Shown here: piece after piece, positions 1-64,000 of the stretch
Numbering within the stretch: the stretch's first letter is position 1
How the letters are laid out: every line of letters begins with the position of its first letter
NCBI GenBank assembly: GCA_964645835.1
Contig: CAZYDG010000080.1
Span: 1-64,000 of the forward strand
DNA: 64,000 nucleotides
From: an uncultured Syntrophaceae bacterium
Lineage (GTDB): Bacteria; Desulfobacterota; Syntrophia; Syntrophales; UBA8958
Direction of reading: 5' to 3'
The notes under the pieces: generated by a model
Told to the model about the DNA's origin: nothing
Seen by the model: only the letters and a program-made list of their open reading frames with translations
Databases searched by the model: none
Position numbers and translations under genes: made by a program

Positions 1-153
1 GGCTTCGGTGTATTCTTTTTTCGATTGCGGACTCATATTCAACCTCCATAGAAATGGCGGTATTCGGTAATATCGAATTATGAGTCAACGATCCTTTTTA
101 TTCACCTCCTTCGGTAACATTTAATTTGAGGCAATTCGCTGAACATTTTATAT

Positions 154-181
154 TTGACATGTCGGCAGGCATGCTTAAAAT
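154..181 (+). promoter_or_regulatory. Candidate sigma-70 promoter (TTGACA-16nt-TAAAAT) for the Hsp20 gene
   Basis: TTGACA at 154-159, TAAAAT at 176-181. It lies inside the long ORF 126-665, which argues for the downstream ATG at 213 as the true start. Confidence 0.35.
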
Positions 182-212
182 AAGTCAAATAAACTTAATG
201 CCGGGGGGCTGT

Positions 213-665
213 ATGAACTATATCAAGATAAGATTCAGAAACGATCGCGGCATGATAGAACGTGAGATTCAGGATGCCCTTGAAGACACATTCCGGATGA
301 CAAGCCCCGCTATGTTTGCCGTGGGTGAACATTCATGGCGGCCAAACACGGACATTTATGAAACGTCCGATTCGATCCTTGTGGTTATGGATCTTGCCGG
401 TGTGAAACGGGATGAAATTCATCTGGAAGTCAGCCGCAAAGCCATTAAGATTTATGGAAAGCGCGATCAGAAAGCCCTTCTGGGTACGACGCGTTATCGG
501 TTGGCAGAAATCGCTTACGGTTATTTCGAACGTCATTTATCCCTTCCCGCTCCCGTCGATGGTGATCGGATCGAGGCGACTTACCGAGACGGGTTCCTGG
601 AAGTCCGCATGACAAAATTGCCGCCGGTAAGCGAGGCTGTGAGGAAGGTCACTATTACGCAATAA
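213..665 (+). CDS. Hsp20/alpha-crystallin family small heat-shock protein
   Basis: Alpha-crystallin-domain-like sequence (WRPNTDIYETSDSILVVMDLAGVKRDEIHLEV...). GGGGG RBS before ATG 213. The ORF track gives a longer 126-665 version. Confidence 0.75.
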   Translation: MNYIKIRFRNDRGMIEREIQDALEDTFRMTSPAMFAVGEHSWRPNTDIYETSDSILVVMDLAGVKRDEIHLEVSRKAIKIYGKRDQKALLGTTRYRLAEIAYGYFERHLSLPAPVDGDRIEATYRDGFLEVRMTKLPPVSEAVRKVTITQ

Positions 666-770
666 TAGTATATATTGCTATTACTGGATAAATAAACCTT
701 ACATTTAAACTGGGGCCGTCTTACCTTGGATAAGACCTCATAGTATATTAAGGAAGTCACGGAGGAATCC

Positions 771-3119
771 ATGCCAGACACTATACAAAATGACGATATG
801 AAACTCATCCAGATGCCGGAGATAATGCCCATTCTCCCTCTGTTCAATTTGCTTGTCTTCCCCAAGATGATGTTGCCCCTGGAGGTATTGGGCGATCAAT
901 CGGTGAATCTTGTCGATGATGCCATGTCCCGGGAGCGAATCATCGGTCTGCTTCTGGCAAAAAAATCTCCTGTTGAGACGAACTATAAGCCGGAGGATTT
1001 TTATGAGATCGGTACCATCGTTGTAATTCTCAAGATGGCCAAGGGTGGTGATAAGAAGGCTCAACTGCTGGTTCAGGGCATAGGCCGGTTTCGCATCAAA
1101 GAGTTCGTAGAAGGCAAATCCTATCTTCAGGCCCGCGTCGAATCCCTGGAAGATGTAGAGGTCAAGGATATCGAAGTGGAGGCCTTGATGGCCAACCTTG
1201 TAACTCTCTTTGAGCGGATTGTCAAACTGACGCCCTTCCTTCCCCAGGAATTCGGCGCCATGGCCAAATCAGTAACGGATGCCGGTGTCCTGGCGGATCT
1301 GATTGCGTCGATCATCAATGTCACGTCCGAGGAGAAGCAGTCGATCCTGGAGATCCTTGACGTCAAGGAGCGCCTGCGTGAGGTGACCCGGCTGGTCAAT
1401 CATCAAATGGAGATCCTGGAATTGGGAAACAAGATTCAGTCCCAGGTCAAGGATGATATCGACAAGAGCCAGCGGGAGTTCTATTTGCGCCAGCAACTCA
1501 ACGCCATCCGCAAGGAGCTTGGTGAAGGGGATGAGCCGAAGGTGGAGATCGAAGAGTACCGGGAAAAAATAGCCAAGAAGGACCTCCCCGAGGAGGCCCG
1601 TAAGGAGGCGACCCGCGAGATCGAACGCCTGGAAAGGATGCACCCGTCCTCCGCTGAATATACAGTTGCGTCCACATATCTGGACTGGATCATTGCCCTT
1701 CCGTGGCATGAAGGGACGGAGGACAACCTGGACATCAAAAAGGCAAGAAAGATACTGGATGAAGACCATTATGGGCTGGAAAAGCCGAAGAAGCGTATTA
1801 TCGAGTATCTATCCGTCAGGAAACTGAAGCCGGACAGCAAAGGTCCTATTTTATGCTTCGTCGGGCCTCCGGGAACGGGCAAGACATCTCTGGGCCAATC
1901 CATAGCCCGGGCTCTGGGCCGGAAATTCGTCCGTATCGCTCTGGGCGGCGTCCGGGACGAGGCGGAGATTCGCGGCCATCGCCGGACATACATCGGAGCC
2001 CTGCCCGGCAGAATCATACAAAGCATACGCCGGGCGGAAACGAATAACCCTGTGTTTATGCTCGATGAAATCGACAAGGTCGGCAGTGATTTCCGTGGCG
2101 ATCCCTCATCGGCGCTCCTTGAGGTCCTCGATCCGGCGCAGAATTTTTCGTTTATGGATCATTACCTTGATCTGCCATTTGATCTGTCCCATGTCATGTT
2201 CATCACAACGGCCAATATCCTGGACACGATCCCACCGGCTTTGAGAGACCGGCTGGAGATCATCGAACTGGTCAGTTATACTCAGGAAGAGAAACTCCAC
2301 ATTGCCGAGCGGTATCTCATCCCGCGCCAGATCGGGGAAAACGGCTTGAAGGAAGGGCAGATTACCTTTACAAAAGGGGCTGTGAAACAAATCATCGCAG
2401 GCTATACGCGGGAAGCGGGAGTCCGGAACCTTGAACGGGAAATTGCCGCGGTTTGTCGTGGCGTGGCAAGTCAGATTGCTGAAGGAACCATGGAAAAGGC
2501 TGTTGTCCATGTGAAAGACATCCACCGTTATCTGGGCCATGTCCGTGTCACTAGCGAAACAGCGGCGCGGACGTCGAAGCCCGGTGTCGTCATGGGCCTG
2601 GCCTGGACGCCTGTGGGCGGCGACCTTCTGTTTATCGAGGCCACGTCCATGAAAGGAAAGAAAGGACTCACCCTGACAGGACAGTTGGGTGACGTGATGA
2701 AGGAATCGGCCATGGCGGCCCTCAGCTTTATCCGGACCAACGCCGAAGCGCTGGGCATCAACAAGGATTTCTATGAAGATGTGGACATCCACATCCATGT
2801 TCCCGCCGGCGCCATGCCTAAAGACGGCCCATCGGCAGGAGTCACGATCCTGACAGCCCTGGTGTCCCTTTTGCTGAACAAACCTGTCAAGAAGGACCTG
2901 GCTATGACGGGTGAAATCACTCTCCGGGGCCTTGTCCTCCCTATCGGCGGCCTCAAGGAGAAGGTTCTGGCAGCCCATCGGGCGGGGATAAAGACGATCA
3001 TCATCCCCCGGTGGAACAAGAAGGACCTAGACGATATTCCTCTCAAGGTCCGCAAGGATATCGACTTCCGGCCTGTTGACGACATGATGGAAGTTCTGAA
3101 AATCGCTCTTGAAAAATAA
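771..3119 (+). CDS. lon: ATP-dependent Lon protease
   Basis: 782 aa. Lon N-domain, Walker [10 protein letters not shown], and a C-terminal Ser-Lys protease domain (PKDGPSAGV...K). RBS GGAGGA. Confidence 0.95.
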
Positions 3120-3122
3120 TCT

Positions 3123-3752
3123 TTAAGCCGGGCGGGTTCGCCTGCCCGGCTCCCTTTTCCCCCGATACCGCCATTGATAAAAGAAGTGGACGCCTGCGGC
3201 GGCTGCGATGATAATGGCTAGAATAAACAGGATATAAAGGCGGACCTTCCAGGATAACAGATTCCATTCTTTGCCGAAAAAGTAACCCATGCACATGAAA
3301 GTTGAGACCCATAGAAAGGCCCCTGTGTATGCAAAGAGGCAGAAATCTGCGGTTTTCAAATCCGATGCGCCTGCAATGAGGGCAACGGCGTGGCGGACGC
3401 CGGGGATGTAATAACCGGCGATGAGGGTCCATTTGCCGACGCGGCTGAACCAGGTATGAGCACGGTCGAGAAGTGATGGCGAAAGATGGAGGCGGGGGCC
3501 GTATCGGCGCAGGACATAGATACCTCCCAAACGGCCGATGGCATAGCTTACGGAAATGCCGCAGACGGAACCGGCAAAGGCGGATATAAAGGCAAGGGCG
3601 GGATGGAGGGAACCCTGAAGGACAAGATAGCCGACAAAGACCAGCAAGGTCTCGTCGGGAACGGGCAGGCCGACAATGCCGAGAACCAGCAACGCAAAGA
3701 TTGCCATATACCCGTAGGATGTGATCCAAAGCTGGAAATTGTCCAAAAGCAT
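3123..3752 (-). CDS. DedA/TVP38 family membrane protein
   Basis: 209 aa, multi-TM. Conserved DedA-like N-terminal region (GYMAIFALLVLGIVGLPVPDETLLVFVGYL). Confidence 0.8.
   Translation of the reverse strand: MLLDNFQLWITSYGYMAIFALLVLGIVGLPVPDETLLVFVGYLVLQGSLHPALAFISAFAGSVCGISVSYAIGRLGGIYVLRRYGPRLHLSPSLLDRAHTWFSRVGKWTLIAGYYIPGVRHAVALIAGASDLKTADFCLFAYTGAFLWVSTFMCMGYFFGKEWNLLSWKVRLYILFILAIIIAAAAGVHFFYQWRYRGKREPGRRTRPA
3130..3160. terminator. GC-rich hairpin between the convergent lon and DedA genes (possible bidirectional terminator)
   Basis: ccgggcgggttcgcctgcccgg inverted repeat followed by a T-rich tract. Confidence 0.35.
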
Positions 3753-3966
3753 GCTTCTTTCCTTTGTGAGGTCTTTAACAGCCTGTCCAAATCGTGTTCT
3801 TCAATAACTTGTTCCTGGCTTATGGATGCCGGTTTCAAATTACTCTTTTTTCAGAAAAAATTATAGAATTTATCTAAAAATATATCTAAAATAATACTTC
3901 AAAGGGTACCTTCTTTACAGATTATCACACCATTTTAACCTCTATGGCAACAGGAAAGGAGTGTTT

Positions 3967-6483
3967 ATGGTTCTCGATCTTGCATTGAAGTATTTGTGGT
4001 ATATCGCCCTGCTGATTCCCGCCGGTATATTGGTGTATGAGTCCGTGGTAATTGTGGGCGGTAACGAGATCGCCCTGATCGAGCGCCGGTGGTTCGGCCG
4101 AAAGATGCCCCAGGGGCGGGTTGTGGCCCTTGGCAGTGAAGTCGGTATTCAGGCACGAACCCTCGGTCCCGGTTTGCACTTTCTGATTCCGTTCATCTAC
4201 AATGCCCGGAAAAGTGTTTTTACGGAGATACTGGAAAACGAGATCGGTCTGATAGAATCCGTGGATGGATCGTCCATCCCGCCCGGCAATATCTTTGCGG
4301 CAGTCGTGGCCGGCCATAATTCCTTTCAGGACGGAGAGGCCTTTATCAAAAACGGCGGTCAGAAGGGACCGCAGATCGAGGTGCTGCCGCCCGGGAAGTA
4401 CCGCATCAATCCCTACCTGTTCAAGCTGACAAAGGGCAGGGTAACGGAAATCAAGGATTTCGAGATCGGCATCGTCGAATCCGTCGACGGCAAGGCTATT
4501 CCGGAGGGGAAGATTTTTGCGCAGGCTGTCGAAGGGCACGCATCCTTTCAGAACGGCGAGGCCTTTATTAAAAATGGCGGGCAAAAAGGTCCCCAGATTG
4601 AAATCATCCCGCCGGGAAACTATCGCATCAATCCCTATCTGTTCAAGGTTACGAAAAGCCAGGCTACCAAGATCAGTGACGGGGAAATTGGGATGATCGA
4701 GTCCGCCGATGGTTCCCCCATACCGGCCGGGCGTATCTTTGCCAATGTCGTGACCGGGCACAACTCCTTCCAACTTGGACAGGAATTCATAAAAAACGGC
4801 GGCCAGAAGGGCCCGCAGACGGAGATCCTCCCGCCGGGCGTCTATCGTATTCATCCTAACCTTTTTAAAATCACGAAGGCCCCGGCCGTGGTGATTGCCA
4901 AAGGCGAAGTCGGCATGGTGACGGCGCAAGACGGAGCACCCATCCCTATGGGACGTCTGCTGGCCCAAAGTGTGACTGGGCACTCGAATTTTGAAAACGG
5001 TGAGGCATTTCTTAAAAACGGCGGTCAGAAAGGGCCCCAGATCGATGTGCTGCTGCCGGGCACCTATCGGATCAACCTGAATCTGTTCCAGATCCAGATT
5101 GCCAAGGCGGTCGTCGTGGAGGCCAACAAGGTCGGCCTGGTCACGGCTTTGGACGGTATCCCGCTCCCGGAACGGGAATATGTCGCCAGCCCCATCACCG
5201 GTCATAACGATTACCAGGACGGCTCGTCGTTTCTCGCCAGACAGGGGCAACGCGGTCCCCAACTCGACGTGTTGCGGCCGGGAACTTACTATATCAATCC
5301 ATTCATGTTCAGTGTGGAAATCGACGATGTTGCCGTCATTGAACGCGGCCAGGTTGGCGTCGTGGTTTCAAACGTCGGGGAGGACCCCACTGAAGAGATG
5401 AAGAAACGGCTGGGTTCCACTCAGATCGGGGCTTCCGAGGAAGAAGGCAAAGAGAAGTACGTTGTTCCCAATGGATTTCGCGGCATACAGGAAGAAGTGG
5501 CCGGTCCGGGGCGCTATTACCTCAACCGGCGGGCCTTCATGATGTATATCATCGATACGACGAATATTACCATTGACTGGGACGATCAGGCGGACACCCG
5601 CTTTGACCAGCTTTCGGTTATCTCCAAGGACGGTTTTCCGATCCAGGTTGCCGTCAAGGTAGTCATTCGCGTACGGCCCGATCAGGCGCCTTACATGGTT
5701 GCCAAAGTCGGTTCCATCGATAACCTGATCCAGCATGTCATTCACCCGATGATCGACTCATCGTTTAGGAACCAGGCCTCCACGGCCTCGGCGATGAACT
5801 TCCTCCAGAGCCGATCGGAAGAACAGACAAAGGCTGAAACACGCGCCCGTGTCGATCTTGAAAGGTATCATGTGGAGTGCGTGTCGGTCCTGATCTGCCA
5901 GATCCGTCTTCCGGAGGAACTCATGCAGACCCAGACCAAACGGATCATCGCCGAACAGCAGCAGGAGATGTACAAGATGGAGCAGCGGTCCCAGGCGGAG
6001 CGGACCGAGATGGAGAAGATGCGGGCAACGGCCGATCAACAGCCCACATTGGTTGCCTCTGAAATCGCCGTGAAGGTGGCTACCCAGAAAAAGACGGAAA
6101 TGATTACCCTTGCCGAAGGCACCGCGGAGGCCAAAGCGCTTGAGGGTTCCGGTGAAGGCAAACGGCTCAAGGCCATCGGCGACGGCGAGGCCTCCAAAAT
6201 AGCTGCGGTCGGAGAAGCGACCGCTCAGGCTTACAACAAGCAGCAGCAGGCTATCGGGGAAGACGCCATCAAGCAGATCAAGATCGTGGAGCTGATCGCC
6301 GCCGCTATTGAAAACGGGAAGATCAAGATAGTCCCCGATGTCCTGGTGACCGGCGGCGGCAGTGCGGCCGACGGATTGATGGGCATGATGACGAAACTGT
6401 TGCCGGGTGTCGATATGGGGAGTTTCGTGAAAAAGGCTGGTACGGCAGCGCCGGAGACGCCCGAAAAGATGGTAAAGTCTTAA
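3967..6483 (+). CDS. Flotillin/SPFH (band 7)-like membrane protein with five tandem 74-aa internal repeats
   Basis: N-terminal TM helix. Five repeats carry the signature GHxxFQxGEAFIKNGGQKGPQIEVLPPGxYRINPYLFK. C-terminal flotillin-like coiled-coil/EA-rich region. RBS AGGAAAGGAG before ATG 3967 (GTG at 3961 also possible). Confidence 0.7.
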   Translation: MVLDLALKYLWYIALLIPAGILVYESVVIVGGNEIALIERRWFGRKMPQGRVVALGSEVGIQARTLGPGLHFLIPFIYNARKSVFTEILENEIGLIESVDGSSIPPGNIFAAVVAGHNSFQDGEAFIKNGGQKGPQIEVLPPGKYRINPYLFKLTKGRVTEIKDFEIGIVESVDGKAIPEGKIFAQAVEGHASFQNGEAFIKNGGQKGPQIEIIPPGNYRINPYLFKVTKSQATKISDGEIGMIESADGSPIPAGRIFANVVTGHNSFQLGQEFIKNGGQKGPQTEILPPGVYRIHPNLFKITKAPAVVIAKGEVGMVTAQDGAPIPMGRLLAQSVTGHSNFENGEAFLKNGGQKGPQIDVLLPGTYRINLNLFQIQIAKAVVVEANKVGLVTALDGIPLPEREYVASPITGHNDYQDGSSFLARQGQRGPQLDVLRPGTYYINPFMFSVEIDDVAVIERGQVGVVVSNVGEDPTEEMKKRLGSTQIGASEEEGKEKYVVPNGFRGIQEEVAGPGRYYLNRRAFMMYIIDTTNITIDWDDQADTRFDQLSVISKDGFPIQVAVKVVIRVRPDQAPYMVAKVGSIDNLIQHVIHPMIDSSFRNQASTASAMNFLQSRSEEQTKAETRARVDLERYHVECVSVLICQIRLPEELMQTQTKRIIAEQQQEMYKMEQRSQAERTEMEKMRATADQQPTLVASEIAVKVATQKKTEMITLAEGTAEAKALEGSGEGKRLKAIGDGEASKIAAVGEATAQAYNKQQQAIGEDAIKQIKIVELIAAAIENGKIKIVPDVLVTGGGSAADGLMGMMTKLLPGVDMGSFVKKAGTAAPETPEKMVKS
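4240..5349 (+). repeat. Five in-frame tandem 222-nt (74-aa) coding repeats inside the flotillin-like gene
   Basis: Direct comparison of translated repeat units R1-R5, with successive divergence. This repeat also creates the long antisense shadow ORF 3925-5262. Confidence 0.6.
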
Positions 6484-6613
6484 CGATATGGAGATGACAA
6501 CCATTAAGCTTTAGCCGAATCGAGTGGAGAGAAGCAGGGCATTGGCCTTCCGGGTCAAGAGATTCTTTCCATCTTTCATGTTGCAGATGGCTCCATTTGT
6601 GTGGGCGGGAAAA

Positions 6614-6706
6614 ATCCAATTCACCTCCGGGCCAATACCCCGCTTCTCTTGGTCAGACGTGCATCAAATCCCTTGGATTTTGGTGGTGGACTTGGGGGTG
6701 GACCTT
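6614..6706 (+). repeat. Roughly 95-nt conserved non-coding element, copy A, about 300 nt upstream of the atpE-like gene
   Basis: Aligns at about 70 % identity with 31382-31475 (caataccc.gct...ttggtcag.gtgcat...ttggattttggtggtgg.cttgg.ggtg). Both copies are + oriented and sit upstream of + strand energy-metabolism genes. Confidence 0.5.
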
Positions 6707-6997
6707 TTCATTTGCAAAAGGAAATTTGGGATTCTACTTTTCGTTCAATTGATACGTTCTTTTGAAAAAAACGTTAAACCGCTGGTGTCCGCGATATAAG
6801 CCATTGTTCCCGACTAACGGTCATAATTTAATGGTTGCGGACTGTTAGAGATATTTTGCCATGGCCGTCTTTTATGGCATGTCTGTTGCACAATCTGGCG
6901 GGAGTTTAATCATAATAACTCTTCCCGTGGGCAATGTTTTGTGCTATGAGGCTGGGTTAAAAGATCAATTGATGACAGTGAAAGGAGAATTGAAAAA

Positions 6998-7375
6998 ATG
7001 GTAAGGAAATTGGGGAAAAGGTTTTTAACGCTGACTTCAGCAATGGCCGCTGTGCTTGTTTCTTCACCGGTCGTTTTCGCCGCTGAGGCCCTGCCGGCAG
7101 CAGGGGAGTCTTATGTTAAGGTTCTATTCGTGTTCGGAGCCATGTTGGGCGCAGGTCTTGCGATCGGCTTGGGCGCCATCGGCGCCGGCGCTGGTATCGG
7201 TAATGCGGCAAATGGCGCTTGTCAGGCTGTCGGAAGAAACCCTGGGGTTCAGGGAAAGATCATGACCGTCATGCTCGTCGGTATGGCCATGGCCGAATCG
7301 GTCGCCATTTACGCGCTGGTCGTCTCCTTGGTTCTTCTCTATGCAAACCCCTACGTGAAGTACTTTTTGGGTTAA
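6998..7375 (+). CDS. atpE: F-type ATP synthase c-subunit-like proteolipid with an N-terminal signal-peptide-like extension
   Basis: C-terminal 80 aa match the c-subunit hairpin (GAIGAGAGIGNAANGACQAVGRNP ... MAMAESVAIYALVVSLVLL, with a conserved carboxylate E). The N-terminus MVRKLGKRFLTLTSAMAAVLVSSPVVFAAEA looks like a Sec signal. Strong RBS AAGGAGAA. Confidence 0.7.
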   Translation: MVRKLGKRFLTLTSAMAAVLVSSPVVFAAEALPAAGESYVKVLFVFGAMLGAGLAIGLGAIGAGAGIGNAANGACQAVGRNPGVQGKIMTVMLVGMAMAESVAIYALVVSLVLLYANPYVKYFLG

Positions 7376-7425
7376 TCCGGAAATCACGTTAACTTCAAAA
7401 TGAACTACGGTTAGGGGGAAAAAGA

Positions 7426-8733
7426 ATGACAGAAAAAAAGAATGATAAGCAGTTTTTCACGGTAGCAAGGGTCTTCTTCCTGCTTATCGTAATCCCCTTA
7501 TCACTGATGGCAATTCTTATCGCCAACGGCATCTTCAAATTAGGGGTTACAGTAAAAGAACGGGCTGTCACTGTTCTTGACCAAAAATCTCAGGAAGAAA
7601 TAAAAATTCGCGCCATGAACATGGCAGATGAAGTGACCAATTTCCTGAATGAACGGAAAAGGGATGTGATGATCGCCACGATCATTCCCTCCAATGAAGC
7701 CGTTTATAAGAAATTCGTCAATGAAAATCGGAGAAATCTATGGGTTAAAGAAGGCGACAAGATCCGTCAGGTCTCGGCGCCCATCTACAAAGAGATGGCC
7801 TTCATCGACAGGAACGGTAACGAGGTGATCAAAATCACCAACGGCGAAGTGGCTCCGAAGGCAAAACTTACCAATGTCGGCGTCCCCGCCAACACAACTT
7901 ACAAGAGTGAAGATTACTTTGCCAAGGCAAAAGGCCTGAATCAGGGTGAAATCTATGTTTCGCCTGTAACAGGCTGGTACGTCAACCGAGCCGCTTTTGA
8001 CAAGGGCGCACGTTTCGAAGGCATTGTCCGCTTTGCCACCCCCGTTTATGGAAAAGACGGGCTTCAGGGCGTCGTTGAGTTAGCCATGGACGCAAGGCAT
8101 CTGGAGGGATTCACGGATCATGTCATTCCGACATCGTCAACCCCCGTGTTCGAGGCCGATGCGTCGACAGGAAACTATGCCTACATGGTGGACAGCAGGG
8201 GATTCATCATCTCTCATCCCAACGATTATCATATCGAGGGACTGAACCAGGACGGAACGCCCGTTCCGGCCCTGACAAAAGAAACTTCGGAAGCCCTCTC
8301 CAAGAAGGGTGAAGAAGTGATTAACCTGAATCAGATGGGTTTTGTGGACCCCGTGATGCCGGAAGTCGCGAAGGATGCGAATGCCGGAAAAGCGGGCATC
8401 AAGACTTACAAGTTCGGCGGCCATACGAAGTTTGTAGCCTATGCGCCGATTAAATTCTACACCCAGGGGCTTCCCGCACCGGCTGGCTTCGGCTGGATCG
8501 GTATGGGTGTCGATCTGGAAAAATTCAATGAGATGGCGACGAAAGCGACCCAGAACATTGATAAGGAAGCGAAGGCCTGGACGACGACAATCATCCTCAT
8601 CCTGGTCATTTCCATCGTAATCCTCTTCCTCATCGCCGCTATCCTGGCCCGCGGTATTTCACGCTCCATTGCAGCGGAAATCCCCATCGGCTCCGAAGCG
8701 CCTTTCTATGATGACGAAGACGAAGATAAATAA
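7426..8733 (+). CDS. Double-Cache (dCache_1)-like periplasmic sensor protein, two TM helices, no recognisable output domain
   Basis: TM near the N-terminus and near the C-terminus bracket a roughly 330-aa periplasmic region with Cache-like composition. Short acidic C-terminal tail (FYDDEDEDK). RBS GGGGGAAAAAG. Confidence 0.65.
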   Translation: MTEKKNDKQFFTVARVFFLLIVIPLSLMAILIANGIFKLGVTVKERAVTVLDQKSQEEIKIRAMNMADEVTNFLNERKRDVMIATIIPSNEAVYKKFVNENRRNLWVKEGDKIRQVSAPIYKEMAFIDRNGNEVIKITNGEVAPKAKLTNVGVPANTTYKSEDYFAKAKGLNQGEIYVSPVTGWYVNRAAFDKGARFEGIVRFATPVYGKDGLQGVVELAMDARHLEGFTDHVIPTSSTPVFEADASTGNYAYMVDSRGFIISHPNDYHIEGLNQDGTPVPALTKETSEALSKKGEEVINLNQMGFVDPVMPEVAKDANAGKAGIKTYKFGGHTKFVAYAPIKFYTQGLPAPAGFGWIGMGVDLEKFNEMATKATQNIDKEAKAWTTTIILILVISIVILFLIAAILARGISRSIAAEIPIGSEAPFYDDEDEDK

Positions 8734-8760
8734 TTTGAAGTTTTATCATTAATAAAAAAA

Positions 8761-8786
8761 GGCCGGATTCGTTCCGGCCTTTTTTA
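8761..8786 (+). terminator. Rho-independent terminator
   Basis: ggccggattcgttccggcc hairpin followed by TTTTTT. Confidence 0.7.
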
Positions 8787-9071
8787 TTATAACATACTTA
8801 TATTATTGTTTATTATTGCGATTGACAACCTCATCCAAAGCTGATACACAGCCCGACGGACCTTTGAATTTTACTGAAGCTTTCGATCATTGTCATTCCC
8901 TTGCAATTGGAAATCGAGTATCTTCGAGACCTTCTGGATTTCCACTCACCAGCTCCGTGGGGAGAAGCTTTATGGGAGTGACCGAAAGCAATATTTTCAA
9001 AGGCCTCCGCATGTATGCGCGTGTGCGAAATGAAAAATCACATCAGTTATGACAATTAGCGGGAGGATTGT

Positions 9072-11483
9072 ATGGATAATAAGAAGTTGGTCTTGTGGTT
9101 TGATGAGCTTCAACTCAGTGATATCCCCGAGGTCGGCGGTAAAAATGCCTCTCTGGGAGAAATGAGAAGAGAATTGCGTCCAAAGGGCGTAAATATTCCC
9201 GACGGCTATGCCGTTACGGCATATGCCTATCGTTATCTTCTGTCATCTGCCGGCATTCGCGAGAAGATGCAGGAAGTCCTTTCGGACCTGGACACCCACG
9301 ATATGGACAATCTCAAGGAAAGAGGCCGGAAGGTCCGTTCCTTGATATACAATGCCGAATTCCCGGAAGACTTGAAGAAGGCTGTTCTGGACGCCTATAA
9401 AACCCTTTGTGACGAATACGGACCCGATACGGATGTTGCCGTACGCAGTTCCGCCACAGCGGAAGACCTGCCCGACGCCAGTTTTGCCGGTCAGCAGGAA
9501 ACATATCTTAATATTCGCGGTGAAGAAGCATTGCTTGAATCATGCAAGCGCTGTTTCGCCTCACTCTTTACGGACCGCGCGATTTCCTATCGCGTCGACA
9601 AGGGATTCGATCACATGTCCATCGCCCTGTCCATCGGTGTTCAGAAAATGGTCCGCTCCGATCTGGCAGCATCCGGCGTCATCTTTTCCATTGATACGGA
9701 ATCGGGCTTCAAGGATGCCATCCTGATTACGGGCGCCTACGGTCTGGGCGAAACGGTAGTGCAGGGAACGGTCAATCCCGATGAATTCTATGTCTTCAAG
9801 CCGACCTTGAAGCTGGGGCACCGGCCCATCGTGCAGAAGAAACTCGGCACTAAGGAAATTAAGATGGTCTATGCCGAGACAAAGGGTGGGGAAGCGACGG
9901 AGACCATTTCCACACCCATCGATGACCGTAGGAAATTCTGCCTGACCGATGACGAAGTCCTTCAACTCGGACGCTGGACGGCCATCATCGAAGATCATTA
10001 CTCTTCGGAAGCGGGTTATTTCAAGCCCATGGATATCGAGTGGAGCAAGGACGGAAGGACGGGGGAACTCTTCATTCTCCAGGCCCGGCCGGAAACGGTG
10101 CAATCCCAGAAAGATGCCAGTGTCATTGAGACCTATATCCTTCAACAGCAGAGCAAGCTTCTCGTGACGGGCACGGCCGTTGGGTCCAAGATCGGTGCAG
10201 GCAGAGTCAATATTATCGAAAGTGTCAACGAGATCAAAGATTTCAAAAAGGGCGAAGTGCTGGTGACAGATATGACCGACCCCGACTGGGAACCGGTCAT
10301 GAAGATCGCCGCCGCCATCGTTACCAACAAGGGCGGCCGGACCTGCCATGCGGCTATTGTCAGCCGCGAGTTGGGCGTTCCCTGTATTGTCGGTACGGAA
10401 AATGGTACAACGGCCCTTAAGGGCATCACGGAAGCCACAGTATCCTGCTCCGAAGGCGAAGTCGGCAATGTCTATGAGGGATCGTTGAAATTCGAGGTTC
10501 AGCGAATCAACGCTCAGAATCTGGAACGCCCCCGGACGAAGATCATGCTTAATGTGGGCAATCCCGAAAATGCTTTCAACCTCGCCGCCATACCGAACGA
10601 CGGTGTGGGCCTTGCCCGGTTGGAATTCATCATCAACCAGTACATCAGTATTCATCCCATGGCCCTGATCCAGTTTGACAAGGTCACGGACAAAGAGGTC
10701 CGCAAGAAGATCGAGGATTCTACATACGGCTATGCAAACCGGTCGGATTTCTTCGTCGACAAGCTGGCCCAGGGCGTTGCCAAGATCGGTGCCGCCTTCT
10801 ATCCCAATGACGTCATCGTCCGGATGAGCGATTTCAAAAGCAACGAGTATGCAAATCTTGTGGGCGGCTCCTACTTCGAACCGCAAGAAGAAAACCCCAT
10901 GATCGGTTTCCGCGGCGCCTCCCGTTATTACGACGAGCGCTACCGTGATGCCTTCGCCCTTGAATGCGAGGCCATGTTGAAAGTCCGAAACGAGATGGGC
11001 CTCACAAACGTCAAGCTCATGATTCCCTTCTGCCGTACCGTGGATGAAGGAAAGAAAGTTGTCGCCGTCATGGCGGACCGCGGTCTCGTCCAAGGTGAAA
11101 ACGGACTAGAAATCTACATGATGGTCGAAATTCCGAGCAACGTTATCCTCATCGAAGAGTTCGGCAAGGTCTTCGACGGATTCTCCATCGGTTCCAACGA
11201 CCTCACACAGCTGACCCTGGGACTTGACCGGGATTCCTTCCTGGTTACCCATATCTTTGACGAACGGAATCAGGCGGTCCTGGATCTCGTGCAGGATGCC
11301 ATTACGAAGGCCAATAAGATGGGCAAGAAGATAGGTATATGCGGGCAGGCGCCGAGCGATTATCCCGAGTTCGCCCGGTTCCTTGTGGAATGCGGCATCA
11401 GCAGCATTTCGCTGAATTCCGATACAGTGATCAAAACCACCCTGGACATCAAGGAAACGGAGAAATCTCTCGGGATTGTATAA
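9072..11483 (+). CDS. ppsA: Phosphoenolpyruvate synthase (pyruvate, water dikinase)
   Basis: 803 aa. N-terminal ATP-grasp region, central phosphohistidine domain (GGRTCHAAIVSRELGVPCIVG), C-terminal PEP-utilising TIM barrel. RBS GGGAGGA. Confidence 0.92.
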   Translation: MDNKKLVLWFDELQLSDIPEVGGKNASLGEMRRELRPKGVNIPDGYAVTAYAYRYLLSSAGIREKMQEVLSDLDTHDMDNLKERGRKVRSLIYNAEFPEDLKKAVLDAYKTLCDEYGPDTDVAVRSSATAEDLPDASFAGQQETYLNIRGEEALLESCKRCFASLFTDRAISYRVDKGFDHMSIALSIGVQKMVRSDLAASGVIFSIDTESGFKDAILITGAYGLGETVVQGTVNPDEFYVFKPTLKLGHRPIVQKKLGTKEIKMVYAETKGGEATETISTPIDDRRKFCLTDDEVLQLGRWTAIIEDHYSSEAGYFKPMDIEWSKDGRTGELFILQARPETVQSQKDASVIETYILQQQSKLLVTGTAVGSKIGAGRVNIIESVNEIKDFKKGEVLVTDMTDPDWEPVMKIAAAIVTNKGGRTCHAAIVSRELGVPCIVGTENGTTALKGITEATVSCSEGEVGNVYEGSLKFEVQRINAQNLERPRTKIMLNVGNPENAFNLAAIPNDGVGLARLEFIINQYISIHPMALIQFDKVTDKEVRKKIEDSTYGYANRSDFFVDKLAQGVAKIGAAFYPNDVIVRMSDFKSNEYANLVGGSYFEPQEENPMIGFRGASRYYDERYRDAFALECEAMLKVRNEMGLTNVKLMIPFCRTVDEGKKVVAVMADRGLVQGENGLEIYMMVEIPSNVILIEEFGKVFDGFSIGSNDLTQLTLGLDRDSFLVTHIFDERNQAVLDLVQDAITKANKMGKKIGICGQAPSDYPEFARFLVECGISSISLNSDTVIKTTLDIKETEKSLGIV

Positions 11484-11629
11484 AAAAATCCGGCATGCAT
11501 CCCCGTTGGGCAATTTGAATCAAATATGCTCAATGGGGGTGCAATCGATGTTGCAATCCGTCATACCAGGGATTCACATCGGTGATTCTCCTGTAAAAGG
11601 CAAAGGCGGGTGTAAGAATGGCGATTAAA

Positions 11630-11656
11630 GGGCGGCTTGAAAAACCGCCCTTTTTT
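11630..11656 (+). terminator. Terminator-like hairpin plus T-run immediately upstream of the next gene RBS (possible attenuator or 3' end of a small RNA)
   Basis: gggcggcttgaaaaaccgccc followed by TTTTTT, about 15 nt before the ATG at 11673. Confidence 0.4.
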
Positions 11657-11672
11657 ATCATAGGGGAAGAAT

Positions 11673-13139
11673 ATGATTCATTCCATCCAGGAAAGTCCGC
11701 TCTATTCTATCGTAAACCCTCGCAGCATCGCCTTCTTCGGCGCTTCCAACAACTTCAGCCGTATGGGCTCCATCATGCTCTCCGCAATGGATGATCTCGG
11801 CTTCGAGGGGCCTGTCTATCCAATCCATCTCACGGAAAAACAAGTGCTGGGGCATCGATCCTATCCACACGTGATGGAGCTGCCCGAGATTCCAGACTTG
11901 GCAATTATAGTATTGCCGACGGAAATTGTCTGCCAAACCATGGAAGAATGCGGCAGAAAAGGCATCAAACACGCTATCGTCGTTTCCGGTGGATTCAGGG
12001 AGGCCAGCGCTGAGGGGCGGGCCATGCAAAAAGAACTGGAAGCAATCGCCGACTGCTACGGCATCCGTTTTCTCGGTCCGAATTGTTTAGGCGTTGCCAA
12101 TCCGCATCTCAAACTGAATCCCACACCTATTACGCTGGAAGGACCGCCCGGCTTTGTCGGGCTGGCTTCTCAAAGCGGCAGTTTCATCACCCAGATGTTC
12201 AATTATCTCCATCGCCATGGACTGGGGTTCAGTGCTGCTTTGAGTGTTGGAAACGAAGCCAACATCGACATCGTGGACTGTATGGAATATCTGGGCGCCT
12301 GCCCCGACACGAAGGTGATCACACTATACATTGAGGGGATCGCCAGAGGCCGGGAATTTATCGAAACGGCAAAGGCCATCGTCCCGCACAAACCGATCGT
12401 GGCCCTTTACGTCGGGGGCTCCGAGACGGGGAAGCGGGCGGGGTTTTCGCATACAGGCTCCCTGTCGGGACCTGACGAGATTTATGACGGCATGTTCCGC
12501 CAGTGTGGTATCATTCGGGCAAAAACCCTGGTGGAGCTTTTCGACTTCGCCCTTGCCTTAGGGACGATGCCACGGCCAAAGGGGAACCGGATCATCATTC
12601 AAACCCATTCAGGAGGACCCGGCGCAACGGCAGCGGATTCCTGCGGTCGAAACGGTCTTGAATTGCCCCATCTGTCGAAGGAAACGGTGGAAAAACTGCG
12701 GCCCCTGATTCCACGGACAGCCAGTACGGCAAATCCTGTGGACATGACCTTCAGTAAGAATTTTATGGACGATTTCTTTAAGATTCCCGACATCTTGCTG
12801 CAGGAAAAGGAAGCGGATATGTTGATGGTGTATTTTCTTTCCCCGGGGATATTCATTGATCGATTCATGGAAAATATGAAAATTCCTCCGGATCAGATCC
12901 CGGAGGCGGCGGCAAAAATCATCAGGCAGCATACGGATGCCTTTTTCAGCCTTACTCGGATTCATGACAAGCCGATCATCGGCTTTACTTACCGGAGTTT
13001 ACAGGAGCAGATGGTTCGGGATCTGCTGGATCGGGGCATACCCATCTACGCCGACCCGGAACGGGCGGCGAGGGCTATAGCGGCTGTTCTCGCCTATTAC
13101 CGCATGCGGGATGGAATAGTCTCGGAGGAGGACCGGTAG
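11673..13139 (+). CDS. NDP-forming acyl-CoA synthetase family protein (CoA-binding plus succinyl-CoA-synthetase-like flavodoxin domains)
   Basis: 488 aa. N-terminal CoA-binding Rossmann region (IAFFGASNN...VVSGGF) followed by a ligase-CoA domain, as in acetate--CoA ligase (ADP-forming) alpha-type subunits. Confidence 0.7.
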   Translation: MIHSIQESPLYSIVNPRSIAFFGASNNFSRMGSIMLSAMDDLGFEGPVYPIHLTEKQVLGHRSYPHVMELPEIPDLAIIVLPTEIVCQTMEECGRKGIKHAIVVSGGFREASAEGRAMQKELEAIADCYGIRFLGPNCLGVANPHLKLNPTPITLEGPPGFVGLASQSGSFITQMFNYLHRHGLGFSAALSVGNEANIDIVDCMEYLGACPDTKVITLYIEGIARGREFIETAKAIVPHKPIVALYVGGSETGKRAGFSHTGSLSGPDEIYDGMFRQCGIIRAKTLVELFDFALALGTMPRPKGNRIIIQTHSGGPGATAADSCGRNGLELPHLSKETVEKLRPLIPRTASTANPVDMTFSKNFMDDFFKIPDILLQEKEADMLMVYFLSPGIFIDRFMENMKIPPDQIPEAAAKIIRQHTDAFFSLTRIHDKPIIGFTYRSLQEQMVRDLLDRGIPIYADPERAARAIAAVLAYYRMRDGIVSEEDR

Positions 13140-13179
13140 CGGCGTTACTTTAGCAGACTGTTGAAAAACTCTATCTTGG

Positions 13180-13302
13180 CCAGGCTGTTCAAAAATGTCC
13201 AGATGCAAGGCGCGCAAAAGCTGAGGAATGAGTCGTACATAGAGGTACGTCGATTGACGAGGCTTGCAGCGTAACGCAGCAGATGGGCGTTTTTCAACAG
13301 CC
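13180..13302 (+). mobile_element. MITE-like element, copy 1 (about 123 bp, imperfect terminal inverted repeats CAGGCTGTTCAAAAATG / CGTTTTTCAACAGCCTG)
   Basis: Near-identical to the reverse complement of 29973-30120. Its own ends are inverted repeats. No coding capacity. Confidence 0.5.
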
Positions 13303-13318
13303 TGTGGGAGAAGCGTTC

Positions 13319-14539
13319 ATGGCGGATGAAGACATTGCAAGACTGAAAATAGAAGCATCTGAGAAGAAGATCGGGGGAAGAAAGAAAAGGACGAAGGCGT
13401 TCGTGTTTGCCGTGGTTATTGCCGTCTTAGTGATCATCGGCAGCCTTTACGCTCTGGGTGTCATCGCCCCGGCCATAACGGTCGATGTGACAACCGTATC
13501 CCGCATATATCCCGCCCAATCACTGTCTCTGCTGAACGCCAGCGGCTATATTGTCGCCCAGCGGAAGGCTGCCGTGGCCTCCAAAGTTACTGGGCGTTTG
13601 ATTGCCATGTCTGTGGAGGAAGGAAGTCGCGTGCGGGAAGGACAGGTAATTGCCCGAATGGAGAATGCCGACGTGACCGCAGGAAGGGATCAGGCCGCCG
13701 CCAATGTGAAAAATCTGCAGGCTACGCTCGATCAGGCCAAGGCGGATAGGGACAATGCTCTCGCAGAATATCGCCGTTATAAAAAACTGCTTGCCGGCGA
13801 GTTTGTATCAAAATCGGATTACGATACGGTGGAAACCCGTGCCATACGGACAGCGGAAGTGGTGAAGGCTGCGGAGGCAGCCCTTCGGGCCGGGGGCGCA
13901 GCCCTGCGAAACGCCGAAGCCTCTGTGGAATACACAGTTGTCCGTGCCCCCTTCGATGCTGTCGTGTTGACCAAAAATGCCGATATCGGCGACATCGTGA
14001 CACCCATCGGCTCTGCGGCCAATGCCAAGGCCGCTGTCGTGACCATTGCGGATATGAATTCTCTCCAGGTGGAAATCGACGTCTCGGAGACGAGTATTAC
14101 GGCCGTTCGCCAGGGACAACCCTGCGACATCCAGCTCGATGCCCTGCCGGACCAGCGATTCCGGGGTAAGGTCCACGCCATTGTCCCGACAGTTGACCGA
14201 TCCAAGGCGACCGTCATGGTCAAGGTCAGTTTTCTTGACAAAGACCAGCGCATGCTGCCGGATATGAGCGCCAAGGTCTCCTTCCTGTCCCGGGACCTGA
14301 AACCTGACGAGTTGAAACCCCGTCTGGCGGTAAACCAGTCGGCCCTGATTACTCGGAACGGCAAGACCTTTGCGTATCTCGTCAAGGAAAACCGGGTGAT
14401 GGAAAGGCCTGTCGTGGTGGCGGTAAAACTGGGCGATATGACGGAAGTCGTCTCGGGATTGACCCAGGGAGACCGGGTTGTTGTCAAGCCGCCGCAGGGG
14501 CTCAAAGATGGGTCGAAGATCAAGATTGCTGAACGATAG
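13319..14539 (+). CDS. Efflux transporter periplasmic adaptor subunit (HlyD/MacA family)
   Basis: N-terminal TM anchor, coiled-coil, then beta-barrel/lipoyl-like domains. RBS GGGAGAAG before ATG 13319 (the ORF track starts at 13283, inside the MITE). Confidence 0.8.
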   Translation: MADEDIARLKIEASEKKIGGRKKRTKAFVFAVVIAVLVIIGSLYALGVIAPAITVDVTTVSRIYPAQSLSLLNASGYIVAQRKAAVASKVTGRLIAMSVEEGSRVREGQVIARMENADVTAGRDQAAANVKNLQATLDQAKADRDNALAEYRRYKKLLAGEFVSKSDYDTVETRAIRTAEVVKAAEAALRAGGAALRNAEASVEYTVVRAPFDAVVLTKNADIGDIVTPIGSAANAKAAVVTIADMNSLQVEIDVSETSITAVRQGQPCDIQLDALPDQRFRGKVHAIVPTVDRSKATVMVKVSFLDKDQRMLPDMSAKVSFLSRDLKPDELKPRLAVNQSALITRNGKTFAYLVKENRVMERPVVVAVKLGDMTEVVSGLTQGDRVVVKPPQGLKDGSKIKIAER

Positions 14540-14548
14540 TTTATATCC

Positions 14549-15256
14549 ATGACCGACCCCAAACAAAACATCGTCGAAATCAGGCATCTCTACAAGGCCT
14601 ATCACCGGGAAAACCTTGTTGTGCCCGTTCTGCACGATATTACCTTCGACATCGCCGACGGCGAATTCCTGTCGCTGATGGGACCGTCCGGATCGGGTAA
14701 GACGACACTCCTGAATCTTCTGGCCGGGATCGACAAAGCGGATCAAGGCACAATCCACATAGGCGGCACGGATATTACAACCCTTTCTGAGACGGAACTG
14801 GCCCACTGGCGGGCCAATCATGTAGGTTTCATCTTCCAGTTCTACAACCTGATTCCGGTCCTTAAGGCTATCGAGAACGTCGAACTTCCCCTTCATTTGA
14901 CCTCGCTTACCGGCAGAAGCAGGCGGGAGCATGCCGAAACGGCCCTGCGCATGGTTGGTCTGGCCCATCGGATGGATCATTACCCCAAGGAGATGTCCGG
15001 CGGGGAACAACAGCGGGTGGCCATCGCCCGCGCCATCGTCACGGACCCGGCCATCCTCGTCGCCGACGAGCCGACGGGGGATCTGGACCGCGTCTCCGCG
15101 GAGGAAATTCTGGACATGATGGAACGCCTCAACGCGGATATGGGCAAAACGATCATCATGGTCACCCATGACCCCAGGGCGGCGTCGCGGGCGAAGGTCC
15201 TTCGGCACCTGGATAAGGGATATCTCATCGATGCTCCTGATCAAAATCCTCTTTAG
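14549..15256 (+). CDS. ABC transporter ATP-binding protein (MacB/LolD-like)
   Basis: Walker A GPSGSGKTT, ABC signature MSGGEQQRVAIARA, Walker B ILVADEPTGDLD. Confidence 0.9.
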   Translation: MTDPKQNIVEIRHLYKAYHRENLVVPVLHDITFDIADGEFLSLMGPSGSGKTTLLNLLAGIDKADQGTIHIGGTDITTLSETELAHWRANHVGFIFQFYNLIPVLKAIENVELPLHLTSLTGRSRREHAETALRMVGLAHRMDHYPKEMSGGEQQRVAIARAIVTDPAILVADEPTGDLDRVSAEEILDMMERLNADMGKTIIMVTHDPRAASRAKVLRHLDKGYLIDAPDQNPL

Positions 15257-16388
15257 GAACGCATTTCACAACAAGCTTCGCAGCGGCTTGACCATTTTCG
15301 GCATCGCCGTGGCCATCCTTGCCTTCGGCCTCCTTCGGACGGTCATCGGCGCCTGGTATGCCGGTGTCGAAGCTGCATCGACGTCACGCCTTGTCACCAG
15401 GAATGCCATTTCAATCATTTTTACGCTGCCCATTTCCTATAATGAAAAGATCCGCCAGATCGAGGGCGTGAAGAGGGTGTCCTATGGTAACTGGTTCGGC
15501 GGCATTTACATTGACGAGAAGAATTTCTTCCCCAATTTTTGTGTCGATGCCAAGACCTACTTTGATATTTATCCTGAATTCGCCCTTGCGCCCCAGGAGA
15601 AAAAGGCATTCCTGGCGGATCGGAAAGGCTTTGTCGCCGGACGGAAACTGGCCGCAAAATATGGATGGAAGATCGGTGATATAGTTACCCTCAAGGGGAC
15701 CATCTATCCGGGCAACTGGGATTTTGTCCTCCGGGGTATCTACAAAGGCAGGGATGAAACGGCGGACGAGACCCAATTCTATTTCCATTGGGATTACCTG
15801 AACGAAACCATGAAAAAAACGATGCCTCAGAGGGCAGATCAGGTGGGATTTTACATGATCGCCGTCACGAGGCCCGATGTGTCCGCCGACGTGGCCCTGG
15901 CCGTGGATCGGACTTTTAAAAACTCCCTTGCCGAGACGCTGACGGAAACGGAAAAGGCATTCAACCAAGGTTTTATTGCCATGAGTGGGGCCATCATCAC
16001 GGCCATTCAGATGGTCTCCTTTGTGGTTATTATCATCATCATGGCCGTCGTTGCCAATACGATGGCCATGACCACCCGGGAACGGCTCGGCGATTATGCG
16101 ATCATGAAAACCCTGGGATTTGGCAGCGGTTCCATTTCCGTCCTCATCTTCGGGGAATCCCTTGTCATCACCCTGACGGGCGGCCTTGCGGGAATGGCCC
16201 TGACCTTTCCCGCCGCGAAGGCCTTCGGCCATTCCCTTTCCATGTACTTTCCCGTTTTTCGCGTGGCAACGGATACGATCTACCTCGACCTTTTGGCGGC
16301 GTTCATCATCGCCTTCTGCGCTGCCCTCATCCCTACGCGCCATGCAATCAAGATCGGCATTGCCGATGGACTCCGGAGGATCGGATAG
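15231..16388 (+). CDS. ABC transporter permease, FtsX-like (MacB/LolC-type)
   Basis: N-terminal TM, large periplasmic domain, three C-terminal TMs typical of FtsX/MacB permeases. Overlaps the ATPase gene end. Confidence 0.8.
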   Translation: MLLIKILFRNAFHNKLRSGLTIFGIAVAILAFGLLRTVIGAWYAGVEAASTSRLVTRNAISIIFTLPISYNEKIRQIEGVKRVSYGNWFGGIYIDEKNFFPNFCVDAKTYFDIYPEFALAPQEKKAFLADRKGFVAGRKLAAKYGWKIGDIVTLKGTIYPGNWDFVLRGIYKGRDETADETQFYFHWDYLNETMKKTMPQRADQVGFYMIAVTRPDVSADVALAVDRTFKNSLAETLTETEKAFNQGFIAMSGAIITAIQMVSFVVIIIIMAVVANTMAMTTRERLGDYAIMKTLGFGSGSISVLIFGESLVITLTGGLAGMALTFPAAKAFGHSLSMYFPVFRVATDTIYLDLLAAFIIAFCAALIPTRHAIKIGIADGLRRIG

Positions 16389-17563
16389 TGGCCGTCCCTT
16401 TGTCTTACAGCGCCCGGAATCTTTGGAAACGCAGGATGACGACAATCCTGACCATCTCCGGCATGGCCCTGGTCGTCTTCGTCTTCGCCGCAGTTCTGAT
16501 GATGGCCGAGGGCCTCCAGAAGACCCTTGTGGAGATGGGCGCCTATGATAATGTCGTTGTCTTCCGTAAGGGGTCGACGTCGGAGGTCATGAGCAGTATC
16601 GAGCGCAAACAGGCTGCCATTGTGGAAATGATTCCCCAGGCCGCTGCAGGTCCTGACGGGAAACCGCTGTTGGCCAAGGAGGTCGTGGTCCTGATCGCCT
16701 TGCAGAAAAAGGGGGCTGCCAAGACGGCAAGCCACTCCAATATCGTGGTCCGCGGTGTACAGGAAGCATCGCTCCCATTGCGGCCACAGGTCAAACTCGT
16801 CTCGGGACGGCTTTTTAGAATGGGGTCATCGGAAATCATTGTCGGCAACAGTATTGCCAAGAACTTCAAAGGAGTCGGCCTTCAGGAGACTCTCCATTGG
16901 GGGCATCGGACTTGGACCGTCGTGGGGATTTTCGATGCGGGAAATACGGGATTCAGCTCCGAGATCTGGGGTGATGTGGACCAGGTCATGCAGGCCTTCC
17001 GGCGGCCCGTTTATTCGTCGATTATCTTCAAGCTCCAGGTCCCCGACGCCTACCAGGCCGCCAAATCGACACTGGAGAAGGACCCGCGCCTGACCCTGGA
17101 AGCCAAGCGGGAGACGACCTATTATCTCGATCAGTCAAAGATGATGGCCAAGTTCCTCCGCATTCTCGGCCTGTCCCTGACGATCATCTTTTCCATCGGG
17201 GCGGTCATCGGCGCAATGATCACCATGTATTCCGCCGTGGCCAACCGGATCGGGGAAATCGGCACCCTCCGGTCCCTGGGCTTCCTGCGGCGCGCCATTC
17301 TCCTGGCTTTCCTTGCCGAGTCGCTCCTTTTGGGTGGGATAGGAGGCGTCGTCGGCCTTTTCTGCGCCTCTTTCATGCAATTGATTACCGTCTCGACGGT
17401 GAACTTCCAAACCTTTTCGGAACTGGCCTTCAAGTTCACCCTCACGTGGCCAATCATCTTTCAGTCAATGGCCTTTTCGCTGTTCATGGGCCTCATAGGC
17501 GGCCTGCTGCCGGCCTTCCGCGCTGCCCGCATGAACATTGTCGAGGCACTCCGGGCTGCATAA
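16388..17563 (+). CDS. Second ABC transporter permease, FtsX-like
   Basis: Same architecture as the preceding permease. GTG start at 16388 overlapping the upstream stop (ATG at 16436 is an alternative). Confidence 0.8.
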   Translation: MAVPLSYSARNLWKRRMTTILTISGMALVVFVFAAVLMMAEGLQKTLVEMGAYDNVVVFRKGSTSEVMSSIERKQAAIVEMIPQAAAGPDGKPLLAKEVVVLIALQKKGAAKTASHSNIVVRGVQEASLPLRPQVKLVSGRLFRMGSSEIIVGNSIAKNFKGVGLQETLHWGHRTWTVVGIFDAGNTGFSSEIWGDVDQVMQAFRRPVYSSIIFKLQVPDAYQAAKSTLEKDPRLTLEAKRETTYYLDQSKMMAKFLRILGLSLTIIFSIGAVIGAMITMYSAVANRIGEIGTLRSLGFLRRAILLAFLAESLLLGGIGGVVGLFCASFMQLITVSTVNFQTFSELAFKFTLTWPIIFQSMAFSLFMGLIGGLLPAFRAARMNIVEALRAA

Positions 17564-17582
17564 CAGTCCTGACCGGAAAAAA

Positions 17583-18590
17583 TCAAGCGTTCACATCGAC
17601 GATCAGGCGGCCGCGAACCTTGCCCGATACGATATCCTTGGCGGCGGCCTCCAAATTGTTAAGGGACAGTGTTTTTGGATTGATAAGGGTCAGGGCCTCT
17701 TCTGTCAGATCATTGACCAGTCGGTTCCATGCCTGCTTTCGCCTCGGAATGGGGCACATGACGGAATCGACGCCTCTGAGGCTCACACTGCGAAGGATAA
17801 AGGGCATGACGGTCGTCGGAAGATCCGTTCCCCCCGCAAGGCCGCAATTGGCTACACAACCGCCGTAATTGATCTCCGCCAGAACCCTTGCCAGGACCTT
17901 GCTGCCGACGGTGTCCACTGCGCCGGACCATCGCTGGGTTTCCAGAGGCAGGGGCGTCTCGTTCCATTCAGGACCCGACACTATCTCTGCCGCACCAAGG
18001 GAGTGGAGGTAATCGTGAGTGTGTTCCTGGCCCTGTGCCGTGAGAGCTGCTACCTTGTAACCCAGTTTGGCCAGTATGGCGATGGCGACGCTGCCTACGC
18101 CTCCCGCAGCGCCTGTTACGAGGACCGTACCGCTTCCCGGCAGAACGCCGGCTTCTTCAATGGTCATGATGCACAGCATGGCCGTGAAGCCCGCCGTGCC
18201 GATGATCATGGCTTTTTTCGTGTCCATCCCTTTCGCCAGAGGAACAAGCCATTTGGAGTTCACTCGGGCCTTCTGGGTGTAGCCACCCCAGAAACGTTCA
18301 CCGATACTCCATCCCGTCAGGACAACCTTATCGCCCGGTTGATACAGGGGCGATGCAGATTCCAGCACTGTCCCGGCCAGGTCGATACCGGGGACCATAG
18401 GGAACGAACGGACAATCTTGCCGACACCTGCTATGGCCATGCCGTCTTTGTAGTTCAGTGACGAATAATCGACGGCCACCAGGACGTCTCCCTCGGGCAG
18501 GTCATCAATGGTCAGCCGTTCGATGCCCTGGGTCGTTTTCCCACCTTCCTGCCGGATCACGAAAGTTTTGAATGTGTTGTCTGTAGCCAT
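17583..18590 (-). CDS. acuI: YhdH/AcuI-family MDR quinone oxidoreductase (acrylyl-CoA reductase-like)
   Basis: About 335 aa zinc-free MDR. Nucleotide-binding GAAGGVG motif. High similarity pattern to the YhdH/YhfP family. Start taken at MATDNTF. Confidence 0.8.
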   Translation of the reverse strand: MATDNTFKTFVIRQEGGKTTQGIERLTIDDLPEGDVLVAVDYSSLNYKDGMAIAGVGKIVRSFPMVPGIDLAGTVLESASPLYQPGDKVVLTGWSIGERFWGGYTQKARVNSKWLVPLAKGMDTKKAMIIGTAGFTAMLCIMTIEEAGVLPGSGTVLVTGAAGGVGSVAIAILAKLGYKVAALTAQGQEHTHDYLHSLGAAEIVSGPEWNETPLPLETQRWSGAVDTVGSKVLARVLAEINYGGCVANCGLAGGTDLPTTVMPFILRSVSLRGVDSVMCPIPRRKQAWNRLVNDLTEEALTLINPKTLSLNNLEAAAKDIVSGKVRGRLIVDVNA

Positions 18591-18636
18591 TTTTTGAGGC
18601 TCCTTTCTCATCCGATTTTTTTAGAAAGCAGCTCTT

Positions 18637-21600
18637 TTAAAGCCGCCTGCATCCGGGGCCGGATAGTATGCTTCGCCCGCCGGACCCGGGCGTCACCTGA
18701 ATCTGTGTAGCGATGCGTTCCTTGAGGGCTGTCACATGAGAGATGACGCCGATTATTTTGCTGTCTTGCCGGAGGTTTGCCAGGGTTGCCAGGGCCGTTT
18801 CAAGGGCCTCATCGTCCAGGGTTCCGAAGCCTTCATCAAGAAAAAGGGAATCAACCCGGACTTTGCGGCTGGCCATCTGAGAAAGCCCGAGAGCAAGAGC
18901 CAGGCTCACGATAAAACTTTCGCCTCCGGAAAGGTTTTTGGCTGAACGGATTTCGCCTGCCTGGTAATTGTCGATAACATTGAGTTCCAGAGGTTCCCGC
19001 TCGTCACGAATCAGCAGATATCGATCCGTCATTTTCCGGAGACGCTGATTGGCCTGAAGAATCATCATCTCGAAGGTAAGTCCCTGGGCAAAATTCCTGA
19101 ACTTCTTCCCGTCGGCAGACCCGATCAACTGATGTAATGCCTCCCAATGATCCCGTTCTTTTTTTCGGGCTTCAATAATGTTCATATGTTCCCGTTGCTT
19201 CTCCCGGAGTATGCTATTGTTGTGCAGGCTGCCCTTGATGGCGCCTATAGCCTCCTGGATATGTTTTAATGACGATTCGACCTCTTCCAACTCATGGCGC
19301 AGGGCCTCCATGGGTTTGTCCGTCTCGTTCTTGGCTTTCTCGGCCGCCAAGGCCTCCGACCGGTCCTTCATACGGGCATCCAGTTCGGTTTTTTCTTTCA
19401 GCAGGGCATTCTCCCGTTCTGCCAGCCGGTCCCTCGATTCCTCGGTCAGGCGTGCGGCGACAAAGTCCTGTTCATCTGCAAACCCGGCTTTCGTGAGGCA
19501 TTCGGCCCATCGCCGTTCTGCCGGGACAGACTCCTCGGCCCTATGGTCCGTCTTCTCCGTCAGCACGGCGATCTTTTCTTTCAGGGCCCCGAGTTCGTTG
19601 GTCAAGGCCCCCTGGATCTCCCGTCCATGATTCAGTGCCGCCTCGGCCTGCGCCACAGCATCGGCCAGACTTTTTTCCTCTTCATCGGCGTTTTTGTCCG
19701 CGAAGATCTCGCGCCGGGCTGTCCGTAACGCTTCGTATTCTCCTACCAGGGCTTGCCGTTCCCCGCGCCGGGTTTCCAAATCCGCTTCAATTTTTGACAA
19801 TTCGGCCTGATCAAGAGTGATGCGGGTCTTGATCGCCTGGAGATTTTTCTCCAATTCATCCTTCTCTTGAGTCTTCTGCTGCCAGGCATCCCGTCGTTCT
19901 TCAAGATCCTTTAATACAGCATCGAGTCTTTCAGGCGAAACAGACAGCACACCGAAAGGCCTTACATCCTCCAGGGCTGCTGCGCCGGCCTTCTTAGCTT
20001 CTCTCTCCAGGTTGTCCACTTCTTCGGTCCGCCGCTTACGATCAAGCATAGCTGTTTCCTTCTTCAACCTCGATTCCTGAAGGGATTTGGCTGCAAGGTC
20101 TCGCTGTTCCCGCATTTTTTCCAGACCTTGACGGGCCTCTTGTTCCTTTTTAATGCGTTGTTCAACATCAGCGATGATTCGGTCGGTCTCCGTGATTTTA
20201 GCCAGTACATCCGCCCGGGTGTTCCGGACGAGAGCAGCCCGTTTTTCCGGTGAGGCCTGCAGATGAAGCTGAAGGAACCATTCGGCGCAATGCCGCTCAT
20301 CATTGGCCAGGGCTACCCGCTTTTCCCCTTCCTCATTTTCCAGAAAGGCAATGCGGGTCTGTGTCCGAACTGCTTCGTTTTCCAGCTTGCCCAGGGCCTC
20401 TGCTGTCTTTTTGACATCTTTCCTGGCCTCTTGCAGGGCCTCCTCGGCACGGTTCATCTCGGGGATTTGGCCCGGTTGCCCGTAAGGATGATCGACAGCG
20501 CCGCAGAGGGGACAAGGCTTGCCGTCTTCAAGCCGTTTCCTTTCTTCTTCGAGATCGCGGATGTGGCCTAAGAGGGCCACTTGGGTCTCCTGAGTTTGCA
20601 CATCCCTATCCAGAAGGGCCTTGCGATCCGAAAGCGTCTTTATCTCCCCAAGAAGAGCTCCATGGGCATTCTTTAAGGCCTCGATGTCAAGGGTCATCCC
20701 ATTTATAGCGGTCCGGATCTTGTCTGCCCGCTCGACGGCATCACCCGCTTGCGCCAGGATGCGTTCCCTGTCCTTCATGGCACTGTTCTCCTTGTGCCAA
20801 TCACCGATATGGCGGCCCCGAAGGATCGCTGCCATTTCATCGGCCAAACCCTTCAGCTCCCGTTGTCCCTCCTCGCATTGACGGTCATATTTTTCATGGT
20901 TTGCGGCGATTTTCGCATGAGATTCTGCGGTAGCCTCCTGGAGACTTTCCGCCGCGGCAAGGTCTTTCTTTGCCTTTTCATACTTGACCAAAAGTTCGCG
21001 AAGGGTTGCAAACCCTCTGGCAACGGCGGAAAACTGGGTCGCCACAAGTTTATCGGCTTCATGGGCGGTCAGGTATTCCCGGATCGACTCCAAATTGGCA
21101 GTCGTCTCCTTCAAATCCTGATCGAGGTTCTGGAGGCTGTTCTTGAAGGCCATCTCCTGGTATTCCAGGGGTCTGATAGTCTTTTTCTTATCGTCGGCCT
21201 GCTTTTTCCGTTCCGCCGACCGGATGTCAATGTCCCGCACCTTCTTTATGACCTCTCCCGTATCCTGCTGCCGCAATCGCACCTCGGCCAGGGCATTCTC
21301 GGCTATCGATTTCCGGGCTATTGCTTCGGCCAAGGCCTGTTCCTTATCCGGATAGGTGGCCACAGCTTCGGCAAGCTCTTTTATCTCCATTGCCTGGTCA
21401 CGGCGCATGACCAGAACGGCCCGATAATCTCCTTCGAGGCCGTCGGCCTTCCGGGCCCGTTCCAGGGATGCTTTATCCGGGGCAAAAGACATCCAATGTG
21501 TCTCCAAGGTTTCCCATTGGCGGTGAAGTTCGGCGATTGACGTCTCCAAAGCGGTTACCGTTTCCAGCCATAGGACGGTCTTGCGGAGGTCGGCAGCCCG

Positions 21601-22311
21601 ACGGCTGAAGGTCCCTTCTAGGACACTCTTGTGCGAGAGATCCCCTTCCAGAGCCTTCACATCCTGTTCGTTCAGCACTTGGAAACCGTTGAACTCGGCC
21701 TGCAACAGGTCGAGACTGGCTCGTTCTTTCCGTAGACGTTCATGAACGTTCATAGAGATGCGGCTGTAGATCTCCGTGCCCGTGATCTGCTCCAGGATGG
21801 GCGCCCGTTCGTCCGGCGGGGCCTGGAGGAAAGCCGCAAATCCGCCCTGGGCCAGGAGCATGGACCGTGTGAAACGATCGAAGTCCATTCCCGTGACGTT
21901 TTCAATAAAGGCACCTACCTGGACGATCTTCGATTCCAGGACGGCCCCGGAATCGGCATCGGCAATTTCATGGCGTGCCTGCTGCAACTCGCCGCCGGGC
22001 AGTTTCCTGGCGCGGCGCTGGCTCCAGTGGCACCTGTACCGGCCCTTTTGGGTTTCGAAGGTCACTTCTGCAAAACACTCTCCCGTCTGCAGGGACATGA
22101 TTTCATTGCCGGTCTTCGTGACTCTCTCAAGGCGCGGTGTCCGGCCGTAAAGAGCGAGGCATAAGGCGTCCAGGATAGTCGTCTTGCCCGCCCCCGTGGG
22201 CCCCGTAATGGCAAATATGCCGTCGGAGGCGTAATCGGGGTGGGTAAAGTCAACCTGCCACTCGCCCTCAAGAGAATTCAGGTTTTTAAAACGTATACCA
22301 AGAATCTTCAT
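18637..22311 (-). CDS. sbcC: Exonuclease SbcC (SMC-like ATPase)
   Basis: 1224 aa. N-terminal Walker A (GPTGAGKTT), long coiled-coil with central CPLCG zinc hook, C-terminal signature/Walker B (LSGGESF...LFLDEGFGTLD). Confidence 0.92.
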   Translation of the reverse strand: MKILGIRFKNLNSLEGEWQVDFTHPDYASDGIFAITGPTGAGKTTILDALCLALYGRTPRLERVTKTGNEIMSLQTGECFAEVTFETQKGRYRCHWSQRRARKLPGGELQQARHEIADADSGAVLESKIVQVGAFIENVTGMDFDRFTRSMLLAQGGFAAFLQAPPDERAPILEQITGTEIYSRISMNVHERLRKERASLDLLQAEFNGFQVLNEQDVKALEGDLSHKSVLEGTFSRRAADLRKTVLWLETVTALETSIAELHRQWETLETHWMSFAPDKASLERARKADGLEGDYRAVLVMRRDQAMEIKELAEAVATYPDKEQALAEAIARKSIAENALAEVRLRQQDTGEVIKKVRDIDIRSAERKKQADDKKKTIRPLEYQEMAFKNSLQNLDQDLKETTANLESIREYLTAHEADKLVATQFSAVARGFATLRELLVKYEKAKKDLAAAESLQEATAESHAKIAANHEKYDRQCEEGQRELKGLADEMAAILRGRHIGDWHKENSAMKDRERILAQAGDAVERADKIRTAINGMTLDIEALKNAHGALLGEIKTLSDRKALLDRDVQTQETQVALLGHIRDLEEERKRLEDGKPCPLCGAVDHPYGQPGQIPEMNRAEEALQEARKDVKKTAEALGKLENEAVRTQTRIAFLENEEGEKRVALANDERHCAEWFLQLHLQASPEKRAALVRNTRADVLAKITETDRIIADVEQRIKKEQEARQGLEKMREQRDLAAKSLQESRLKKETAMLDRKRRTEEVDNLEREAKKAGAAALEDVRPFGVLSVSPERLDAVLKDLEERRDAWQQKTQEKDELEKNLQAIKTRITLDQAELSKIEADLETRRGERQALVGEYEALRTARREIFADKNADEEEKSLADAVAQAEAALNHGREIQGALTNELGALKEKIAVLTEKTDHRAEESVPAERRWAECLTKAGFADEQDFVAARLTEESRDRLAERENALLKEKTELDARMKDRSEALAAEKAKNETDKPMEALRHELEEVESSLKHIQEAIGAIKGSLHNNSILREKQREHMNIIEARKKERDHWEALHQLIGSADGKKFRNFAQGLTFEMMILQANQRLRKMTDRYLLIRDEREPLELNVIDNYQAGEIRSAKNLSGGESFIVSLALALGLSQMASRKVRVDSLFLDEGFGTLDDEALETALATLANLRQDSKIIGVISHVTALKERIATQIQVTPGSGGRSILSGPGCRRL

Positions 22312-22326
22312 CGGCCTTTCTCCATC

Positions 22327-23556
22327 TTATTCTGCCATCGGGTCTGCTTCATTCAGGGAAACCAGGATTTCCCGATAAGCGCTGAGCAAGACTTCCCGTT
22401 GTTCTTTCGGCACATCGCGGCTCTCCAGGCAACGCTGAAAAACCTCCATCACATCCAGATCATCCAGATGTTCCTCGCCGTCCGTCAAGTTCAAGGCCTT
22501 TGCCATGATCCGGTTGTTCCGGATTCGGAGGATTGAAAGTTCCGTTCCGGCTACGGCCTCTTCCAGGCGCTCCCGGAGAACCCCGGCCATTTCGTCGCCG
22601 TTGTATACTATCTCAAGCCAAGCCCTGCTTCCTTCGGCCCGAAGGCTGTCGATGGCCCGGGCTATGGCCGGCCAATCTCCCTGGATGGTCTGAAGTGCCT
22701 GAAATACTGGGACGAAAACGATCTTGACTGTCGGCGCGGCGCCCGAGAATTCCACAAGGCAGACGCCCTTCTTTTGTGCCCCCTCGTTAAAGCCGATAGG
22801 CAGGGGAGAGCCGCAGTAGCGGATAACCTCCGAGCCGCCTACGGTCTGGGGGACGTGGAGATGGCCCAAGGCGACGTAGTCGATGGCCGGTGGAAAGACA
22901 TCGGTCCGGACCTGGGCCAAAGAGCCGATATACAATTCCCGCACCCCGTCACCATCAACTATCCGGCTGCCGGCGGCAAACAGATGGCCCATAGCGATGA
23001 GTGGAACGGACTGTTTCAAGGCAGCCCGCTTTGTCTCGGCAGCTTTGCAAACCTGCCGGTAATGGTCCCTGATTCCTTCGATGATCTTTCGTTCCTTATC
23101 ATCGGCGCTTTCACCAGCCTCGGTGACACGGATATCGCGGTCCCGAAGATATGGTACAGCACAGACGAAAAGAGCGGGTTTCCCGTCGGGTCCGTCAAGT
23201 ACGATGAGTTCATCGGCGGGATCATCGGTGATGCAGCCCACAACATGAACATTGAGACATTTCAGAAGCTCACGTGGTGCGTTCAGAAACGACGCCGAAT
23301 CGTGATTTCCCGCCGTGACGACGACGTGGCGGTCAGGGGCGGCCGCAACACGGCAGAGAAAGCGATAATACAAGGTTTGGGCACGGTTGCTGGGCGTACT
23401 GTTATCAAAGACATCGCCCGCCACGAGGAGGACGTCGATGCTCTCCGACTCTATGAGATCCGCCAGCCAATTTAAAAATGCCTCATATTCCTCGTAGCGG
23501 CTGCGCTCGTAAAGGGCCCGGCCAATGTGCCAATCGGAAGTATGGAGAACCTTCAT
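22327..23556 (-). CDS. sbcD: Exonuclease SbcD (Mre11-like phosphoesterase)
   Basis: MKVLHTSDWHIG calcineurin-like phosphoesterase motifs. Directly upstream of sbcC on the same strand. Confidence 0.9.
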   Translation of the reverse strand: MKVLHTSDWHIGRALYERSRYEEYEAFLNWLADLIESESIDVLLVAGDVFDNSTPSNRAQTLYYRFLCRVAAAPDRHVVVTAGNHDSASFLNAPRELLKCLNVHVVGCITDDPADELIVLDGPDGKPALFVCAVPYLRDRDIRVTEAGESADDKERKIIEGIRDHYRQVCKAAETKRAALKQSVPLIAMGHLFAAGSRIVDGDGVRELYIGSLAQVRTDVFPPAIDYVALGHLHVPQTVGGSEVIRYCGSPLPIGFNEGAQKKGVCLVEFSGAAPTVKIVFVPVFQALQTIQGDWPAIARAIDSLRAEGSRAWLEIVYNGDEMAGVLRERLEEAVAGTELSILRIRNNRIMAKALNLTDGEEHLDDLDVMEVFQRCLESRDVPKEQREVLLSAYREILVSLNEADPMAE

Positions 23557-23752
23557 ATTCGTCCTTTTTAAGCCTCTTTGATAAACAGATTTAGCAGCAT
23601 TTTCAGCCAAATTCTATACCTTTTTCCAAAGCACAAGTTCCAATATTTTCATTTGGCGTATTTTTATTGACATATGGGCGGCGGCTCATTATCCTCATGT
23701 CATTTTAAAACCCTGACTTATATCTTTTCAATCGAAGCGACGAGGCGAATCG

Positions 23753-24260
23753 ATGAAGGATACTTTTCGCATCAACCGGCAGCTTCAACCCGGTGAATAC
23801 AAACTGATGGACGTCTTTGCCGATGTCTGCATATGTCGTTGCCTACTTACCGTCTTCGAAGGGGAAGAGGAGTTCAGGCAGGTTATGGCATCAGCAAAGG
23901 TCGTTGTGGCTGATCTCCAGGTTGAGATGTTCGTTACCAACGAAAGACGGTACGATAATTATCGGCCATGACCACTTGAAGAATGCCCCTGATGAGATCC
24001 TGTACCTGGACATCATTCATGAGCTTTGTCACGTCAAACAGTACATGACCGGCCGTGACCTTTACGATGCCACCAAAGCCTATGTGGACCGGGAGACGGA
24101 AATCGAGGCCTACGGGGTTACAGTTGATGAGGCACGCCGTACCGGTATGGACGAGAAACACATTGCTGATTACCTCCGCGTTTCGTGGATCACACCCGAA
24201 GAACATAAACGTCTGGCCCGCAGGTTGAATGTTGCCGTAAAAGGCGAAGGTGAGGATTGA
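23753..24260 (+). pseudogene. Small HExxH-motif (putative zinc metallopeptidase-like) gene split by a frameshift near 23940-23970
   Basis: Protein-like frame-2 ORF 23753-23971 stops, and protein-like sequence continues in frame 0 (…KDGTIIIGHDHL…YLDIIHELCHVKQ…). The N-terminal part of the frame-0 ORF (R/W-rich) looks non-coding. Confidence 0.4.
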
Positions 24261-24348
24261 TTTCCTTGATTATTTGTGAAGTTTTTGATAGGCCGCTATG
24301 CAGAAATGCCGATAATATTGACAGGAGACCCAATTTATTAAGGAGAGC

Positions 24349-25488
24349 ATGATGAGAAGATCTTATTGCGGATGGATGATTGTTATTCTGTGTTGTGTTT
24401 TCTTTACCGGTTGTGCGTCAACCATGAAATTTTCCGCCGTCGATCTCAATGATCAGATCAAGTCTGGTCAATTGATGAAAAAAGTGGACAATGCCGTCAT
24501 TCTTGTGGACCGGTCCGCTTCCATGGAAGAGCGTTATGGCAACGCCCGGCGGCTGGAACTGGGGAGTGACGTAACGAATCACTTCGTGGAAACCATGCCG
24601 GATATCGATCTTAAAGTAGGCGTACGTAGTTTTGCCGGTGATGAAACCCCTCTTATCTACGGCATGTCGGCTTTTAATAAAGCCGACCTCCTTCAAAACA
24701 TCCAAAGCAACAGCCAGGGTGCGGGTAGAACGCCTCTCGGTGAAGCCATCCGTGCTGCAGGGGATGATCTGAAACCCTATTCAGGTCCGTTGGCGCTGAT
24801 CATTGTGAGTGATTTCGAGACACTTCTTAACCTCGACGATATACGCCCCAAATATGCTCTGGAAAGCGTCGCCCAAGTGAAGGCCCTTTACGGCGACAGA
24901 TTGTGCATCTATACGATTCAGGTGGCCCAGGCACCCGGCGGCACGGCGTTGGTCCAGGCCATACAGAAGGAAGCCAAATGCGGCCTTGCGGTCAATGCCG
25001 ATGATCTGGCAACACAGAAAGCGATGTCCGAATTTGTGAAGAAAATCTTCCTGGCCGATGCCGACCAGACTATGGGAGCCCAAAAGAAAGCTGCTGCGGG
25101 AACAGCCGAAAGTGATGCAAAAAATGCAGAGTCAGTCCAAGACAATTCCTTGACACTGGAAGATATCCATTTCGCTTTCGACAAAGCAGCTCTCACTGAA
25201 GATGGGCAACGCATTCTTAAAAAACACGCCGCATGGCTTAAGGAAAACAAAAAGGGAACACTCACTGTTGAAGGTCATTGTGATGAACGGGGAACCACGG
25301 AATACAATCTTGCTCTGGGAGAGAAAAGGGCTACCGAAGCGAAGAAGTTCCTCGTGACATTGGGTGTCGAGAATACCCGTATCAAGACGATCAGCTACGG
25401 GAAGGAAAGACCGCTGGATCCGGGACATACGGAAACGGCGTGGGCCAAGAACCGCCGGGACCGTTTTGTTGTTTCACCGGTGAAATAA
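24349..25488 (+). CDS. Lipoprotein with vWA-like domain and C-terminal OmpA/MotB peptidoglycan-binding domain
   Basis: Lipobox (FFTGC). Central VILVDRSASM vWA-like region. C-terminal OmpA-like domain (TVEGHCDERGTTEYNLALGEKRA). RBS AAGGAGAG. Confidence 0.8.
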   Translation: MMRRSYCGWMIVILCCVFFTGCASTMKFSAVDLNDQIKSGQLMKKVDNAVILVDRSASMEERYGNARRLELGSDVTNHFVETMPDIDLKVGVRSFAGDETPLIYGMSAFNKADLLQNIQSNSQGAGRTPLGEAIRAAGDDLKPYSGPLALIIVSDFETLLNLDDIRPKYALESVAQVKALYGDRLCIYTIQVAQAPGGTALVQAIQKEAKCGLAVNADDLATQKAMSEFVKKIFLADADQTMGAQKKAAAGTAESDAKNAESVQDNSLTLEDIHFAFDKAALTEDGQRILKKHAAWLKENKKGTLTVEGHCDERGTTEYNLALGEKRATEAKKFLVTLGVENTRIKTISYGKERPLDPGHTETAWAKNRRDRFVVSPVK

Positions 25489-25750
25489 TTGCCTTTTCCA
25501 TGTTAGTCTCTTGGATTCGATGAGGCCAAATGCATTTGGCGCATGGTGGGCGGTGGACGTGACGAACGTCCTCCGCCTCTTTGACATCTTGCAGGTTGGT
25601 GAAAAATACCTTCCATGGGTAGTCCGGTCATGGCCAATAATTCCGGTTACCTCTCTATAATCTTTCTGTTGAATTTTTTTATAAGACATGGGTAGTATCG
25701 CCACACTCACTAGTGTGAATGATATCTATAATTCCAGAAGAGGACTTATC

Positions 25751-25933
25751 ATGCAAGAGGTCTTGACGGCGGTTACTTATCTCGTGGTTTGGCTAATCTG
25801 CCAGCGGGTCTTGGGAATCGAGAGCGGTCTTGCCAACCTTCTTATTTCACTGTCGGCGGCGATTGGCGTCTATATTTTTATGGCCGTCCGGGACTATCGG
25901 GCAAAAAAGAAGCAGGGGATGGACGATGAGTGA
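25751..25933 (+). CDS. Small two-TM membrane protein translationally coupled to the downstream histidine kinase
   Basis: Hydrophobic, about 60 aa. Its stop overlaps the kinase ATG (ATGAGTGA). RBS AGAAGAGGA. Confidence 0.4.
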   Translation: MQEVLTAVTYLVVWLICQRVLGIESGLANLLISLSAAIGVYIFMAVRDYRAKKKQGMDDE

Positions 25934-27995
25934 TCTGGATGCCCATGAATGCGTCAATGGCCATACGGAGCAGATCATCTATGATCGGAAGACCATCATG
26001 GATATCATCGAAGGGTCTCCCATTCCCAAATTCGTCATTAACAAAGAACACAAGGTCATCTTCTGGAACCGGGCATGTGAGGAACTGACGGGCTTTGGCG
26101 CAAAGGCTATGATCGGAACGGATCGTCATTATCTCCCGTTTTACGGGGAGAAGCGTCCCCTCATTGCCGATTTGATTGTTGACAATGATATAGAGGGCCT
26201 GGAGAGATATTACGGCACCAAACGGGTCCGCAAGTCGGATAAGGTCGCCGGGGCTTATGAAGCCCGGGATTATTATGTCAACCTCAACGGCAAAAGCCGT
26301 CACCTTTATTTCCTTGCCTCTCCCATTTATAATGAGCATGGCGAGATTATCGCTGCCGTCGAGACTCTTCAGGATGTTACCCGTGAGCGGGAGATGGAAC
26401 TCAGCCTCAAAGAATACGCCGAGAGCCTCCGGGATGAGTTGGACAAAAACATCACCCTCCAAAAAACCATCGAGGGTATTATTGAAGGATCACCTATCCC
26501 GATGTTTGTCATCGACAAGAATCATCAAGTCATGTTCTGGAATAAGGCCTTGGCCGAATTGACGGGTTACAGCGCCAAATCGATGGTTAAGACTGATCTC
26601 CATTATCTTCCTTTTTACTCCGAAGGGCGTCCTCTCATTGCCGATTTGATCGTGGACAACGATATTGACAGCCTGAATAAGTATTATATCAGCAAAAAGG
26701 TACGCATATCATCGGTGATCACCGGCGCCTACGAGGCTTGGGATTATTATGAAAACCTGGGCGGCAAGAGCCGTTACCTCCATTTTCAGGCAGCGCCAAT
26801 CTATGATGACCATGGGGAGATCATCGCTGCCATCGAGACCCTTGAAGACATCACCCGTGAAGAGGAGATGTCCCGTAATCTCAAGGAATACGCGGAAAGT
26901 CTCCAGAACGAGTTGGACGAAAATATCCATCTGAGGACGGAAATCGAGGGGCTGTACAATTACATCCAATCCATTCTGGAAAATTCTCCCGATATGCTCA
27001 TAGAGGTCAATCGGGATGGCTATATTACGTTCGCCAGTCGTGGACGGGCAGACGGATGGAGCGTTTCCCAGATCACGGGGAAGCATTTCACGGAGACGAA
27101 TCCGGATTGCCGGGACTTTCTCTTAACCCGATGGGAAGAGGTCAAAAAGGGGAACTTTCAGCCTTACGAAATAGAATATATAAGCAGGAAGGGGATGAAA
27201 AGATCATTTTTAACATCACCTCGCCCTATGAAGGATCGGGACCGGTATCTGTTCGTCATGCGTGATATTACGGAATTCAAGGAGTTGGAAAAGAAGTATT
27301 ACGAAACGCAAAAACTGGCGGCCATGGGTCAACTATCGGCAGGCATCGCCCATGAGGTTCGCAATCCCCTGTCTTCCATCAAAATGAGCCTTCAAATTTT
27401 GGAGAAGCGGCTCCAGCCCGAAGGGAACGACCTGCGGCGCTTTAAGATCGCTCAGCGCGAGGTCGAGCACCTGGAAGAACTTGTCAATGATGTCCTCATT
27501 TTTGCCCGGCCTGTGGAACCCAAGAAAAAGCCTTACGAGGTGAAGCGGGTTGTTGAAAACGCTCTGGAGATGGCGGAAAAGATGATTTCCGATAAAAATA
27601 TTGACGTTGTGACGTCCTTCGCTGAAGACCTGCCCCTCTTCCTTGTCGACGGACCCATGCTGGAGCAGGCCCTTCAGAATCTTTTCCGCAATGCCATCGA
27701 GGCAATGGAGAATGATGGATGCCTGACCATATCCGCGGAAAGGATGGAAGGCGATCCGTTTGCCATACTCCTTAAAGTTGTGGACAACGGATGTGGCATG
27801 GAGGATGGCGAAGCGTCCAATATCTTCAATCCTTTTTTTACAAGGAAGAAATACGGAACAGGCCTGGGGATGACCCAGGTTAAGAAGATCATCGATCTCC
27901 ACCATGGGAGCATCGAAATAGAGAGCAAAAAAGGGGAGGGAACGAAGATCCTCCTGTCCATTCCCGTGCAAGCAGTTGAGCAGCCTATATTGTAA
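25926..27995 (+). CDS. Cytoplasmic sensor histidine kinase with three PAS domains (two tandem-duplicated)
   Basis: Two roughly 160-aa PAS modules at about 65 % identity, a third PAS, the HisKA H-box (AHEVRNPLSSI), and HATPase_c (DNGCGM...GTGLGM). Confidence 0.85.
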   Translation: MSDLDAHECVNGHTEQIIYDRKTIMDIIEGSPIPKFVINKEHKVIFWNRACEELTGFGAKAMIGTDRHYLPFYGEKRPLIADLIVDNDIEGLERYYGTKRVRKSDKVAGAYEARDYYVNLNGKSRHLYFLASPIYNEHGEIIAAVETLQDVTREREMELSLKEYAESLRDELDKNITLQKTIEGIIEGSPIPMFVIDKNHQVMFWNKALAELTGYSAKSMVKTDLHYLPFYSEGRPLIADLIVDNDIDSLNKYYISKKVRISSVITGAYEAWDYYENLGGKSRYLHFQAAPIYDDHGEIIAAIETLEDITREEEMSRNLKEYAESLQNELDENIHLRTEIEGLYNYIQSILENSPDMLIEVNRDGYITFASRGRADGWSVSQITGKHFTETNPDCRDFLLTRWEEVKKGNFQPYEIEYISRKGMKRSFLTSPRPMKDRDRYLFVMRDITEFKELEKKYYETQKLAAMGQLSAGIAHEVRNPLSSIKMSLQILEKRLQPEGNDLRRFKIAQREVEHLEELVNDVLIFARPVEPKKKPYEVKRVVENALEMAEKMISDKNIDVVTSFAEDLPLFLVDGPMLEQALQNLFRNAIEAMENDGCLTISAERMEGDPFAILLKVVDNGCGMEDGEASNIFNPFFTRKKYGTGLGMTQVKKIIDLHHGSIEIESKKGEGTKILLSIPVQAVEQPIL

Positions 27996-28013
27996 GGAGA
28001 ACCCTCTTTTCCC

Positions 28014-29390
28014 ATGGCAAAGATTCTTGTTATCGACGACGACAGCTCCATTGCGGAAACCCTGGATTTATACCTCACGGAAGAAGGCTATACGGTCTTT
28101 ACGGCCCTGACGGGGACGGACGGGCTCAATCAGTATGTCAAGAATTCACCTGATCTTGTCATCCTGGATATCCGCCTTCCTGATATCGACGGATTTACCG
28201 TCCTGGAAGATCTGCGCGAGGAGGATGAAAACGTTAAGGTCATTATGATTACAGCCTTTCATGATATGGATTCAACAATCCGGGCCATGAAGGGCGGCGC
28301 CTTCGACTACATACATAAACCCATCAATGTCGAGGAGTTGGACATGGCCATCAAGAAGGTCTTGAAGACCCTCGAAATGGAGAAAAAGATTAGCGGCCTG
28401 CTCAATGAACCTTCCCGGAGCTTCAAGGTTGGGGATATCGTGGCCAATAACAAGGAGATGAAGGAGATATTCAAGATCATCGGCGTCGTCTCCCAAAGCA
28501 AAACGACGGTCCTTATCCAGGGAGAAAGCGGAACGGGAAAGGAACTCATAGCCAAGGTTATCCACCATAATACCTCGCCCGATGAACCATATATTGCCGT
28601 CAACTGTTCTGCCATCGTAGAGACCCTTCTGGAATCGGAACTTTTCGGCCATGAAAAGGGGTCTTTTACCGGGGCCGTTACGCGGAAGCTGGGAAAATTT
28701 GAATTGGCCCGTCAGGGGACAGTCTTTCTTGACGAGATCAGCGAAATGTCTTTGAATCTCCAGGCCAAGCTGCTGCGGGTCCTGCAGGAAATGGAGTTCG
28801 AGCGCGTCGGCGGCCGGGAGCGCGTGAAAGTCAACGCCCGGATCATCACGGCGACCAACAAGGATCTGCGGACCATGGTTAAGGAGGGTAAGTTCAGAGA
28901 GGATTTGTTCTACCGCCTGAATATCGTCTCCATTCACCTGCCTCCCCTGCGGGAACGCCGGGAGGATATCCCCTATCTGGTCGATTATCTGCTGACGAAG
29001 ATCAACAGGGAACTTCATAAGCGGGTCGTCGGAGTCTCCAACGAGATGATGGAGATATTCATGAAATACCGCTGGCCGGGTAATGTCCGGGAATTGGAGA
29101 ATCTACTGACCCGTGCCGTTGTGGTCGCCAAAGGCCATGTGCTGGCCCGCGGCGACTTTCCCGAATTGATCGATGAGGCGCCCGAGGTTGTGAGGGATAA
29201 AGTGGACGACGTTATGGGCGAACCGGGAGCCCTGATGACACTTGATGCCATCGAGGAAAAGTATATCCGCAAAGTCATGCGGGAAAACAGCGGTAAAAAT
29301 AAAGGAGAGATTTGCGAAATCCTGGGGATTTCCCGTCCCACCTTCGAACGAAAACTGGAAAAGTACGGAATTACGTTCGAAAAGGATTAA
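28014..29390 (+). CDS. Sigma-54-dependent response regulator (NtrC family: REC, AAA+, Fis-type HTH)
   Basis: REC domain with DxxxD...D, Walker A GESGTGKE, GAFTGA-like motif (GSFTGAV), R-finger, C-terminal HTH. Confidence 0.9.
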   Translation: MAKILVIDDDSSIAETLDLYLTEEGYTVFTALTGTDGLNQYVKNSPDLVILDIRLPDIDGFTVLEDLREEDENVKVIMITAFHDMDSTIRAMKGGAFDYIHKPINVEELDMAIKKVLKTLEMEKKISGLLNEPSRSFKVGDIVANNKEMKEIFKIIGVVSQSKTTVLIQGESGTGKELIAKVIHHNTSPDEPYIAVNCSAIVETLLESELFGHEKGSFTGAVTRKLGKFELARQGTVFLDEISEMSLNLQAKLLRVLQEMEFERVGGRERVKVNARIITATNKDLRTMVKEGKFREDLFYRLNIVSIHLPPLRERREDIPYLVDYLLTKINRELHKRVVGVSNEMMEIFMKYRWPGNVRELENLLTRAVVVAKGHVLARGDFPELIDEAPEVVRDKVDDVMGEPGALMTLDAIEEKYIRKVMRENSGKNKGEICEILGISRPTFERKLEKYGITFEKD

Positions 29391-29393
29391 CGC

Positions 29394-29969
29394 ATGAAAA
29401 TCATTTCCGCTGACTTCATCAAATCGGGGACGGCACCGGCCCACTATCCCCCGGATGACCTGCCTGAGGTGGCCTTTGCCGGCCGTTCCAATGTCGGCAA
29501 GTCATCCCTGATCAATTGCCTCGTCAACCGCAAGGGCCTTGCCAAGACAAGCAATACTCCCGGCCGGACCCAGGTCCTGAATTTTTTCGTGATCAATGGA
29601 AAATGGTATTTTACCGATCTGCCGGGCTATGGTTATGCGAAAGTGCCCCAGGCAATCAAGCGCTTCTGGGGTCCTATGGCAGAGATTTACCTTAAGGAGA
29701 GGACGAATCTTCGTCTGGTTCTGCTGATCCTCGATATTCGCCGGGAACCCAACGAGGATGACCTCTCACTTCTCGATTGGCTTCGTGAATATGATATCCC
29801 GTGCCTGCCGGTCATTACCAAAGCGGACAAGCTCTCACGGGGTCAGGCCAAGGTCCGTCAAAGTGAAATCAGCCGTCTATTGGGCATGGATGCCGCGTAC
29901 ACAGTTCTGTTCTCCGCCCAAACGGGTGTGGGGAGGGATCTGATCTGGAAGAGGATACAGGAAGTGTAG
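29394..29969 (+). CDS. engB: Ribosome biogenesis GTPase YihA/EngB
   Basis: G1 GRSNVGKSS, G3 DLPGYG, G4 TKADK. Confidence 0.9.
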   Translation: MKIISADFIKSGTAPAHYPPDDLPEVAFAGRSNVGKSSLINCLVNRKGLAKTSNTPGRTQVLNFFVINGKWYFTDLPGYGYAKVPQAIKRFWGPMAEIYLKERTNLRLVLLILDIRREPNEDDLSLLDWLREYDIPCLPVITKADKLSRGQAKVRQSEISRLLGMDAAYTVLFSAQTGVGRDLIWKRIQEV

Positions 29970-29972
29970 GGG

Positions 29973-30120
29973 CAGGCTGTTGAAAAACGTCCATCCCACG
30001 CTTTCGCGGGGACGGCGTCTGCTGCGTTGCGCCGCAAGCTTCTTCAATCAAAGTACTTCTATGTACGTCTCATTCCTCAGCTTTTGCGCGCCTTGCATCT
30101 GGGCATTTTTGAACAGCCTG
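29973..30120 (-). mobile_element. MITE-like element, copy 2 (inverted relative to copy 1)
   Basis: Reverse complement aligns with 13180-13302 at high identity, including both terminal inverted repeats. Confidence 0.5.
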
Positions 30121-30165
30121 CCCAACATCATGTTTTCAACGACTCGCTAAGATTCCTGAATCAAA

Positions 30166-30220
30166 GTAGTCCATCCCTTCAGGGCTGCAAGAAAGCAGGG
30201 CTGAAGCCCTGCACTACATT
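30166..30220. repeat. REP-like palindromic repeat (hairpins cagccc/gggctg and cagggct-gaa-gccctg)
   Basis: Matches 43474-43532 (gtagtcca.ccctt.agggctg...aagaaagcagggct.aagccctgc.ctacatt). Confidence 0.4.
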
Positions 30221-30336
30221 CTCTTGGAAGTTTGCAACACCCGGGCTGAAAGAGTTGCAGTATGGGTTCCGCTCGCTGATGCCTGGAAGGTGAGCTGAAC
30301 ATGCTCTACAAGACGTCCCTTGTTTGTATGTATTAG

Positions 30337-31212
30337 TTAGCTAAGCCCCTCAAGGATTGCCTGTAGCTCCTTCTTTTCAAAATGATATGTTGTCCGGCAG
30401 AACTCGCACGTAATGTCAATATCCCCATGTTCCTCAATCAATGATGCGATTTCCGCCGGTCCCAGAGAGATGACGACCCGTTCGAGACGCCTCTGGTTGC
30501 AGGAACAGGCTAGATTCAGCGCCCCCATTTCCAGGGTGTGTAAGGGAGTATCGCCGAAAATAGCTTCCAGTATTGTTCCCGGCGTTCCCCCGTTGCGAAG
30601 GATCTGGGTGACGGGCGGCAATTTTTCCAGCCTTTCCATAAGGGTATCGATCATCGCGTCATCGGCGGGAGGAAATGCCTGGATCAGAAAACCGCCGGAT
30701 GCGGTAACGGTTTCGTCGGGCTCGACAAAAACGCCCAGTCCCACGGCCGATGGGATCTGTTCTGATTCGGCGAAATAGTAGGCCAGATCCTGTGCAATTT
30801 CTCCGCTGCGGATGGTGACGATTCCCTGATAGTTTTCCTGTCCTCCCAAATCCTTGATGACCGTGAGAAGACCGTTGTTCCCGACGACGCCCGAGACGTC
30901 GAGCTTTCCGGCCCGGGGCGGCAGGTCGGCATCCGGGTTGCCCACGAGCCCACGGACGTTGCCCAGGCGGTCGGCTTCGACGACAATGCGCCCAAGAGGG
31001 CCGTTCCCCTCGAACTTAAGAGCGAGGCTCTGGTCTTTCTTCAGGAGCATGGCCATGAGAGCTCCACCGGTCAGCGCCCGTCCCAGAGCCGCTGAGGCCG
31101 TGGGGGCTGTGCAATGAAGCTGAACTGCCTGATTCACGAGGTCGGTGGTCACGGCGGCCAAGCCCAGGATATTGCCGCTTTGCGTCATGGTTCGGATAAA
31201 GTAATTCTTCAT
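30337..31212 (-). CDS. hslO: Redox-regulated chaperone Hsp33
   Basis: 291 aa. C-terminal zinc-binding CxC...CxxC (LACSCNQRR ... CEFCRTTY). Confidence 0.88.
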   Translation of the reverse strand: MKNYFIRTMTQSGNILGLAAVTTDLVNQAVQLHCTAPTASAALGRALTGGALMAMLLKKDQSLALKFEGNGPLGRIVVEADRLGNVRGLVGNPDADLPPRAGKLDVSGVVGNNGLLTVIKDLGGQENYQGIVTIRSGEIAQDLAYYFAESEQIPSAVGLGVFVEPDETVTASGGFLIQAFPPADDAMIDTLMERLEKLPPVTQILRNGGTPGTILEAIFGDTPLHTLEMGALNLACSCNQRRLERVVISLGPAEIASLIEEHGDIDITCEFCRTTYHFEKKELQAILEGLS

Positions 31213-31381
31213 GGCCGGATCGTCTATCAGAAATGCCCATAACCTGCAAGCCCTATGGTAATCGTAATTTGTACTAAATTTCAGCCAAATCGAATGGAAG
31301 ATAGCGAGGCATTACCTCTCCGGGTCAGGGGATTTTTCTTCTATTTCACCTGCAGATGACGCCACTGAGGCGAGTTGGAAT

Positions 31382-31475
31382 ATCCCATTCACCTTCAACC
31401 AATACCCTGCTACCCCATTTCTTTGGGTCAGGGTGCATTGTAGTCTTTGCATTTTGGTGGTGGGTTGGAGGTGAT
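31382..31475 (+). repeat. Roughly 95-nt conserved non-coding element, copy B, about 240 nt upstream of hdrL
   Basis: See copy A at 6614-6706. Confidence 0.5.
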
Positions 31476-31716
31476 TGGTGAGTGAGGCGGCCACGGATGG
31501 CGGGGGATGGGAATGGGCTCCGGATGCCGACCGGCGGTCATAAATTGCAAAACTGGTTTTCCTTTTAGAGTACGGGACTTTCGGGATGTGAGAAACAATT
31601 TGGGCTTGACAGATTATACGAATCGTGGTAGCGCCCCCATTGTTTGTGCAACAAGGGTTAACCAGTTAAAAAATGAATTATTGATTGAATGCAAACATAT
31701 CTTGAGGTGGTAACAC

Positions 31717-34700
31717 GTGATAAAAGATAACGAAAAAATCGGTGCTGTCATGGTGGTCGGAGCCGGGATCGCAGGTATCCAGGCTTCTCTCGATTTGGCC
31801 AATTCCGGAATGAAGGTATATCTCGTGGAAAAGGGAATCAGCATCGGCGGCGTCATGGCCCAGCTGGACAAGACATTCCCGACGAACGACTGTTCAGCCT
31901 GCATCCTTTCCCCGAAGCTGGTTGAAGTAGGCCGTCATCCAAATGTGGAAATCCTGACCCAGCGGACTGTCGAGGCCGTAGAGGGAGAGGCGGGCCGTTT
32001 CAAGGTTCGTCTGACAAGGGCGCCGCGTTACGTTAACCTGAACAAATGTACGGGCTGCGGTGATTGTGCCAAGGTCTGCCCCGTTAACGTTCCTTCCGAT
32101 TTCAATGAACGCCTCTCCGAAAGACAGGCTACATACCGCCACTTTCCCCAGGCAATTCCCAGCGGTTTTGCCATAGATAAATTGGGAACATCTCCCTGTA
32201 AAGCAAACTGCCCAACTCATATCAGTGTCCAGGGTTATGTGGCCCTGATCGGCGCCGGGAAGTTCAAAGAAGCCCTTAAACTCATTAAGCAGGACAATCC
32301 CTTTCCCATCGTCTGCGGCCGCGTTTGTAACCATCCTTGCGAGACGGCATGTATGCGGGGTAAGGTGGATGATCCCATCGATATTATGCATCTGAAGCAG
32401 TTTGTCGCCGATCTGGATCTGAATGCCGAAACGCGCTATGTTCCCGAAAAGAAAGAAAGCAAGGGCAAGAAGGTCGCCATCGTCGGCGCCGGACCATCCA
32501 GTTTGACCTGCGCTTATTACCTGGCTATCGAGGGCTATGATGTGGACGTCTTTGAAGCCCTGCCCGTAGCGGGCGGCTGGCTTGCCGTCGGCATCCCCGA
32601 ATACCGGCTGCCCAAGAAAGTCCTGAAGGCCGAGATTCAGGTCATTGAAGATCTGGGCGTGAAGATCCATCTCAACACACGAATCGGTAAAGACATTTCT
32701 TTCGATAAACTCCAGAAAGATTACAACGCCGTCTTCATCGGCTGCGGAACCATGAAGAGCAGCAAGCTCAACATCCCCGGCGAGGACATGCAGGGCGTCA
32801 TCCACGGTGTTGACTATCTCATGCGCGTCAACCTGGGGGAAAAGGTCGCCCTGGGCGACAAGGTTGCTGTAGTCGGCGGCGGAAACGTGGCCATGGATGC
32901 AGTCCGGACCGCCGTCAGAATGGGGACCAAGGATGTCTTTATCCTCTACCGCCGGACCCGTGCGGAAATGCCTGCTGCGCCAGAGGAAATCGAAGAGGCC
33001 ATTGAAGAAGGCGTTGAGATGAAATTTCTCGTCGCCCCCAAGCGCGTCGTCGGCAAGGACGGCAAAGTGACAGGTATTGAATGTACAAGGATGGAGTTGG
33101 GTGAACCCGATAAAAGCGGCCGCCGCCGCCCCATCGAGATCAAGGGGTCCGAATTCATCGTTGAATGCGATGCCATCGTGCCCGCCATCGGCCAGGAGGC
33201 TGACCTTTCTTTCATTACGCAGGAAAGCGGCGTCTCCATCAATAAATGGAACAACATCGATTACGATGAACTGACGTATGCAACGACGACTCCCGGTATC
33301 TTCTCCGGCGGTGATGTCGTTACGGGTCCCCAGACCGTTGTCAAGGCTGTCTATGCCGGCAAGGAAGCGGCGAAATCCATCAACCGCTACTTGTCGGGTG
33401 AGGATATAAAGGCCGGCAGGGAGAAAGATTGGACCAAGGATCTGGCCGATAAGGCCGATGTCTCCAAAGTGCCCAAGAGCCCCCGCACGAAATATCCCCT
33501 CATGAAACCCGAAGACCGCCGGACAAACTTCAAGGAAGTCGGCCTCGGCTTCGATGAAGCGCAAGCCAAGGCGGAAGCCCTGCGCTGCCTTAACTGCGGG
33601 ATCTGTTCCGAGTGCTACCAGTGCGTTGACGCCTGTATCGCCGGGGCGATCAACCACGAAGATACATATGAGGAAGAGATGATCGAGGTCGGCGCCGTCA
33701 TCGCGTCGCCCGGATTTGAGATATTTGACGCCGGTATTCGTGGCGAATACGGATACGGTACGTTCAAGAACGTCGTAACAGCCATCCAGTTCGAGCGGAT
33801 CCTGTCGGCATCGGGCCCTTATTTCGGTCACGTGCAGCGGATTTCCGATGGCGTGGAACCGAAAAAAGTCGCCTTTATCCAGTGCGTAGGTTCCCGTGAT
33901 ACGTCCTGTGATAACAGCTGGTGTTCTTCCGTCTGCTGCATGTACGCGACGAAGGAAGCGATTATCGGCAAGGAACACGCAAAAAATCTAGAACCGACCA
34001 TCTTCTACATGGACATTCGCGCCCATGGAAAGGACTTCGACCGGTTTGTCAACCGGGCCAAGAACGAATACGGTATTCGTTATATCCGTTCCATGCCCTC
34101 CACCATTAAGGAACTTCAGCAGTCCAAGAACCTGCTGATCAAATATGTCCAGGAAGACGGCAGCCTTGTAGAAGAGGAATTCGACATGGTCGTTCTTTCT
34201 GTAGGCTTGACGCCGCCCAAAGAGGCCGCCCAGCTTGCCAAGGCAATGGGAGTCAATTTGGAAGAACACGGTTTCTGCGCTACGGCCTTGGACAATCCAG
34301 TCCAGAGCAGCCGGGAAGGGATCTTTGTCTGCGGCGCCTTCGGCGGTCCGAAAGACATACCCGAGACGGTCATGGAGGCCAGCAGCGCCGCCGCCTGTGC
34401 ATCGGGAATTCTTGCCAGCCAGCGGGGCACCCTGATCACGGCTGAAGAATTGCCAATGGAAAACGATCTCCGCGGCATCGGCCCACGGACGGGCGTCTTT
34501 GTCTGTCACTGCGGCATCAATATCGGCGGCGTCGTCAATGTCCCCGAGGTGGTGGAATACTGCAAGACCCTTCCCAATGTCGTCTATGCGACGGATAACC
34601 TCTTTACCTGTTCTCAGGATACGGCGGTCAAGATGGGCGAAGTCATCAAGGAACAAAACTTAAGCCGTGTCGTCGTCGCCTCCTGCTCACCCCGGACCCA

Positions 34701-36141
34701 TGAAGGGCTTTTCCAGGAAAACTGCGAGAAGGCCGGTCTTAATCGCTATCTGTTCGAGATGGCCAATATCCGCGACCAGGATTCCTGGGTCCACATGCAT
34801 GAACCGAAGGAAGCAACGGAAAAGGCCAAAGACCTTGTCCGCATGTCCATCGCCAAGGCCCAGTTCCTAAAACCTCTGAAACCGGGTCAGTTATCCGTCA
34901 ACCGCGCCACCATGATTATCGGCGGCGGTCTGGCCGGTATTACGGCGGCCCTTGCGCTGGCGGAACAGGGTTTTGAATCTTATATCATCGAGAAAAAGCC
35001 AGTTTTGGGCGGTAATTACAGGGATCTTTATTTCACACTGGAAGGCCTTGATACGAAGAAGCATTTGGCCGGCCTTCTGGATAAGGTGAAAGCCAGCAAA
35101 CTCATCCATGTCTATGCAGGTGCCGATATCGAAAAGATTGAAGGCTTCATCGGCAACTACAAGACGACGATCAAGAACAAGGACGGCCAGGCAACCTTTG
35201 AGCACGGTGTCGTCATCGTCGCCACCGGCGCTTATGAACTGGAAACCAGCGAATACCTCCACGGCCAGTCGGCAAACGTCGTCACCCAGCGGGACCTGGA
35301 AAAGATGCTCGCCGAAAAGGATGCCAAGGCGACCCAGGCCAAGAGCGTCGTCATGATTCAGTGTGTCGGGTCACGTATCCCCGAGCGGCCCTATTGCAGC
35401 CGTTATTGTTGCTCCGAGGCCATGAAGAATGCCCTCAAGATCAAAGAGATGGATCCGGAAAAGGATGTCACGATCATTTACCGCGATATCCGCACCTTCG
35501 GGTTGAAGGAAGATTATTACAAGAAAGCCCGCGAGCTTAATGTCAAGTTTGTTCGCTATGATGAAGACCGGAAACCGGAGGTCACCCAGAGCGGCAACCA
35601 GGTTTCCATCAGAGTCTTCGATCCGATCCTCAATGGCCCGGTCGATTTAGCGGCCGATCTGCTGGCCCTGTCCGTCGGTTCCGTTCCCAATCCTGAGAAT
35701 GCGGAGATTGGCCAGCGGCTGAAGGTCCCGACCAATCAGGACGGCTTCTTCCTTGAGGCCCATGTGAAGCTTCGTCCCGTCGATTTTGCAACGGACGGCG
35801 TCTTCATGTGCGGCATGGCCCATGCGCCGAAACTCAGCGAAGACGCCATTGTCCAGGCCAATGCGGCGGTGTCTCGCGCCTGCACTATCCTGACGAAAGA
35901 CTTCATCGAAGCGGAAGGAAAGACGGCTTTCGTCAATAAGGATCGCTGCTCCGCTTGTGGCCTCTGCGAGGAGAACTGCCCCTTCGGCGCCATTTCGGTG
36001 AATGTTGTCGAGGGATGCGCAGAAGTAAACGCCGTCCTGTGCAAAGGCTGCGGCGTCTGCACGGCCTCTTGCCGGATGAACGCCGTCGATCTAAACGGTT
36101 TCAGCAACGAAGAGGAATTGGAACAGATATATAATATGTAA
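31717..36141 (+). CDS. hdrA: Giant HdrA-like flavoprotein (HdrL-type: HdrA module, inserted GltD/NfnB-like module, second HdrA module)
   Basis: 1474 aa. Several FAD Rossmann motifs (VVGAGIAGI, VAIVGAGPSS, VAVVGGGNVAMD, IIGGGLAGITAAL). Two HdrA signatures (CVGSRD...CSSVCC and CVGSRIPERPYCSRYCC). Several CxxCxxCxxxCP ferredoxin motifs. GltD-like Fe-S region (CGRVCNHPCETAC). GTG start with RBS GAGGTGG. Confidence 0.85.
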   Translation: MIKDNEKIGAVMVVGAGIAGIQASLDLANSGMKVYLVEKGISIGGVMAQLDKTFPTNDCSACILSPKLVEVGRHPNVEILTQRTVEAVEGEAGRFKVRLTRAPRYVNLNKCTGCGDCAKVCPVNVPSDFNERLSERQATYRHFPQAIPSGFAIDKLGTSPCKANCPTHISVQGYVALIGAGKFKEALKLIKQDNPFPIVCGRVCNHPCETACMRGKVDDPIDIMHLKQFVADLDLNAETRYVPEKKESKGKKVAIVGAGPSSLTCAYYLAIEGYDVDVFEALPVAGGWLAVGIPEYRLPKKVLKAEIQVIEDLGVKIHLNTRIGKDISFDKLQKDYNAVFIGCGTMKSSKLNIPGEDMQGVIHGVDYLMRVNLGEKVALGDKVAVVGGGNVAMDAVRTAVRMGTKDVFILYRRTRAEMPAAPEEIEEAIEEGVEMKFLVAPKRVVGKDGKVTGIECTRMELGEPDKSGRRRPIEIKGSEFIVECDAIVPAIGQEADLSFITQESGVSINKWNNIDYDELTYATTTPGIFSGGDVVTGPQTVVKAVYAGKEAAKSINRYLSGEDIKAGREKDWTKDLADKADVSKVPKSPRTKYPLMKPEDRRTNFKEVGLGFDEAQAKAEALRCLNCGICSECYQCVDACIAGAINHEDTYEEEMIEVGAVIASPGFEIFDAGIRGEYGYGTFKNVVTAIQFERILSASGPYFGHVQRISDGVEPKKVAFIQCVGSRDTSCDNSWCSSVCCMYATKEAIIGKEHAKNLEPTIFYMDIRAHGKDFDRFVNRAKNEYGIRYIRSMPSTIKELQQSKNLLIKYVQEDGSLVEEEFDMVVLSVGLTPPKEAAQLAKAMGVNLEEHGFCATALDNPVQSSREGIFVCGAFGGPKDIPETVMEASSAAACASGILASQRGTLITAEELPMENDLRGIGPRTGVFVCHCGINIGGVVNVPEVVEYCKTLPNVVYATDNLFTCSQDTAVKMGEVIKEQNLSRVVVASCSPRTHEGLFQENCEKAGLNRYLFEMANIRDQDSWVHMHEPKEATEKAKDLVRMSIAKAQFLKPLKPGQLSVNRATMIIGGGLAGITAALALAEQGFESYIIEKKPVLGGNYRDLYFTLEGLDTKKHLAGLLDKVKASKLIHVYAGADIEKIEGFIGNYKTTIKNKDGQATFEHGVVIVATGAYELETSEYLHGQSANVVTQRDLEKMLAEKDAKATQAKSVVMIQCVGSRIPERPYCSRYCCSEAMKNALKIKEMDPEKDVTIIYRDIRTFGLKEDYYKKARELNVKFVRYDEDRKPEVTQSGNQVSIRVFDPILNGPVDLAADLLALSVGSVPNPENAEIGQRLKVPTNQDGFFLEAHVKLRPVDFATDGVFMCGMAHAPKLSEDAIVQANAAVSRACTILTKDFIEAEGKTAFVNKDRCSACGLCEENCPFGAISVNVVEGCAEVNAVLCKGCGVCTASCRMNAVDLNGFSNEEELEQIYNM

Positions 36142-36189
36142 ACTAAGGTAAATGGCTGCTAAAGCCAATTGCCAATGGAGGGAGTATAT

Positions 36190-36627
36190 ATGGCCGAAGA
36201 TTCAACAAACAAGGAATGGGTACCGAAAATCGTTGCCATTGTCTGCAATTGGTGTACTTACGCGGGCGCCGATCTGGCTGGTATCAGCAGAATTCAGTAT
36301 CCGCCGAATGTACGCATCATGCGCGTTCCCTGCACGGGAAGGATCAACCCTTTTTACATCGTGAAAGCCTTGCAGACGGGAGCCGACGGCGTTCTCGTAT
36401 CGGGTTGACACCCCGGTGAATGCCACTATATTTCGGGAAATCTGGTGGCGCGCCGCAAGTTTGCGACGTTAAAAAGTTTCCTGGACTACATCGGTGTGGA
36501 AGGTGACAGGACCATTTTTACATGGGTGTCAGCTTCTGAAGGAGAGCGTTTCGCCAATGTCATCAAAGGCGTGACGGCGAAGGTAAAAGCCCTCGGTCCG
36601 CCCGCCCGGCTGGTTAAGTCTTTGTAA
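36190..36627 (+). CDS. mvhD: MvhD (methyl-viologen-reducing hydrogenase delta subunit) homolog with in-frame UGA, predicted selenocysteine
   Basis: ORFs 36169-36408 and 36445-36627 share one frame, separated only by TGA 36406-36408. The translation VSG-U-HPGECHY aligns the UGA with the conserved Cys of the MvhD GCHxGDCHY motif. N-terminal CNWC and C-terminal [10 protein letters not shown] motifs are conserved. RBS GGAGGGA. Confidence 0.8.
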
Positions 36628-36687
36628 TAAAAACAGGGTTTATTAGAAAAACCGGTTGATCACACTAAAAACGAGGATTCATAAAAA

Positions 36688-37695
36688 GTGGAAAACATAG
36701 ATAAAAAGTTACGGGAAGAGGCAAAGAGGCTCCTCGAAGAGAAGAAGGTCGAAGTCATTGTAGGTTATGAAGAGGGAACCCTTCCCTTGACAGCCACGCC
36801 CTGCTTTATCACCCAGCCCGAGGAGGCCGAAAAACTGGTCTGGAACGCCTATTGCACCCAGAACCTGGCGAAGTTCGTCCATGACCTCATTTCGCAGCAT
36901 AAAAACGCCCAGAAACGCGTGAAGCCGGAAGATAAGAAAAAGAAGATCGTCGGTGTCATCGCACGGGGTTGCACCACCCGTTCCATTATTCTGCATATCC
37001 AGGAACGGCAATACAGCCGTGAGGAAGTCGTCGTCATCGGTGTTCCCTGCACAGGCTATGTGGATCGAAAGACCTTAAGTGTTGCCTTGAACGGCGAAGA
37101 AGTCATCGGCGGAAGCTTGAACGGCGATCAGTTTACAATCCAGACACCGGGCGGCGAAAAGAAACTGGCTTTGGCCGATGTTCTGGCCGAAAATTGCGTG
37201 ACCTGCCGGTTCAACAATCCCCTGATCAGCGACGTTATGATCGGTTCGCCTGCGCCGGCAATGAAGCCCGAGCAGGAATACGACGATGTGAAGGCTTTTG
37301 AGAGCATGTCGGCCGATGAGCGATGGGCCTATTTTCAAAAGGAGATGGGCAAGTGCATCCGTTGCTACGCCTGCCGTCAGGCCTGTCCCTCCTGCTATTG
37401 CCCCACCTGTTTCATGGAGCAGAGTCAGCCCCAGTGGGTCGGTATCGGTGAGGGTGCGTCGGATACCCAGGTATTTCAGATCATGCGGATATTCCACATG
37501 GCCGGTCGTTGTGTGGACTGCGGGTCCTGCATCACCGTTTGTCCCATGGGTGTCGATTTGAGAAAATTCCTTAAGAAGCTCGACAAAGACGGCTTTGAGA
37601 TGTTTGGCGGCCGCTGCGGGTCTTCCCTGGAAGATCGACCGATCCTTTCCACATTCAAAGAACACGAGGCGGAAGATTTCATCTATAATCCTTAA
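36688..37695 (+). CDS. Fe-S cluster oxidoreductase subunit (two 4Fe-4S ferredoxin-type motifs; FrhB/FlxC-like), exact family unclear
   Basis: CIRCYACRQACPSCYCPTC and CVDCGSCITVCPMG cluster-binding motifs. GTG start with RBS GAGGA. Confidence 0.55.
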   Translation: MENIDKKLREEAKRLLEEKKVEVIVGYEEGTLPLTATPCFITQPEEAEKLVWNAYCTQNLAKFVHDLISQHKNAQKRVKPEDKKKKIVGVIARGCTTRSIILHIQERQYSREEVVVIGVPCTGYVDRKTLSVALNGEEVIGGSLNGDQFTIQTPGGEKKLALADVLAENCVTCRFNNPLISDVMIGSPAPAMKPEQEYDDVKAFESMSADERWAYFQKEMGKCIRCYACRQACPSCYCPTCFMEQSQPQWVGIGEGASDTQVFQIMRIFHMAGRCVDCGSCITVCPMGVDLRKFLKKLDKDGFEMFGGRCGSSLEDRPILSTFKEHEAEDFIYNP

Positions 37696-37782
37696 AGCCG
37701 CATGCCTGGAAAAAAGATCCTGGTCAAGTCCTACGGGTGCTGGCCATTGACGGAAGATGATCAAGTAAGAAATGGAGCAAGC

Positions 37783-38304
37783 ATGAAAACCTTTCTCGAT
37801 GAAGTAAATGAAAAGATAAACGGAGTGCCGATTCAGCGCTGCTACCACTGTCGCAAATGCACGGCCGGGTGCCCGTTGGCCTTCACCATGGAGTACAATC
37901 CAAACCGGGTAATCAAGATGATACAGATGGGTCAGAAGAGAGAGGTCCTCTCCAGTGCTACGATCTGGCTCTGTGCATCTTGCGAGACCTGTATTACCCG
38001 TTGCCCGAATAATGTGGATATTGCACGGATGATGGATGTCCTTAGGGAAATGGCCATAGCGGAAGGCGTGGCCGCGAAAGAGGCGAATGTCCTGAAGTTC
38101 CATGAGGCGTTCCTCTGGAGTATCAAATTTGGCGGACGGATCAATGAGCCGCTTTTGATGGTCAATTACAAGCTTAAATCCGGTGACCTGTTCGCCGATA
38201 TGGGCATGGGCATCGATATGTTCATGAAGGGCAAGTTGTCCCTGGTGTCACCCCGGACGAAGGATCTCAAATCGGTTAAGCAGATATTTGAAAAAACGAA
38301 GTAA
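37783..38304 (+). CDS. hdrC: Heterodisulfide reductase subunit C-like (two 4Fe-4S)
   Basis: CYHCRKCTAGCP and CASCETCITRCP motifs. Size and helical C-terminal half typical of HdrC. Confidence 0.8.
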   Translation: MKTFLDEVNEKINGVPIQRCYHCRKCTAGCPLAFTMEYNPNRVIKMIQMGQKREVLSSATIWLCASCETCITRCPNNVDIARMMDVLREMAIAEGVAAKEANVLKFHEAFLWSIKFGGRINEPLLMVNYKLKSGDLFADMGMGIDMFMKGKLSLVSPRTKDLKSVKQIFEKTK

Positions 38305-38328
38305 GCATAACGCACAAGGAGGCAAGCG

Positions 38329-39180
38329 TTGAAAGTTTCATATTATCCGGGATGTTCCCTGCATGGGACGGCGAAGGAATATGACCAGTCCGTCAAAGCG
38401 GTAAGCAAGGCCCTGGACATCGAACTCAAAGAAGTCCAGGATTGGTCTTGCTGCGGCGCCACATCGGCCCATGCCACGAATTTTAAGCTGTCCGTAGCGC
38501 TTCCGGCACGAAATCTCGTGGCGATCGAAAAGAGCGCGGACAAAGAGGTAATGGTTCCCTGCGCCGCCTGTTTTAACCGCTTTAAAACGGCTCAGCATAA
38601 TATGGCCCATGACGCCTCACTGAAGAAAGAAATCGAAGGCATTCTCGGCAGTTCCTATGCTGGAACGGCCGTGGTGAAGAATCCCATCGGAATCATCCAT
38701 GATGACGTGGGTCTTGATGTCCTGGCGAAGAAAGTTGTAAAGAAGCTTGCCGGTCTTAAGCCTGTCTCCTACTATGGATGCCTCCTTGTGAGACCGCCTG
38801 AGGCCTGCGAGTTCGAGAATGTCGAAAACCCCTATATGCTCGATGATATCCTCAGAACCCTGGGGGCCGATGTCAAGCCCTGGTCGTACAAAACGGATTG
38901 CTGTGGTGGAAGCTTAACCATCAGCCGGACGGATATCGTTCACAAACTCGTGGATAAACTGATGACCATGGCCCGTGAAGCGGGGGCAAACTGTGTCGTA
39001 ACGGCCTGCCCCGTCTGCCTGACGAACCTGGACGCCCGGGTGAGCGAAAATCTGCAGCTTCCCGTCTTTTATTTCACGGAACTTGTGGCTTTGGCCCTTG
39101 GACTTCCGGGAGCATCCGACTGGTTCAAATTGCATATGGTAGACCCGACACCGCTCATGGGCGGCTTGGGCTTGATCTAA
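38329..39180 (+). CDS. hdrB: Heterodisulfide reductase subunit B-like (two CCG domains)
   Basis: Two Cys-rich CCG motifs (CxxxCCG...C; WSCCGATSAH and DCCGGSL). TTG start with RBS AAGGAGG. Confidence 0.8.
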   Translation: MKVSYYPGCSLHGTAKEYDQSVKAVSKALDIELKEVQDWSCCGATSAHATNFKLSVALPARNLVAIEKSADKEVMVPCAACFNRFKTAQHNMAHDASLKKEIEGILGSSYAGTAVVKNPIGIIHDDVGLDVLAKKVVKKLAGLKPVSYYGCLLVRPPEACEFENVENPYMLDDILRTLGADVKPWSYKTDCCGGSLTISRTDIVHKLVDKLMTMAREAGANCVVTACPVCLTNLDARVSENLQLPVFYFTELVALALGLPGASDWFKLHMVDPTPLMGGLGLI

Positions 39181-39212
39181 AATATCCTAAATTTAGACGA
39201 TTGAAGGACGAT

Positions 39213-40235
39213 ATGGAAAAACGGTTGATAAAGAAAGACGCTCTGGCAGGGATCGTAAAAAAGATAGGCGCCGATCTGACCATCTATGCACCGGTGAAGG
39301 TCGAGGACAACGTCTTGTTCAAAGTGCTGGAAAAGGGGGAAGAGCCCCTCACCGTATATGCGAACAGCAAGAATGCGCCGAAGAACTTTTTCTTTCCCCG
39401 TACGGAAGTGATGATGCGCTATACGCGGACCACCAAGGGTATGGAACTCAAGAACGAAGAGCTTGCGTCTACGGAATCCGTCCTATTCGGCGTCCGCCCT
39501 TGTGATACGCGCAGTTTTGCTCTTTTGGACATGCTTTTCGATCAGGAAAAATATAAGGATCCCTACTATATCGAAAAGAGGAACAAGACAACGATCGTCT
39601 CCCTGGCCTGCTCACATCCTCCCTATTCAACGTGCTTCTGCACCTCAGTGGGCGGTCGTCCCGTGGATGACAAGGGCAGCGATGTCCTGCTGACGGACCT
39701 GGGGGATCAATATCTGGCGGAATTCGTGACGCCCAAGGGAGAAAAACTGACCAAATATTTCGGTGACGCAAAGGCCGATGACGGGGCGGAAAAGAAGAAG
39801 GAAGCTATTGCCGCCCAGGCGGAAGGTGAGATAAAATCACATATCCCCGCTAAGGAGATCAAACCGATCCTTGACGTGAACTTCGAGCACCCCTTCTGGA
39901 ACACGATTCATCAGAAGTGTCTGGCCTGCGGAACCTGCACGTACCTGTGCCCCACATGCCACTGTTTTGATATCAGCGACGAGTCAAAATATGATGACGG
40001 CAGGCGCCTGAGAAATTGGGACTCCTGCATGTTTGCCCTCTTTACGAAAGAGACCTCGGGCCACAATCCCCGCACGTCTCAAAAGGAGAGATGGCGTCAG
40101 CGGACCATGCATAAATTCAAGTATTACGTGGATAACTTCGATGCCATCGCCTGTGTGGGTTGCGGTCGGTGTGTCATGTCCTGTCCGGTTAATATTGACA
40201 TCCGGAAAATCGTCGAAGACATTTCGAAATTATAG
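39213..40235 (+). CDS. AsrA/HydB-like Fe-S subunit (anaerobic sulfite reductase subunit A / sulfhydrogenase beta family)
   Basis: About 340 aa with C-terminal CLACGTCTYLCPTCHC and CVGCGRCVMSCP ferredoxin motifs. Pairs with the downstream FAD/2Fe-2S subunit, as in AsrAB/HydBG. Confidence 0.7.
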   Translation: MEKRLIKKDALAGIVKKIGADLTIYAPVKVEDNVLFKVLEKGEEPLTVYANSKNAPKNFFFPRTEVMMRYTRTTKGMELKNEELASTESVLFGVRPCDTRSFALLDMLFDQEKYKDPYYIEKRNKTTIVSLACSHPPYSTCFCTSVGGRPVDDKGSDVLLTDLGDQYLAEFVTPKGEKLTKYFGDAKADDGAEKKKEAIAAQAEGEIKSHIPAKEIKPILDVNFEHPFWNTIHQKCLACGTCTYLCPTCHCFDISDESKYDDGRRLRNWDSCMFALFTKETSGHNPRTSQKERWRQRTMHKFKYYVDNFDAIACVGCGRCVMSCPVNIDIRKIVEDISKL

Positions 40236-40252
40236 CAGCGCGGGAGATTGTC

Positions 40253-41092
40253 ATGCAGAATCCATATGTACCTTATCCGGTTGAACTGATCAAAATCGTG
40301 ACTGAAGTGGACACGAAGGACATCAAGACCTTTCGCTTTGCCTTCGTGAATAAGGAAGACGAGGCAAAATACAGTTACATTCCCGGTCAGTTCGGTGAAC
40401 TGTCCGTCTTCGGGAAAGGAGAGTCGCCCATCGGGATCGCCTCTTCCCCCACGAACCCCGGTTATGTCGAATTCACCGTTCAGAAGGCCGGTGTCGTAAC
40501 GTCGGCCCTCCATGAGATGGAAGAGGGTACCCGGATGGGCCTTCGCGGCCCCTTGGGCAATTCCTGGCCCATTGAATTTCTGGAAGGGAAAAACATCGTC
40601 ATCGTCGGCGGCGGTTTCGCCTTCACGACCCTGCGGTCCCTCATTCAATACATGATTCACGACGAAAACAGAAAGCGCTTCGGCAAGATTACAGTCATCT
40701 ACGGAGCCAGAAACCCGGGCTTGCTGCTTTACAAGGACGAACTGGAAGTTTGGGCGAAGCGGGGTGACATTGACCTGAATGTCACCGTGGACAAGGGCGA
40801 TGCCGGCTGGAAGGGGCGCGAAGGGTTTGTGCCCACGGTCTGCAAGGAAGTGGCGCCGAGCCCCGAGAATGCCGTGACCCTGATCTGTGGACCCCCGATC
40901 ATGATCCGCTTTACGCTGCCTGTTTTCTTTGAATTGGGCTTCTCTAACGAGAATATCATCACATCTCTGGAAATGCGCATGAAATGCGGTATCGGCAAGT
41001 GCGGCCGTTGCAATGTGGGCAGCAAGTATGTCTGCAAGGACGGTCCGGTCTTTTCCCTGGCCGAGCTTGACAAGCTGACGAAAGAGTATTAA
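40253..41092 (+). CDS. AsrB/HydG/PyrK-like FAD/NAD(P)-binding subunit with C-terminal 2Fe-2S
   Basis: Ferredoxin-NADP-reductase-like fold motifs (RFAFV, GGGFAFTTL). C-terminal CGIGKCGRCNVG cluster. Confidence 0.75.
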   Translation: MQNPYVPYPVELIKIVTEVDTKDIKTFRFAFVNKEDEAKYSYIPGQFGELSVFGKGESPIGIASSPTNPGYVEFTVQKAGVVTSALHEMEEGTRMGLRGPLGNSWPIEFLEGKNIVIVGGGFAFTTLRSLIQYMIHDENRKRFGKITVIYGARNPGLLLYKDELEVWAKRGDIDLNVTVDKGDAGWKGREGFVPTVCKEVAPSPENAVTLICGPPIMIRFTLPVFFELGFSNENIITSLEMRMKCGIGKCGRCNVGSKYVCKDGPVFSLAELDKLTKEY

Positions 41093-41187
41093 TTTCTTTT
41101 CAGTTTTTTCCAGGGACAGAAAAGTGCTGATCAGAGGGGATGCCTGGGTATCCCCTCTTTTTTTATAGCAGAGGAGACTGATAAAAA

Positions 41188-42024
41188 TTGAATACCATAA
41201 CAAAGAAAATCCAGTTGTCCGAGAATGTATGCCAGATGGACATTGAGGCCCCGGAGATTGCGCGGAAGCGCAGGGCGGGGCAATTCGTCATCCTGAAGGT
41301 GAATGAAACGGGGGAGCGGATCCCCTTGACGATTGTCGACTCAGATGCCGCCAAGGGAACGATAACGATCATCTTTCAGATTGTCGGAAAAACGACGGAT
41401 CTCATGTCGCATCTGAACGTTGGCGATAGCTTTCAGGATATCCAGGGACCGTTGGGAAACCCTACAGAGGTCGAGAACTACGGCCATGTAGTGTGCATCG
41501 GCGGCGGTGTCGGCGTCGGGGTCATCTATCCTATCACGAAGGCTTTAAAAGAAGCGGGAAATAAGGTGACGTCCATCATCGGTGCCCGTACGAAAGACCT
41601 GGTGATCCTGGAAGATGAGATGCGCAAGGTTAGTGATACTCTCGTCGTCACAACGGATGACGGGAGTTACGGTGTCCACGGTTTTGTCAGTGCCGTCCTT
41701 CAGAAGATGATCGCCGAAGGAGAAAAAATAGACCGGGTCTTTGCTATCGGTCCTGTTCCCATGATGAGGGTTGTCGCCGATGTCACCCGTTCCCACGAGA
41801 TCAAGACAATCGTCAGCCTGAATGCGATTATGGTCGACGCTACGGGCATGTGCGGCGCCTGTCGGGTGGCCGTTGCGGGGAAGACGAAGTTCACATGCGT
41901 GGACGGTCCGGAATTCGACGGCCACGAAGTGGATTTCGACATATTGACAAAACGGCTCCGCATGTATTGCGAAGAGGAAAAAAAGTCCTATGAAGGGCAC
42001 AGGTGTGGATGGAATGGAAACTGA
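41188..42024 (+). CDS. nfnA: NfnA/SudB-like subunit (FAD, 2Fe-2S) of NADH-dependent ferredoxin:NADP+ oxidoreductase
   Basis: PyrK-like fold with CGACRVAV...C cluster. Immediately followed by, and overlapping, the GltD-like partner. Confidence 0.75.
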   Translation: MNTITKKIQLSENVCQMDIEAPEIARKRRAGQFVILKVNETGERIPLTIVDSDAAKGTITIIFQIVGKTTDLMSHLNVGDSFQDIQGPLGNPTEVENYGHVVCIGGGVGVGVIYPITKALKEAGNKVTSIIGARTKDLVILEDEMRKVSDTLVVTTDDGSYGVHGFVSAVLQKMIAEGEKIDRVFAIGPVPMMRVVADVTRSHEIKTIVSLNAIMVDATGMCGACRVAVAGKTKFTCVDGPEFDGHEVDFDILTKRLRMYCEEEKKSYEGHRCGWNGN

Positions 42025-43435
42025 ACCGAAAAAAGAGAAGAAAGAAAAGATTCCCCGGCAGGCTATGCCGGAGCAGGAGCCGGGGGAACGGCGACGAAAC
42101 TTTGATGAAGTGCCCCTGGGGTATAGTTCTGAAACAGCCATTTTAGAGGCTTCGCGTTGCATCCAGTGTAAAAAGCCGGGCTGCATTACCGGTTGCCCTG
42201 TTGATGTAAAGATTCCCGAATTTATCAAACAGATCGTCGAAGGGGATTTTCTGGCCGCTGCAAAGACGCTCAAGGAAACGAACAGCCTTCCGGCTGTTTG
42301 CGGCCGGGTCTGTCCCCAGGAGGATCAATGCGAAAAACTCTGTATCCTCGGCAAGAAAGGTGATCCCGTGGCCATTGGTCGCCTGGAGCGTTTTGCCGCA
42401 GATTTCGAACGGGCGTCGGGAACGGTTGAAATTCCTGCCGTTATTGAGGCAAAGGGGAAAAAGGTCGCCATCGTCGGCGCCGGTCCATCGGGGCTCACAA
42501 TCGCCGGCGATCTGGTCAAACTCGGTTATGACGTCACGATCTTCGAGGCCCTTCACAAGGCCGGAGGGGTACTGATATATGGGATTCCTGAATTCCGCCT
42601 GCCCAAGGCCATCGTCGATGCCGAGGTTGCGTACCTTGAAAGGCTGGGCGTCAAGATTGTCCTCAACGCCGTTGTCGGCAGGCTAAAGACCGTGGATGAG
42701 CTTTTTGAAGAAGGATTCGACGCCGTCTACATTGCCGTCGGCGCCGGTGCCCCCGTTTTTATGAATATCCCAGGAGAGAATCTGCTGGGCATTTACTCGG
42801 CCAACGAATACCTGACGCGGTCGAATCTTATGAAGGCATACCGGTTCCCCGAATACGATACACCTATCGTCCGCGGGAAGAACGTCGCTGTTGTTGGCGG
42901 CGGCAATGTGGCAATGGATTCCGTCCGGACGGCCTTGCGTCTGGGGGCGGAAAATGCCTATATCGTTTATCGCCGTAGCGAAGTGGAGTTGCCTGCCCGG
43001 AAGGAGGAGGTCCATCATGCGCAGGAGGAAGGTGTCCAGTTTCTCCTGCTGACGAATCCTGTTGGGTACATCGGTGACGAACACGGCTGGGTGACGGGCA
43101 TGAGATGCATCCGTATGGAACTTGGTGAACCGGATGCTTCAGGAAGGCGCAGCCCCGTTCCGATTCCGGATTCGGAGTTCATCATTGATGTGGATACAGT
43201 CGTCGTATCCGTAGGGACCATGGCCAATCCCGTCGTCCCGTCGACGACACCCGGCCTGGAGACAAATCGCTGGGGCTATATCGTGACAAAAGGTGAATCG
43301 GGCGAGACGACCCGTCAAGGCGTCTATGCCGGAGGTGACATTGTGACAGGGTCCGCCACGGTCATCCTGGCCATGGGCGCAGGCCGTCAAGCCGCTCGCG
43401 CCATTCACGAGTATCTTTCCGGGAAAGGGTGTTAG
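42014..43435 (+). CDS. nfnB: NfnB/SudA-like subunit (GltD-type: two 4Fe-4S, FAD and NAD(P)H sites)
   Basis: CIQCKKPGCITGCP and CGRVCPQEDQCEKLC Fe-S motifs. Two Rossmann motifs (VAIVGAGPSGL, VAVVGGGNVAMD). ATG overlaps the nfnA stop. Confidence 0.8.
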   Translation: METEPKKEKKEKIPRQAMPEQEPGERRRNFDEVPLGYSSETAILEASRCIQCKKPGCITGCPVDVKIPEFIKQIVEGDFLAAAKTLKETNSLPAVCGRVCPQEDQCEKLCILGKKGDPVAIGRLERFAADFERASGTVEIPAVIEAKGKKVAIVGAGPSGLTIAGDLVKLGYDVTIFEALHKAGGVLIYGIPEFRLPKAIVDAEVAYLERLGVKIVLNAVVGRLKTVDELFEEGFDAVYIAVGAGAPVFMNIPGENLLGIYSANEYLTRSNLMKAYRFPEYDTPIVRGKNVAVVGGGNVAMDSVRTALRLGAENAYIVYRRSEVELPARKEEVHHAQEEGVQFLLLTNPVGYIGDEHGWVTGMRCIRMELGEPDASGRRSPVPIPDSEFIIDVDTVVVSVGTMANPVVPSTTPGLETNRWGYIVTKGESGETTRQGVYAGGDIVTGSATVILAMGAGRQAARAIHEYLSGKGC

Positions 43436-43473
43436 GCTAAAGGCTAAAGGTCTTCTTCATTTTACGATGTTTT

Positions 43474-43532
43474 GTAGTCCAGCCCTTTAGGGCTGTAAAA
43501 AAGAAAGCAGGGCTAAAGCCCTGCGCTACATT
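43474..43532. repeat. REP-like palindromic repeat, second copy
   Basis: See 30166-30220. Confidence 0.4.
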
Positions 43533-43552
43533 AGGGTTAGGAATTGCAAACA

Positions 43553-43594
43553 AAAAAAAGGCCGGCAGAGCGCTAATCTGCCGGCCTTTTTTTT
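43553..43594. terminator. Bidirectional rho-independent terminator between the convergent nfnB and atpB genes
   Basis: A-run, gccggcagagcgctaatctgccggc hairpin, T-run. Confidence 0.7.
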
Positions 43595-43606
43595 GTTATG
43601 AGAATC

Positions 43607-44266
43607 TTAGTGGTGTTCTTCCATGGCGCCTGCAATGTACATCATGGACAAGAGCATGAAGACGAGGGTCTGAATGAAGCAAATCAAGAGCTTCAGGACC
43701 AGAATGGGCAGCGGTACCAGTAGGGGAACAAGAAGAAGGATAACGGCGAGGACGATATGGCCGCCTTCAATGTTTCCAAACAAACGGAACGTCAGGGAGA
43801 CGGGGCGTGCGATATGGCCGACAAGTTCGATGGGGATCATAAGGGGAGCAAGCCACGGATTTGGTCCGACAAACTGTTTCAGGTATTTCACGCCCTGGAC
43901 CTTGACTCCGACGATATGGGTCAGCAAGAAAACGATCAGGGCCATGCAGAGGTTGGTATTAAGATTTCCCGTCGGGGATTCGAAACCCGGGATGAGTCCC
44001 AGGACGTTGGAAACAAGGATGAACAGGCCGATGGTGGCAATGAGGGGAAAGAATTTCTTCCCATGTTCGCCCATTGTGTCGAGCAACAGCGTATAGAAGG
44101 CGTCGATGATCACTTCCATGATGTTCTGGATGGAGCCGGGGTTGATGTTTAAGCGGCGCGTGGCCAGAAACGACACCAGAATCAATAAGGCCATGACCAG
44201 CCATGTATAGGTCACATGGGTGGGTATGGAAGGGAATGCAAGGTTAAAAAACGACATGGTATGCAT
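43607..44266 (-). CDS. atpB: F0F1 ATP synthase subunit a
   Basis: 219 aa, 5-6 TM helices. Conserved stator arginine motif (LTFRLFGN). Confidence 0.9.
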
Positions 44267-44269
44267 CTT

Positions 44270-44665
44270 CTATTGAACCTCCTCAAGGCAGTTTTTTTTT
44301 GATAGTGTCATGACAGCGGTCAAAACAATGTTGATCAAGACAATGGAGAGACCAACGAGCAGACCGATGACATCCACGATATGGCTGGAGATAATGAAAT
44401 ATAAAACAACGGCGGAAACACCGAAACGAATGTAGTATTTAAGCATGACACGGGTTTTGGCCCGGTCATCCAAGGTTTGAAATACTTTTTTCAAGTCGTG
44501 ATTGAGCCAGTGATAGTTAATAATGCTGATGAATCCGCCCAGGAGGACACCAAGGGTAAACAGGGATGAGAAAAGGATCTGGCTGACTAGTACGAATGCG
44601 CCCAGCATGATCCAATTGAAGACTTCAAGTTTTTGCTGGAACGGATCTTTTTCTGTGAATTTCAC
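44270..44665 (-). CDS. atpI: ATP synthase protein I (AtpI)-like small membrane protein
   Basis: About 120-130 aa, 4 TM helices, located between atpZ-like and atpB. Start uncertain (44665 or 44608). Confidence 0.6.
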   Translation of the reverse strand: MKFTEKDPFQQKLEVFNWIMLGAFVLVSQILFSSLFTLGVLLGGFISIINYHWLNHDLKKVFQTLDDRAKTRVMLKYYIRFGVSAVVLYFIISSHIVDVIGLLVGLSIVLINIVLTAVMTLSKKNCLEEVQ

Positions 44666-44909
44666 TTTTTATGGACCGAATAACTATCTTTTCGTCTCTG
44701 AAATAATTTCTTATCAATTGGTACAAACTGCGGAACCCGGCAACAATGCCCATCAGCAACAGCAGAAAGGTAAAGAAGGGTGACGTTCCCAGCTTGTTAT
44801 CCAGAAAATTGCCCAAAAACAACCCGCCAAACACTGCGAGAACCATGCCGATACCGATACTGCTTGCATAGGCCATCTGTGTGTAGGCTCTATTCTGTTC
44901 CTTCTTCAT
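44625..44909 (-). CDS. AtpZ/AtpR-like putative F0F1-ATPase accessory subunit
   Basis: About 95 aa, two TM helices (AYASSIGIGMVLAVFGGLFLGNFLD). RBS GAGGTG. First gene of the atp F0 fragment. Confidence 0.55.
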   Translation of the reverse strand: MKKEQNRAYTQMAYASSIGIGMVLAVFGGLFLGNFLDNKLGTSPFFTFLLLLMGIVAGFRSLYQLIRNYFRDEKIVIRSIKSEIHRKRSVPAKT

Positions 44910-45364
44910 GTTGCGGCACCTCATATCATGCAAGGGTAATGAAGTCAACAAAAATAAGACCGGCAAGCATTTGATATACCCTGTTCCAATTCTAAATCAA
45001 AGCTCTGTTTCGTTGTCTTCGTCATCACCTCCTCGAACTATTTCTGTAAACGCCTTAAGTCACTTTTTCCTTGCCGCCTGCATATCGTCTTTGAATTAGA
45101 ACCGGAATTACTCAGCTTTTGTCTGCCTTGTAACTGGGTATTTTTATCATTCCTCCTTGAAAAGGCATGTGGAGAGGTAACGTTCCCCCGTATCCAAGAT
45201 ATAGCCCCCATGGACACGGCGCATTCAGGGATTGATCAGCTGCCACAGGTACTTTGATGCCCCAAGCCCTCTTTTTATTTCGATAATCACACAGTACCCC
45301 TCAAGTATTTTTTAAAATTGCCGACATACAGGTAGCACGATAGAAAGCAGAAATATGCAGGAGT

Positions 45365-45862
45365 ATGGCGATGAAACACAGTGTTACGATTAATGGTTAT
45401 ACTGATCCGTTCATGATGTCCATGGATTGGACATTTAAATGCTTGGAAATGATTATGGATTCAGCAAATGTTGTCAGTCAACGGGCAGGTCTTGCATTGG
45501 TTGCATCACCGATTATGGACGATGACTACAGGTCTGAATTGTTCCTCATGGTTCAGGAAAAGGTTGATGCCGCTGAAGAATCGGTTCAGGCGGTTATGGC
45601 TTACATGATGGCTTGGAACCGGCAATTGGGAGCACAATCGGTTAAACATGTGATGGCCCTGGCGACAGCCATGATCTTGCCGACAGACAGTAGGGCACTG
45701 GGTAAATCCTTGCTTGATCAAGTGGAGTTCGTATTTATCATGGGTGAGACGGCAATTATGACAACAAAAGTTTCCGATAACGTCATCAATCTTGCCCACA
45801 GGGGGCTCAAGCCCTTCCATTCCCGGGTTATGGCAAACGTCAAGCGGCTTGCCGGGGGGTAA
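45365..45862 (+). CDS. Hypothetical protein (Met/Ala-rich, helical; possibly phasin-like), located in a lower-GC tract
   Basis: ORF with reasonable codon usage. No confident family assignment from sequence alone. Confidence 0.45.
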   Translation: MAMKHSVTINGYTDPFMMSMDWTFKCLEMIMDSANVVSQRAGLALVASPIMDDDYRSELFLMVQEKVDAAEESVQAVMAYMMAWNRQLGAQSVKHVMALATAMILPTDSRALGKSLLDQVEFVFIMGETAIMTTKVSDNVINLAHRGLKPFHSRVMANVKRLAGG

Positions 45863-46168
45863 AGGATCTGCTAGTTATTAAATCATTATTCTTTAAGCTC
45901 ATCTTGATATTCAATCTGAAAAGATAGGCCTTACCTACCGATACACGTACAGTTTATCATCATTGTCTATTGGTATCTATTGTGTATCCTGATAAAATCA
46001 AAGACATAATTAAAACCACCCCTGCACCACCGCTGGCGGGGGACAACGGCCCCGGTAATGTGCGAGGAATAGTAAGATGTCCAACCTCCATGGACAGCCT
46101 ATAGGCTATATAATTGGCTGTTGTGCGGATGCATCAGCTGTTGCACAGTGTTTTCATGCAGATAAAAC

Positions 46169-47563
46169 ATGACATTCATTAGACCACTTTTTTTGTTCCT
46201 CCTGTCGGCTTCCATCCTGGGTATCAGCAGCGGCTGTGCGACCTTACCAAATGTTTCCAAGAAGATTGACGCGGCGCGGTCTGCCCGGGAACCGCGCCAA
46301 ATCGTTTCAGCCAAAGGACTGTTATCCCCAAAACAGAGCAAAGCTATCATGGATCGGCTGAAGCGATGTGTCGACAATACCGACTTACTGGAACGCTACA
46401 CTGCCGTGGCAGAATCAGTCATTGAAAGTCCGTTGACGAAGGGAAACAAAGTCACTCTCCTCATCGATGGTCAGGATACCTATGCCGCAATGTTAAAAGC
46501 CATGCAGAGCGCCAGAAACCATATCAACATCGAAACCTTTATCATCGATGATGATGATGTGGGCCGTGAGTTTTCCGATCTGATGTTGAAAAAACGGTCG
46601 GAAGGTGTTCAAGTCAATCTCATTTATGACAGCGTCGGCAGTTACACTAATCCCACGGCCTTCTTTAAGCGTTTGCGGGACGGGGGAATTCAGGTAGTTG
46701 AATTCAATCCGATCAATCCGCTGAAGGCTCAGGGGGACTGGCTCCCAGCGCATCCGGATCACCGCAAAATCTTGATTGTTGACGGCAAAATCGCCATTAC
46801 AGGCGGTATCAACATCAGTAGCGTATACTCAAGTAGTAAGCTTTCGGGAAGAGATATAGACGATGAAACAGAATTGCCCTGGCGTGACACGGACGTCCAA
46901 ATTGAAGGTCCCGCTGTGGCTGAATTCCAAAAACTCTTTCTTGACACATGGTCCAAGCAGAATGGGCCTGAATTATCCGACCGGAACTATTACCCAAGAC
47001 TTAAAGAAGAGGGGAAGGAACTGGTGCAGGTCATCGGCAGTAAGCCAGGTACGGACAACAGAATCATGTTTATCGCGTATGTGGCTGCCATTACGTTTGC
47101 TGAGCATTCTATCCATCTGACGAACGCCTATTTTATACCCGACGACCAGATACTGACGTCTTTCATGGATGCAGCCGGTAGAGGTGTTGACGTAAAAATC
47201 ATCCTTCCCGGGACCACCGATTCCTCGATAGCCTTATATGCAGCGCGGTATAATTATTCCGAACTGCTGGAATCGGGGGTAAAAATATACGAACGCCGCA
47301 ATGCCCTACTGCATGCGAAAACTGCGGTCATTGACAATGTCTGGTCGACAGTCGGTTCTACCAACATGGACTACTGGAGCCTTTTAAGCAATGACGAGGT
47401 GAATGCGGTTATTCTGAGCCGTCAGTTCGCTGCTGAGATGGAAAAGATATTTGACAAGGATCTTGTGGAGTCCTACCAGATAAAACGGGAAGAATGGGAA
47501 AAGAGGCCCTTTTCCGCAAAGATTGGGGAATGGTTTGCGCATTTACTTGCCCAATGGTTGTAA
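46169..47563 (+). CDS. cls: Phospholipase D family protein / cardiolipin synthase (two HKD motifs), lipoprotein signal
   Basis: HxKxxxxD motifs (HRKILIVDGKIAITGGINIS and HAKTAVIDNVWSTVGSTNMD). N-terminal lipobox (SSGC). Confidence 0.8.
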   Translation: MTFIRPLFLFLLSASILGISSGCATLPNVSKKIDAARSAREPRQIVSAKGLLSPKQSKAIMDRLKRCVDNTDLLERYTAVAESVIESPLTKGNKVTLLIDGQDTYAAMLKAMQSARNHINIETFIIDDDDVGREFSDLMLKKRSEGVQVNLIYDSVGSYTNPTAFFKRLRDGGIQVVEFNPINPLKAQGDWLPAHPDHRKILIVDGKIAITGGINISSVYSSSKLSGRDIDDETELPWRDTDVQIEGPAVAEFQKLFLDTWSKQNGPELSDRNYYPRLKEEGKELVQVIGSKPGTDNRIMFIAYVAAITFAEHSIHLTNAYFIPDDQILTSFMDAAGRGVDVKIILPGTTDSSIALYAARYNYSELLESGVKIYERRNALLHAKTAVIDNVWSTVGSTNMDYWSLLSNDEVNAVILSRQFAAEMEKIFDKDLVESYQIKREEWEKRPFSAKIGEWFAHLLAQWL

Positions 47564-47580
47564 ACCAGCTAGAGAGAACT

Positions 47581-48804
47581 ATGACACTTAGGAAGCTATA
47601 CCTATTCTTTTTTTCTTTGGCATTGATAGTCTCCCTGCTGATTCCTGCATTAATGGCGGAGACAGGCGTATCCGCAGAGAAAAGGCAGCAGGTCTCGGAC
47701 CACTTCGATGGCATCCGATATTTTAATCCCGATGTTCCTCAAGATCCGCTATATTCTCCGGGATCGGCGCCAAAACGTGGCGCCACCTGGTGGGTATGGA
47801 ACTGGATTCTGGGCAATGATTGGCCGGAATGGCCGGAAATGAAGGATATCCCACCTGGACCGCGTCCTTTCGCCCGCGTCCGGAAAGGTGAGATCAGCGT
47901 GACCCCCGTCGGTCACTCCACGTTCCTTATCCAAATGGATGATCTTAACATTCTCACCGATCCAATTTGGTCGGACCGTTGCAGTCCGTTATCATGGGTG
48001 GGTCCCAAGAGACACAGTCAGCCGGGCATCCGTTTTGAAGATCTTCCCTCTATTGATGTCATACTGGTATCCCACAATCATTATGATCACCTTGATCTTC
48101 CTACCCTGGAGCGTCTCGCGGAGAAGGGAACACCACGTTCCATCGTGCCCCTTGGCAATCTCAATCTTGTAAAGGGTGCAGGCATCCCTACTGTGGACGA
48201 GCTTGATTGGTGGCAGTCGGTCCGCTTGTCTCCCGATGTAACGATAACTTTGGTTCCCGCCCAGCACTTTTCGAGTCGCACCCTGTGGGACCGCAATAAA
48301 ACCCTCTGGGGAGGTTTTGTCATATCAAGCCCCTCGGGTAATATTTTTTATTCCGGTGATACGGGTTACGGTCCCCATTTTCAAGAAATCGCCCGCCGTT
48401 TTTCACCGATTCGGGTGGCACTGCTTCCAATCGCCCCTTTCCGGCCACAAAAGACAAATGACTCACCACCCGCATATCGGCTCATTGTTCATATGGGACC
48501 CGTGGAGGCGGTCAAGGCGCATCTGGATCTTGGAGCCCCATTCACAATCGCAGCCCATTTCCAGGTCTTTCGGCTTGGCATCGAGGGGTTTGATGATGCT
48601 GTGACTGTTCTGGCATCGACGTTGAAAGAGCATAATCTGAAGCCGGGCAGCTTCGTCGCGCCTGTTTTTGGCCAAGCTATTATCATGCCCCCCATGCCGA
48701 ATGTATTTCCGTCGCTCGTATTTAAAAAGCAGTGTAATGGATCGAAGCTTTCAAGCAGCTGCGAGCCTGAAAATATGAATATCGAAGAGGAAGTATTTCG
48801 CTGA
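47581..48804 (+). CDS. MBL-fold metallo-hydrolase (NAPE-PLD-like), exported
   Basis: HNHYDH zinc motif. DHFDGIRYFNPD N-terminal region typical of the NAPE-PLD-type MBL family. Signal peptide. ATG 47581 follows the cls stop. Confidence 0.8.
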   Translation: MTLRKLYLFFFSLALIVSLLIPALMAETGVSAEKRQQVSDHFDGIRYFNPDVPQDPLYSPGSAPKRGATWWVWNWILGNDWPEWPEMKDIPPGPRPFARVRKGEISVTPVGHSTFLIQMDDLNILTDPIWSDRCSPLSWVGPKRHSQPGIRFEDLPSIDVILVSHNHYDHLDLPTLERLAEKGTPRSIVPLGNLNLVKGAGIPTVDELDWWQSVRLSPDVTITLVPAQHFSSRTLWDRNKTLWGGFVISSPSGNIFYSGDTGYGPHFQEIARRFSPIRVALLPIAPFRPQKTNDSPPAYRLIVHMGPVEAVKAHLDLGAPFTIAAHFQVFRLGIEGFDDAVTVLASTLKEHNLKPGSFVAPVFGQAIIMPPMPNVFPSLVFKKQCNGSKLSSSCEPENMNIEEEVFR

Positions 48805-48891
48805 TAGGAAGGCAAAAGACCAATACTATGTTCTATTAGAGCTTGCCTTTCGGCTGTTTTGAATCTGAGGTATGGATTAAGGATCTACTAT

Positions 48892-49260
48892 ATGAAGAAA
48901 GTGATTCCGATATTACTCATCATGCTTATTTTGCTGGTTGCGGTAAATGCTTACGCTCAAGATTCCCGGGAGACGGCTAAAATCAAGTATTTAATTGCCT
49001 CAGTCGAAACGCTGGAAGGGGCAAAGTTTATCAGAAACGGCAGAGAGTATGATGCCCGGTCGGCGGCAAACCACTTGCGCCTTAAGCTCAAAAATGCGGG
49101 TAGCCATGTAAAGACAGCGGAAGATTTCATCAAGTTTTGTGGCTCTAAATCTTCTATGTCAGGTGAACCATACCTAATAAGGCTTAAAGATGGCACTATT
49201 TTGAAAACCGAGGTATTTTTCAGGAAAAAGCTCATAGCGTTTGCTAAAGATGGACCATAG
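48892..49260 (+). CDS. Small secreted hypothetical protein
   Basis: Signal peptide (MKKVIPILLIMLILLVAVNAYA), about 120 aa. No family recognised. Confidence 0.45.
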   Translation: MKKVIPILLIMLILLVAVNAYAQDSRETAKIKYLIASVETLEGAKFIRNGREYDARSAANHLRLKLKNAGSHVKTAEDFIKFCGSKSSMSGEPYLIRLKDGTILKTEVFFRKKLIAFAKDGP

Positions 49261-49286
49261 CCCCACATAAGTGTACGGCCCCATTA

Positions 49287-50252
49287 TCAAAGCGTGATTT
49301 TTCCTCGGCAGGAACTTCCCATTCCTGCGGTGCAGCCGTAACAATGTTCCCCGGTGACGATCTGGCGGGTGGCGAGTTTGGCCAGGTTAAATTGTGAAAT
49401 ATGCTCCGGGGCACCGTGATTCACGGTCATGCCCAGCATCTGGTTGAAGTCGCAATCATAGAGCTTACCGTCCCAGGCAACAGACAGGGTGGTTTTGCAC
49501 ATGACGTTCGAAAGGGTCTCCCGATTGAAGGCATTGACCAAAGTCGCCATATAGTCTTCATAATTGCCGGTTCTTTGAAGATAGGCCAAATACCGGCCAA
49601 TGGGCATGTTCGTAATGCAAAAAAGATTGTTGAAAGAGATACCGAATCTTTCTTTGAGCGCTTTCCGGTAATGGTCTTCGAGACTTTCCTGTAAGCCTGG
49701 AAGATAGGCCCCGCTGGGATTATAGACCAGATTCAGGATCAGTCCATTATCGCCCTGCCCATACCCTTTTTTATTGATTTTCAGAAGGCAGTCAATTAGC
49801 CGAGAATAGACGCCTGCACCTCGTTGCCGGTCTGTTGTCTTTAAATCCATATGGGGAAAGGATATGATGATTTCTACGCGATAACGGGCATAGAGATCAA
49901 GAAGATGGGCATATGCTTTTTCAAGAAGAATCACGCCGTTTGTACGTACAAGCAATCGGCGGCCCAAAGCAGCGCATTGTTCAAGAAACCAGGTGAAATC
50001 GGGGTGCATCTCCGGGGTTCCGCCCGTGATGTCGATAGCCGGAATGGCATGACGTCTCAAAACCTGAAGGCACATCTCCATCACTGACCGCGGCATGAGT
50101 TCCAGCCGCCCCGGACCCGCTTCGACATGGCAATGCCTGCATTCCAGGTTGCACCGGTATCCAAGGTTGATCTGGAATACATCGATTCCTGCCGCTTTCA
50201 AAGGGCTGTCCGACATCTGTTCGAAGGATGGATGCATGGAGCTTCCGTCCAT
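49287..50252 (-). CDS. Radical SAM / Cys-rich-domain protein of the ArsS-like family
   Basis: CNLECRHC (CxxxCxxC) rSAM motif. C-terminal Cys-rich tail (CDFNQ...EHCYGCTAGMGSSCRG). Translationally coupled to the upstream AhpD-like gene. Confidence 0.8.
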   Translation of the reverse strand: MDGSSMHPSFEQMSDSPLKAAGIDVFQINLGYRCNLECRHCHVEAGPGRLELMPRSVMEMCLQVLRRHAIPAIDITGGTPEMHPDFTWFLEQCAALGRRLLVRTNGVILLEKAYAHLLDLYARYRVEIIISFPHMDLKTTDRQRGAGVYSRLIDCLLKINKKGYGQGDNGLILNLVYNPSGAYLPGLQESLEDHYRKALKERFGISFNNLFCITNMPIGRYLAYLQRTGNYEDYMATLVNAFNRETLSNVMCKTTLSVAWDGKLYDCDFNQMLGMTVNHGAPEHISQFNLAKLATRQIVTGEHCYGCTAGMGSSCRGKITL

Positions 50253-50254
50253 TG

Positions 50255-50587
50255 TTACATTTCCTTTTTCTTAACGATTTTTCTCATTTGCGTGGAATGA
50301 GCCAGAACGACGCCGGCAGTGATGGCCGCGCCTACATGAACGGATTCCATCATTTCCTCTTGGGAAATGCCAAGAGAAAGGCACTCATTTGTATAAGCGT
50401 CGATGCAATAAGGGCACCTCTGCGTTGTGGACACGGCCAGGGCGATCAGCGCTTTTTCCCTTGCCGTCAGGGCGCCGGCTTTCATCGCCTCGCCATAGTA
50501 TGCAAAATACATCTCCCCCAAGGCCGGTGCATATTCGCCGATATTTGTGAAATCCGTCAGGTCTTTTGACTCATAATAGTCAGACAT
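50255..50587 (-). CDS. AhpD-like / carboxymuconolactone decarboxylase family protein (CxxC peroxidase-like)
   Basis: 110 aa. CMD-family signature TQRCPYCIDAY. RBS AAGGAAA. Confidence 0.75.
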   Translation of the reverse strand: MSDYYESKDLTDFTNIGEYAPALGEMYFAYYGEAMKAGALTAREKALIALAVSTTQRCPYCIDAYTNECLSLGISQEEMMESVHVGAAITAGVVLAHSTQMRKIVKKKEM

Positions 50588-50622
50588 ACAGCCGTTTCCT
50601 TTCCATGTCTTGTCCCGTTATG

Positions 50623-51243
50623 TCAGGGACGCAGGAGCCGTGCAGCACCTGCCATGGTTTCGACAATATCGTACATGTTTGAAATGTGCCCCACGGCAAT
50701 TTGGTCTCCAAGGCTGAAATAGTTGATGCAGGTCCCGCAAACCAGAATCTCTGTCCCGGCCTTTTCCAATGACTGCAAATCATCCAGGACAGTCGAGTCT
50801 CCAGTAGCCAGCTTGACGCCGGCATTATAACAAATAATGGTATCGGGCAGAGGTTTCAATTGTAGAAGGGTATGGATAAAGCTTCGTATCAGAACATCCC
50901 CCAGAGTATCATCACCTCGTCCCATGCGGTTGTCCGAAAGGACTACAACAAGGGCGCCCGTTGCCTTTTCAGTAGAGCAGGCAAGCTCTTCAGCAAAGGC
51001 CTCGGCATCCATCTGGTGCTCCTCCGACGCTGCTGTTCGGGCCAAAAAAATTTCCCGGATACCGTTTCCTCTATCAGTTACAGAGACAGTGCAGGCCATT
51101 TTAACAGCGAGTCGCCGAATATTCTCCACTGCGGCGTCATTATCGACGAGGATGGTCATGGCTTGGTTGTCTTCGATGGCCTTTTTCGCCAAAATTACAG
51201 GTTGCGGGCAGGCAAGCCCTCGGGCGTCAATGGTTACCGGCAT
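50623..51243 (-). CDS. yedF: YedF-like protein (N-terminal TusA/SirA-like CPxP domain fused to a DsrE/DsrF-like domain)
   Basis: ARGLACPQPV TusA motif, followed by a DsrE-like domain with conserved Cys (ILVCGTC). Confidence 0.75.
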   Translation of the reverse strand: MPVTIDARGLACPQPVILAKKAIEDNQAMTILVDNDAAVENIRRLAVKMACTVSVTDRGNGIREIFLARTAASEEHQMDAEAFAEELACSTEKATGALVVVLSDNRMGRGDDTLGDVLIRSFIHTLLQLKPLPDTIICYNAGVKLATGDSTVLDDLQSLEKAGTEILVCGTCINYFSLGDQIAVGHISNMYDIVETMAGAARLLRP

Positions 51244-51337
51244 AGGTTATGTCCTTTTATCAGTTGCTTGATAGCAACATTATTTCATGATCCTTTCTCA
51301 CCTGCAAGGTCTTTCAGCAACAGATCTTTCAGTAATA

Positions 51338-51865
51338 GAATTGAGATGTGCGGGGCATTGGTCTTACGGTTCAGGTGATTTTCCCCTATTTCAATTGCAG
51401 TTTACGGTAGTTATACCAGTTGGGGAAAATCATATTTACCTCCAGACCAAACCCCGCCCATCCTGTACAGATTTTATCAAAGTATTTGTGGTTCTGTGGT
51501 GTATTACAGATGGAATTGAGATGTGCGGGGCATTGGTCTTTACGGTTCAGGTGATTTTCCCCTATTTCAATTGCAGTTTACGGTAGTTATACCAGTCGGG
51601 AAAAATCATATTCACCTTCAGACCAAAACCCCGCCCATCCTGGACAGATTTTTTCAAAGTATTTGTGGTTCTGTGGTGTATTACAGATGGAATTGAGATG
51701 TGCGGGGCATTGGTCTTACGGTTCAGGTGATTTTCCCCTATTTCAATCGCAATTAACAGCAGTTATACCAGTCGGGAAAAATCATATTCACCTCCAGACC
51801 AAAACTCCGCCCATCTTGGGCAGCTTTTATTAAAGTCTTTTGGGCTTTTGTGGTGTATTCGGAAA
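51338..51865. repeat. Three tandem direct repeats of about 176 bp, each with nested inverted repeats (predicted extended hairpin)
   Basis: Units begin at 51338, 51513 and 51690 (gaattgagatgtgcggggcattggtc...). Within each unit GCGGGGCATTGGTC pairs with GACCAAACCCCGC, and GATTTTCCCC pairs with GGGGAAAATC. Confidence 0.8.
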
Positions 51866-51922
51866 TAAGGTAGCCTTAATTAAGATAATTATGTTTCTCG
51901 ACATATTAATGATTAGTAGCCA

Positions 51923-53269
51923 TCACGCGATTTTGTTGCTTCTTCTCCAGATACCCTGATTTTGTGCTGCTTTGATCAGGTCGTCACGCTTGTCGGGATG
52001 GGCGATGCTGATGAGCAGGGCCGCCCGTTCCCATGTGGATTTCCCTTTAAGGTTGACCATGCCGAATTCTGTCACGATATAGTGCACAACCGTATATGGA
52101 ACCGTAACGATGGCTCCGGGCGTCAGTGTGGGGACAATTCGTGATTTGATTTCTCCACTTTTCTTATTAAGTTTCGTCGCGCTCATGCAAATGAAAGCCT
52201 TTCCTCCCTTAGAGAGATAGGCGCCGTAAGTGTAGTCGAATTGCCCGCCCGTCCCGGATATCTGCCTTACGCCTGACGACTCGGAACAGACTTGACCGTA
52301 AAGATCGATTTCCACTGCGTTGTTGATGGCCACCATGTTGTTGTTCATGGCGATGCGCGAGGGATTATTGGTATAGTCGCAAGGATATATTGCACAAGTG
52401 GGATTATGATCGAGAAATTCGTAGAGCTTGGAACTTCCCATGGCGAAAGTATAGACCATTTTACCTGTATCCACAGACTTCTTCGAATTGTTGACTCGAC
52501 CTGCCTGACACATGTCGACAAACGAGTCACAAAGCATTTCCGTATGGACGCCTAGATCTTTCAAGTCGGATTGAGCAATCATCATCCCGACCGCATTCGG
52601 CATGCCGCCGATACCAAGTTGAATGCACGAGCCATCATGGATCTCATCGACGATAAATTTGGCAATCTTGCTGTCTTCCTCGCTCATCGGGAGTGCTGGT
52701 ACACTGAAGAGCGGCTGGTTGTCTGATTCGACGATATGGTGCACTTCGGAAATATGCAGCGCTTCGCTAAAGCCGCCATAGCAGTAAGGAACAGCATCGT
52801 TCACTTCAACGATAATCTTCTTTGAGCGACGGCTGGTGGCCTTGGACGACGAGCATGATGGCCCGAAATTGAAGTAGCCGCTCTTGTTCATCGGGGCAAC
52901 TTTCACGATGAAAACGTCTGACTGGCAGAACCCATTGTCCCAGTAGGAAGCGCCTTCAGAATAGAGAAGGGGAATGTAATTGCAAAGTCCTTTGTCGTGA
53001 AGCATGCGATCACCACCGCTGAAATGCCAGCAGTTGTAGTTGAACTTCTCCCGCGTGGGATCCGCCACTGCGACGGCTGCCAGACCCGGATAAGTGACTC
53101 CGCACACATTGACATCGGTTAATTCATCGGCTCGTTTGGCCAGAAACGGATCAAGATATGTCGGAGAGCAGGCAAAGTGACCGTAATTCACCCAATCGCC
53201 GGATTTTACGATGCCAACAGCGTCCTCGGCAGTAGTCAGTTTATTCTTGTATTCTTCCATGTAATTCAT
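51923..53269 (-). CDS. abfT: 4-hydroxybutyrate CoA-transferase (acetyl-CoA hydrolase/transferase family)
   Basis: About 448 aa. Family-typical N- and C-terminal CoA-transferase domains. RBS AAGGAGA before ATG 53269 (the ORF track starts further upstream). Confidence 0.85.
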
Positions 53270-53282
53270 GGCATATTCTCCT

Positions 53283-54017
53283 TTAAGGTTTGATGAACGG
53301 TTTTGGTACGGGAATAATTGCTTTTCCGTAAGCCGTGTTAACCATGATCGCACCGGCATGATAGAGCGAACTGAGACCGATGAATACAAAGCCATAAGCG
53401 ATGATCAACTTTGTCGTCTTGACATCGATGATACTGAACCATCCAGTATCCAGACCCGCAAGGAGGAATAGCAGGATATCGGCCAAAACAAATCCTGAAA
53501 AGAAAACCCAACTTCCCCGAGCATAGCATGGGGTCGCAACGGTCAGAAATCCTGCGCCTGCCATCCACATCCAGCCTTCAACATGCACCGCTTTCTGAAT
53601 CATGGCGCCGACGGCTGGACCGACACTAGACATAGCCGTCTTGATCTGGTCGGGAGACAGCATGTCCGGCTTCAGGCCGGCAGCGGCAGCGGCCGCTTCC
53701 AGGGCCGCCTTGGCGGCTTTAGGTCCAAATATGAAGGAAATCATATACCATTTCATAAAGACGCTCATGGCTGCCGCCAACATGAAAAAAGCGCTGAAGA
53801 AAAGAAAAACGTTGCCGCCTGCAATGTTATGATCTTTCATCTCCACAATGCCTACAATAAACTGTACGATAAAACCGGCTACGAGCCAGCAGGCCAGAAG
53901 CGGTAGACCGTTTACATCCACTAATCCGAGAAAATAGGCCGCAAATCCGAAAACGGCAATTGCCAGCGCTCCTAAACCCGCCGGAGCCGGTGATGCAAAA
54001 CTGTGATCTTGAGACAT
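53283..54017 (-). CDS. GPR1/FUN34/YaaH (SatP)-family acetate/succinate transporter
   Basis: Six TM helices. N-terminal (N/S)PAPxGL motif ([14 protein letters not shown]). RBS AAGGGGGG. Confidence 0.75.
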
Positions 54018-54134
54018 AAAACCCCCCTTATTTGATTGTTTGATGATGCTGTCAAAACCATTGTCCAACTTTAATATGCCGTATCCATGATATTGCCGCG
54101 CCCTGCATCACCTCCTTCTATAACGGATCGAGAC

Positions 54135-55592
54135 TCAGTCGTTGATATCAGCCAGAGCCTTCGCCCATTTGATCTTCTGCGGAAGCATGCCCAGACGCTG
54201 GTACATGACACGCTGACTCTGAGGAGGACCAGCACCGTGCATGCTTTCGACCAGGCATGTCCCGCCAGTCATGTTCTCGATGAGCCGCAGGATCTTCATC
54301 CTAGACAAGACCGGTATACCGGCGACTCCGGCCATGTATTTTTCGACAAACTTTCCTATTTCGGGGCTCTTGAAATCATTGGCAAACGGCATGGTCGCCA
54401 TGATCCCGCCGGCCACATCATGGGCCAGGCGGGAGATCTCATAGATGTTGCGGGTTATGTTATGCTTCGTACAATTTGCGAGGATCGGATCTGGATAGAA
54501 AGAGCCGCATGCGGTCTTCGATCCCATGGCCGAACAGGCAATGGAACCTGAATAGACCGTCTCCGCCAGGTGCATCATCTCGATGATCTTGTCCTTGACA
54601 TGAGAGGCGTTTGCCGTGCCCTGATACTGGGTAGCCAAAGCTGTGGCCCCGATAATGATATCCGACACGCCACCCTTGCAGCCTCCGTAATTCTGCCGAT
54701 GGAAGGTGGCGAAGCGCTCGACAAGAAGGCCGCTGAAGGCAGTCTCGCCGCACATGAAGACCCGTTCCCAGGGAACAAAGACATCCTCGAAGACGACAAG
54801 CGCCTCGCCGCCCACAACGCCGAATTCTTTATTGCCGGCATCGATTCCATCTTCGAGCTTCCTTTCCTCATTTGTCTGGCGACCGAAGATCAGCGTGATT
54901 CCAGGCGAATTGAGTGGAATGGCGGCGGCCACGGCATAGTCTTCATCGCCCCGGCCCATGTTCTGCGTGGGCATGATGAGAATTTCGTGACTGTTCACGG
55001 CGCCCGTCTGGTGCGCCTTCGCCCCGCGGATCACAATGCCGTTTTCGCGCTTCTCGACGATGCGGGTGAAGAGATCCGGATCTGCTTGTTCACCGGGACG
55101 TTTGGAGCGGTCGCCCTTCGGATCGGTCATGCCGCCCACCACCATGCGGTTCTCTTCCTGGATCATCTTCAGGAAAGCGACAAAACGGCGGAAGTAATCG
55201 GTCTTGCATGCAGCGTCAATCTCGTAGGTGGTCATATAGAGGGCATTCATGGCATCAAAGCCGACACATCGCTGATAGCAGCTCCCCGTTTCATGGGAGA
55301 TGAGACGCAGCATCTGGACTTTCCTCATTAGGTCATCCACCGACTGATGGATATGCGTAAATCGACTGATTTTTTTGCCCGTCAAGTGGCTGGTCGCCGT
55401 CAGCAGATCTTCGGTTTCCGGATTCAGCGCAAGCTCATAGGTTTTTGCGGCGGCGTTGATATGGGGAATGAAGGCCGGATGGGCCGTCACGTCGTCAATC
55501 TTCTTTCCGTTGTAATAGACATTCAAATGCTGTTCCTGCAAACTTCTAATGTAATCTTCTTTCGTCTTGATCATGATCTCCTCACTTTTCAT
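54135..55592 (-). CDS. abfD: 4-hydroxybutyryl-CoA dehydratase / vinylacetyl-CoA delta-isomerase
   Basis: 485 aa HpaB-fold flavoprotein with Cys-rich [4Fe-4S] ligands (SCYQRCVG ... C). Typical AbfD length. Confidence 0.88.
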   Translation of the reverse strand: MKSEEIMIKTKEDYIRSLQEQHLNVYYNGKKIDDVTAHPAFIPHINAAAKTYELALNPETEDLLTATSHLTGKKISRFTHIHQSVDDLMRKVQMLRLISHETGSCYQRCVGFDAMNALYMTTYEIDAACKTDYFRRFVAFLKMIQEENRMVVGGMTDPKGDRSKRPGEQADPDLFTRIVEKRENGIVIRGAKAHQTGAVNSHEILIMPTQNMGRGDEDYAVAAAIPLNSPGITLIFGRQTNEERKLEDGIDAGNKEFGVVGGEALVVFEDVFVPWERVFMCGETAFSGLLVERFATFHRQNYGGCKGGVSDIIIGATALATQYQGTANASHVKDKIIEMMHLAETVYSGSIACSAMGSKTACGSFYPDPILANCTKHNITRNIYEISRLAHDVAGGIMATMPFANDFKSPEIGKFVEKYMAGVAGIPVLSRMKILRLIENMTGGTCLVESMHGAGPPQSQRVMYQRLGMLPQKIKWAKALADIND

Positions 55593-57388
55593 GTCATAAA
55601 ATGCGTTTCTTCAATCTTCATCAGGGACCGGTCATGTCTGTTGATGGCCGCAATTCTGCCATGGACTGCGGGAAGAATAGTGTTGGTATAGAACTGTGCC
55701 GTCAGGATTTTCGCCTCGTAATAGTTTTCGGTTTCGGTGTCTTGAGCCTGTTTGAGGCAGGCAATTGCGGCCTGCCAGATAAGTATCCACCCAATGACCA
55801 CGTCGCCTAAGATTTCCAGATAGGGTGTTGCCCAGGAATAGGCCAGATAGGCGTCCTCGGTTGAGGAGGCAGCGATCAGCGAATCCGTCAGGGTCGCTAT
55901 GGCCGCAACCGCATGCCCCAACTCCTGGGCAGAATCCCACAGTTTATCTATCTCCATTGCCGATAAAACAGTCTCTTTCATACGGTCCACAAGCAGCGCA
56001 AAGGCCCGCCCTTTCTTCATCCTGATTTTCCTGCCGAAGAGATCCATCGCCTGGATGCCATTTGTGCCTTCGTAGATGGAGGTGATCTTGCTGTCCCGGG
56101 CGCACTGCTCAACCTTGTACTCATGGCAGTAGCCGTAGCCGCCGTGAACCTGGATGGCGCGGACGCAGGTATCGAAACCGCGGTCGGAGCAATAAGCCTT
56201 GCAGATGGGTGTCAGGATTTCGACCAGATCGTGCCATTCGCTCCTGTCGGCATCGTTTTCGGCCACCGCCTCCTTGTCCATGCAGTAGGCCGTAAAGAGG
56301 ATGAGTGCCCTCATGCCTTCCGAATGGGCCTTCATCCAGACAAGATTTCTCCGGACGTCGGGATGATTGATGATGGCCGCCTGCGAGGTGTCCTTTGCGC
56401 CGAATGTTGGTCCCTGGCGTCTTTCGGAGGCAAAATGCAGCGTGTGATGATAGGCCGCCGATGCCTGGGCCATGCCCTGCATGCCGACGAGAATGCGCTG
56501 CTCGTTCATCATGTGGAACATAACCTGGATGCCCTTGCGTTCCGGTCCCAGAAGCTCTGCTTGACAGTGGCCCCGGTCGCCGAAGTTGAGCACGGCAGTC
56601 GCTGAACCTTTCATGCCCATTTTGTGCTCGATGCCGGAACAGACGATGTCATTATCAGCGAGCATTGTCCCCGTCTCATCCAGTCTGATCTTGGGAAGGA
56701 CAAAACACGTTAGGCCTCCGGTTCCCTCCGGATCGCCTTCAATCCGCGCCAGAAGAATATGGATAATATTCTCCGTCAGGTCCTGCTCTCCTCCCGTAAT
56801 GAAGATCTTGCTGCCCGTGATACTGAAGGAGCCGTCACCGTTGCGCACCGCTTTTGTGCGTATGGAGCCCACGTCGGAACCGGCCTGGGCTTCCGTAAGA
56901 TCCATGACACCGGCATACCGGCCCTCATAGAGGGGAACCATGTATTTTCTCTTCTGCTCTTCTGTGCCATAGAGCTCGATGACCTTGGCGGCGCTGTGGG
57001 TCAGGCCCGTATAGCCCATCAATGAATGGTTGGCGGCAAAGAACATCATGCTGCATGCATAGTGGAGTGAGCGAGGGGCATTCTGCCCGCCGACGCTGTA
57101 ATCCTCCGCCAAGGACATCCAGCCGCCCTCGCAGAACTTCTGATAAGGCGCCCGGTAGGGCTCGGGAATCATGACCCGTCCCTCTTTCCAGGCACAGCCG
57201 ATTTTATCACCAGGGCCGTTGGCAGGTGCGAAATCATTCTCGGCGAGTTTTTCGGCTGCCGTCAGAATCATCTCGAATGTTTCCCGCGAATGATCGTCAA
57301 AACGCGCCTCCCGGCAGAGTTCCTCAATGTGCAACTGTTCATAAAGAATAAAGCGGGTATCCCGCAGATCATTTAAATTGCTTGTCAT
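55589..57388 (-). CDS. Long-type acyl-CoA dehydrogenase (about 600 aa, with C-terminal extension)
   Basis: ACAD N, middle and C domains (YAGVMDLTEAQAGSDV, FITGGEQD...). C-terminal helical extension. ATGA overlap with abfD. Confidence 0.85.
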   Translation of the reverse strand: MTSNLNDLRDTRFILYEQLHIEELCREARFDDHSRETFEMILTAAEKLAENDFAPANGPGDKIGCAWKEGRVMIPEPYRAPYQKFCEGGWMSLAEDYSVGGQNAPRSLHYACSMMFFAANHSLMGYTGLTHSAAKVIELYGTEEQKRKYMVPLYEGRYAGVMDLTEAQAGSDVGSIRTKAVRNGDGSFSITGSKIFITGGEQDLTENIIHILLARIEGDPEGTGGLTCFVLPKIRLDETGTMLADNDIVCSGIEHKMGMKGSATAVLNFGDRGHCQAELLGPERKGIQVMFHMMNEQRILVGMQGMAQASAAYHHTLHFASERRQGPTFGAKDTSQAAIINHPDVRRNLVWMKAHSEGMRALILFTAYCMDKEAVAENDADRSEWHDLVEILTPICKAYCSDRGFDTCVRAIQVHGGYGYCHEYKVEQCARDSKITSIYEGTNGIQAMDLFGRKIRMKKGRAFALLVDRMKETVLSAMEIDKLWDSAQELGHAVAAIATLTDSLIAASSTEDAYLAYSWATPYLEILGDVVIGWILIWQAAIACLKQAQDTETENYYEAKILTAQFYTNTILPAVHGRIAAINRHDRSLMKIEETHFMT

Positions 57389-57461
57389 TTCAATCTTCCT
57401 CTTTTCTATTCGACACTCCAGTTCATGTAGAAACTGTGATGACTTCGGAATTATGATTTGG

Positions 57462-58673
57462 TCAATCGACGCGGATGACGGCGGCATCTCCCTGGGCCAA
57501 GCCTCCGCAGATGCCGCAGGCACCGATGCCTCCGCCACGCCGCCGCAGTTCGTAGACCATGGTCAGAAGGATCCGTGCGCCGCTGGCGCCGACGGGATGC
57601 CCCATGGCAATGGCGCCGCCATTGGGGTTGGTCTTTGCCGCCACTGTCTCCCATCGGTTCTCATAGATATCTGCCAGGAGTTTTGTCGAGACAAGGGGCA
57701 CAGCAGCAAATGCCTCATTTATTTCAACTACATCCACTTGATCGAGAGTTAAATGGGCCTTTGCCAGCGCACGTTGAATAGCTAAGCCGGGCACCTCCGC
57801 CATCCGTCGGGGCGCCTTGGCTATGCTGGCCATGGATATAATTGTTGCCAGGGGTTTGGCGCCAAGGGCTTTTGCTTGAGATCTTGTCATGACGATTACT
57901 GCCGATGCTCCGGCATCGAGACCGGGGGCGTTTCCCGCTGTAACGGTGGGACTTCCATAAACGGTTTTCAGCTTTGCCAATCCATCCAGCGTTGTATCGG
58001 CCTTGGGAAAATCATCGGCGGCAAATATCTTGGCTGGTCCTCGTTTCTGTGGAATCTCCACCGGCACGATTTCATCGGCGAACTTGCCTGCCGCTTTCGC
58101 AGTTTGATATTTACGTTGGGAATCGAGCGCCCATCCGTCTTGCATCTCCCTGGTAATCCCGTATTCAAGGGCCACCTCCCCGGCATCGGCAGCGAGTATA
58201 CCGAAACCGTTGTACTGGATGGGATTCAAGTGGTCGACCATGGCCAGAGGCGTAAGTCCGCGCCCCCATCGGTGGCCATTTATCACCACCGGAGTATTGC
58301 TCATATTCTCCGCCCCAACGGCCATGCAGGTCTTCGCCTCGCCGAGACGAATCGCCCGGTAGGCGAGCTGCACACAGACGAGAGATGAGCAACAGGCGCG
58401 ATCCACCGTGAGCGAGATCAGATCTTCCGGCAGGCCGGCTTTCAGGAGGGCTTGACGCCCGATGACATTATAATTGAGTGCAGCTTCGGACTGGATGCAC
58501 ATGCCGTAGTAGAGTTCGTCCAGATCGGCACCTTTAAGCCCCGCCTGGCCGAGGCATGCCTTGATGGCGGCAATGCCGAGTTCCATGCTGTGCATTTCGC
58601 GCAGATCGCCACCAAATCGGGAAAACGGCGTTCTCACACCGCTGACAATAACGATTTCATCTTTCTTATCCAT
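57462..58673 (-). CDS. Acetyl-CoA C-acetyltransferase (thiolase II)
   Basis: Active-site regions VDRACCSSL, GHPVGASG and CGGLAQG. Confidence 0.9.
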   Translation of the reverse strand: MDKKDEIVIVSGVRTPFSRFGGDLREMHSMELGIAAIKACLGQAGLKGADLDELYYGMCIQSEAALNYNVIGRQALLKAGLPEDLISLTVDRACCSSLVCVQLAYRAIRLGEAKTCMAVGAENMSNTPVVINGHRWGRGLTPLAMVDHLNPIQYNGFGILAADAGEVALEYGITREMQDGWALDSQRKYQTAKAAGKFADEIVPVEIPQKRGPAKIFAADDFPKADTTLDGLAKLKTVYGSPTVTAGNAPGLDAGASAVIVMTRSQAKALGAKPLATIISMASIAKAPRRMAEVPGLAIQRALAKAHLTLDQVDVVEINEAFAAVPLVSTKLLADIYENRWETVAAKTNPNGGAIAMGHPVGASGARILLTMVYELRRRGGGIGACGICGGLAQGDAAVIRVD

Positions 58674-58763
58674 TGATACCATCTCTTTCTACTATAATAT
58701 AAATTTTATACTAATATCTTAATATATGGCGATGACACACCGGTCGTTCGGATTAAGATTTCC

Positions 58764-59531
58764 TCACCAGATTGTATAGCCGCCGTCGATTGTCAGTACG
58801 GCGCCTGTCATATAGCCGGAAGCTTCCGAGGCGAGAAACATGGCCGCCCCAACTATTTCTTCGGGCTTCCCCAAGCGCTTGAGGGGGATTTTAAACCGGA
58901 GAAATTTCTTATGGGTCTCATCTTCCTGCTGTTGCCGTGTCATTTCCGTTTCAAAGAAGCCTGGTGCAATGCAGTTGACATTAATGCCGAATGGCGCCCA
59001 TTCAAGTGCCAGAGCTCGCGTCATCTGAGCAATGCCTGCCTTGGTGACGCAGTATGGCATCGTGACGTTTGCTGCCATGGTCCCCAGGATTGATCCGATA
59101 TTGATAATCTTGCCGCTATGACGCTCAACCATGCCCGCGCCCACAGCCTTGGAGAGGAGAAAGGCAGACTTCAGGTTTGTATCGATCACATCTTCCCAAT
59201 CCTCAACAGTCGTATCGAGGGCATACTTCATCGGAGCGATGCCGGCGTTGTTGATTAGAATATCCACTCGGCCGTATATGGAGAGGACCTTCTGTACCAT
59301 TGCGTCAATGCTTTCGGGGCTCTTGACATCAGTGGAGACGGCAATCGCCTTACCGCCCTTCTGAGTGATGTCATTCGCCGTTTCTTCAATCAGCGCCTTT
59401 GACCGGCTTGTCACCACGACCTTTGCGCCGCCCTCTCCGAGAGCCAGAGCCATCTCTCGGCCAAGCCCCTTGCTGCCGCCCGTCACGATGGCCACCTTGT
59501 CCGATGTCTTGAATCTTTCGAGATAATCCAT
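58764..59531 (-). CDS. SDR-family oxidoreductase (3-hydroxyacyl-CoA / 3-oxoacyl reductase-like)
   Basis: TGGSKGLG Rossmann motif, NNAG, catalytic YxxxK (YCVTK). Start taken at MDYLERF. Confidence 0.85.
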   Translation of the reverse strand: MDYLERFKTSDKVAIVTGGSKGLGREMALALGEGGAKVVVTSRSKALIEETANDITQKGGKAIAVSTDVKSPESIDAMVQKVLSIYGRVDILINNAGIAPMKYALDTTVEDWEDVIDTNLKSAFLLSKAVGAGMVERHSGKIINIGSILGTMAANVTMPYCVTKAGIAQMTRALALEWAPFGINVNCIAPGFFETEMTRQQQEDETHKKFLRFKIPLKRLGKPEEIVGAAMFLASEASGYMTGAVLTIDGGYTIW

Positions 59532-59576
59532 AACTTGCCCGGCAATTATCCTTTCCTTCGATTTGCCGTTCAATAT

Positions 59577-59592
59577 TGCACTGCTTGTGCCA
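59577..59592 (-). promoter_or_regulatory. Sigma-54 (-24/-12) promoter candidate for the SDR-thiolase-ACAD-abfD-satP-abfT operon
   Basis: The minus strand reads TGGCACaagcaGTGCA (consensus TGGCAC-N5-TTGCA, one mismatch), about 50 nt upstream of ATG 59531. Confidence 0.5.
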
Positions 59593-59689
59593 ACACGCAC
59601 GACGAGCAGGCCATGCCATATAAATCGTTGAATATATTTTAAAATTATTAAAGCTTGCATTTAGATTCAATCTGTGATGTTTCAATAAC

Positions 59690-59729
59690 TGTCCCATAGC
59701 GGGACGGTATCGTGTCCCGATACGGAACA
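59690..59729. promoter_or_regulatory. Two inverted-repeat enhancer-like sites (TGTCCC-N5-GGGACG and TGTCCC-N5-GGAACA), likely UAS for the adjacent sigma-54 activator
   Basis: Palindromes at 59690-59706 and 59713-59729, about 100-140 bp upstream of the sigma-54 promoter and just upstream of the regulator gene. Confidence 0.45.
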
Positions 59730-59750
59730 TAATAGAGGAGATATTTAGCC

Positions 59751-61775
59751 ATGACGACACCAGGCATTCCTGTTACTGCTACACCTGCCTTTGCCGGGCC
59801 GGAATCCCTAATGCTCAACTATGATGATAAATTTCAGAAAACTCTAAGAGAATGGGATAGATACATAAAAGGAGACCTGGAGATTGACACCCTTGTCATT
59901 CCCTATGAGATTCTTGAATCGTGGCGCCGATGCAGAGCTTATGGTGTAAATCCGCGGCGTGCTAAGATCGGCCAGGCGCTATCGGAGGCTGAATTAGCGG
60001 ATATCCTGGACGATAACGAGGAATTGATCAGTATCAGCCTCCCTTTCATGACGCATCTCTACCGCTTTGTGGAGGGTTCGGGATTCATTGTCGCGCTTTT
60101 CAACCATGAAGGATATCTCCTGGAAATTATGGGCGATGCACTTGATGTATCCCATGTCCGAACGGGGAATTTCGTTCCCGGTGCTTCCTGGTGCGAGGAG
60201 AGGGCGGGAACAAACGGTATCGGTACACAGCTCAAGGTGCGAAAGCCTCTCCAGATTTTCGGATGCCAGCACTTTTGCCGCAATTTTCATAAAGAGACGG
60301 CATCGAGCGCGCCCATCTTCAGCCCCGGGGGCGAGTTTCTCGGCGGTCTAGTCCTTACCGGACGCTATTTGCGGGCAACCCCTCACACTCTGGGTATGAC
60401 GGTCGCCGCAGCGGTGGCAATTGAAAATGAACTGCGCATCAATAAAGCTCTGGCCGAGGTCCAGATTGCAAGCAGCTACCAGAAGACGGTAATTTCCTCC
60501 ATTCCCGAGGCCCTGATCGCCATCGACAACGTCGGATGCATCTCCCTCATAAACGACAATGCTCTGAAGATGTTCTCCCTGTCACGGCAGGAAGTCACTG
60601 GCCGTCCGATTCGTGAGGTGTTCGGTGCGGGAAATGACAATTTCTTCCGCAAGCTCGAAAACAACCTTACGCTGACGGACTCGGAAGTACATATCGCGAC
60701 GGTGAACGGCGCTAACGACTACACGCTGACCTTGAATCCAATCCTGTCCCAAAATGGAACGGTAATTGGCAGGATATTGATTCTAAACGAATATCGGCGA
60801 GCAAAGACCCTTGTTGCCAAAATGATCGGTGCCAAAGCGAATTTTCGTTTTGAGGATATCCATGGCGTCGATCACGGCTTCATGGAAACGGTGAAGCATG
60901 CGCGCCTTGCTTCCCGGACGAGCTCGAATGTTTTGCTCCTTGGAGAGAGCGGAACAGGGAAGGACATCTTCGCCCAGGCGATCCATAATGCCAGTAATCG
61001 ACGGAACGGTCCCTATATCGCCATCAACTGCGCAGCCATTCCACGGGACTTGATTACCTCCGAACTTTTCGGCCATACGGAGGGCGCCTTTACCGGTGCC
61101 CGCCGGGGCGGCAGCCAAGGCAAATTCGAGCTTGCGGATGGCGGGACGATCTTTCTCGACGAGATCGCCGAGACTCCCCTGGAGTTGCAAGCCGTGCTTC
61201 TCAGGGTTATCGAGGACAAATCGATTGTCCGTATTGGGGGAACGCACGTCCGCCCCGTCGATGTGCGGATCATCGCTGCCACAAACAAGGATCTTCTGGA
61301 AGCGGTCCGGAAGGGAAGTTTCCGACACGATCTCTATTACCGCGCCAATGTCCTTACCATCCGCATCGCTTCCCTGCGTGACAGAAAGGATGATATCCCC
61401 CTCCTTGTAGATGCCTTCATCAAGAAGGTTTCCAGAACCCTGGGAAAGAAGATCGAAGACATCGATGAAAAGGTGATCGAGGCTTTTATGAACTATTCCT
61501 GGCCCGGAAATGTACGGGAACTACAGAATATCATCGAGAGAATGATGAATTTTGCCACAGGCAACAAGCTCACGGCAGATCTTATTCCCGAGGAGCTTAT
61601 CCAACCGCCGCGCCTTTTTACTGTAGGTGATACTTTTGAGTCGGCGCGGGACATGGAATACCGTATGATCAAGAAGATGCTCGTCCTCAATATTCCGAAG
61701 ATGGATATGGCAAAGAAGCTGAAAATCTCCCGAAGCTCGCTTTACCGTAAACTGGAGAAGTATGGGCTGCTGTGA
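59751..61775 (+). CDS. Sigma-54-dependent transcriptional activator with N-terminal sensory domains (AcoR/PrpR-like)
   Basis: Central AAA+ domain ([15 protein letters not shown]-finger), C-terminal Fis HTH, and about 330 aa of N-terminal GAF/PAS-like region. Divergent from the catabolic operon. Confidence 0.88.
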
Positions 61776-61979
61776 CGGATGAACGGAGAAGGGCCGGATT
61801 ATCGCAGAAGACATAGAAAGACGCCTTACCGATCCGTGCAGAGATTCCTGCCATCAGTGTAAATACGTTGTTAAAACATAAGTTGATAAAAAAGTTGACG
61901 GGGCCGGTGTTTTTTTGCAAGGTATGCTTGGTTTTGCTTCGATATGGGTTAGACAATCATCACGATTTTAAGGAATCAC

Positions 61980-63500
61980 ATGAATCCCGAGTATCTCCTG
62001 GATATTGCCTATACGAAACATTTCTACGAGAACCTGAATCCCTGGCTGATCAATTATGTCTGTGCCATCAACGGGTTTGCGCCCCATCACCTAAATGACG
62101 AGTTCACCTATTGTGAACTGGGATGCGGAAACGGTGTCAGTCTCAATATCCTGGCTGCGGCCAACCCCAAGGGCCGCTTCTACGGCCTGGACTTCAATCC
62201 CGAGCACATGGCCAACGCCCGCCAGGTTATGGAGGAGGGAGGCCTTGCCAATGTTACGCTTCTGGAACATAATTTTTCCGATCTCCCAAACCTGACACTG
62301 CCCGATTTCGATTTTATCACTCTCCATGGCGTTTTCTCCTGGATCAGCCCGGAGATGAGGAACAGGATTACTACCTTCATAGCCCGTAAGCTAAAACAAG
62401 GCGGCAAGGTCATGGTGAGCTACAACACACCCCAGGGCTGGGCCGTTGTCTCGCCTATGCGGGATTTTCTTCGAAGTTTTATCGAAGACGGCAGAGGTGG
62501 CGATTTGATGGAGAAGGCCAGAAGGGGCCTGGAAGAGCTCTGTTTTCTCCGGGATGCCAAAGCGGCCTTTTTCCAGATGAATCCTATGGCGGGTATGGTG
62601 CTCGATTCTTACCTCCGCTTCGATCTTCGCTACATCGTTCATGAATTTCTCACGCCCCACTGGCAGCCCCTCAACTTCAGCGAGGTCCTGGGCAGTATGA
62701 CGTGCGCTGGTCTGAATTATGCCGGATCTTATCCCGTCGCCCTCAATTACGGGCAGATCACCATTCCCGATACCCTCCATGAATATTTCCAGGGCATAAA
62801 AAACCGGACCGTCTTCGAGATGCGCAAGGATTTAGTGCGCATGACCCTTTTCCGCAGCGATATGTTTTGCCGGGAGACGGCCAAACAGCCGGATACTTAC
62901 CTGGATAAATTCCGTGGTATGGTCTTCGGGACGGTCCTGCGGACAAAGGACTTCAAGTTTAAAATCGATGTACCCGGATGTAACACCATCAACATGCAGT
63001 CTCCTGTATTCGAGATTCTGGCGAGGCTGATGGGGGGCAATGCGATGACCATGGACGCCATCCTCGCAGCTCCAGATCTCAAGCCATATTCACCGGAAGA
63101 AATCACGTCCGCCATCGAATGGCTTGTCTCGACGGATCAAATCAAGCCCTATGCCCGACCCGCACCGAACCTTGAGGGGAACGGCGGGTTCGACATGTCG
63201 CGTTTCAATAAGTCTCTGCTCCAGCGAGAGCTATCCAGGAGCCAACATCTCGCCCTTGCCTCCTGGACAGTCGGCAGCGGCATCCCCATTACCTCTAAGG
63301 ATGGCCTGGCTCTACTGGCCCTGGCGGAGGCAGGCAGTGGGGAGAAGGCAGAGGAATGGGCCGGTCTTTGGAGTGTTCACCACAATCTGGCAGGTCAGAG
63401 CGGCGGCAATGCCCTGCCTTTGGCCACAGTTATAAAGAATGCGGCCTCCCAACCGGCTTATCTGTCCGCTCTGGGACTGGGTGAGGCGCCAGAAGAATAA
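61980..63500 (+). CDS. Class I SAM-dependent methyltransferase with C-terminal methyltransferase-regulatory-type domain
   Basis: SAM-binding motif ELGCGNGVSL...LDFNPEHM in the N-terminal 200 aa. Long C-terminal domain of unknown function. Confidence 0.65.
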   Translation: MNPEYLLDIAYTKHFYENLNPWLINYVCAINGFAPHHLNDEFTYCELGCGNGVSLNILAAANPKGRFYGLDFNPEHMANARQVMEEGGLANVTLLEHNFSDLPNLTLPDFDFITLHGVFSWISPEMRNRITTFIARKLKQGGKVMVSYNTPQGWAVVSPMRDFLRSFIEDGRGGDLMEKARRGLEELCFLRDAKAAFFQMNPMAGMVLDSYLRFDLRYIVHEFLTPHWQPLNFSEVLGSMTCAGLNYAGSYPVALNYGQITIPDTLHEYFQGIKNRTVFEMRKDLVRMTLFRSDMFCRETAKQPDTYLDKFRGMVFGTVLRTKDFKFKIDVPGCNTINMQSPVFEILARLMGGNAMTMDAILAAPDLKPYSPEEITSAIEWLVSTDQIKPYARPAPNLEGNGGFDMSRFNKSLLQRELSRSQHLALASWTVGSGIPITSKDGLALLALAEAGSGEKAEEWAGLWSVHHNLAGQSGGNALPLATVIKNAASQPAYLSALGLGEAPEE

Positions 63501-63526
63501 AACCGGACAATAAAAAAGGAGCTCTT

Positions 63527-64000
63527 ATGGCAGACTTCAGCAGTGAAGCGTTTCATGGAAAGAGATTCACCTTCAAAGGAGCATCTTTTCCGGACAGCAA
63601 ATTTGCCGTGGTCAGCTTCCGAGGCTATGAAGCCATCTCCAGGCTCTACCGTTTCGAAATCGATCTTGCAACGGATGATTCCGATATCGATGGTATGATC
63701 AATAAACCTGCCGATTTTGCCATCCGTGGTGACGGTGGACGCGGCAAGATTGTCCACTATCGGGGAATCATAACGGACTTCGAGCAATCGCGCCGCGTAA
63801 ATGATCTTGTTCTTTACCGTGCCGTCCTGATGCCGCGTTTATTCACCCTTACGGGAAGCCGGTTTTCCGAGGTATACCTGGACGAGAAGACGGTACCCGA
63901 AATCATTACCCAAGCCATGAAGAACTGTGGCCTGACCACAAACGATTTCCAGATGAATCTCCTGTCCAGCAGCTACCGCGGCCGGTCCTACGTCTGCCAA
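63527..64000 (+). CDS. vgrG: Type VI secretion system VgrG (N-terminal gp27-like part; gene truncated by the window end)
   Basis: Open frame from ATG 63527 to the window end, preceded by RBS AAGGAG. The translation (FKGASFPD...FRGYEAISRLYRFEIDL...) matches the conserved VgrG N-terminal pattern (FxGxEaISxxYxFxIxL...HYRGIIT). Confidence 0.7.
   Translation, partial: MADFSSEAFHGKRFTFKGASFPDSKFAVVSFRGYEAISRLYRFEIDLATDDSDIDGMINKPADFAIRGDGGRGKIVHYRGIITDFEQSRRVNDLVLYRAVLMPRLFTLTGSRFSEVYLDEKTVPEIITQAMKNCGLTTNDFQMNLLSSSYRGRSYVCQ

Follow-up and report, generated by a model that had tools for sequence, protein, structure and literature searches.

The nine plus-strand genes at 31717-43435 of the window, by which we mean the whole 64,000-nucleotide stretch of DNA analysed here, form two units: a conserved seven-gene operon (31717-41092) and a neighbouring, separable nfnAB pair. 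The operon is of an NAD(P)H-linked, heterodisulfide-reductase-like kind already known from syntrophs and sulfate reducers. Judging from homology and synteny, we consider it probable (about 0.62) that its products form a soluble multi-flavin complex of the Flx-Hdr/HdrL kind, whose function would most likely be flavin-based electron bifurcation or confurcation among NAD(P)H, ferredoxin and a disulfide.

All nine open reading frames were verified at their coordinates, and Pfam and NCBIfam agree with the domains that a first-pass annotation had named; HdrC, HdrB, a HydBG/AsrAB-like pair and a complete NfnAB are all present, as PDB matches also indicate. The operon runs in the order HdrL/HdrA fusion, MvhD(Sec), FdhB-like Fe-S protein, HdrC, HdrB, HydB/AsrA-like and HydG/AsrB-like protein, with 6-60 nt between successive genes. 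A gap of 95 nt, with a terminator-like hairpin inside, then separates the seventh gene from nfnA, and nfnA and nfnB overlap by 35 nt. Synteny comparison showed that the seven-gene order is strictly kept, with small gaps, in every Syntrophales locus of sufficient length, that sub-modules of it accompany HdrL elsewhere, and that nfnAB is variable.

The first gene (31717-36141, 1474 aa) encodes an HdrL-type tandem HdrA fusion with a GltD/NfnB-like module, and the HdrL-like architecture proposed earlier is borne out by Pfam, NCBIfam and mapping onto HdrA. Its HdrA signature motifs are QCVGSRDTSCDNSWCSSVCC at residues 722-741 and QCVGSRIPERPYCSRYCC at 1215-1232. Unit 1 (residues 1-155 and 630 to about 905) comprises a thioredoxin-reductase-like FAD domain and an inserted ferredoxin domain, and unit 2 (residues 923-1474) an HdrA N-terminal domain, an FAD domain and a C-terminal ferredoxin domain. 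In alignments to 5odc_A/8rvv_A, residues 12-155, 630-847, 923-1099 and 1339-1472 correspond to residues 147-290, 293-511, 4-180 and 512-647 of methanogen HdrA, respectively. The FAD motif and the four-Cys motif are retained in both units. By the domain mapping only unit 1 has the inserted ferredoxin domain and only unit 2 the N-terminal and C-terminal ferredoxin domains; the protein is an asymmetric tandem HdrA and would act as a fused pseudo-dimer. The NfnB/GltD-like NAD(P)H-FAD-2x[4Fe-4S] module (32182-33603, residues 156-629) enters between the positions of 5odc_A residues 290 and 293 and interrupts the inserted ferredoxin domain of unit 1 between its two cluster motifs. Its best curated match is NF009410 rather than the NfnB model (residues 158-657, 582.7 bits against a cutoff of 516), its PDB matches are 9bov_A, 8oh5_C, 4ylf_B and 5jca_L, and over 415 aa it shares 45% identity with the neighbouring NfnB (E 1e-116). 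The insert has invariant glycine motifs for FAD and NAD(P)H and an invariant YRR motif at 411-413. Full-length homologues of the giant protein form more than 120 clusters (1463-1504 aa) and lie at confirmed genome loci in at least 578 species genomes from many phyla, which rules out an assembly fusion.

The second gene (36190-36627, 145 codons) encodes an MvhD/FlxD-like [2Fe-2S] subunit (PF02662, E 3e-51) with an in-frame TGA at codon 73 (36406-36408) in the context VSG-U-HPGECH. In the same column, 17 more Syntrophales orthologues have TGA and the remaining ones TGC or TGT, which reads as the classic Sec/Cys pattern and upholds the assignment of MvhD as a selenoprotein. A hairpin starts 8 nt past the UGA (-18 kcal/mol, with a z-score of merely -1.3). 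The third gene (36688-37695, 335 aa) encodes an FdhB/FrhB-family Fe-S subunit, a paralogue of the FlxC-position protein, with conserved cysteines C56, C95, C121, C170, C173, C223-C241 and C275-C285. Its profile matches 7bkb_E, FdhB of the Methanospirillum Fdh-Hdr-Fmd complex, over FdhB residues 32-207 and 271-393 (E 2.3e-40). In the solved methanogen complexes 7bkb and 8rvu, which include HdrA and HdrB as well, FdhB is one of the subunits and contacts MvhD; the FdhB-like protein is probably an adaptor from the diaphorase arm to MvhD.

The HdrC-like subunit with two [4Fe-4S] clusters is encoded at 37702 (or 37783)-38304 and matches TIGR03290 (E 3e-20) and NF041779 (E 9e-20) of NCBIfam. Translation may in fact begin at the ATG at 37783, which would give 173 aa rather than 200; the NCBI gene call also has 173 aa, and distant orthologues align from about residue 28 onward only. 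The HdrB-like protein (38329-39180, 283 aa) has two CCG domains, seen as two stretches of PF02754, and aligns over its full length with methanogen HdrB 8rvv_B (E 1.9e-34), with 10 of 10 cluster-ligating cysteines aligned.

The last two genes of the operon encode a HydB/AsrA-like Fe-S subunit (39201-40235, 344 aa; PF17179 Fer4_22, E 1.5e-34; NF040833, E 3e-50) and a HydG/AsrB/PyrK-like subunit with FAD, NAD(P)H and [2Fe-2S] sites (40253-41092, 279 aa; PF00175, PF10418 and PF00970). Their PDB matches are the beta and gamma subunits of sulfhydrogenase I, 9nez_B (E 6.8e-43) and 9nez_C (E 3.5e-56), respectively. As canonical hdr-flx reference we used the Smithella cluster, recognised by its architecture and gene order (HdrD-HdrA-MvhD-FdhB-like-Fer4_22-PyrK-like at two loci). 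Identity to this cluster is 55% for MvhD (FlxD position), 30% over the full length for the FdhB-like protein (FlxC position, E 7e-64), 37% for the HydB-like protein (FlxB position) and 76% for the HydG-like protein (FlxA position, E 1e-169). By these comparisons the four proteins are paralogues of the FlxD-C-B-A-position proteins, and the AsrAB-like pair would therefore serve a Flx-Hdr-type complex as its NAD(P)H-diaphorase arm. The HdrL-MvhD-FdhB-like-HydB-HydG set also occurs at five loci from other phyla, Clostridia and Anaerolineae among them; the same partners accompany HdrL in Clostridia, Anaerolineae and Desulfobacterales loci, and HdrCB lies upstream of HdrL in at least seven loci. The idea that the AsrA/AsrB-like pair is a system of its own does not agree with this paralogy or with the same partners recurring at distant HdrL loci.

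The pair downstream consists of NfnA (41188-42024, 278 aa; NF004862, 414.7 bits, cutoff 220) and NfnB (41990-43435, 481 aa; TIGR01316, 588.8 bits, cutoff 471.75; PF14691, E 9.5e-44), and is predicted to encode an ordinary NADH-dependent ferredoxin:NADP+ oxidoreductase, a separate and lineage-variable neighbour of the operon. The hairpin before it (41133-41158, to 41165 with a run of seven T; 11-bp stem with six G-C pairs, 4-nt loop; plus strand) ranks first among the terminator-like sites in 31000-45500, and a comparable hairpin with a T-run is found behind the HydG-like gene at 12 other Syntrophales loci, among them Smithella loci that lack nfnAB. Among 19 Syntrophales loci with enough downstream sequence, nfnAB follows the seventh gene in 12 and is missing in seven. 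Its presence there in Syntrophus-like genomes only, and not in Smithella, argues that it is a separable neighbour; Smithella has a different cluster in its place, and three further Syntrophales loci have other, unidentified genes there. From the T-run to the start of nfnA it is just 29 nt, a stretch in which no clear promoter was found; some expression of nfnAB may come by read-through from the operon. Beyond nfnB, a bidirectional terminator-like hairpin at 43553-43592, read directly as A8-GGCCGGCAG...CTGCCGGCC-T8, lies before the minus-strand atpB/atpI genes; its Rfam matches are sub-threshold only, to terminator-containing families.

In the first-pass annotation, the products of all nine genes were three normally separate systems combined in one complex. 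The reading that follows from it, that all nine including NfnAB form one supercomplex, or are co-regulated, to link NADH, NADPH, ferredoxin and a disulfide, is improbable. The genes are adjacent on one strand, nfnAB is kept in place in the 12 Syntrophus-like loci, the very short gap would allow read-through co-transcription, and the insert of the giant protein is kin to NfnB. Against these points stand the strong, conserved terminator-like hairpin, the other genes in the place of nfnAB, and structures 4ylf and 5jca, in which NfnAB is a self-sufficient heterodimer; moreover, the PyrK-family partner conserved with HdrL is the HydG-like protein and not NfnA, to which it is only 28% identical. With the HydB/HydG-like pair explained as a Flx-type arm, the three-system view is not supported. 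The suggested fit with butyrate/crotonate metabolism is likewise weak: proximity alone connects the two, the butyrate/crotonate cluster lying 8.5-16 kb off on the opposite strand behind unrelated genes and adjoining its own divergently encoded sigma-54 activator.

Homology and synteny suggest how electrons may travel through the seven-gene complex, in which direction and between which substrates and nucleotides. NAD(P)H would be oxidised at the HydG/FlxA-like flavoprotein; by way of the HydB/FlxB-like and FdhB/FlxC-like Fe-S subunits the electrons would reach MvhD, the [2Fe-2S] selenoprotein, and from it the flavins in the HdrA units of the giant protein. Bifurcation there would send one electron uphill, towards ferredoxin-level potential, and the other downhill through HdrC to HdrB, whose two non-cubane clusters would reduce a putative disulfide. 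The reverse course, confurcation, may also occur. The inserted ferredoxin domain of HdrA is presumably the ferredoxin-facing arm in the solved methanogen enzymes. The NfnB/GltD-like module is spliced into this very domain of unit 1, so that the low-potential HdrA arm would be wired to a second pyridine-nucleotide site, which may replace, or add to, free ferredoxin. The simple Flx-Hdr scheme gives no reason for two potential NAD(P)H sites, one in the HydG-like protein and one in the insert.

An unlikely alternative, albeit the least so of those considered here, is that the seven-gene complex is mainly transhydrogenase-like, with NADH at the FlxA-like subunit, NADPH at the insert, two bifurcating-type flavins head-to-head via low-potential Fe-S arms, and NADP+ reduction driven by exergonic disulfide reduction or ferredoxin oxidation. 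The placement of the module exactly within the inserted ferredoxin domain favours it, as do the retention of a second, independent NAD(P)H-binding flavoprotein in the operon and the invariant YRR motif, which is common to NfnB and which we take to be the NADPH 2'-phosphate site; the nearest solved relatives of the insert, 9n5u_A and the four PDB matches named above, are NfnB-like domains of bifurcating enzymes. However, in enzymes such as glutamate synthase and dihydropyrimidine dehydrogenase a GltD-type module simply feeds in electrons from NADPH, so a second site need not mean transhydrogenation; sequence is an unreliable guide to nucleotide specificity, and MetVF-partnered relatives lack a FlxA-like subunit, so the insert alone can be the nucleotide site. 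There is still less reason to expect that the HdrBC-like subunits reduce no disulfide and instead relay electrons to or from a quinone-linked or CoA-ester-reducing partner, in the manner of the HdrB-like domains of ETF:menaquinone oxidoreductase (EMO) and of BamD from class II benzoyl-CoA reductase. In favour of such a relay, Syntrophales are not known as sulfate reducers, and no gene for a thiol/disulfide carrier such as DsrC was found within the 64-kb window. In Syntrophus EMO, domains with non-cubane clusters serve electron transfer alone, and such domains also occur in BamD (bioRxiv 10.64898/2026.08.18.745454). Nevertheless, the HdrB-like protein keeps all ten cysteines of both non-cubane clusters in line with catalytic methanogen HdrB, whereas EMO has substitutions, and neither the operon nor the window contains a BamB/AOR-type or membrane-anchor gene. 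It is very improbable that the HydB/HydG-like pair works on its own, as an NAD(P)H:acceptor oxidoreductase resembling sulfide dehydrogenase or AsrAB, and only shares its operon with HdrL-MvhD-FdhB-like-HdrCB. The pair is closest to sulfhydrogenase beta/gamma and AsrA/AsrB, which form a two-subunit diaphorase module in their home enzymes, but the catalytic partners, NiFe hydrogenase subunits or the AsrC sirohaem protein, are absent among the genes of the operon and the window, and the FdhB-like/HydB-like/HydG-like trio is contiguous with MvhD in the canonical cluster and at those distant HdrL loci that have no HdrCB in between.

Among known systems, nfnAB itself resembles NfnAB of 4ylf and 5jca, passing the curated family thresholds as an ordinary stand-alone enzyme, whereas the NfnB-like insert is embedded in HdrA and has no dedicated NfnA partner. 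With the methanogen MvhAGD-HdrABC and FdhAB-MvhD-HdrABC(-Fmd) complexes (5odc, 7bkb, 8rvu), the operon shares clear homologues of HdrA (E about 1e-186 to 1e-190), HdrB (E 1e-29 to 1e-34, all Cys kept), HdrC and MvhD, and its FdhB-like protein is homologous to their FdhB. Those complexes draw their electrons from a hydrogenase or a formate dehydrogenase, whereas here the input would be an NAD(P)H diaphorase; further differences are the fusion of HdrA into a domain-pruned pseudo-dimer, its NfnB-like insertion, and a bacterial host without CoM/CoB. The HdrCBA-MvhD-MetVF methylene-tetrahydrofolate reductase clusters of the Moorella type have the same tandem HdrL-type protein (about 50% identity over residues 1-1471) followed by MvhD, often with HdrCB upstream, an arrangement present at 27 of the distant loci; NADH:benzyl viologen activity is mentioned for Moorella HdrA in PMC5296606. 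There MetV-MetF takes the place of the FdhB-like/HydB-like/HydG-like trio, and the FlxA-like second nucleotide site of the present operon is missing.

HdrL was defined in Desulfobacterium autotrophicum as a fusion of HdrA and glutamate synthase with mvhD behind it (PMC2702500), and the proteome of Syntrophobacter is rich in the products of an HdrL-MvhD-FeS-HdrABC cluster (Sfum_0819-0824, S. fumaroxidans; PMC5947623). For Desulfotomaculum, a proposal places the NADH site in a large HdrA that has NADH domains (PMC4759654). The present protein shares with HdrL the large HdrA/glutamate-synthase-type fusion, the NAD(P)H site and an mvhD that always follows, and the S. fumaroxidans cluster also has hdrABC and an Fe-S protein resembling FDH/hydrogenase beta subunits; a Syntrophobacter MAG locus carries a full-length homologue (52% identity) followed by MvhD. 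In contrast to HdrL of D. autotrophicum and S. fumaroxidans, which are sulfate reducers with DsrC, a second HdrA is fused in the same polypeptide here and a HydB/HydG (FlxB/FlxA)-like pair lies within the operon. The other close relative is FlxABCD-HdrABC (Flox-Hdr) of Desulfovibrio vulgaris (where it has been studied by experiment, DVU2399-2405) and other anaerobes, an NADH dehydrogenase/heterodisulfide reductase according to the accounts of Ramos et al. 2015 in PMC6687939, PMC4759654 and PMC5606693; clusters of Smithella have been named Hdr/Flox and proposed to produce reduced ferredoxin with a thiol/disulfide pair (PMC5606693). Both systems combine a PyrK-like FAD/NAD(P)H/[2Fe-2S] protein, two Fe-S proteins, an MvhD-like protein, HdrA, HdrB and HdrC, and the proposed logic, from NADH to ferredoxin and a disulfide by flavin-based bifurcation, would be the same; the sequence comparison was with the Smithella cluster in its flxD-C-B-A order. 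Here, however, hdrCB separates the flxC-like gene from the flxB-like one, MvhD is a predicted selenoprotein, and HdrA is replaced by the 1474-aa tandem HdrA, whose NfnB-like NAD(P)H module would add a second nucleotide site.

We found nine genes at 31717-43435 on the + strand, as the first-pass annotation had described, and each ORF could be assigned by Pfam and NCBIfam. The first, g1 (31717-36141, 1474 aa), encodes two HdrA-type units and a GltD/NfnB-like module. It is followed by g2 (36190-36627, 145 codons; MvhD, PF02662 at E 3e-51), g3 (36688-37695, 335 aa; an Fe-S protein), g4 (37702 or 37783-38304, 200 or 173 aa; HdrC), g5 (38329-39180, 283 aa; HdrB with two CCG domains), g6 (39201-40235, 344 aa; Fer4_22, HydB/AsrA-like), g7 (40253-41092, 279 aa; a HydG/AsrB-like FAD/NAD(P)/[2Fe-2S] protein with PF00970, PF00175 and PF10418), g8 (41188-42024, 278 aa; NfnA) and g9 (41990-43435, 481 aa; NfnB). 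The closest relatives of the window are MAGs of Syntrophaceae/Syntrophales. Our results point to an operon of the Flx-Hdr type, g1-g7, with a separate nfnAB.

The HdrL-like architecture proposed for g1 is confirmed by our analyses, with a GltD/NfnB-like module inserted into one HdrA and a second HdrA after it. Residues 158-657, which lie inside HdrA, match NF009410 at 582.7 bits, above its cutoff, and the remainder was mapped by alignment to solved methanogen HdrA, 5odc_A and 8rvv_A. Residues 12-155 of g1 correspond to 5odc_A 147-290 (the start of the FAD domain and the first half of the inserted ferredoxin domain), 630-847 to 293-511 (the second half of the inserted ferredoxin domain and the FAD domain), 923-1099 to 4-180 (the N-terminal domain and the start of the second FAD domain), and 1339-1472 to 512-647 (the end of the FAD domain and the C-terminal ferredoxin domain). 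The FAD glycine (GxGxxG) and CxGSR...C-x3-CC motifs occur twice, at 12-40/722-741 and 1066-1095/1215-1232, and both sets align to 5odc_A/8rvv_A, giving twice the HdrA signature of a TrxR-like FAD domain with a four-cysteine [4Fe-4S] site. In the same alignments, unit 1, the first HdrA part, has neither an N-terminal domain nor a C-terminal ferredoxin domain, and unit 2, the second, has no inserted ferredoxin domain; the four-domain set of an HdrA protomer is complete only across both fused units. The two units are complementary in domain content.

The NfnB/GltD-like module (g1 156-629) interrupts the inserted ferredoxin domain between residues 290 and 293 of HdrA, with one of that domain's two [4Fe-4S] motifs on either side. 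It shares 45% identity with the neighbouring NfnB over 415 residues (E 1e-116), retains both dinucleotide motifs and the invariant YRR, and has its nearest solved relatives in the NfnB-like domains of 9bov_A, 8oh5_C, 9n5u_A, 4ylf_B and 5jca_L. A second BLAST segment aligns g1 589-627 (window 33481-33597) with residues 22-60 of the NfnB N-terminus (46% identity, E 4e-8), and the first-cluster Cys motif of NfnB appears to be split over the two ends of the insert, as C161/C165 (C161-C165, window 32197-32211) and C624/C627, all of them invariant. This split may mean that the NfnB module is circularly permuted or, equally well, may be a duplication remnant common to the PRK12771/Stn-type family. 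Methanogen HdrA is a dimer with electron paths crossing between the protomers, and in the methanogen structures the arm that faces ferredoxin is the inserted ferredoxin domain. If this dimer layout applies, we infer that g1 would be a fused and pruned HdrA pseudo-dimer, the low-potential arm of which ends in a pyridine-nucleotide flavoprotein.

Full-length homologues of g1 (1463-1504 aa, 74-95% identity) are present in more than 120 database clusters, and a scan of one genome per species gave at least 599 pattern matches, 578 of which encode a g1 relative. Among the best 80 of these 578, coverage extends over residues about 1-1471, and identity is 70-95% in Syntrophales (Syntrophus, Smithella) and about 50-56% in Desulfobacterales, Syntrophobacterales, Syntrophorhabdus, Acidobacteriota, Chloroflexota, Clostridia, Aminicenantes and one Hodarchaeota MAG. 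The full-length homologues in these protein clusters and genome loci exclude the explanation that g1 is an assembly fusion of separate hdrA and gltD genes.

Codon 73 of g2 (36406-36408) is an in-frame TGA. The corresponding column has TGA in 17 other Syntrophales orthologues and TGC or TGT in the remaining ones, and by the usual comparative criterion the g2 TGA is predicted to be a genuine Sec codon. The MvhD Sec/Cys switch was also seen at the same codon in distant lineages (L044, L045, L053, L061, L064, L070-L074 and L077; L numbers denote loci of other genomes encoding g1 relatives). Since several distant lineages show the switch independently, HdrL-associated MvhD appears to be a recurrent selenoprotein. 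A hairpin that might serve as a bacterial SECIS element starts 8 nt past the g2 UGA (-18.2 kcal/mol); its stability is ordinary for the composition (z -1.3, with 26 of 200 shuffles folding as well).

The third gene, labelled only as an Fe-S protein before, encodes a protein of the FdhB/FrhB family. A profile of 14 g3 orthologues matched FdhB of the Methanospirillum Fdh-Hdr-Fmd complex (7bkb_E, E 2.3e-40, FdhB 32-207 and 271-393), with further matches to 9t1s_M and 8rvu_E, and the Smithella paralogue of g3 is publicly named "formate dehydrogenase (coenzyme F420) beta subunit". The HdrBC catalytic module is represented by g4, which matches TIGR03290 and NF041779, and by g5, which aligns over its full length with methanogen HdrB 8rvv_B, including ten of ten cluster cysteines; a catalytic disulfide-reductase site in g5 is plausible. 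The start of g4 is ambiguous, as ATG 37702 gives 200 aa and ATG 37783 gives 173 aa (the NCBI call), and the first 27 residues of the 200-aa form are conserved in the closest relatives only. No DsrC-like carrier was found among the scanned ORFs of the window (ORFs of at least 150 aa judged likely genes).

A comparison with Smithella is informative for the identity of g6 and g7. In the Smithella loci L082/L083 and L030, a second cluster lies directly after the seven-gene g1-g7-type cluster, at the place where the window has nfnAB (L082 6120-12939, likewise in L083; L030 19663-24420). It encodes, in order, an HdrD-like protein (398 aa), HdrA (649 aa), MvhD (145), an FdhB-like protein (288), a Fer4_22 protein (345) and a PyrK-like flavoprotein (286), which corresponds to the canonical hdr-flxDCBA order reportedly described by Ramos et al. 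in 2015. The Flx subunit descriptions used here likewise follow that study in part. Identity to the Smithella protein in the respective position is 55% for g2 (MvhD, FlxD position; E 2e-58), 30% for g3 (FdhB-like, FlxC position; E 7e-64), 37% for g6 (Fer4_22 protein, FlxB position; E 2e-76) and 76% for g7 (PyrK-like flavoprotein, FlxA position; E 1e-169). Thus, a paralogous Flx set seems to be arranged around the HdrL-type HdrA. With the Smithella cluster as reference, g7 matches the description of FlxA, the FAD, NAD(P)H and [2Fe-2S] flavoprotein of Flx-Hdr clusters, and g6, g3 and g2, together with hdrC and hdrB in the operon, match that of FlxB, FlxC and MvhD-like FlxD near hdrA and hdrBC (PMC4759654, PMC5606693).

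Accounts of g6 and g7 as parts of other enzymes agree less well with the gene content. HydB/AsrA- and HydG/AsrB-like genes are present, as the idea of an AsrAB-like pair had it, and the closest solved relatives both come from Pyrococcus sulfhydrogenase I, with its beta subunit matching g6 (9nez_B, 6.8e-43) and its gamma subunit matching g7 (9nez_C, 3.5e-56). As members of AsrABC, however, they score 152 against a cutoff of 323 (TIGR02910) and 192 against 289 (TIGR02911), the AsrC partner is absent, and the operon and the scanned ORFs of the window contain no sirohaem or NIR_SIR protein. A sulfhydrogenase (HydABDG/SHI) is likewise rejected, with equivalog scores of 171 against 750 and 185 against 650, only beta/gamma-like genes, and no large and small NiFe hydrogenase subunits beside g6/g7 among the scanned ORFs. 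An association with class II benzoyl-CoA reductase (BamBCDEFGHI) was also rejected; among the scanned ORFs of the window we found neither an AOR-family ORF (BamB) nor a NuoEFG-like one (BamGHI). What does not stand is the pair as a system of its own: as paralogues of the Smithella proteins in Flx positions, g6 and g7 are best assigned to the Flx arm rather than to an independent AsrAB/HydBG system.

The presence of a complete NfnAB was correctly recognised, as the adjacent g8 and g9 both exceed curated cutoffs (NF004862, 414.7 vs 220; TIGR01316, 588.8 vs 471.75). The pair comes next after the g7-type gene in 12 Syntrophus-like loci, and by tblastn it is absent in 7 Syntrophales loci, each with at least 4.8 kb of downstream sequence. 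Between g7 and nfnA, a hairpin at 41133-41158 (11-bp stem with 6 G-C pairs, then T7) is the top terminator-like site of 31000-45500, and its T-run is 29 nt from the nfnA start. In 12 other Syntrophales loci, nfnAB-less Smithella ones among them, a comparable GC-rich hairpin with a T-run likewise stands after the HydG-like gene, and a bidirectional terminator is found at about 43553-43592 after nfnB. It seems reasonable to regard nfnAB as an ordinary pair and a separate unit beside the operon. The proposal of one supercluster combining three normally separate systems is therefore not sustained, with g6/g7 belonging to the Flx arm and nfnAB set apart by a terminator-like hairpin and missing from seven loci.

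A promoter-like element, TTGACA-17-TAATTT, was seen at 41067-41095 in the 3' end of g7, upstream of the hairpin, and it is the only such element seen. Possibly it drives nfnAB, with a leader or an attenuator; expression of nfnAB by read-through or attenuation is possible. A sigma-70 consensus scan gave 11 sites, no excess over the 11.4 in shuffled sequence, and no promoter or sigma-54 element upstream of g1 was convincing by eye. When 31000-45500 was searched with Rfam for riboswitches, leaders and SECIS elements, all matches stayed below threshold and lay on terminator hairpins.

In the mechanism suggested by the operon of the Flx-Hdr type, NAD(P)H would be oxidized at g7 and the electrons would pass through g6, g3 and MvhD to the HdrA flavins. 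Bifurcation would then deliver electrons to HdrC/HdrB, and thence to a disulfide, and to the low-potential arm. This arm would hold the NfnB-like NAD(P)H-FAD module, which may thus stand in for ferredoxin or act alongside it. The g1-g7 system could also run in reverse. What the Flx-Hdr analogy accounts for least is the presence of two nucleotide sites, and these motivate a transhydrogenase-like alternative. Here, the FAD of HdrA and that of the insert would both be bifurcation-competent and wired head-to-head via low-potential Fe-S arms. NADH would react at the FlxA-like subunit and NADPH at the insert, while HdrBC would reduce a disulfide. We consider this combination improbable. If true, it would be a ferredoxin-independent, disulfide-coupled transhydrogenase or "double bifurcation" machine, and we know of no characterised enzyme that represents one. 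In this reading, the fused HdrA pseudo-dimer, whose two units have lost complementary domains, would be the minimal asymmetric version of the HdrA dimer.

Upstream of the operon lies a sigma-54-dependent two-component pair, a PAS histidine kinase and an NtrC-type response regulator (25830-29390), with a small GTPase (all within 25830-29969), and a divergent Hsp33 gene separates them from g1. Downstream of nfnB are minus-strand atpB/atpI and genes for a PLD-like protein, an MBL-fold protein, a radical SAM protein (DUF3641) and a TusA-domain protein. The last, of 206 aa with an N-terminal TusA sulfur-carrier domain, stands beside the radical SAM/DUF3641 protein at 49290-51243 on the minus strand, ~6 kb past nfnB; it could be relevant to a thiol substrate, or be a coincidence. 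A cluster at about 51.9-59.7 kb (51926 onward) encodes a CoA-transferase of the acetyl-CoA hydrolase/transferase family, a GPR1/FUN34/YaaH-family protein, a 4-hydroxybutyryl-CoA dehydratase-like (HpaB-family) protein, an acyl-CoA dehydrogenase, a thiolase and an SDR. Because this cluster is on the minus strand, further downstream and beside its own divergent sigma-54 activator with a PAS domain (59751-61775), the suggested link to butyrate/crotonate metabolism comes down to loose proximity.

HdrL-type proteins are very widespread in anaerobes, with 578 species-level loci in groups including Desulfobacterota, Acidobacteriota, Chloroflexota and Clostridia and in a Hodarchaeota MAG, and genome papers routinely cast them as confurcating or bifurcating hubs. 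To our knowledge, no defined complex of this type has been purified, nor has a structure been solved. The region offers an anatomy that cryo-EM and enzyme studies could test. Its elements are a tandem HdrA with pruned domains, the NfnB-like module within the ferredoxin-facing domain, an adaptor resembling FdhB and a full paralogous Flx arm. For annotation, "AsrAB/HydBG-like" genes beside Hdr genes would be Flx-type diaphorase subunits, not parts of a sulfite reductase or hydrogenase. Rnf-less syntrophs such as Smithella have been proposed to obtain the reduced ferredoxin for H2 and formate production from an Hdr/Flox complex. The way this complex works is therefore relevant to the energetics of methanogenic fatty-acid and alkane degradation. 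For a specialist, the surprise is moderate to low, and there is some value in a defined structural and enzymatic target.

For synteny, we compared the nine window proteins with 81 loci by tblastn. In Syntrophales, the order HdrL-MvhD-FdhB-like-HdrC-HdrB-HydB-like-HydG-like is invariant with small gaps, and in distant loci the constant core is HdrL-MvhD. FdhB-like-HydB-HydG directly follows this core in L033 (Clostridia), L035, L038 and L064; L050 (Anaerolineae) has FdhB-like-HydB-HydG and then HdrCB, and HdrCB is upstream of HdrL in at least 7 distant loci. With a constant core and varying partners, HdrL-MvhD therefore looks like a modular core docking different partner modules. MetV-MetF (methylene-tetrahydrofolate reductase) is the partner in 27 distant (about 50% identity) loci among L040-L081, usually right after MvhD (e.g. 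L072 14956-16559) and often with HdrCB upstream. In the Desulfobacterota loci L040, L042, L046, L071 and L076, the HdrL-type gene stands in tandem with ordinary HdrA-MvhD pairs (one or two) within 10 kb, which suggests repeated duplication of the HdrA-MvhD core.

As judged from domain and gene order, g1-g7 belong to an already recognised kind with a putative function, that of HdrL (2009) and the Hdr/Flox clusters of syntrophs. The MetV-MetF loci have the Moorella-type hdrCBA-mvhD-metVF arrangement, a Wood-Ljungdahl-linked version of the HdrL-MvhD core. Smithella has two paralogous Hdr/Flx systems in tandem, seven plus seven genes, a count matching the 14-gene "Hdr/Flox" cluster (437_38:51) of Ca. 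Smithella cisternae, for which a role in providing reduced ferredoxin, together with an unknown thiol/disulfide pair, was put forward in view of the organism's lack of Rnf (PMC5606693). The Flx set around an HdrL-type HdrA is similar in idea to the proposal for Dred_1325-30 of Desulfotomaculum reducens, in which a large HdrA with NADH domains takes over NADH oxidation (PMC4759654). HdrL was named in 2009 and defined as an HdrA/glutamate-synthase fusion (Strittmatter 2009; PMC2702500), and g1 is likewise a large protein in which HdrA is fused to a GltD-like module that binds NAD(P)H. Like HdrL, it has mvhD directly next, with the g2 start 48 nt downstream, and MvhD follows HdrL in almost every one of the 80 related loci. 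The published HdrL contexts, with DsrABC, FdhAB and POR (PMC2702500, PMC12142623, PMC5947623), agree with a modular core.

Follow-up and report, generated by a model that had tools for sequence, protein, structure and literature searches.

Adaptor subunits of the MvhD type that contain selenocysteine (Sec) constitute an established selenoprotein family. In Desulfobacterium autotrophicum HRM2, the Sec-containing mvhD1, 2, 3 and 5 are located next to hdrA or hdrL (Strittmatter et al. 2009, PMC2702500). In archaea, selenoproteins of the VhuD/FrhD-type MvhD group, which belong to PF02662, contain a “CxxU” motif and carry two Sec residues, are known from Methanococcales, Methanopyrus, and Asgard archaea (PMC13188914, PMC11227280). 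The class II benzoyl-CoA reductase of Geobacter metallireducens includes BamF, an MvhD-homologous [2Fe-2S] adaptor with Sec19 (bioRxiv 10.64898/2026.04.10.717634). The occurrence of Sec-containing MvhD in both Deltaproteobacteria and methanogens, put forward in the initial annotation of the DNA analysed here, is thus documented (PMC13188914, PMC2702500, bioRxiv 10.64898/2026.04.10.717634).

The gene described here is a new, hitherto unannotated member of this family. In Escherichia coli fdhF and in the bacterial SECIS (bSECIS) consensus, a stem-loop with G residues in its apical loop lies within the coding sequence shortly 3′ of the UGA; the UGA of fdhF is followed by CAC, and the SECIS is needed only if the codon is UGA. 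Within the 64-kb stretch of DNA that was analysed (hereafter, the window), the region from 36190 to 36627 on the forward strand is very likely a single mvhD gene in which codon 73, a UGA, is recoded to Sec. The locus contains the following features:

31717..36141, + strand: HdrL-type partner, an HdrA-like flavoprotein of 1474 aa into which an NfnB/GltD-like module is inserted (Pfam domains)
36177..36184, + strand: Shine-Dalgarno sequence GGAGGGAG, read directly from the sequence, with the ATG 5 nt downstream
36190..36627, + strand: predicted mvhD selenoprotein gene, 145 codons, with Sec assigned to codon 73 and a TAA stop (PF02662 over the whole profile)
36406..36408, + strand: in-frame UGA, predicted Sec73, next base C (TGA/TGY alternation among homologs)
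36418..36492, + strand: codons +4 to +28, where synonymous variation is suppressed, marking the whole span of the constrained RNA element
36421..36450, + strand: hairpin A, proposed bacterial SECIS core, 7-8 bp stem (U)GCCACUA / UGGUGGC(G) and 14-nt loop with GG
36450..36469, + strand: hairpin B, a 7-bp stem closed by an AGUU loop, a further Sec-group-specific element
36688..43435, + strand: rest of the cluster, beginning with a 4Fe-4S protein, an HdrC-like and an HdrB-like (CCG) protein, the remainder being an AsrA/HydB-like protein, an AsrB/HydG-like FAD/NAD protein, an NfnA-like and an NfnB-like protein (Pfam and NCBIfam)
50623..51243, − strand: YedF selenium-metabolism protein (TIGR03527 equivalog), outside the operon

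The mvhD gene extends from an ATG at 36190 to a TAA at 36625-36627, and the TGA at 36406-36408 is its lone in-frame stop codon; the initial annotation had reported two same-frame ORFs parted by this TGA alone, and the sequence bears this out. When Cys was placed at the site, residues 14-136 of the read-through product matched positions 1-123 of the 123-position PF02662 (FlpD/MvhD) profile with 172.9 bits (gathering cutoff 22.3; E=3.2e-51), and the product shared 46-50% identity over ~130 residues with solved MvhD chains (E=7e-48 to 5odc_D). The CNWC motif, encoded by ordinary Cys codons, occupies residues 19-22, and VSG-*-HPGECHY occupies residues 70-80. Both the translation and the full-length PF02662 match agree with the earlier description of the read-through product as an MvhD with CNWC and VSG-U-HPGECHY. 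There are five Cys-type positions in all, C19, C22, C48, U73 (the TGA), and C78, and each aligns with a conserved Cys of the solved MvhDs; U73 corresponds to Cys67 of Methanothermobacter marburgensis MvhD, which neighbours His68 and Asp71, and C22 corresponds to Cys16. By homology, the product is predicted to be a [2Fe-2S] cluster protein. In the GenBank annotation (Syntrophus sp. SKADARSKE-3), mvhD is split into MDQ5985053.1 (72 aa) and MDQ5985054.1 (60 aa).

A gap of 48 nt separates mvhD from the HdrL-type gene upstream, whose Cys59 and Cys62 align with HdrA Cys202/205 of the solved chains, so that the pair is retained. In every Sec-type locus and at least 42 Cys orthologs (at least 65 related loci), this gene is the direct upstream neighbour of mvhD. 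The synteny of the cluster extends in relatives across ~9.4 kb at 74-76% nucleotide identity. No genes for hydrogenase large or small subunits were found in the mvhD cluster.

Across 80 species-level Smithella/Syntrophales genomes, the codon homologous to Sec73 is TGA in 26, TGT in 29, and TGC in 25. The UGA was originally proposed to replace a conserved Cys, and the distribution of 26 TGA versus 54 TGT/TGC at one and the same codon supports this proposal. All 26 TGA loci are free of extra stops and frameshifts, and all of them share the HdrL-MvhD-FeS synteny with at least 42 of the Cys loci, which identifies the two sets as orthologs. A group of closely similar Cys-type genes (hereafter, close Cys genes) was also considered as orthologous, and this assignment was rejected after a synteny check, which revealed paralogs in another genomic context. 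On either side of the TGA, dN/dS is 0.04-0.08; for codons +29 to +65 downstream of the TGA, it is 0.083 at dS 1.08, and this strong purifying selection indicates that the frame 3′ of the TGA is translated. Relatives truncated at this position and lacking a SECIS, an outcome that the initial annotation had envisaged, were not seen; the homologs display the Sec/Cys signature instead. Furthermore, a metagenomic motif search that demanded TGA at the Sec73 site retrieved at least 120 contigs, every one of which carries an intact MvhD gene, with a median pairwise identity of 55% and a minimum of 33%. The N-terminal motif is CNWC throughout these genes, and Sec is at the G-U-H motif. The MvhD/VhuD family thus contains another Sec site besides CxxU, one that is frequent among bacteria.

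Hairpin A starts 13 nt past the UGA and is formed by pairing of G36422-A36428 with U36443-C36449 (7 bp), with a possible additional U36421-G36450 pair. A hairpin at this place had been noted before, and it is real and tied to the TGA; the inner helix (AUUU/AAAU, CGGG loop) that was part of the same description is not conserved, being peculiar to the mvhD analysed here and two relatives. Hairpin A is fully paired in 24 of 24 TGA-type genes, in 6 of 11 close Cys paralogs, and in none of the 42 distant Cys orthologs. A position-specific test for contiguous stems was used to measure the linkage of the hairpin to the UGA: stems of 6 bp or more that begin 10-19 nt from the UGA are present in 109 of 112 independent Sec-type genes versus 0 of 42 Cys orthologs (Fisher p=1.3e-34). 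Hairpin B has a similar distribution (complete pairing in 22/24 Sec-type genes, 3/11 close Cys paralogs, and 0/42 distant Cys orthologs), and in one metagenomic Sec-MvhD subfamily hairpin A is missing but a hairpin occurs at the hairpin B position. A possible long-range helix C, between 36433-36441 and 36476-36484, shows complete pairing in 19 of the 24 Sec genes, in none of the 11 close Cys genes, and in 1 of the 42 distant ones. Most other Sec-MvhD genes possess a compact CAUUACC-(3-5 nt)-GGUAAUG hairpin rather than the Smithella-type element.

The constraint on this region is also apparent in synonymous variation. Within the Sec group, codon entropy is 0.27 in codons +4 to +28 compared with 0.90 elsewhere (MWU p=1.7e-6), a dip that is absent from the Cys forms, and dS over the constrained stretch is 0.33, with 0.74 and 1.08 in the flanks. 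RNAalifold detected no double-sided compensatory pair in the Smithella group, where all changes are one-sided G-U/A-U replacements, and the support for the structure within this group therefore comes from its conservation and group specificity. Comparison between subfamilies, which is not column-wise, hints at compensation, in that differing 3′ arms pair with the same 5′ arm at the C-H-Y codons. Single-sequence folding of the 65 nt 3′ of the UGA was no better than that of shuffled sequence (z=-0.46), so the significance of hairpin A derives from the homolog comparison; the generic best-hairpin energy was similar for Sec and Cys forms (p=0.22). When the whole window was searched against Rfam at gathering score, there was no SECIS or other family match, and a search of 36300-36560 at E<=10 yielded no SECIS, its sole match being a chance RT-5 hit (E=6.4). 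These Rfam results weigh little with respect to a SECIS because the bacterial SECIS models in Rfam are lineage-specific.

The Smithella lineage retains a nearly identical, orphan Cys-type MvhD paralog. This paralog has kept a decaying SECIS and thus was apparently derived from the Sec-type gene.

With respect to selenium use, YedF, encoded ~14 kb from mvhD, matches NCBIfam TIGR03527 with 210.6 bits (cutoff 110) over profile positions 1-193 of 194 and is a marker of selenium use in this genome. The genes selA, selB, selC, and selD were not found within the 64-kb window or 10 kb beyond each end, and the window contains no tRNA genes; a composite Smithella genome encodes a complete selA/B/C/D set (PMC5389517). 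UGA is the terminator of 10 of the 40 verified genes in the window, including those for YedF and ArsS, whose ends fit the respective profiles, and the TGA of mvhD is the sole internal stop among these 40 genes. When the window was scanned for other TGA-split ORF pairs, only shadow frames and no convincing gene were recovered.

Several other explanations of the in-frame TGA have to be weighed against recoding to Sec. That the locus is a pseudogene or encodes two short polypeptides of 72 and ~60 aa appears very improbable. Such a split corresponds to the two CDSs in GenBank (MDQ5985053.1 and MDQ5985054.1), and there is a GTG-initiated ORF (36445-36627) downstream of the TGA; however, the GTG at 36445 lies inside the conserved fold, and initiation there would lose the predicted ligand Cys78 and the His-x-G-E motif. 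Moreover, the TGA has been kept in 26 species-level genomes at dS ~1 without further stops or frameshifts and with dN/dS of 0.04-0.08, it stands, as is classic for selenoproteins, in place of an otherwise invariant Cys, and it co-occurs with the hairpin. Thus, the TGA/Cys signature, the purifying selection, and the hairpin-TGA link uphold the original judgement that a genuine selenoprotein is likelier than a pseudogene. A sequencing or assembly error might be suspected in a metagenome-assembled or single-cell-derived genome, but 26 independent assemblies carry the identical TGA, as do at least 120 metagenomic contigs. Reassignment of UGA to a sense codon (code 4 or 25) was rejected because UGA serves as a stop in the window, with 10 of 40 verified genes ending in UGA at profile-matching positions; furthermore, the homologs have Cys at site 73, not Trp or Gly. 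We consider the chance that the TGA is an error or an ordinary sense codon to be practically negligible.

More serious, although still unlikely, is the recoding of UGA73, partly or wholly, to Cys, by a selC* tRNA-Cys with a UCA anticodon and a SelB* that reads the same hairpin, in which case the product would be a usual all-Cys MvhD, at any rate under selenium scarcity. Each comparative feature recovered in this analysis, the alternation of TGA with Cys codons as well as the SECIS hairpin, fits this explanation just as well. The selC* tRNA-Cys genes are present in the composite Smithella genome, selB* adjoins selC* in Syntrophobacterales, and a deltaproteobacterial selC* tRNA-Cys(UCA) can decode an opal Sec codon as Cys (Mukai et al., PMC5389517). 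However, all selC*-containing genomes also have complete selABCD, so that Sec insertion is available, and only some selC* tRNAs have the UCA anticodon, others having GCA (PMC5389517). A constant Cys product is hard to square with 26 species having maintained both TGA and a SECIS, which is costly, because a single mutation would yield TGY, the codon type that the paralogs use. The presence of the YedF selenium-metabolism gene in the window also speaks against this explanation.

Under the preferred reading, recoding of UGA73 to Sec, the RNA structure that starts 13 nt past the UGA would function as a bacterial SECIS by the canonical bacterial mechanism. This SECIS would consist of hairpin A, probably together with further conserved structure up to ~85 nt downstream of the UGA, and would recruit SelB-GTP-Sec-tRNASec to the ribosome, resulting in Sec insertion instead of termination. 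By analogy with the characterized bacterial systems, we infer that the decoding of UGA73 is SelB-dependent. The product is predicted to be a 145-residue MvhD-type [2Fe-2S] adaptor that docks on the HdrL-type HdrA/NfnB fusion encoded just upstream and would relay single electrons between NAD(P)H-linked modules and the flavin of HdrA. The expected setting is a soluble HdrL-MvhD-HdrBC-type complex in a syntrophic bacterium, with a physiological role that is presumably electron-bifurcating or confurcating.

Sec73 appears to take the place of one of the four cysteines that are expected to ligate the [2Fe-2S] cluster. In solved MvhD, the second Cys of CNWC is an additional, non-ligand cysteine (M. 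marburgensis Cys16). Given that there are five Cys-type positions and that C22 is the non-ligand one, C19, C48, U73, and C78 would be the ligands, and Sec73 is accordingly assigned, by elimination, as a probable cluster ligand. Sec73 directly precedes a His and is near an acidic residue, both of which, in solved complexes, are turned towards the Cys pair of HdrA; from this position, selenium would be at the electron exit of the cluster. We tentatively suggest, as a reading slightly less likely than not, that the Sec of the G-U-H motif ligates the [2Fe-2S] cluster directly through its selenolate, here and in the many metagenomic MvhDs with this motif, lying on the face that passes electrons to the HdrA Cys pair and flavin, with the orphan Cys paralog possibly being a spare and with Cys decoding possibly occurring when selenium is scarce. 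Specifically, the orphan paralog could be a selenium-independent spare subunit, and UGA73 might be read as Cys by a selC* tRNA under selenium scarcity.

The public annotation of mvhD, which consists of two fragments, is wrong, and dozens of relatives stand in databases as truncated “proteins” of 72 residues. Once the Sec codon is recognised, mvhD again encodes a whole subunit of the principal soluble Hdr-type complex in Smithella and Syntrophus, key syntrophic degraders of fatty acids and alkanes, represented here by an endosymbiont of the amoeba Pelomyxa. Sec-MvhD implies a selenium requirement, on which the description of the Pelomyxa symbiosis is silent. The natural Sec/Cys pairs at the G-U-H site could be useful probes, because the Sec would be at the cluster beside the His and the acidic residues in contact with the Cys pair of HdrA. 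If selenolate ligation is true, this would be a natural, widespread Sec-ligated iron-sulfur cluster, unlike the non-ligand CxxU Sec of BamF.

Among the described systems, D. autotrophicum has in common with this locus a deltaproteobacterial MvhD with an in-frame Sec codon, located directly 3′ of an HdrA-type gene in an energy-limited anaerobe, and its “HdrL” proteins are heterodisulfide reductase/glutamate synthase fusions that resemble the 1474-aa ORF. However, hdrL1 and hdrL3 of D. autotrophicum themselves carry a Sec codon, which the HdrL described here lacks, and the organism studied here belongs to Syntrophales and is an amoeba endosymbiont.

Archaeal VhuD belongs to the same protein family, with a [2Fe-2S] cluster and an adaptor role towards HdrA, and the Sec/Cys isoform pairs VhuD/VhcD of archaea are paralleled by the Cys-type orphan paralogs. 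In contrast to the archaeal SECIS, which is in the 3′-UTR, the candidate element described here is inside the coding sequence, and the position of the Sec in the archaeal CxxU (PMC13188914) is occupied by a plain Cys (C22) in the mvhD product, where Sec is at G-U-H. The literature search on archaeal VhuD recovered no residue positions for the two Sec. The mvhD product scored 131.7 bits against NCBIfam NF045873 (VhuD), below the cutoff of 215, and is a homolog, not an ortholog, of VhuD. VhuD of Methanococcus maripaludis (9sfi_K) was the sixth of its six matches among solved chains. A search with archaeal MvhD as the query against a protein database that lacks “U” letters returned Cys-type VhcD-like proteins alone.

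Like the mvhD product, BamF is a Sec-containing adaptor; it bridges an NADH/ferredoxin-oxidising module and the HdrA-type BamE, in which the Cys59-Cys62 pair has numbering identical to that of HdrL. However, Sec19 of BamF is the equivalent of the non-ligand Cys near the cluster, whereas the Sec described here is at the G-U-H site; BamF is also >100 residues longer, and, unlike the Geobacter bam system, the mvhD cluster has no genes for BamB/BamC (tungsten enzyme). At the RNA level, mvhD resembles E. coli fdhF in that the UGA is followed by CAC and by an intragenic stem-loop with G residues in the loop. Compared with fdhF and the bSECIS consensus, the Smithella-type element stands out by its 8-bp stem and its 14-nt loop, which is unusually large, by a further conserved hairpin, and by constraint that extends to ~85 nt.

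Comparative sequence evidence makes it very probable that mvhD in the window encodes a true selenoprotein and carries a bacterial SECIS within its reading frame. The gene starts 48 nt 3' of that for a 1474-residue HdrA-like protein (HdrL), and GGAGGGAG sits five bases ahead of its ATG, as read from the sequence.

31717-36141 (+): HdrL gene
36190-36627 (+): mvhD gene, a 145-codon frame ending in TAA, with TGA at 36406-36408 as its sole interruption
36418-36492: constrained stretch, codons +4 to +28
36421-36450: hairpin A, the proposed SECIS core

The ORF caller divides mvhD into two same-frame pieces, the first ending at 36408 and the second starting from a GTG at 36445, and GenBank (GCA_030920355.1, JARLUC010000001.1, Syntrophus sp. 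SKADARSKE-3) carries two CDSs, 36190-36408 (MDQ5985053.1, 72 aa) and 36445-36627 (MDQ5985054.1, 60 aa). When the stop is read as Cys, the translation matches the entire Pfam FlpD/MvhD profile (PF02662; 172.9 bits, E=3e-51) and solved MvhD chains (E=7e-48), and it contains all the read-through MvhD motifs quoted in the initial annotation. Syntrophus sp. SKADARSKE-3 (Syntrophales) lives inside Pelomyxa schiedti, an anaerobic amoeba, as its bacterial endosymbiont, and the paper describing this symbiont makes no mention of selenium. Many relatives are listed in public databases as truncated 'hydrogenase iron-sulfur subunit' proteins of 72 aa, and one such protein occurs on 51 contigs. Just past the 3' end of the window, on the same contig of this intracellular amoeba symbiont's genome (L203:11548-19233), lies a type VI secretion-like gene group, with VgrG-type Phage_GPD/Phage_base_V, DUF2169 with pentapeptide repeats, DUF3540 and a PAAR-like toxin.

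Scanning one genome per species yielded 80 related loci, mostly from Smithella/Syntrophales MAGs. The homologous codon is TGA in 26, TGT in 29 and TGC in 25, and the frame runs on in 80/80, with none of the truncation that the initial annotation had named as an argument against a selenoprotein. All 26 TGA loci and 42 or more Cys loci share an HdrL-upstream, FeS-downstream arrangement and, because the arrangement around mvhD is identical, are orthologs. A neighbour-joining tree of the codons not in the constrained element (only ~290 nt; not robust) places the Sec forms in two Smithella-like groups, with three Cys orthologs (L018, L020 and L023) within or next to these groups, which implies several Sec/Cys switches. 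The codon after UGA (36409-36411 in the window) is CAC in 26/27 Sec-type genes, a UGA-C context; after the Cys codon of Cys-type genes, CAT is common.

In hairpin A, G36422-A36428 pairs with U36443-C36449, starting 13 nt past the UGA and closing a 14-nt loop. Alone, it folds no more stably than shuffled sequence does (z=-0.46), and the single sequence therefore proves nothing about the RNA. The 7-bp stem is intact in 27/27 TGA sequences (26 loci and the window) and decays in Cys forms. Of the hairpin originally proposed, the stem 13 nt after the UGA exists, whereas the inner AUUU/AAAU helix is not conserved.

Sequences in which each helix is fully paired
Hairpin A: Sec genes 24/24; close Cys genes 6/11; distant Cys orthologs 0/42
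Hairpin B (36450-36469): Sec genes 22/24; close Cys genes 3/11; distant Cys orthologs 0/42
Long-range helix (36433-41/36476-84): Sec genes 19/24; close Cys genes 0/11; distant Cys orthologs 1/42

At codons +4 to +28, the Sec group shows a collapse of third-position and codon entropy (0.27 versus 0.90 elsewhere; Mann-Whitney p=1.7e-6), with zero-entropy codons numbering 11/19 inside this stretch versus 2/72 elsewhere; the Cys forms have no entropy dip there. Likewise, dS is 0.33 in the stretch versus 0.74 and 1.08 in the flanks. Together, these dips point to a constrained RNA element of ~75 nt, larger than the hairpin of the initial annotation, which may form two hairpins or a pseudoknot-like arrangement; double-sided compensatory change, found at no pair of the element in the Smithella group, gives no choice between the two. 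No Rfam model matched the element.

An independent sample came from a metagenome scan with the motif G-x-D-G-[VI]-x3-G-TGA-H-x-G-D-C-H-Y, in which the required Asp excludes the Smithella type (Glu there). At least 120 contigs carry the TGA-type motif; among the matches listed, all are intact full-length MvhD genes, highly diverse (pairwise identity 55% in the median, minimum 33%), with ordinary Cys at both CNWC positions. An uninterrupted stem of >=6 bp that begins 10-19 nt beyond the U of UGA is present in 109/112 distinct sequences among the matches listed versus 0/42 Cys orthologs (Fisher p=1.3e-34). The commonest stem among these matches is CAUUACC-(GGA/UGGAU/UGUAC)-GGUAAUG, from His-Tyr and Gly-Asn codons. 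Other metagenomic genes have GCCACUA/UAGUGGC, with which the Smithella-type stem shares the 5' arm but not the position of the 3' arm, which is more distant and leaves the 14-nt loop. The three exceptions (L125, L182 and L190) belong to one subfamily with a 7-bp hairpin, ACCGCCA...UGGCGGU, that begins ~40 nt past the UGA, in the place of hairpin B in Smithella. The strongest evidence for a putative functional bacterial SECIS is that UGA goes together with a fixed-distance hairpin in nucleotide sequences unrelated to each other.

In the TGA-type genes, dN/dS is 0.036 before the stop and 0.083 after it (dS ~0.7-1.1), which argues that the C-terminal half of MvhD is translated and functional; the low value past the TGA effectively rules out a pseudogene or two-piece protein. 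A reassigned genetic code is ruled out by the 10/40 verified genes of the window that UGA terminates, at places agreeing with family profiles. The only serious rival to Sec is SECIS-dependent reading of the UGA as Cys, perhaps under selenium limitation. Smithella and Syntrophobacterales carry tRNASec-like tRNA-Cys genes (selC*) and a second SelB, and selC* tRNA with a UCA anticodon can read the opal Sec codon as Cys (PMC5389517). We nevertheless consider Cys insertion improbable and prefer Sec. Neither sel genes nor tRNAs were found in the window and 10 kb beyond each end. Selenium use is supported indirectly by the selenium-metabolism protein YedF of the window (equivalog-level TIGR03527, 210.6 bits versus a cutoff of 110) and by the complete selA/B/C/D set of a composite Smithella genome (Mukai et al., PMC5389517). 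The yedF gene is one of three adjacent genes at 49287-51243 (-), with those for a 110-aa CMD/AhpD-like protein (RCPYC) and ArsS, from a radical SAM '(seleno)protein' family (TIGR04167, 412 bits) and here in the Cys form, within a C-terminal GSSCRG. Between yedF and a CoA-transferase gene, an intergenic 176-bp unit is repeated in 3.0 tandem copies (51338-51859; 92% matches).

Positions 19, 22, 48, 73 and 78 are the only five of Cys type in the window protein. The 'additional' conserved cysteine of M. marburgensis MvhD, outside the cluster count, is Cys16, the second Cys of CNWC, which aligns with C22. Because C22 is the non-ligand among the five, U73 is, by elimination, probably among the four residues that ligate the [2Fe-2S] cluster, on the HdrA-facing side. 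It aligns with M. marburgensis Cys67, directly before His68 (H74 here), and E77 is the counterpart of Asp71; His68 and Asp71 come close to an unknown ligand bound by the Cys202/Cys205 pair of HdrA, a pair retained in HdrL as Cys59/Cys62. In Geobacter BamF, by contrast, Sec19 occupies the equivalent of the non-ligand cysteine (bioRxiv 10.64898/2026.04.10.717634), and according to a recent review the motif of the family is CxxU and one archaeal VhuD contains two Sec (PMC13188914). Since the CxxU/BamF site differs from U73 (G-U-H), the MvhD family has two Sec sites, of which the U73 type, on at least 120 metagenomic genes, is the common predicted one in bacteria.

The closest Cys-type genes (L005-L007, L009-L012, L015, L016 and L077; 86-90% amino-acid identity to the Sec type) are not part of the HdrL cluster; among them, L006:5986-6438 is an orphan flanked by genes for a chromate transporter and an outer-membrane protein. 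In one MAG (L003 and L009), the Sec copy within the cluster is accompanied by a Cys copy at another site; only the 438-nt gene is alignable, and the pairing is possibly a binning artefact. Retention of hairpin A in 6/11 close Cys copies suggests descent from a Sec-type gene, and these copies may serve as a selenium-independent spare subunit, resembling the VhuD/VhcD Sec/Cys isoform pairs of methanococci (PMC13188914, PMC11227280).

HdrL has an NAD(P)H module of NfnB/GltD-like type inserted in an HdrA-like protein, the architecture described in Desulfobacterium autotrophicum (PMC2702500), some of whose HdrL genes have a Sec codon, unlike that of the window. Relative to methanogen HdrA it is circularly rearranged: residues 11-155 match HdrA 155-298, 155-636 form the insert, 923-1099 match the N-terminal domain and 1335-1471 the C-terminal ferredoxin domain. 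Genes for a 4Fe-4S protein, HdrC-like and HdrB-like (CCG), AsrA/HydB-like and AsrB/HydG-like proteins and an NfnAB-like pair follow 3' of mvhD.

To conclude, TGA/Cys alternation, downstream-frame selection and the UGA-linked hairpin bear out in essence the initial reading as a selenoprotein. Of modest added interest are Sec as a probable ligand of the [2Fe-2S] cluster at its interface with HdrA, a SECIS architecture specific to the lineage, the orphan paralogs of Cys type and possible dual Sec/Cys decoding. Sec-containing MvhD is already a documented family (PMC2702500, PMC13188914, bioRxiv 10.64898/2026.04.10.717634), to which the window adds a new member, so far without annotation as such, from a Syntrophus endosymbiont; the system itself is of a known kind.

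Follow-up and report, generated by a model that had tools for sequence, protein, structure and literature searches.

The 64-kb stretch of DNA analysed here (the window) contains three minus-strand genes with a palindrome and a repeat array upstream of them. The features are as follows.

49287–50252, minus strand: ArsS-type radical SAM enzyme, 321 aa, with a C-terminal DUF3641 Cys-rich domain.
50255–50587, minus strand: AhpD/CMD-family CxxC protein, 110 aa, an 'arsenosugar biosynthesis-associated peroxidase-like protein'.
50623–51243, minus strand: yedF, 206 aa, first gene of the operon, with a TusA-like N-domain and a DsrE-like C-domain.
51263–51278: GTTGCTatcaAGCAAC, a perfect palindrome some 20 nt before yedF begins, read in the sequence and flagged as a stem-loop.
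51335–51865: three tandem hairpin repeats of ~176 nt (TRF: period 176, 3.0 copies, 92 % matches).

The genes follow one another in the order yedF, ahpD-like and arsS with gaps of 35 nt and 2 nt in the ORF list, the stop codon of the ahpD-like gene lying 2 nt before the arsS start, and these coordinates bear out the original prediction of a tightly coupled minus-strand set. The same order was observed in a second organism (locus L169), where YedF (83 % identical) is followed by the AhpD-like protein (92 % identical). The spacing in the window, together with this shared order, indicates probable co-transcription, and yedF, ahpD-like and arsS form one operon. The yedF ATG is preceded by an AAGGA ribosome-binding site. 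No sigma-70-like site was detected on the minus strand upstream of yedF by a promoter scan, and no sigma-54 −24/−12 element was seen by eye in the 90 nt before its start. The palindrome is a possible operator.

The interval 51244–51865 is not coding sequence of the three operon genes and was not mentioned in the original prediction. The repeat array fills the gap between an upstream CoA-transferase gene and yedF, and each 176-nt unit forms a long imperfect hairpin (minus-strand RNA fold, z=−4.7). Further diverged copies are present at two unrelated sites in the window (6519–6695 and 31289–31467), and all copies point the same way, irrespective of how the flanking genes are oriented. A search of 2.18 Mb from other loci detected none. 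L169 lacks the array; there, yedF starts 14 nt after the preceding gene and a sigma-54 activator is placed differently from that in the window. A tandem riboswitch or conserved yedF leader was rejected because there was no Rfam match, the copies are scattered in one orientation and L169 has no array. The repeat is a genome-specific dispersed element and the array is probably outside the YedF–AhpD–ArsS module.

Profile searches placed all three proteins above the curated cut-offs. The radical SAM enzyme matched TIGR04167, the NCBIfam equivalog for ArsS (arsenosugar biosynthesis radical SAM (seleno)protein), over profile positions 2–303 of 303 with 412.7 bits (cut-off 300), and also matched PF04055 and PF12345/DUF3641 (186 bits for the latter) in Pfam, in line with the Cys-rich C-terminal domain of ArsS type that had been described. 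The radical SAM motif CX3CX2C consists of C34, C38 and C41, and five C-terminal cysteines (C252, C267, C304, C307 and C315) are kept in 99–100 % of 168 homologues. C315, within GSSC, matches the GxxU Sec site listed for the family (PMC13188914). The original prediction had named a non-ArsS family, such as anSME or PqqE, as the finding that would count against it; all other NCBIfam matches scored 40 bits or less against cut-offs of 105–850, and identification as anSME, PqqE or another SPASM maturase was rejected, the structural likeness being at fold level only. The window ArsS is 50–55 % identical to orthologues adjoining ArsM, nine Cys positions are common to both groups and only six positions discriminate between them, so that there is no sign in the sequence of a changed substrate. 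Adenosylation of DMAs(III) to DDMAA (5'-deoxy-5'-dimethylarsinoyl-adenosine) is known solely for the Synechocystis ArsS (PMC13598754). A PDB sequence search returned no solved ArsS structure. In the AF2 model the radical SAM core is confident and the C-terminal domain poorly modelled, with a pLDDT below 50 for residues 304–321, so that the model is uninformative on a heteroatom-binding site.

The AhpD-like protein, which carries its CxxC motif as C58-P-Y-C61, matched TIGR04169 (148.3 bits, cut-off 120) and PF02627, and weakly matched NF041537, the NCBIfam model of an ArsM/AhpD-domain fusion selenoprotein. It had been described as the usual partner of ArsS. This description is supported by the presence of an AhpD homologue in 81 of 96 well-flanked ArsS loci and, in 64 of 80 genome loci, immediately ahead of ArsS, both among the matches listed; the pair is conserved across phyla.

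YedF matched TIGR03527 (sulfurtransferase-like selenium metabolism protein) with 210.6 bits (cut-off 110) and PF01206 (TusA), while the PF02635 (DsrE) match was weak (18.4 bits against 22.7). Both signature motifs are present, C12 within GLACPQP (CPxP, TusA-like) and C169-G-T-C172 (CGxC, DsrE-like), which supports the proposed TusA–DsrE fusion of YedF type. The protein is identical to 'hypothetical protein CSYNP_00775, Syntrophus sp. SKADARSKE-3'. No solved structure of a full-length YedF was found by PDB sequence search. YedF proteins as a family occur together with SelD and Sec lyase (Lin et al. 2015, PMC5322559), and the window protein is 72–73 % identical to Syntrophales YedFs in the canonical arrangement of YedF, DUF3343 and a class V aminotransferase. 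Neither DUF3343 nor a Sec-lyase-like gene adjoins the window yedF, although these orthologues have both.

The absence of arsM and other arsenic-resistance genes nearby, as stated in the original prediction, was confirmed at two scales. Homologues of ArsM, purine nucleoside phosphorylase (PNP), the glycosyltransferase-like TIGR04282 and TIGR04283, rhodanese and DUF3047 were not found in the 64-kb window by tblastn, in which cassette representatives gave nothing below E=0.5, and no ars-type Pfam family was present within ±10 kb of the operon. Only ArsS and the AhpD-like gene of the complete arsenosugar cassette are present in the window. The MvhD/FlpD-like ORF at 36190–36624 on the plus strand has an in-frame TGA at the alignment position where an 86 %-identical homologue carries a Cys, in agreement with the earlier report of a Sec-containing MvhD. 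This indicates that the organism decodes Sec.

ArsS was searched for in genomes and metagenomes with scans keyed on a general motif (YDCDFNQ / DCDFNQML). The matches listed were mostly ~50 %-identical loci of Bacteroidota, Nitrospira and Acidobacteriota, and among them the anaerobe clade was represented only by L002, L005 and L085; other close relatives were looked up singly. Eleven distinct Syntrophales-type loci were compared (L166/167, L165, L082/083, L085, L168, L084, L002, L174/175, L176/177, the P0004 locus and L005), with ArsS proteins 53–79 % identical to that of the window or of L166; L169 lies outside this set. The sample consists of phylogenetic relatives, two of which (the P0004 locus and L169) were not picked blind, and all of the evidence is genomic context. 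ArsM and PNP were found in none of the 11 loci, the sole methyltransferase Pfam match being a generic 242-aa protein 5.4 kb upstream in L002. Most of these loci encode a rhodanese with a signal peptide, MauE/DoxX, a fusion of Fe-S/CCG and DedA domains, and DUF3047 (rhodanese and DUF3047 in 8 of 11 each), and the two glycosyltransferase-like 'arsenosugar' genes TIGR04282 and TIGR04283 are retained in close relatives. YedF, DUF3343 or an SclA-like TIGR01977 enzyme lies inside the cassette in five of the 11, in four arrangements, on the same strand and with short gaps. DUF3343 was placed in L176 and L005 and the SclA-like cysteine desulfurase in L174, the latter matching TIGR01977 with 474.9 bits (cut-off 377) and being 67 % identical to one that follows YedF–DUF3343 elsewhere.

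Conservation of the trio as a unit, on which the original prediction depended, was found in part. The link to YedF recurs in L169, L166/167, L176/177, L005 and the P0004 locus, but it is not fixed, as YedF is missing from six of the 11 related loci and its position varies. The trio appears to be a cut-down version of a larger cassette found in anaerobes, and not the self-contained chalcogen-transfer module that had been suggested. The statement that the module could not be assigned to a described pathway is not supported, AhpD–ArsS being the curated and widely conserved core of the arsenosugar cassette. This core is already known; no description of its link with YedF in anaerobe loci without ArsM nearby was found in the literature searched.

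These observations lead us, with rather less than even confidence, to read the operon as the Syntrophus-lineage version, reduced in gene content, of an ArsS cassette variant specific to anaerobes. In this variant a thiol/persulfide relay would feed 5'-deoxyadenosyl transfer. The ArsS-type enzyme may act on selenium or sulfur and not on arsenic; as the substrate, we favour selenium (or sulfur) slightly over methylated arsenic because YedF, DUF3343, the SclA-like desulfurase and rhodanese adjoin AhpD–ArsS in the place of ArsM. The [4Fe-4S] cluster of the CX3CX2C motif of ArsS would cleave SAM, and the enzyme would add the resulting 5'-deoxyadenosyl radical to a soft, thiol-bound heteroatom, the type of reaction carried out by the Synechocystis ArsS on dimethylarsenite. 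The AhpD-like CxxC protein would act as an obligate thiol/disulfide partner, presumably keeping the substrate reduced or swapping its thiol ligands. In YedF, the TusA-type Cys or the DsrE-type CGxC would present the heteroatom, a carrier role that we infer, since no biochemical function is known for YedF. The product would be an intermediate of the 5'-seleno/thio-5'-deoxyadenosine type, which in the relatives the TIGR04282 and TIGR04283 enzymes would convert further.

A related proposal, which we regard as doubtful, is that the Syntrophales-type cassette does with selenium (or sulfur), in anaerobes, what the arsenosugar pathway does with arsenic, with an ArsS homologue that forms a C–Se bond and the window operon as the minimal core. 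The SclA-like lyase would mobilise selenium, YedF and DUF3343 would carry it and the 5'-deoxyadenosyl radical of the ArsS homologue would attack it; the resulting C–Se bond would be the first step of a hitherto unknown pathway to seleno-ribose or seleno-lipid metabolites. The proposed members are rhodanese, MauE/DoxX, the DedA–CCG fusion, the AhpD-like protein, ArsS and DUF3047, joined in some loci by YedF, DUF3343, the SclA-like desulfurase, TIGR04282 and TIGR04283.

Ordinary arsenosugar-type chemistry is a distinct possibility, though short of probable. Here ArsS would adenosylate dimethylarsenite supplied by an ArsM encoded elsewhere in the genome, the AhpD-like protein would keep arsenic trivalent and thiol-bound, and YedF, rhodanese and the desulfurase-like enzyme would be As(III) thiol chaperones or sulfur donors for thio-arsenicals or thio-arsenosugars under sulfidic conditions. 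The TIGR04167 and TIGR04169 scores, the cysteines shared with ArsM-linked orthologues, the retention of TIGR04282 and TIGR04283 in relatives and the weak NF041537 match are all consistent with this explanation, as are an ArsR-family HTH gene after YedF in the P0004 locus and an ArsS–ArsM (ArsSM) fusion reported in a sulfate reducer (cited in PMC12124457). The lack of ArsM and PNP in all 11 related loci and in the window points the other way. However, ArsM was present in 34 and absent from 62 of the 96 well-flanked loci among the matches listed, and since it is missing from the locus in many aerobe cassettes too, its absence nearby is weak evidence. The PLP-dependent SclA-like desulfurase and DUF3343 have no obvious arsenic role, and arsenic-type and S/Se-type accessory genes never occurred together in the 96 well-flanked scan loci among the matches listed. 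For the blind scan loci alone this exclusion gave P=0.25 (Fisher test), as only three loci in the blind subset had S/Se-type neighbours.

It is unlikely that YedF is a mere neighbour, serving general selenium trafficking for selenoprotein synthesis and adjoining AhpD–ArsS because of a local rearrangement or a loose co-regulation of redox genes and sharing no pathway with it. YedF identities are 64–85 % within the ArsS-linked group and 71–77 % to YedFs with DUF3343 and an SclA-like enzyme, and this matrix led to rejection of a dedicated ArsS-linked paralogue in favour of a single orthologue, which speaks for this explanation. In addition, assembly GCA_026388335.1 carries its ArsS cassette (L165) and its YedF set (L172) on separate contigs, six of the 11 related loci are without YedF, and signs of rearrangement lie beside yedF in the window, namely the repeat array and the different placement of the sigma-54 activator. 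The gene after YedF in L166 encodes a double-cubane reductase, a known type of YedF neighbour (PMC5322559), and YedF may there belong with that gene instead. Against this, YedF, DUF3343 and the SclA-like enzyme all enter the cassette, in four architectures with a common strand and short gaps, and the close spacing in the window and the identical order in L169 point to co-transcription; in addition, the only one of the 96 well-flanked scan loci with YedF, among the matches listed, was the Smithellaceae locus L005. Another soft substrate or a non-biosynthetic role, such as detoxification or redox handling of a thiol-reactive metalloid (Te, Sb) or a persulfide by a radical SAM step other than heteroatom adenosylation, is improbable. 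In its favour, the family has no structure or residue-level mechanism (PDB sequence search), the C-terminal domain of ArsS is poorly modelled and the accessory set of DedA, YdjY, AhpD-like protein and rhodanese resembles an uncharacterised Escherichia coli cluster, but the sole characterised family member performs heteroatom adenosylation and sequence conservation with its clade is high.

To our knowledge, the known routes for selenium into small molecules are selenophosphate-dependent enzymes, such as those of the SenABC selenoneine pathway. No radical SAM step of the ArsS kind that forms a C–Se bond was found in the literature searched. If ArsS homologues of selenium-using anaerobes transfer the adenosyl group to selenium or sulfur supplied by YedF, DUF3343 and the SclA-like enzyme, YedF and DUF3343 would gain their first concrete biochemical role, syntrophs and sulfate reducers would have a new organoselenium pathway, and a large curated 'equivalog' family, all annotated as arsenosugar biosynthesis, would prove to be functionally mixed. 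Were arsenic the substrate, the cassette would nevertheless suggest a so far undescribed synthesis of organoarsenic compounds that depends on a sulfur relay, in anoxic habitats of the kind in which rice and groundwater are affected by the methylation and thiolation of arsenic. Its small size, three genes of which none encodes a membrane protein, makes the operon practical to express heterologously and to assay in vitro.

Four known systems provide a comparison. The nearest solved folds to the AF2 model of ArsS, by Foldseek, are SPASM/twitch enzymes (anSME, SuiB, SkfB, PqqE, BlsE and DesII; E 1e-10 to 1e-6, TM ~0.5–0.6), which it resembles in having a Cys-rich extension at the C terminus, the probable site of an auxiliary cluster; it differs from them in sequence (13–18 % identity, HMM scores no higher than 40 bits where the cut-offs are several hundred) and in having DUF3641 in place of a SPASM domain. 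The uncharacterised E. coli ydjXYZ–ynjABCDE cluster encodes DedA, YdjY, DedA, the AhpD-like YnjA, an ABC transporter and the periplasmic rhodanese YnjE. The accessory genes of the anaerobe cassette similarly combine DedA, YdjY, AhpD-like and rhodanese functions, with the L176 YdjY 56 % identical to that of E. coli, but the E. coli cluster has no radical SAM enzyme or YedF, and the DedA, YdjY and rhodanese accessories are absent from the window itself. The AhpD-like protein was rejected as a YnjA orthologue (21 % identity over 47 residues). Like the YedF of the YedF/DUF3343/Sec-lyase-like set (PMC5322559), the window protein belongs to TIGR03527 and carries the two signature motifs, but it heads an AhpD–ArsS operon with no adjoining DUF3343 or desulfurase. 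The arsenosugar cassette of aerobes has the order AhpD–ArsS–TIGR04282–PNP–ArsM (NF038099)–TIGR04283. The window shares with it a full-length ArsS and AhpD-like protein, in the same order and tightly coupled, and its ArsS keeps the radical SAM motif and conserved C-terminal cysteines. In contrast to this cassette, ArsM, PNP, TIGR04282 and TIGR04283 are lacking from the 64-kb window, and ArsM and PNP from the eleven related loci; the window adds YedF, and the relatives add rhodanese, MauE/DoxX, the Fe-S/CCG–DedA fusion, DUF3047, DUF3343 and the SclA-like desulfurase.

The three minus-strand genes form a compact operon in which YedF is coupled to an AhpD-like CxxC protein and a radical SAM enzyme of the ArsS family. 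The original prediction had described these genes as such an operon and named the three families as profiles to search; all three proteins exceeded the curated NCBIfam cut-offs, with their signature cysteines present.

50623-51243, minus strand: YedF, 206 aa (TIGR03527, 210.6 bits against a cut-off of 110)
50255-50587, minus strand: AhpD-like protein, ArsS-associated, 110 aa (TIGR04169, 148.3 bits against a cut-off of 120)
49287-50252, minus strand: ArsS, 321 aa (TIGR04167, 412.7 bits against a cut-off of 300)

Pfam matches were consistent with these assignments, namely TusA and a weak DsrE for YedF, CMD for the AhpD-like protein, and Radical_SAM with DUF3641 for ArsS. The motifs are intact: C12 within GLACPQP and C169-G-T-C172 in YedF, C58-P-Y-C61 in the AhpD-like protein, and C34-x3-C38-x2-C41 plus C252, C267, C304, C307 and C315 in ArsS. 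The intergenic gaps are 35 nt (YedF/AhpD-like) and 2 nt (AhpD-like/ArsS), the first ATG, that of YedF, has an AAGGA ribosome-binding site 5' of it, and a DUF5329 gene converging on the trio ends 26 nt past the last stop codon. Identical proteins are also found in GCA_030920355.1 (Syntrophus sp. SKADARSKE-3), where YedF is labelled as a hypothetical protein.

At least 160 ArsS loci were collected by an alignment-based scan covering one genome for each species and a metagenome scan; most of those listed came from Bacteroidota, Nitrospira and Acidobacteriota, at approximately 50 % identity. Among the matches listed, the AhpD-like gene was immediately 5' of ArsS in 64 of 80 genome loci, and 96 loci were well flanked, with at least 3 kb on each side of ArsS. 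Within this well-flanked set, an AhpD-like gene was present at 81 loci, DUF2064 (TIGR04282) at 46, ArsM at 34, GT2 (TIGR04283) at 29, PNP at 25, DUF3047 at three, rhodanese at two and YedF at one. Clustering of neighbours, with representatives scanned, identified the common partners as TIGR04282 and TIGR04283 'arsenosugar biosynthesis glycosyltransferases', an arsenosugar-type ArsM (NF038099, 559.6 bits against 400 for the cluster representative) and a purine nucleoside phosphorylase (PNP). Nitrospira loci had ArsM-ArsS without AhpD. In Synechocystis, arsS is co-transcribed with arsM (bioRxiv 10.1101/2022.09.23.509062) and ArsS combines a 5'-deoxyadenosyl radical with dimethylarsenite to give 5'-deoxy-5'-dimethylarsinoyl-adenosine (PMC13598754). 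The AhpD-ArsS pair is therefore part of the arsenosugar system, and the earlier statement that the module could not be assigned to a described pathway was too strong, because two of its three genes belong to a described one.

A protein search with ArsS returned thousands of homologues, the best of which (60–75 % identical) were from Syntrophales and other Deltaproteobacteria. The neighbourhoods of these relatives, contig loci from other genomes, were read singly and then re-scored by tblastn.

Gene order around ArsS in eleven related loci
L165, L085: GT2 and DUF2064 divergent from a core of MauE/DoxX - rhodanese - Fe-S/CCG(-DedA) - AhpD - ArsS - DUF3047
L082/083: core as in L165 and L085, with an additional 618-aa rhodanese
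L166/167: the same core, then YedF and a double-cubane reductase
P0004 locus: the same core, then YedF and an ArsR-family HTH protein
L174/175: DUF2064 - GT2 - MauE - rhodanese - CCG/DedA - AhpD - ArsS - DUF3047 - class V aminotransferase
L176/177: rhodanese - ? - Fe-S/CCG/DedA - YdjY - YdjY - ? - AhpD - ArsS - YedF - DUF3343
L005 (Smithellaceae): rhodanese, MauE, DUF3343 and YedF divergent from AhpD - ArsS - GT2 - DUF3047 - DUF2064
L168: AhpD - ArsS - DUF3047
L084, L002: only the AhpD - ArsS pair from the cassette

L002 (3513-9425) represents a third type of context: MoeA and a MOSC-domain protein precede AhpD-ArsS, and a generic methyltransferase, a C_GCAxxG_C_C protein and another radical SAM enzyme are encoded further upstream.

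A conserved anaerobe cassette of MauE/DoxX, signal-peptide rhodanese, Fe-S/CCG-DedA fusion, AhpD-like protein, ArsS and DUF3047 is present in L165, L166, L082, L085, L174, L176 and L005, with TIGR04282/TIGR04283 close by and no ArsM. The GT2 and DUF2064 proteins of the relatives are members of TIGR04283 and TIGR04282, respectively, and the DUF3047 protein has a signal or transmembrane segment. The 170-aa rhodanese carries a signal peptide and, of the family models, matches the TsoB rhodanese selenoprotein model best, over the N-terminal part of that model. The L174 aminotransferase belongs to the TIGR01977 cysteine-desulfurase family (474.9 bits against 377), with the selenocysteine lyase SclA as second-best match, and shares 67 % identity with the aminotransferase located after YedF-DUF3343 in L170. 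Neither ArsM nor PNP was found at any of the eleven distinct related loci by neighbourhood reading and tblastn; the sole methyltransferase Pfam match there was the generic protein of L002 (242 aa, 5.4 kb upstream). In this lineage, sulfur- or selenium-mobilising and envelope proteins replace ArsM and PNP. Among the matches listed, the 96 well-flanked loci divided into 44 with only arsenic-type neighbours (ArsM, PNP), three with only sulfur/selenium-type neighbours (YedF, rhodanese, MauE, DUF3047), none with both and 49 with neither. All other cassette genes were absent from the 64-kb window in tblastn searches with cassette representatives, and the window operon is a reduced core of the larger cassette.

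Conservation of the trio as a unit, which had been put forward as a check, was partial. The YedF-AhpD order is repeated in L169, a locus reached through YedF (YedF 83 % and AhpD 92 % identical to those of the window), whose contig ends within ahpD. Elsewhere YedF is absent or occupies three other positions inside the cassette (L166/167, P0004 locus, L176/177 and L005), the P0004 locus having been chosen on account of its YedF match rather than blindly. DUF3343 occurs in L176 and L005 and a selenocysteine-lyase-like (SclA-like) enzyme in L174. At least one of the YedF/DUF3343/Sec-lyase-like set, tied to SelD-dependent selenium use by Lin et al. (PMC5322559), was present in five of the 11 relatives sampled through ArsS and none in the other six, all of these genomes being related. 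YedF orthologues at 72–73 % identity are found in the canonical YedF-DUF3343-aminotransferase layout (L170-L173), and one genome has the ArsS cassette and the canonical set on separate contigs (L165 and L172). A dedicated ArsS-linked paralogue is ruled out, since ArsS-linked and canonical YedFs form a single orthologous group in the identity matrix. These sequence relationships indicate that YedF is a putative general carrier recurrently located beside the ArsS cassette.

ArsS transfers 5'-deoxyadenosyl to a heteroatom with a lone pair (PMC13598754). In the proposed scheme, the heteroatom would be presented on the cysteines of YedF, the AhpD-like protein would reduce it or swap its thiol ligands, and ArsS would form the carbon–heteroatom bond. 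In the relatives, TIGR04282 and TIGR04283 may elaborate the product, while the DedA-CCG fusion, MauE/DoxX and the exported rhodanese may act in uptake or export at the membrane. Selenium or sulfur is tentatively favoured as the heteroatom, with a modest edge over arsenic from gene context, because gene clusters usually carry substrate-supply genes and those of the relatives mobilise sulfur or selenium rather than methylate arsenic. Rhodanese and DedA proteins have been reported to be able to handle selenium. This, with the statistical association of YedF with SelD (PMC5322559), is why selenium is preferred over sulfur. The window was also said to contain a selenoprotein, and this was upheld: the MvhD/FlpD-like gene at 36190-36624 (plus strand) likely encodes one, as its in-frame TGA (SG-U-HPGEC) aligns with a cysteine of an L082 homologue that is 86 % identical, which indicates that the organism decodes selenocysteine.

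A plain arsenosugar-type reading, with arsenic as the heteroatom, is credible but slightly less favoured, given the type of supply genes in the relatives. The window ArsS retains the conserved cysteines of ArsM-linked orthologues and differs consistently from them only at six positions (L36/Q, E44/D, V57/T, H177/Y in most relatives, Y183/F and G219/S), and NCBIfam curates TIGR04167 as an equivalog family. An ArsS-ArsM fusion in a sulfate reducer is cited in PMC12124457 (its reference 35), and an ArsM/AhpD-domain fusion has its own NCBIfam model (NF041537) and is listed among selenoproteins (PMC13188914). Most aerobe cassettes among the matches listed are likewise without ArsM at the locus. A sulfur relay could also support the formation of thio-arsenicals.

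A PDB sequence search found no solved ArsS structure. The AF2 model (41 sequences; mean pLDDT 76.5, pTM 0.81) was confident in the radical SAM core, with pLDDT <50 in the Cys-rich tail (304-321). The closest PDB folds were the SPASM/twitch enzymes SuiB, SkfB, BlsE, DesII, anSME and PqqE (13–18 % identity), and the modelled likeness would fit an auxiliary-cluster domain in ArsS. Membership of a SPASM/twitch family (anSME, PqqE etc.) was not supported by NCBIfam scores, the likeness being at fold level only.

Upstream of the operon, 51335-51865 consists of three tandem 176-nt units (92 % match), each forming an imperfect hairpin of ~125 nt. Diverged solo copies at 6519-6695 and 31289-31467 have the same orientation as the tandem copies, and a few compensatory changes between copies preserve stem pairing. 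The repeat had no Rfam match, and 2.18 Mb of loci from other genomes gave no copy of it. It is also absent from L169, where a sigma-54 activator gene ends 14 nt before yedF. This absence and the solo copies elsewhere in the window rule out the array as a conserved regulator of the operon; the element is probably a dispersed repeat specific to this genome, either REP- or MITE-like or a family of small RNAs. Its minus-strand units hold terminator-like hairpins, which could keep yedF insulated from the CoA-transferase operon that lies upstream. The minus-strand acyl-CoA/4-hydroxybutyrate-type operon (SDR, thiolase, acyl-CoA dehydrogenase, HpaB-like dehydratase, YaaH-like membrane protein and CoA-transferase) runs into the array and yedF, and is divergent from a sigma-54 activator of MimR_N/PAS type (59751-61775, plus strand; region 51923-61775). 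In L169 (323-3030) the orthologous activator (66 % identical) is directly 5' of yedF on the same strand, which implies that one of the two lineages underwent a rearrangement. About 20 nt 5' of the yedF start codon, a perfect 6+4+6 palindrome, GTTGCTatcaAGCAAC (51263-51278), could serve as the operator site of a dimeric regulator.

Study of this small, expressible operon could uncover C-Se or C-S chemistry of the radical SAM type. Full-text literature searches found no paper linking YedF or DUF3343 to ArsS or describing this cassette; the YedF-linked, ArsM-free ArsS cassette thus appears undescribed in the literature searched, and would be built on a known arsenosugar core. The arsenosugar cassette is the closest system, with the AhpD-ArsS core pair in common but different supply and tailoring genes, followed by the YedF/DUF3343/Sec-lyase set. 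Accessory genes in the ArsS relatives also resemble the uncharacterised ydjXYZ-ynjABCDE cluster of E. coli K-12 (L178, 1833401-1840774), which likewise combines DedA, YdjY, AhpD-like and rhodanese proteins. Two YdjY-domain genes lie within the deltaproteobacterial ArsS cassette of L176 (4719-6146), one of them sharing 56 % identity with E. coli YdjY. The AhpD-like proteins of the two clusters are not orthologous. The resemblance may point to an uncharacterised envelope module for thiols or chalcogens that both have in common.
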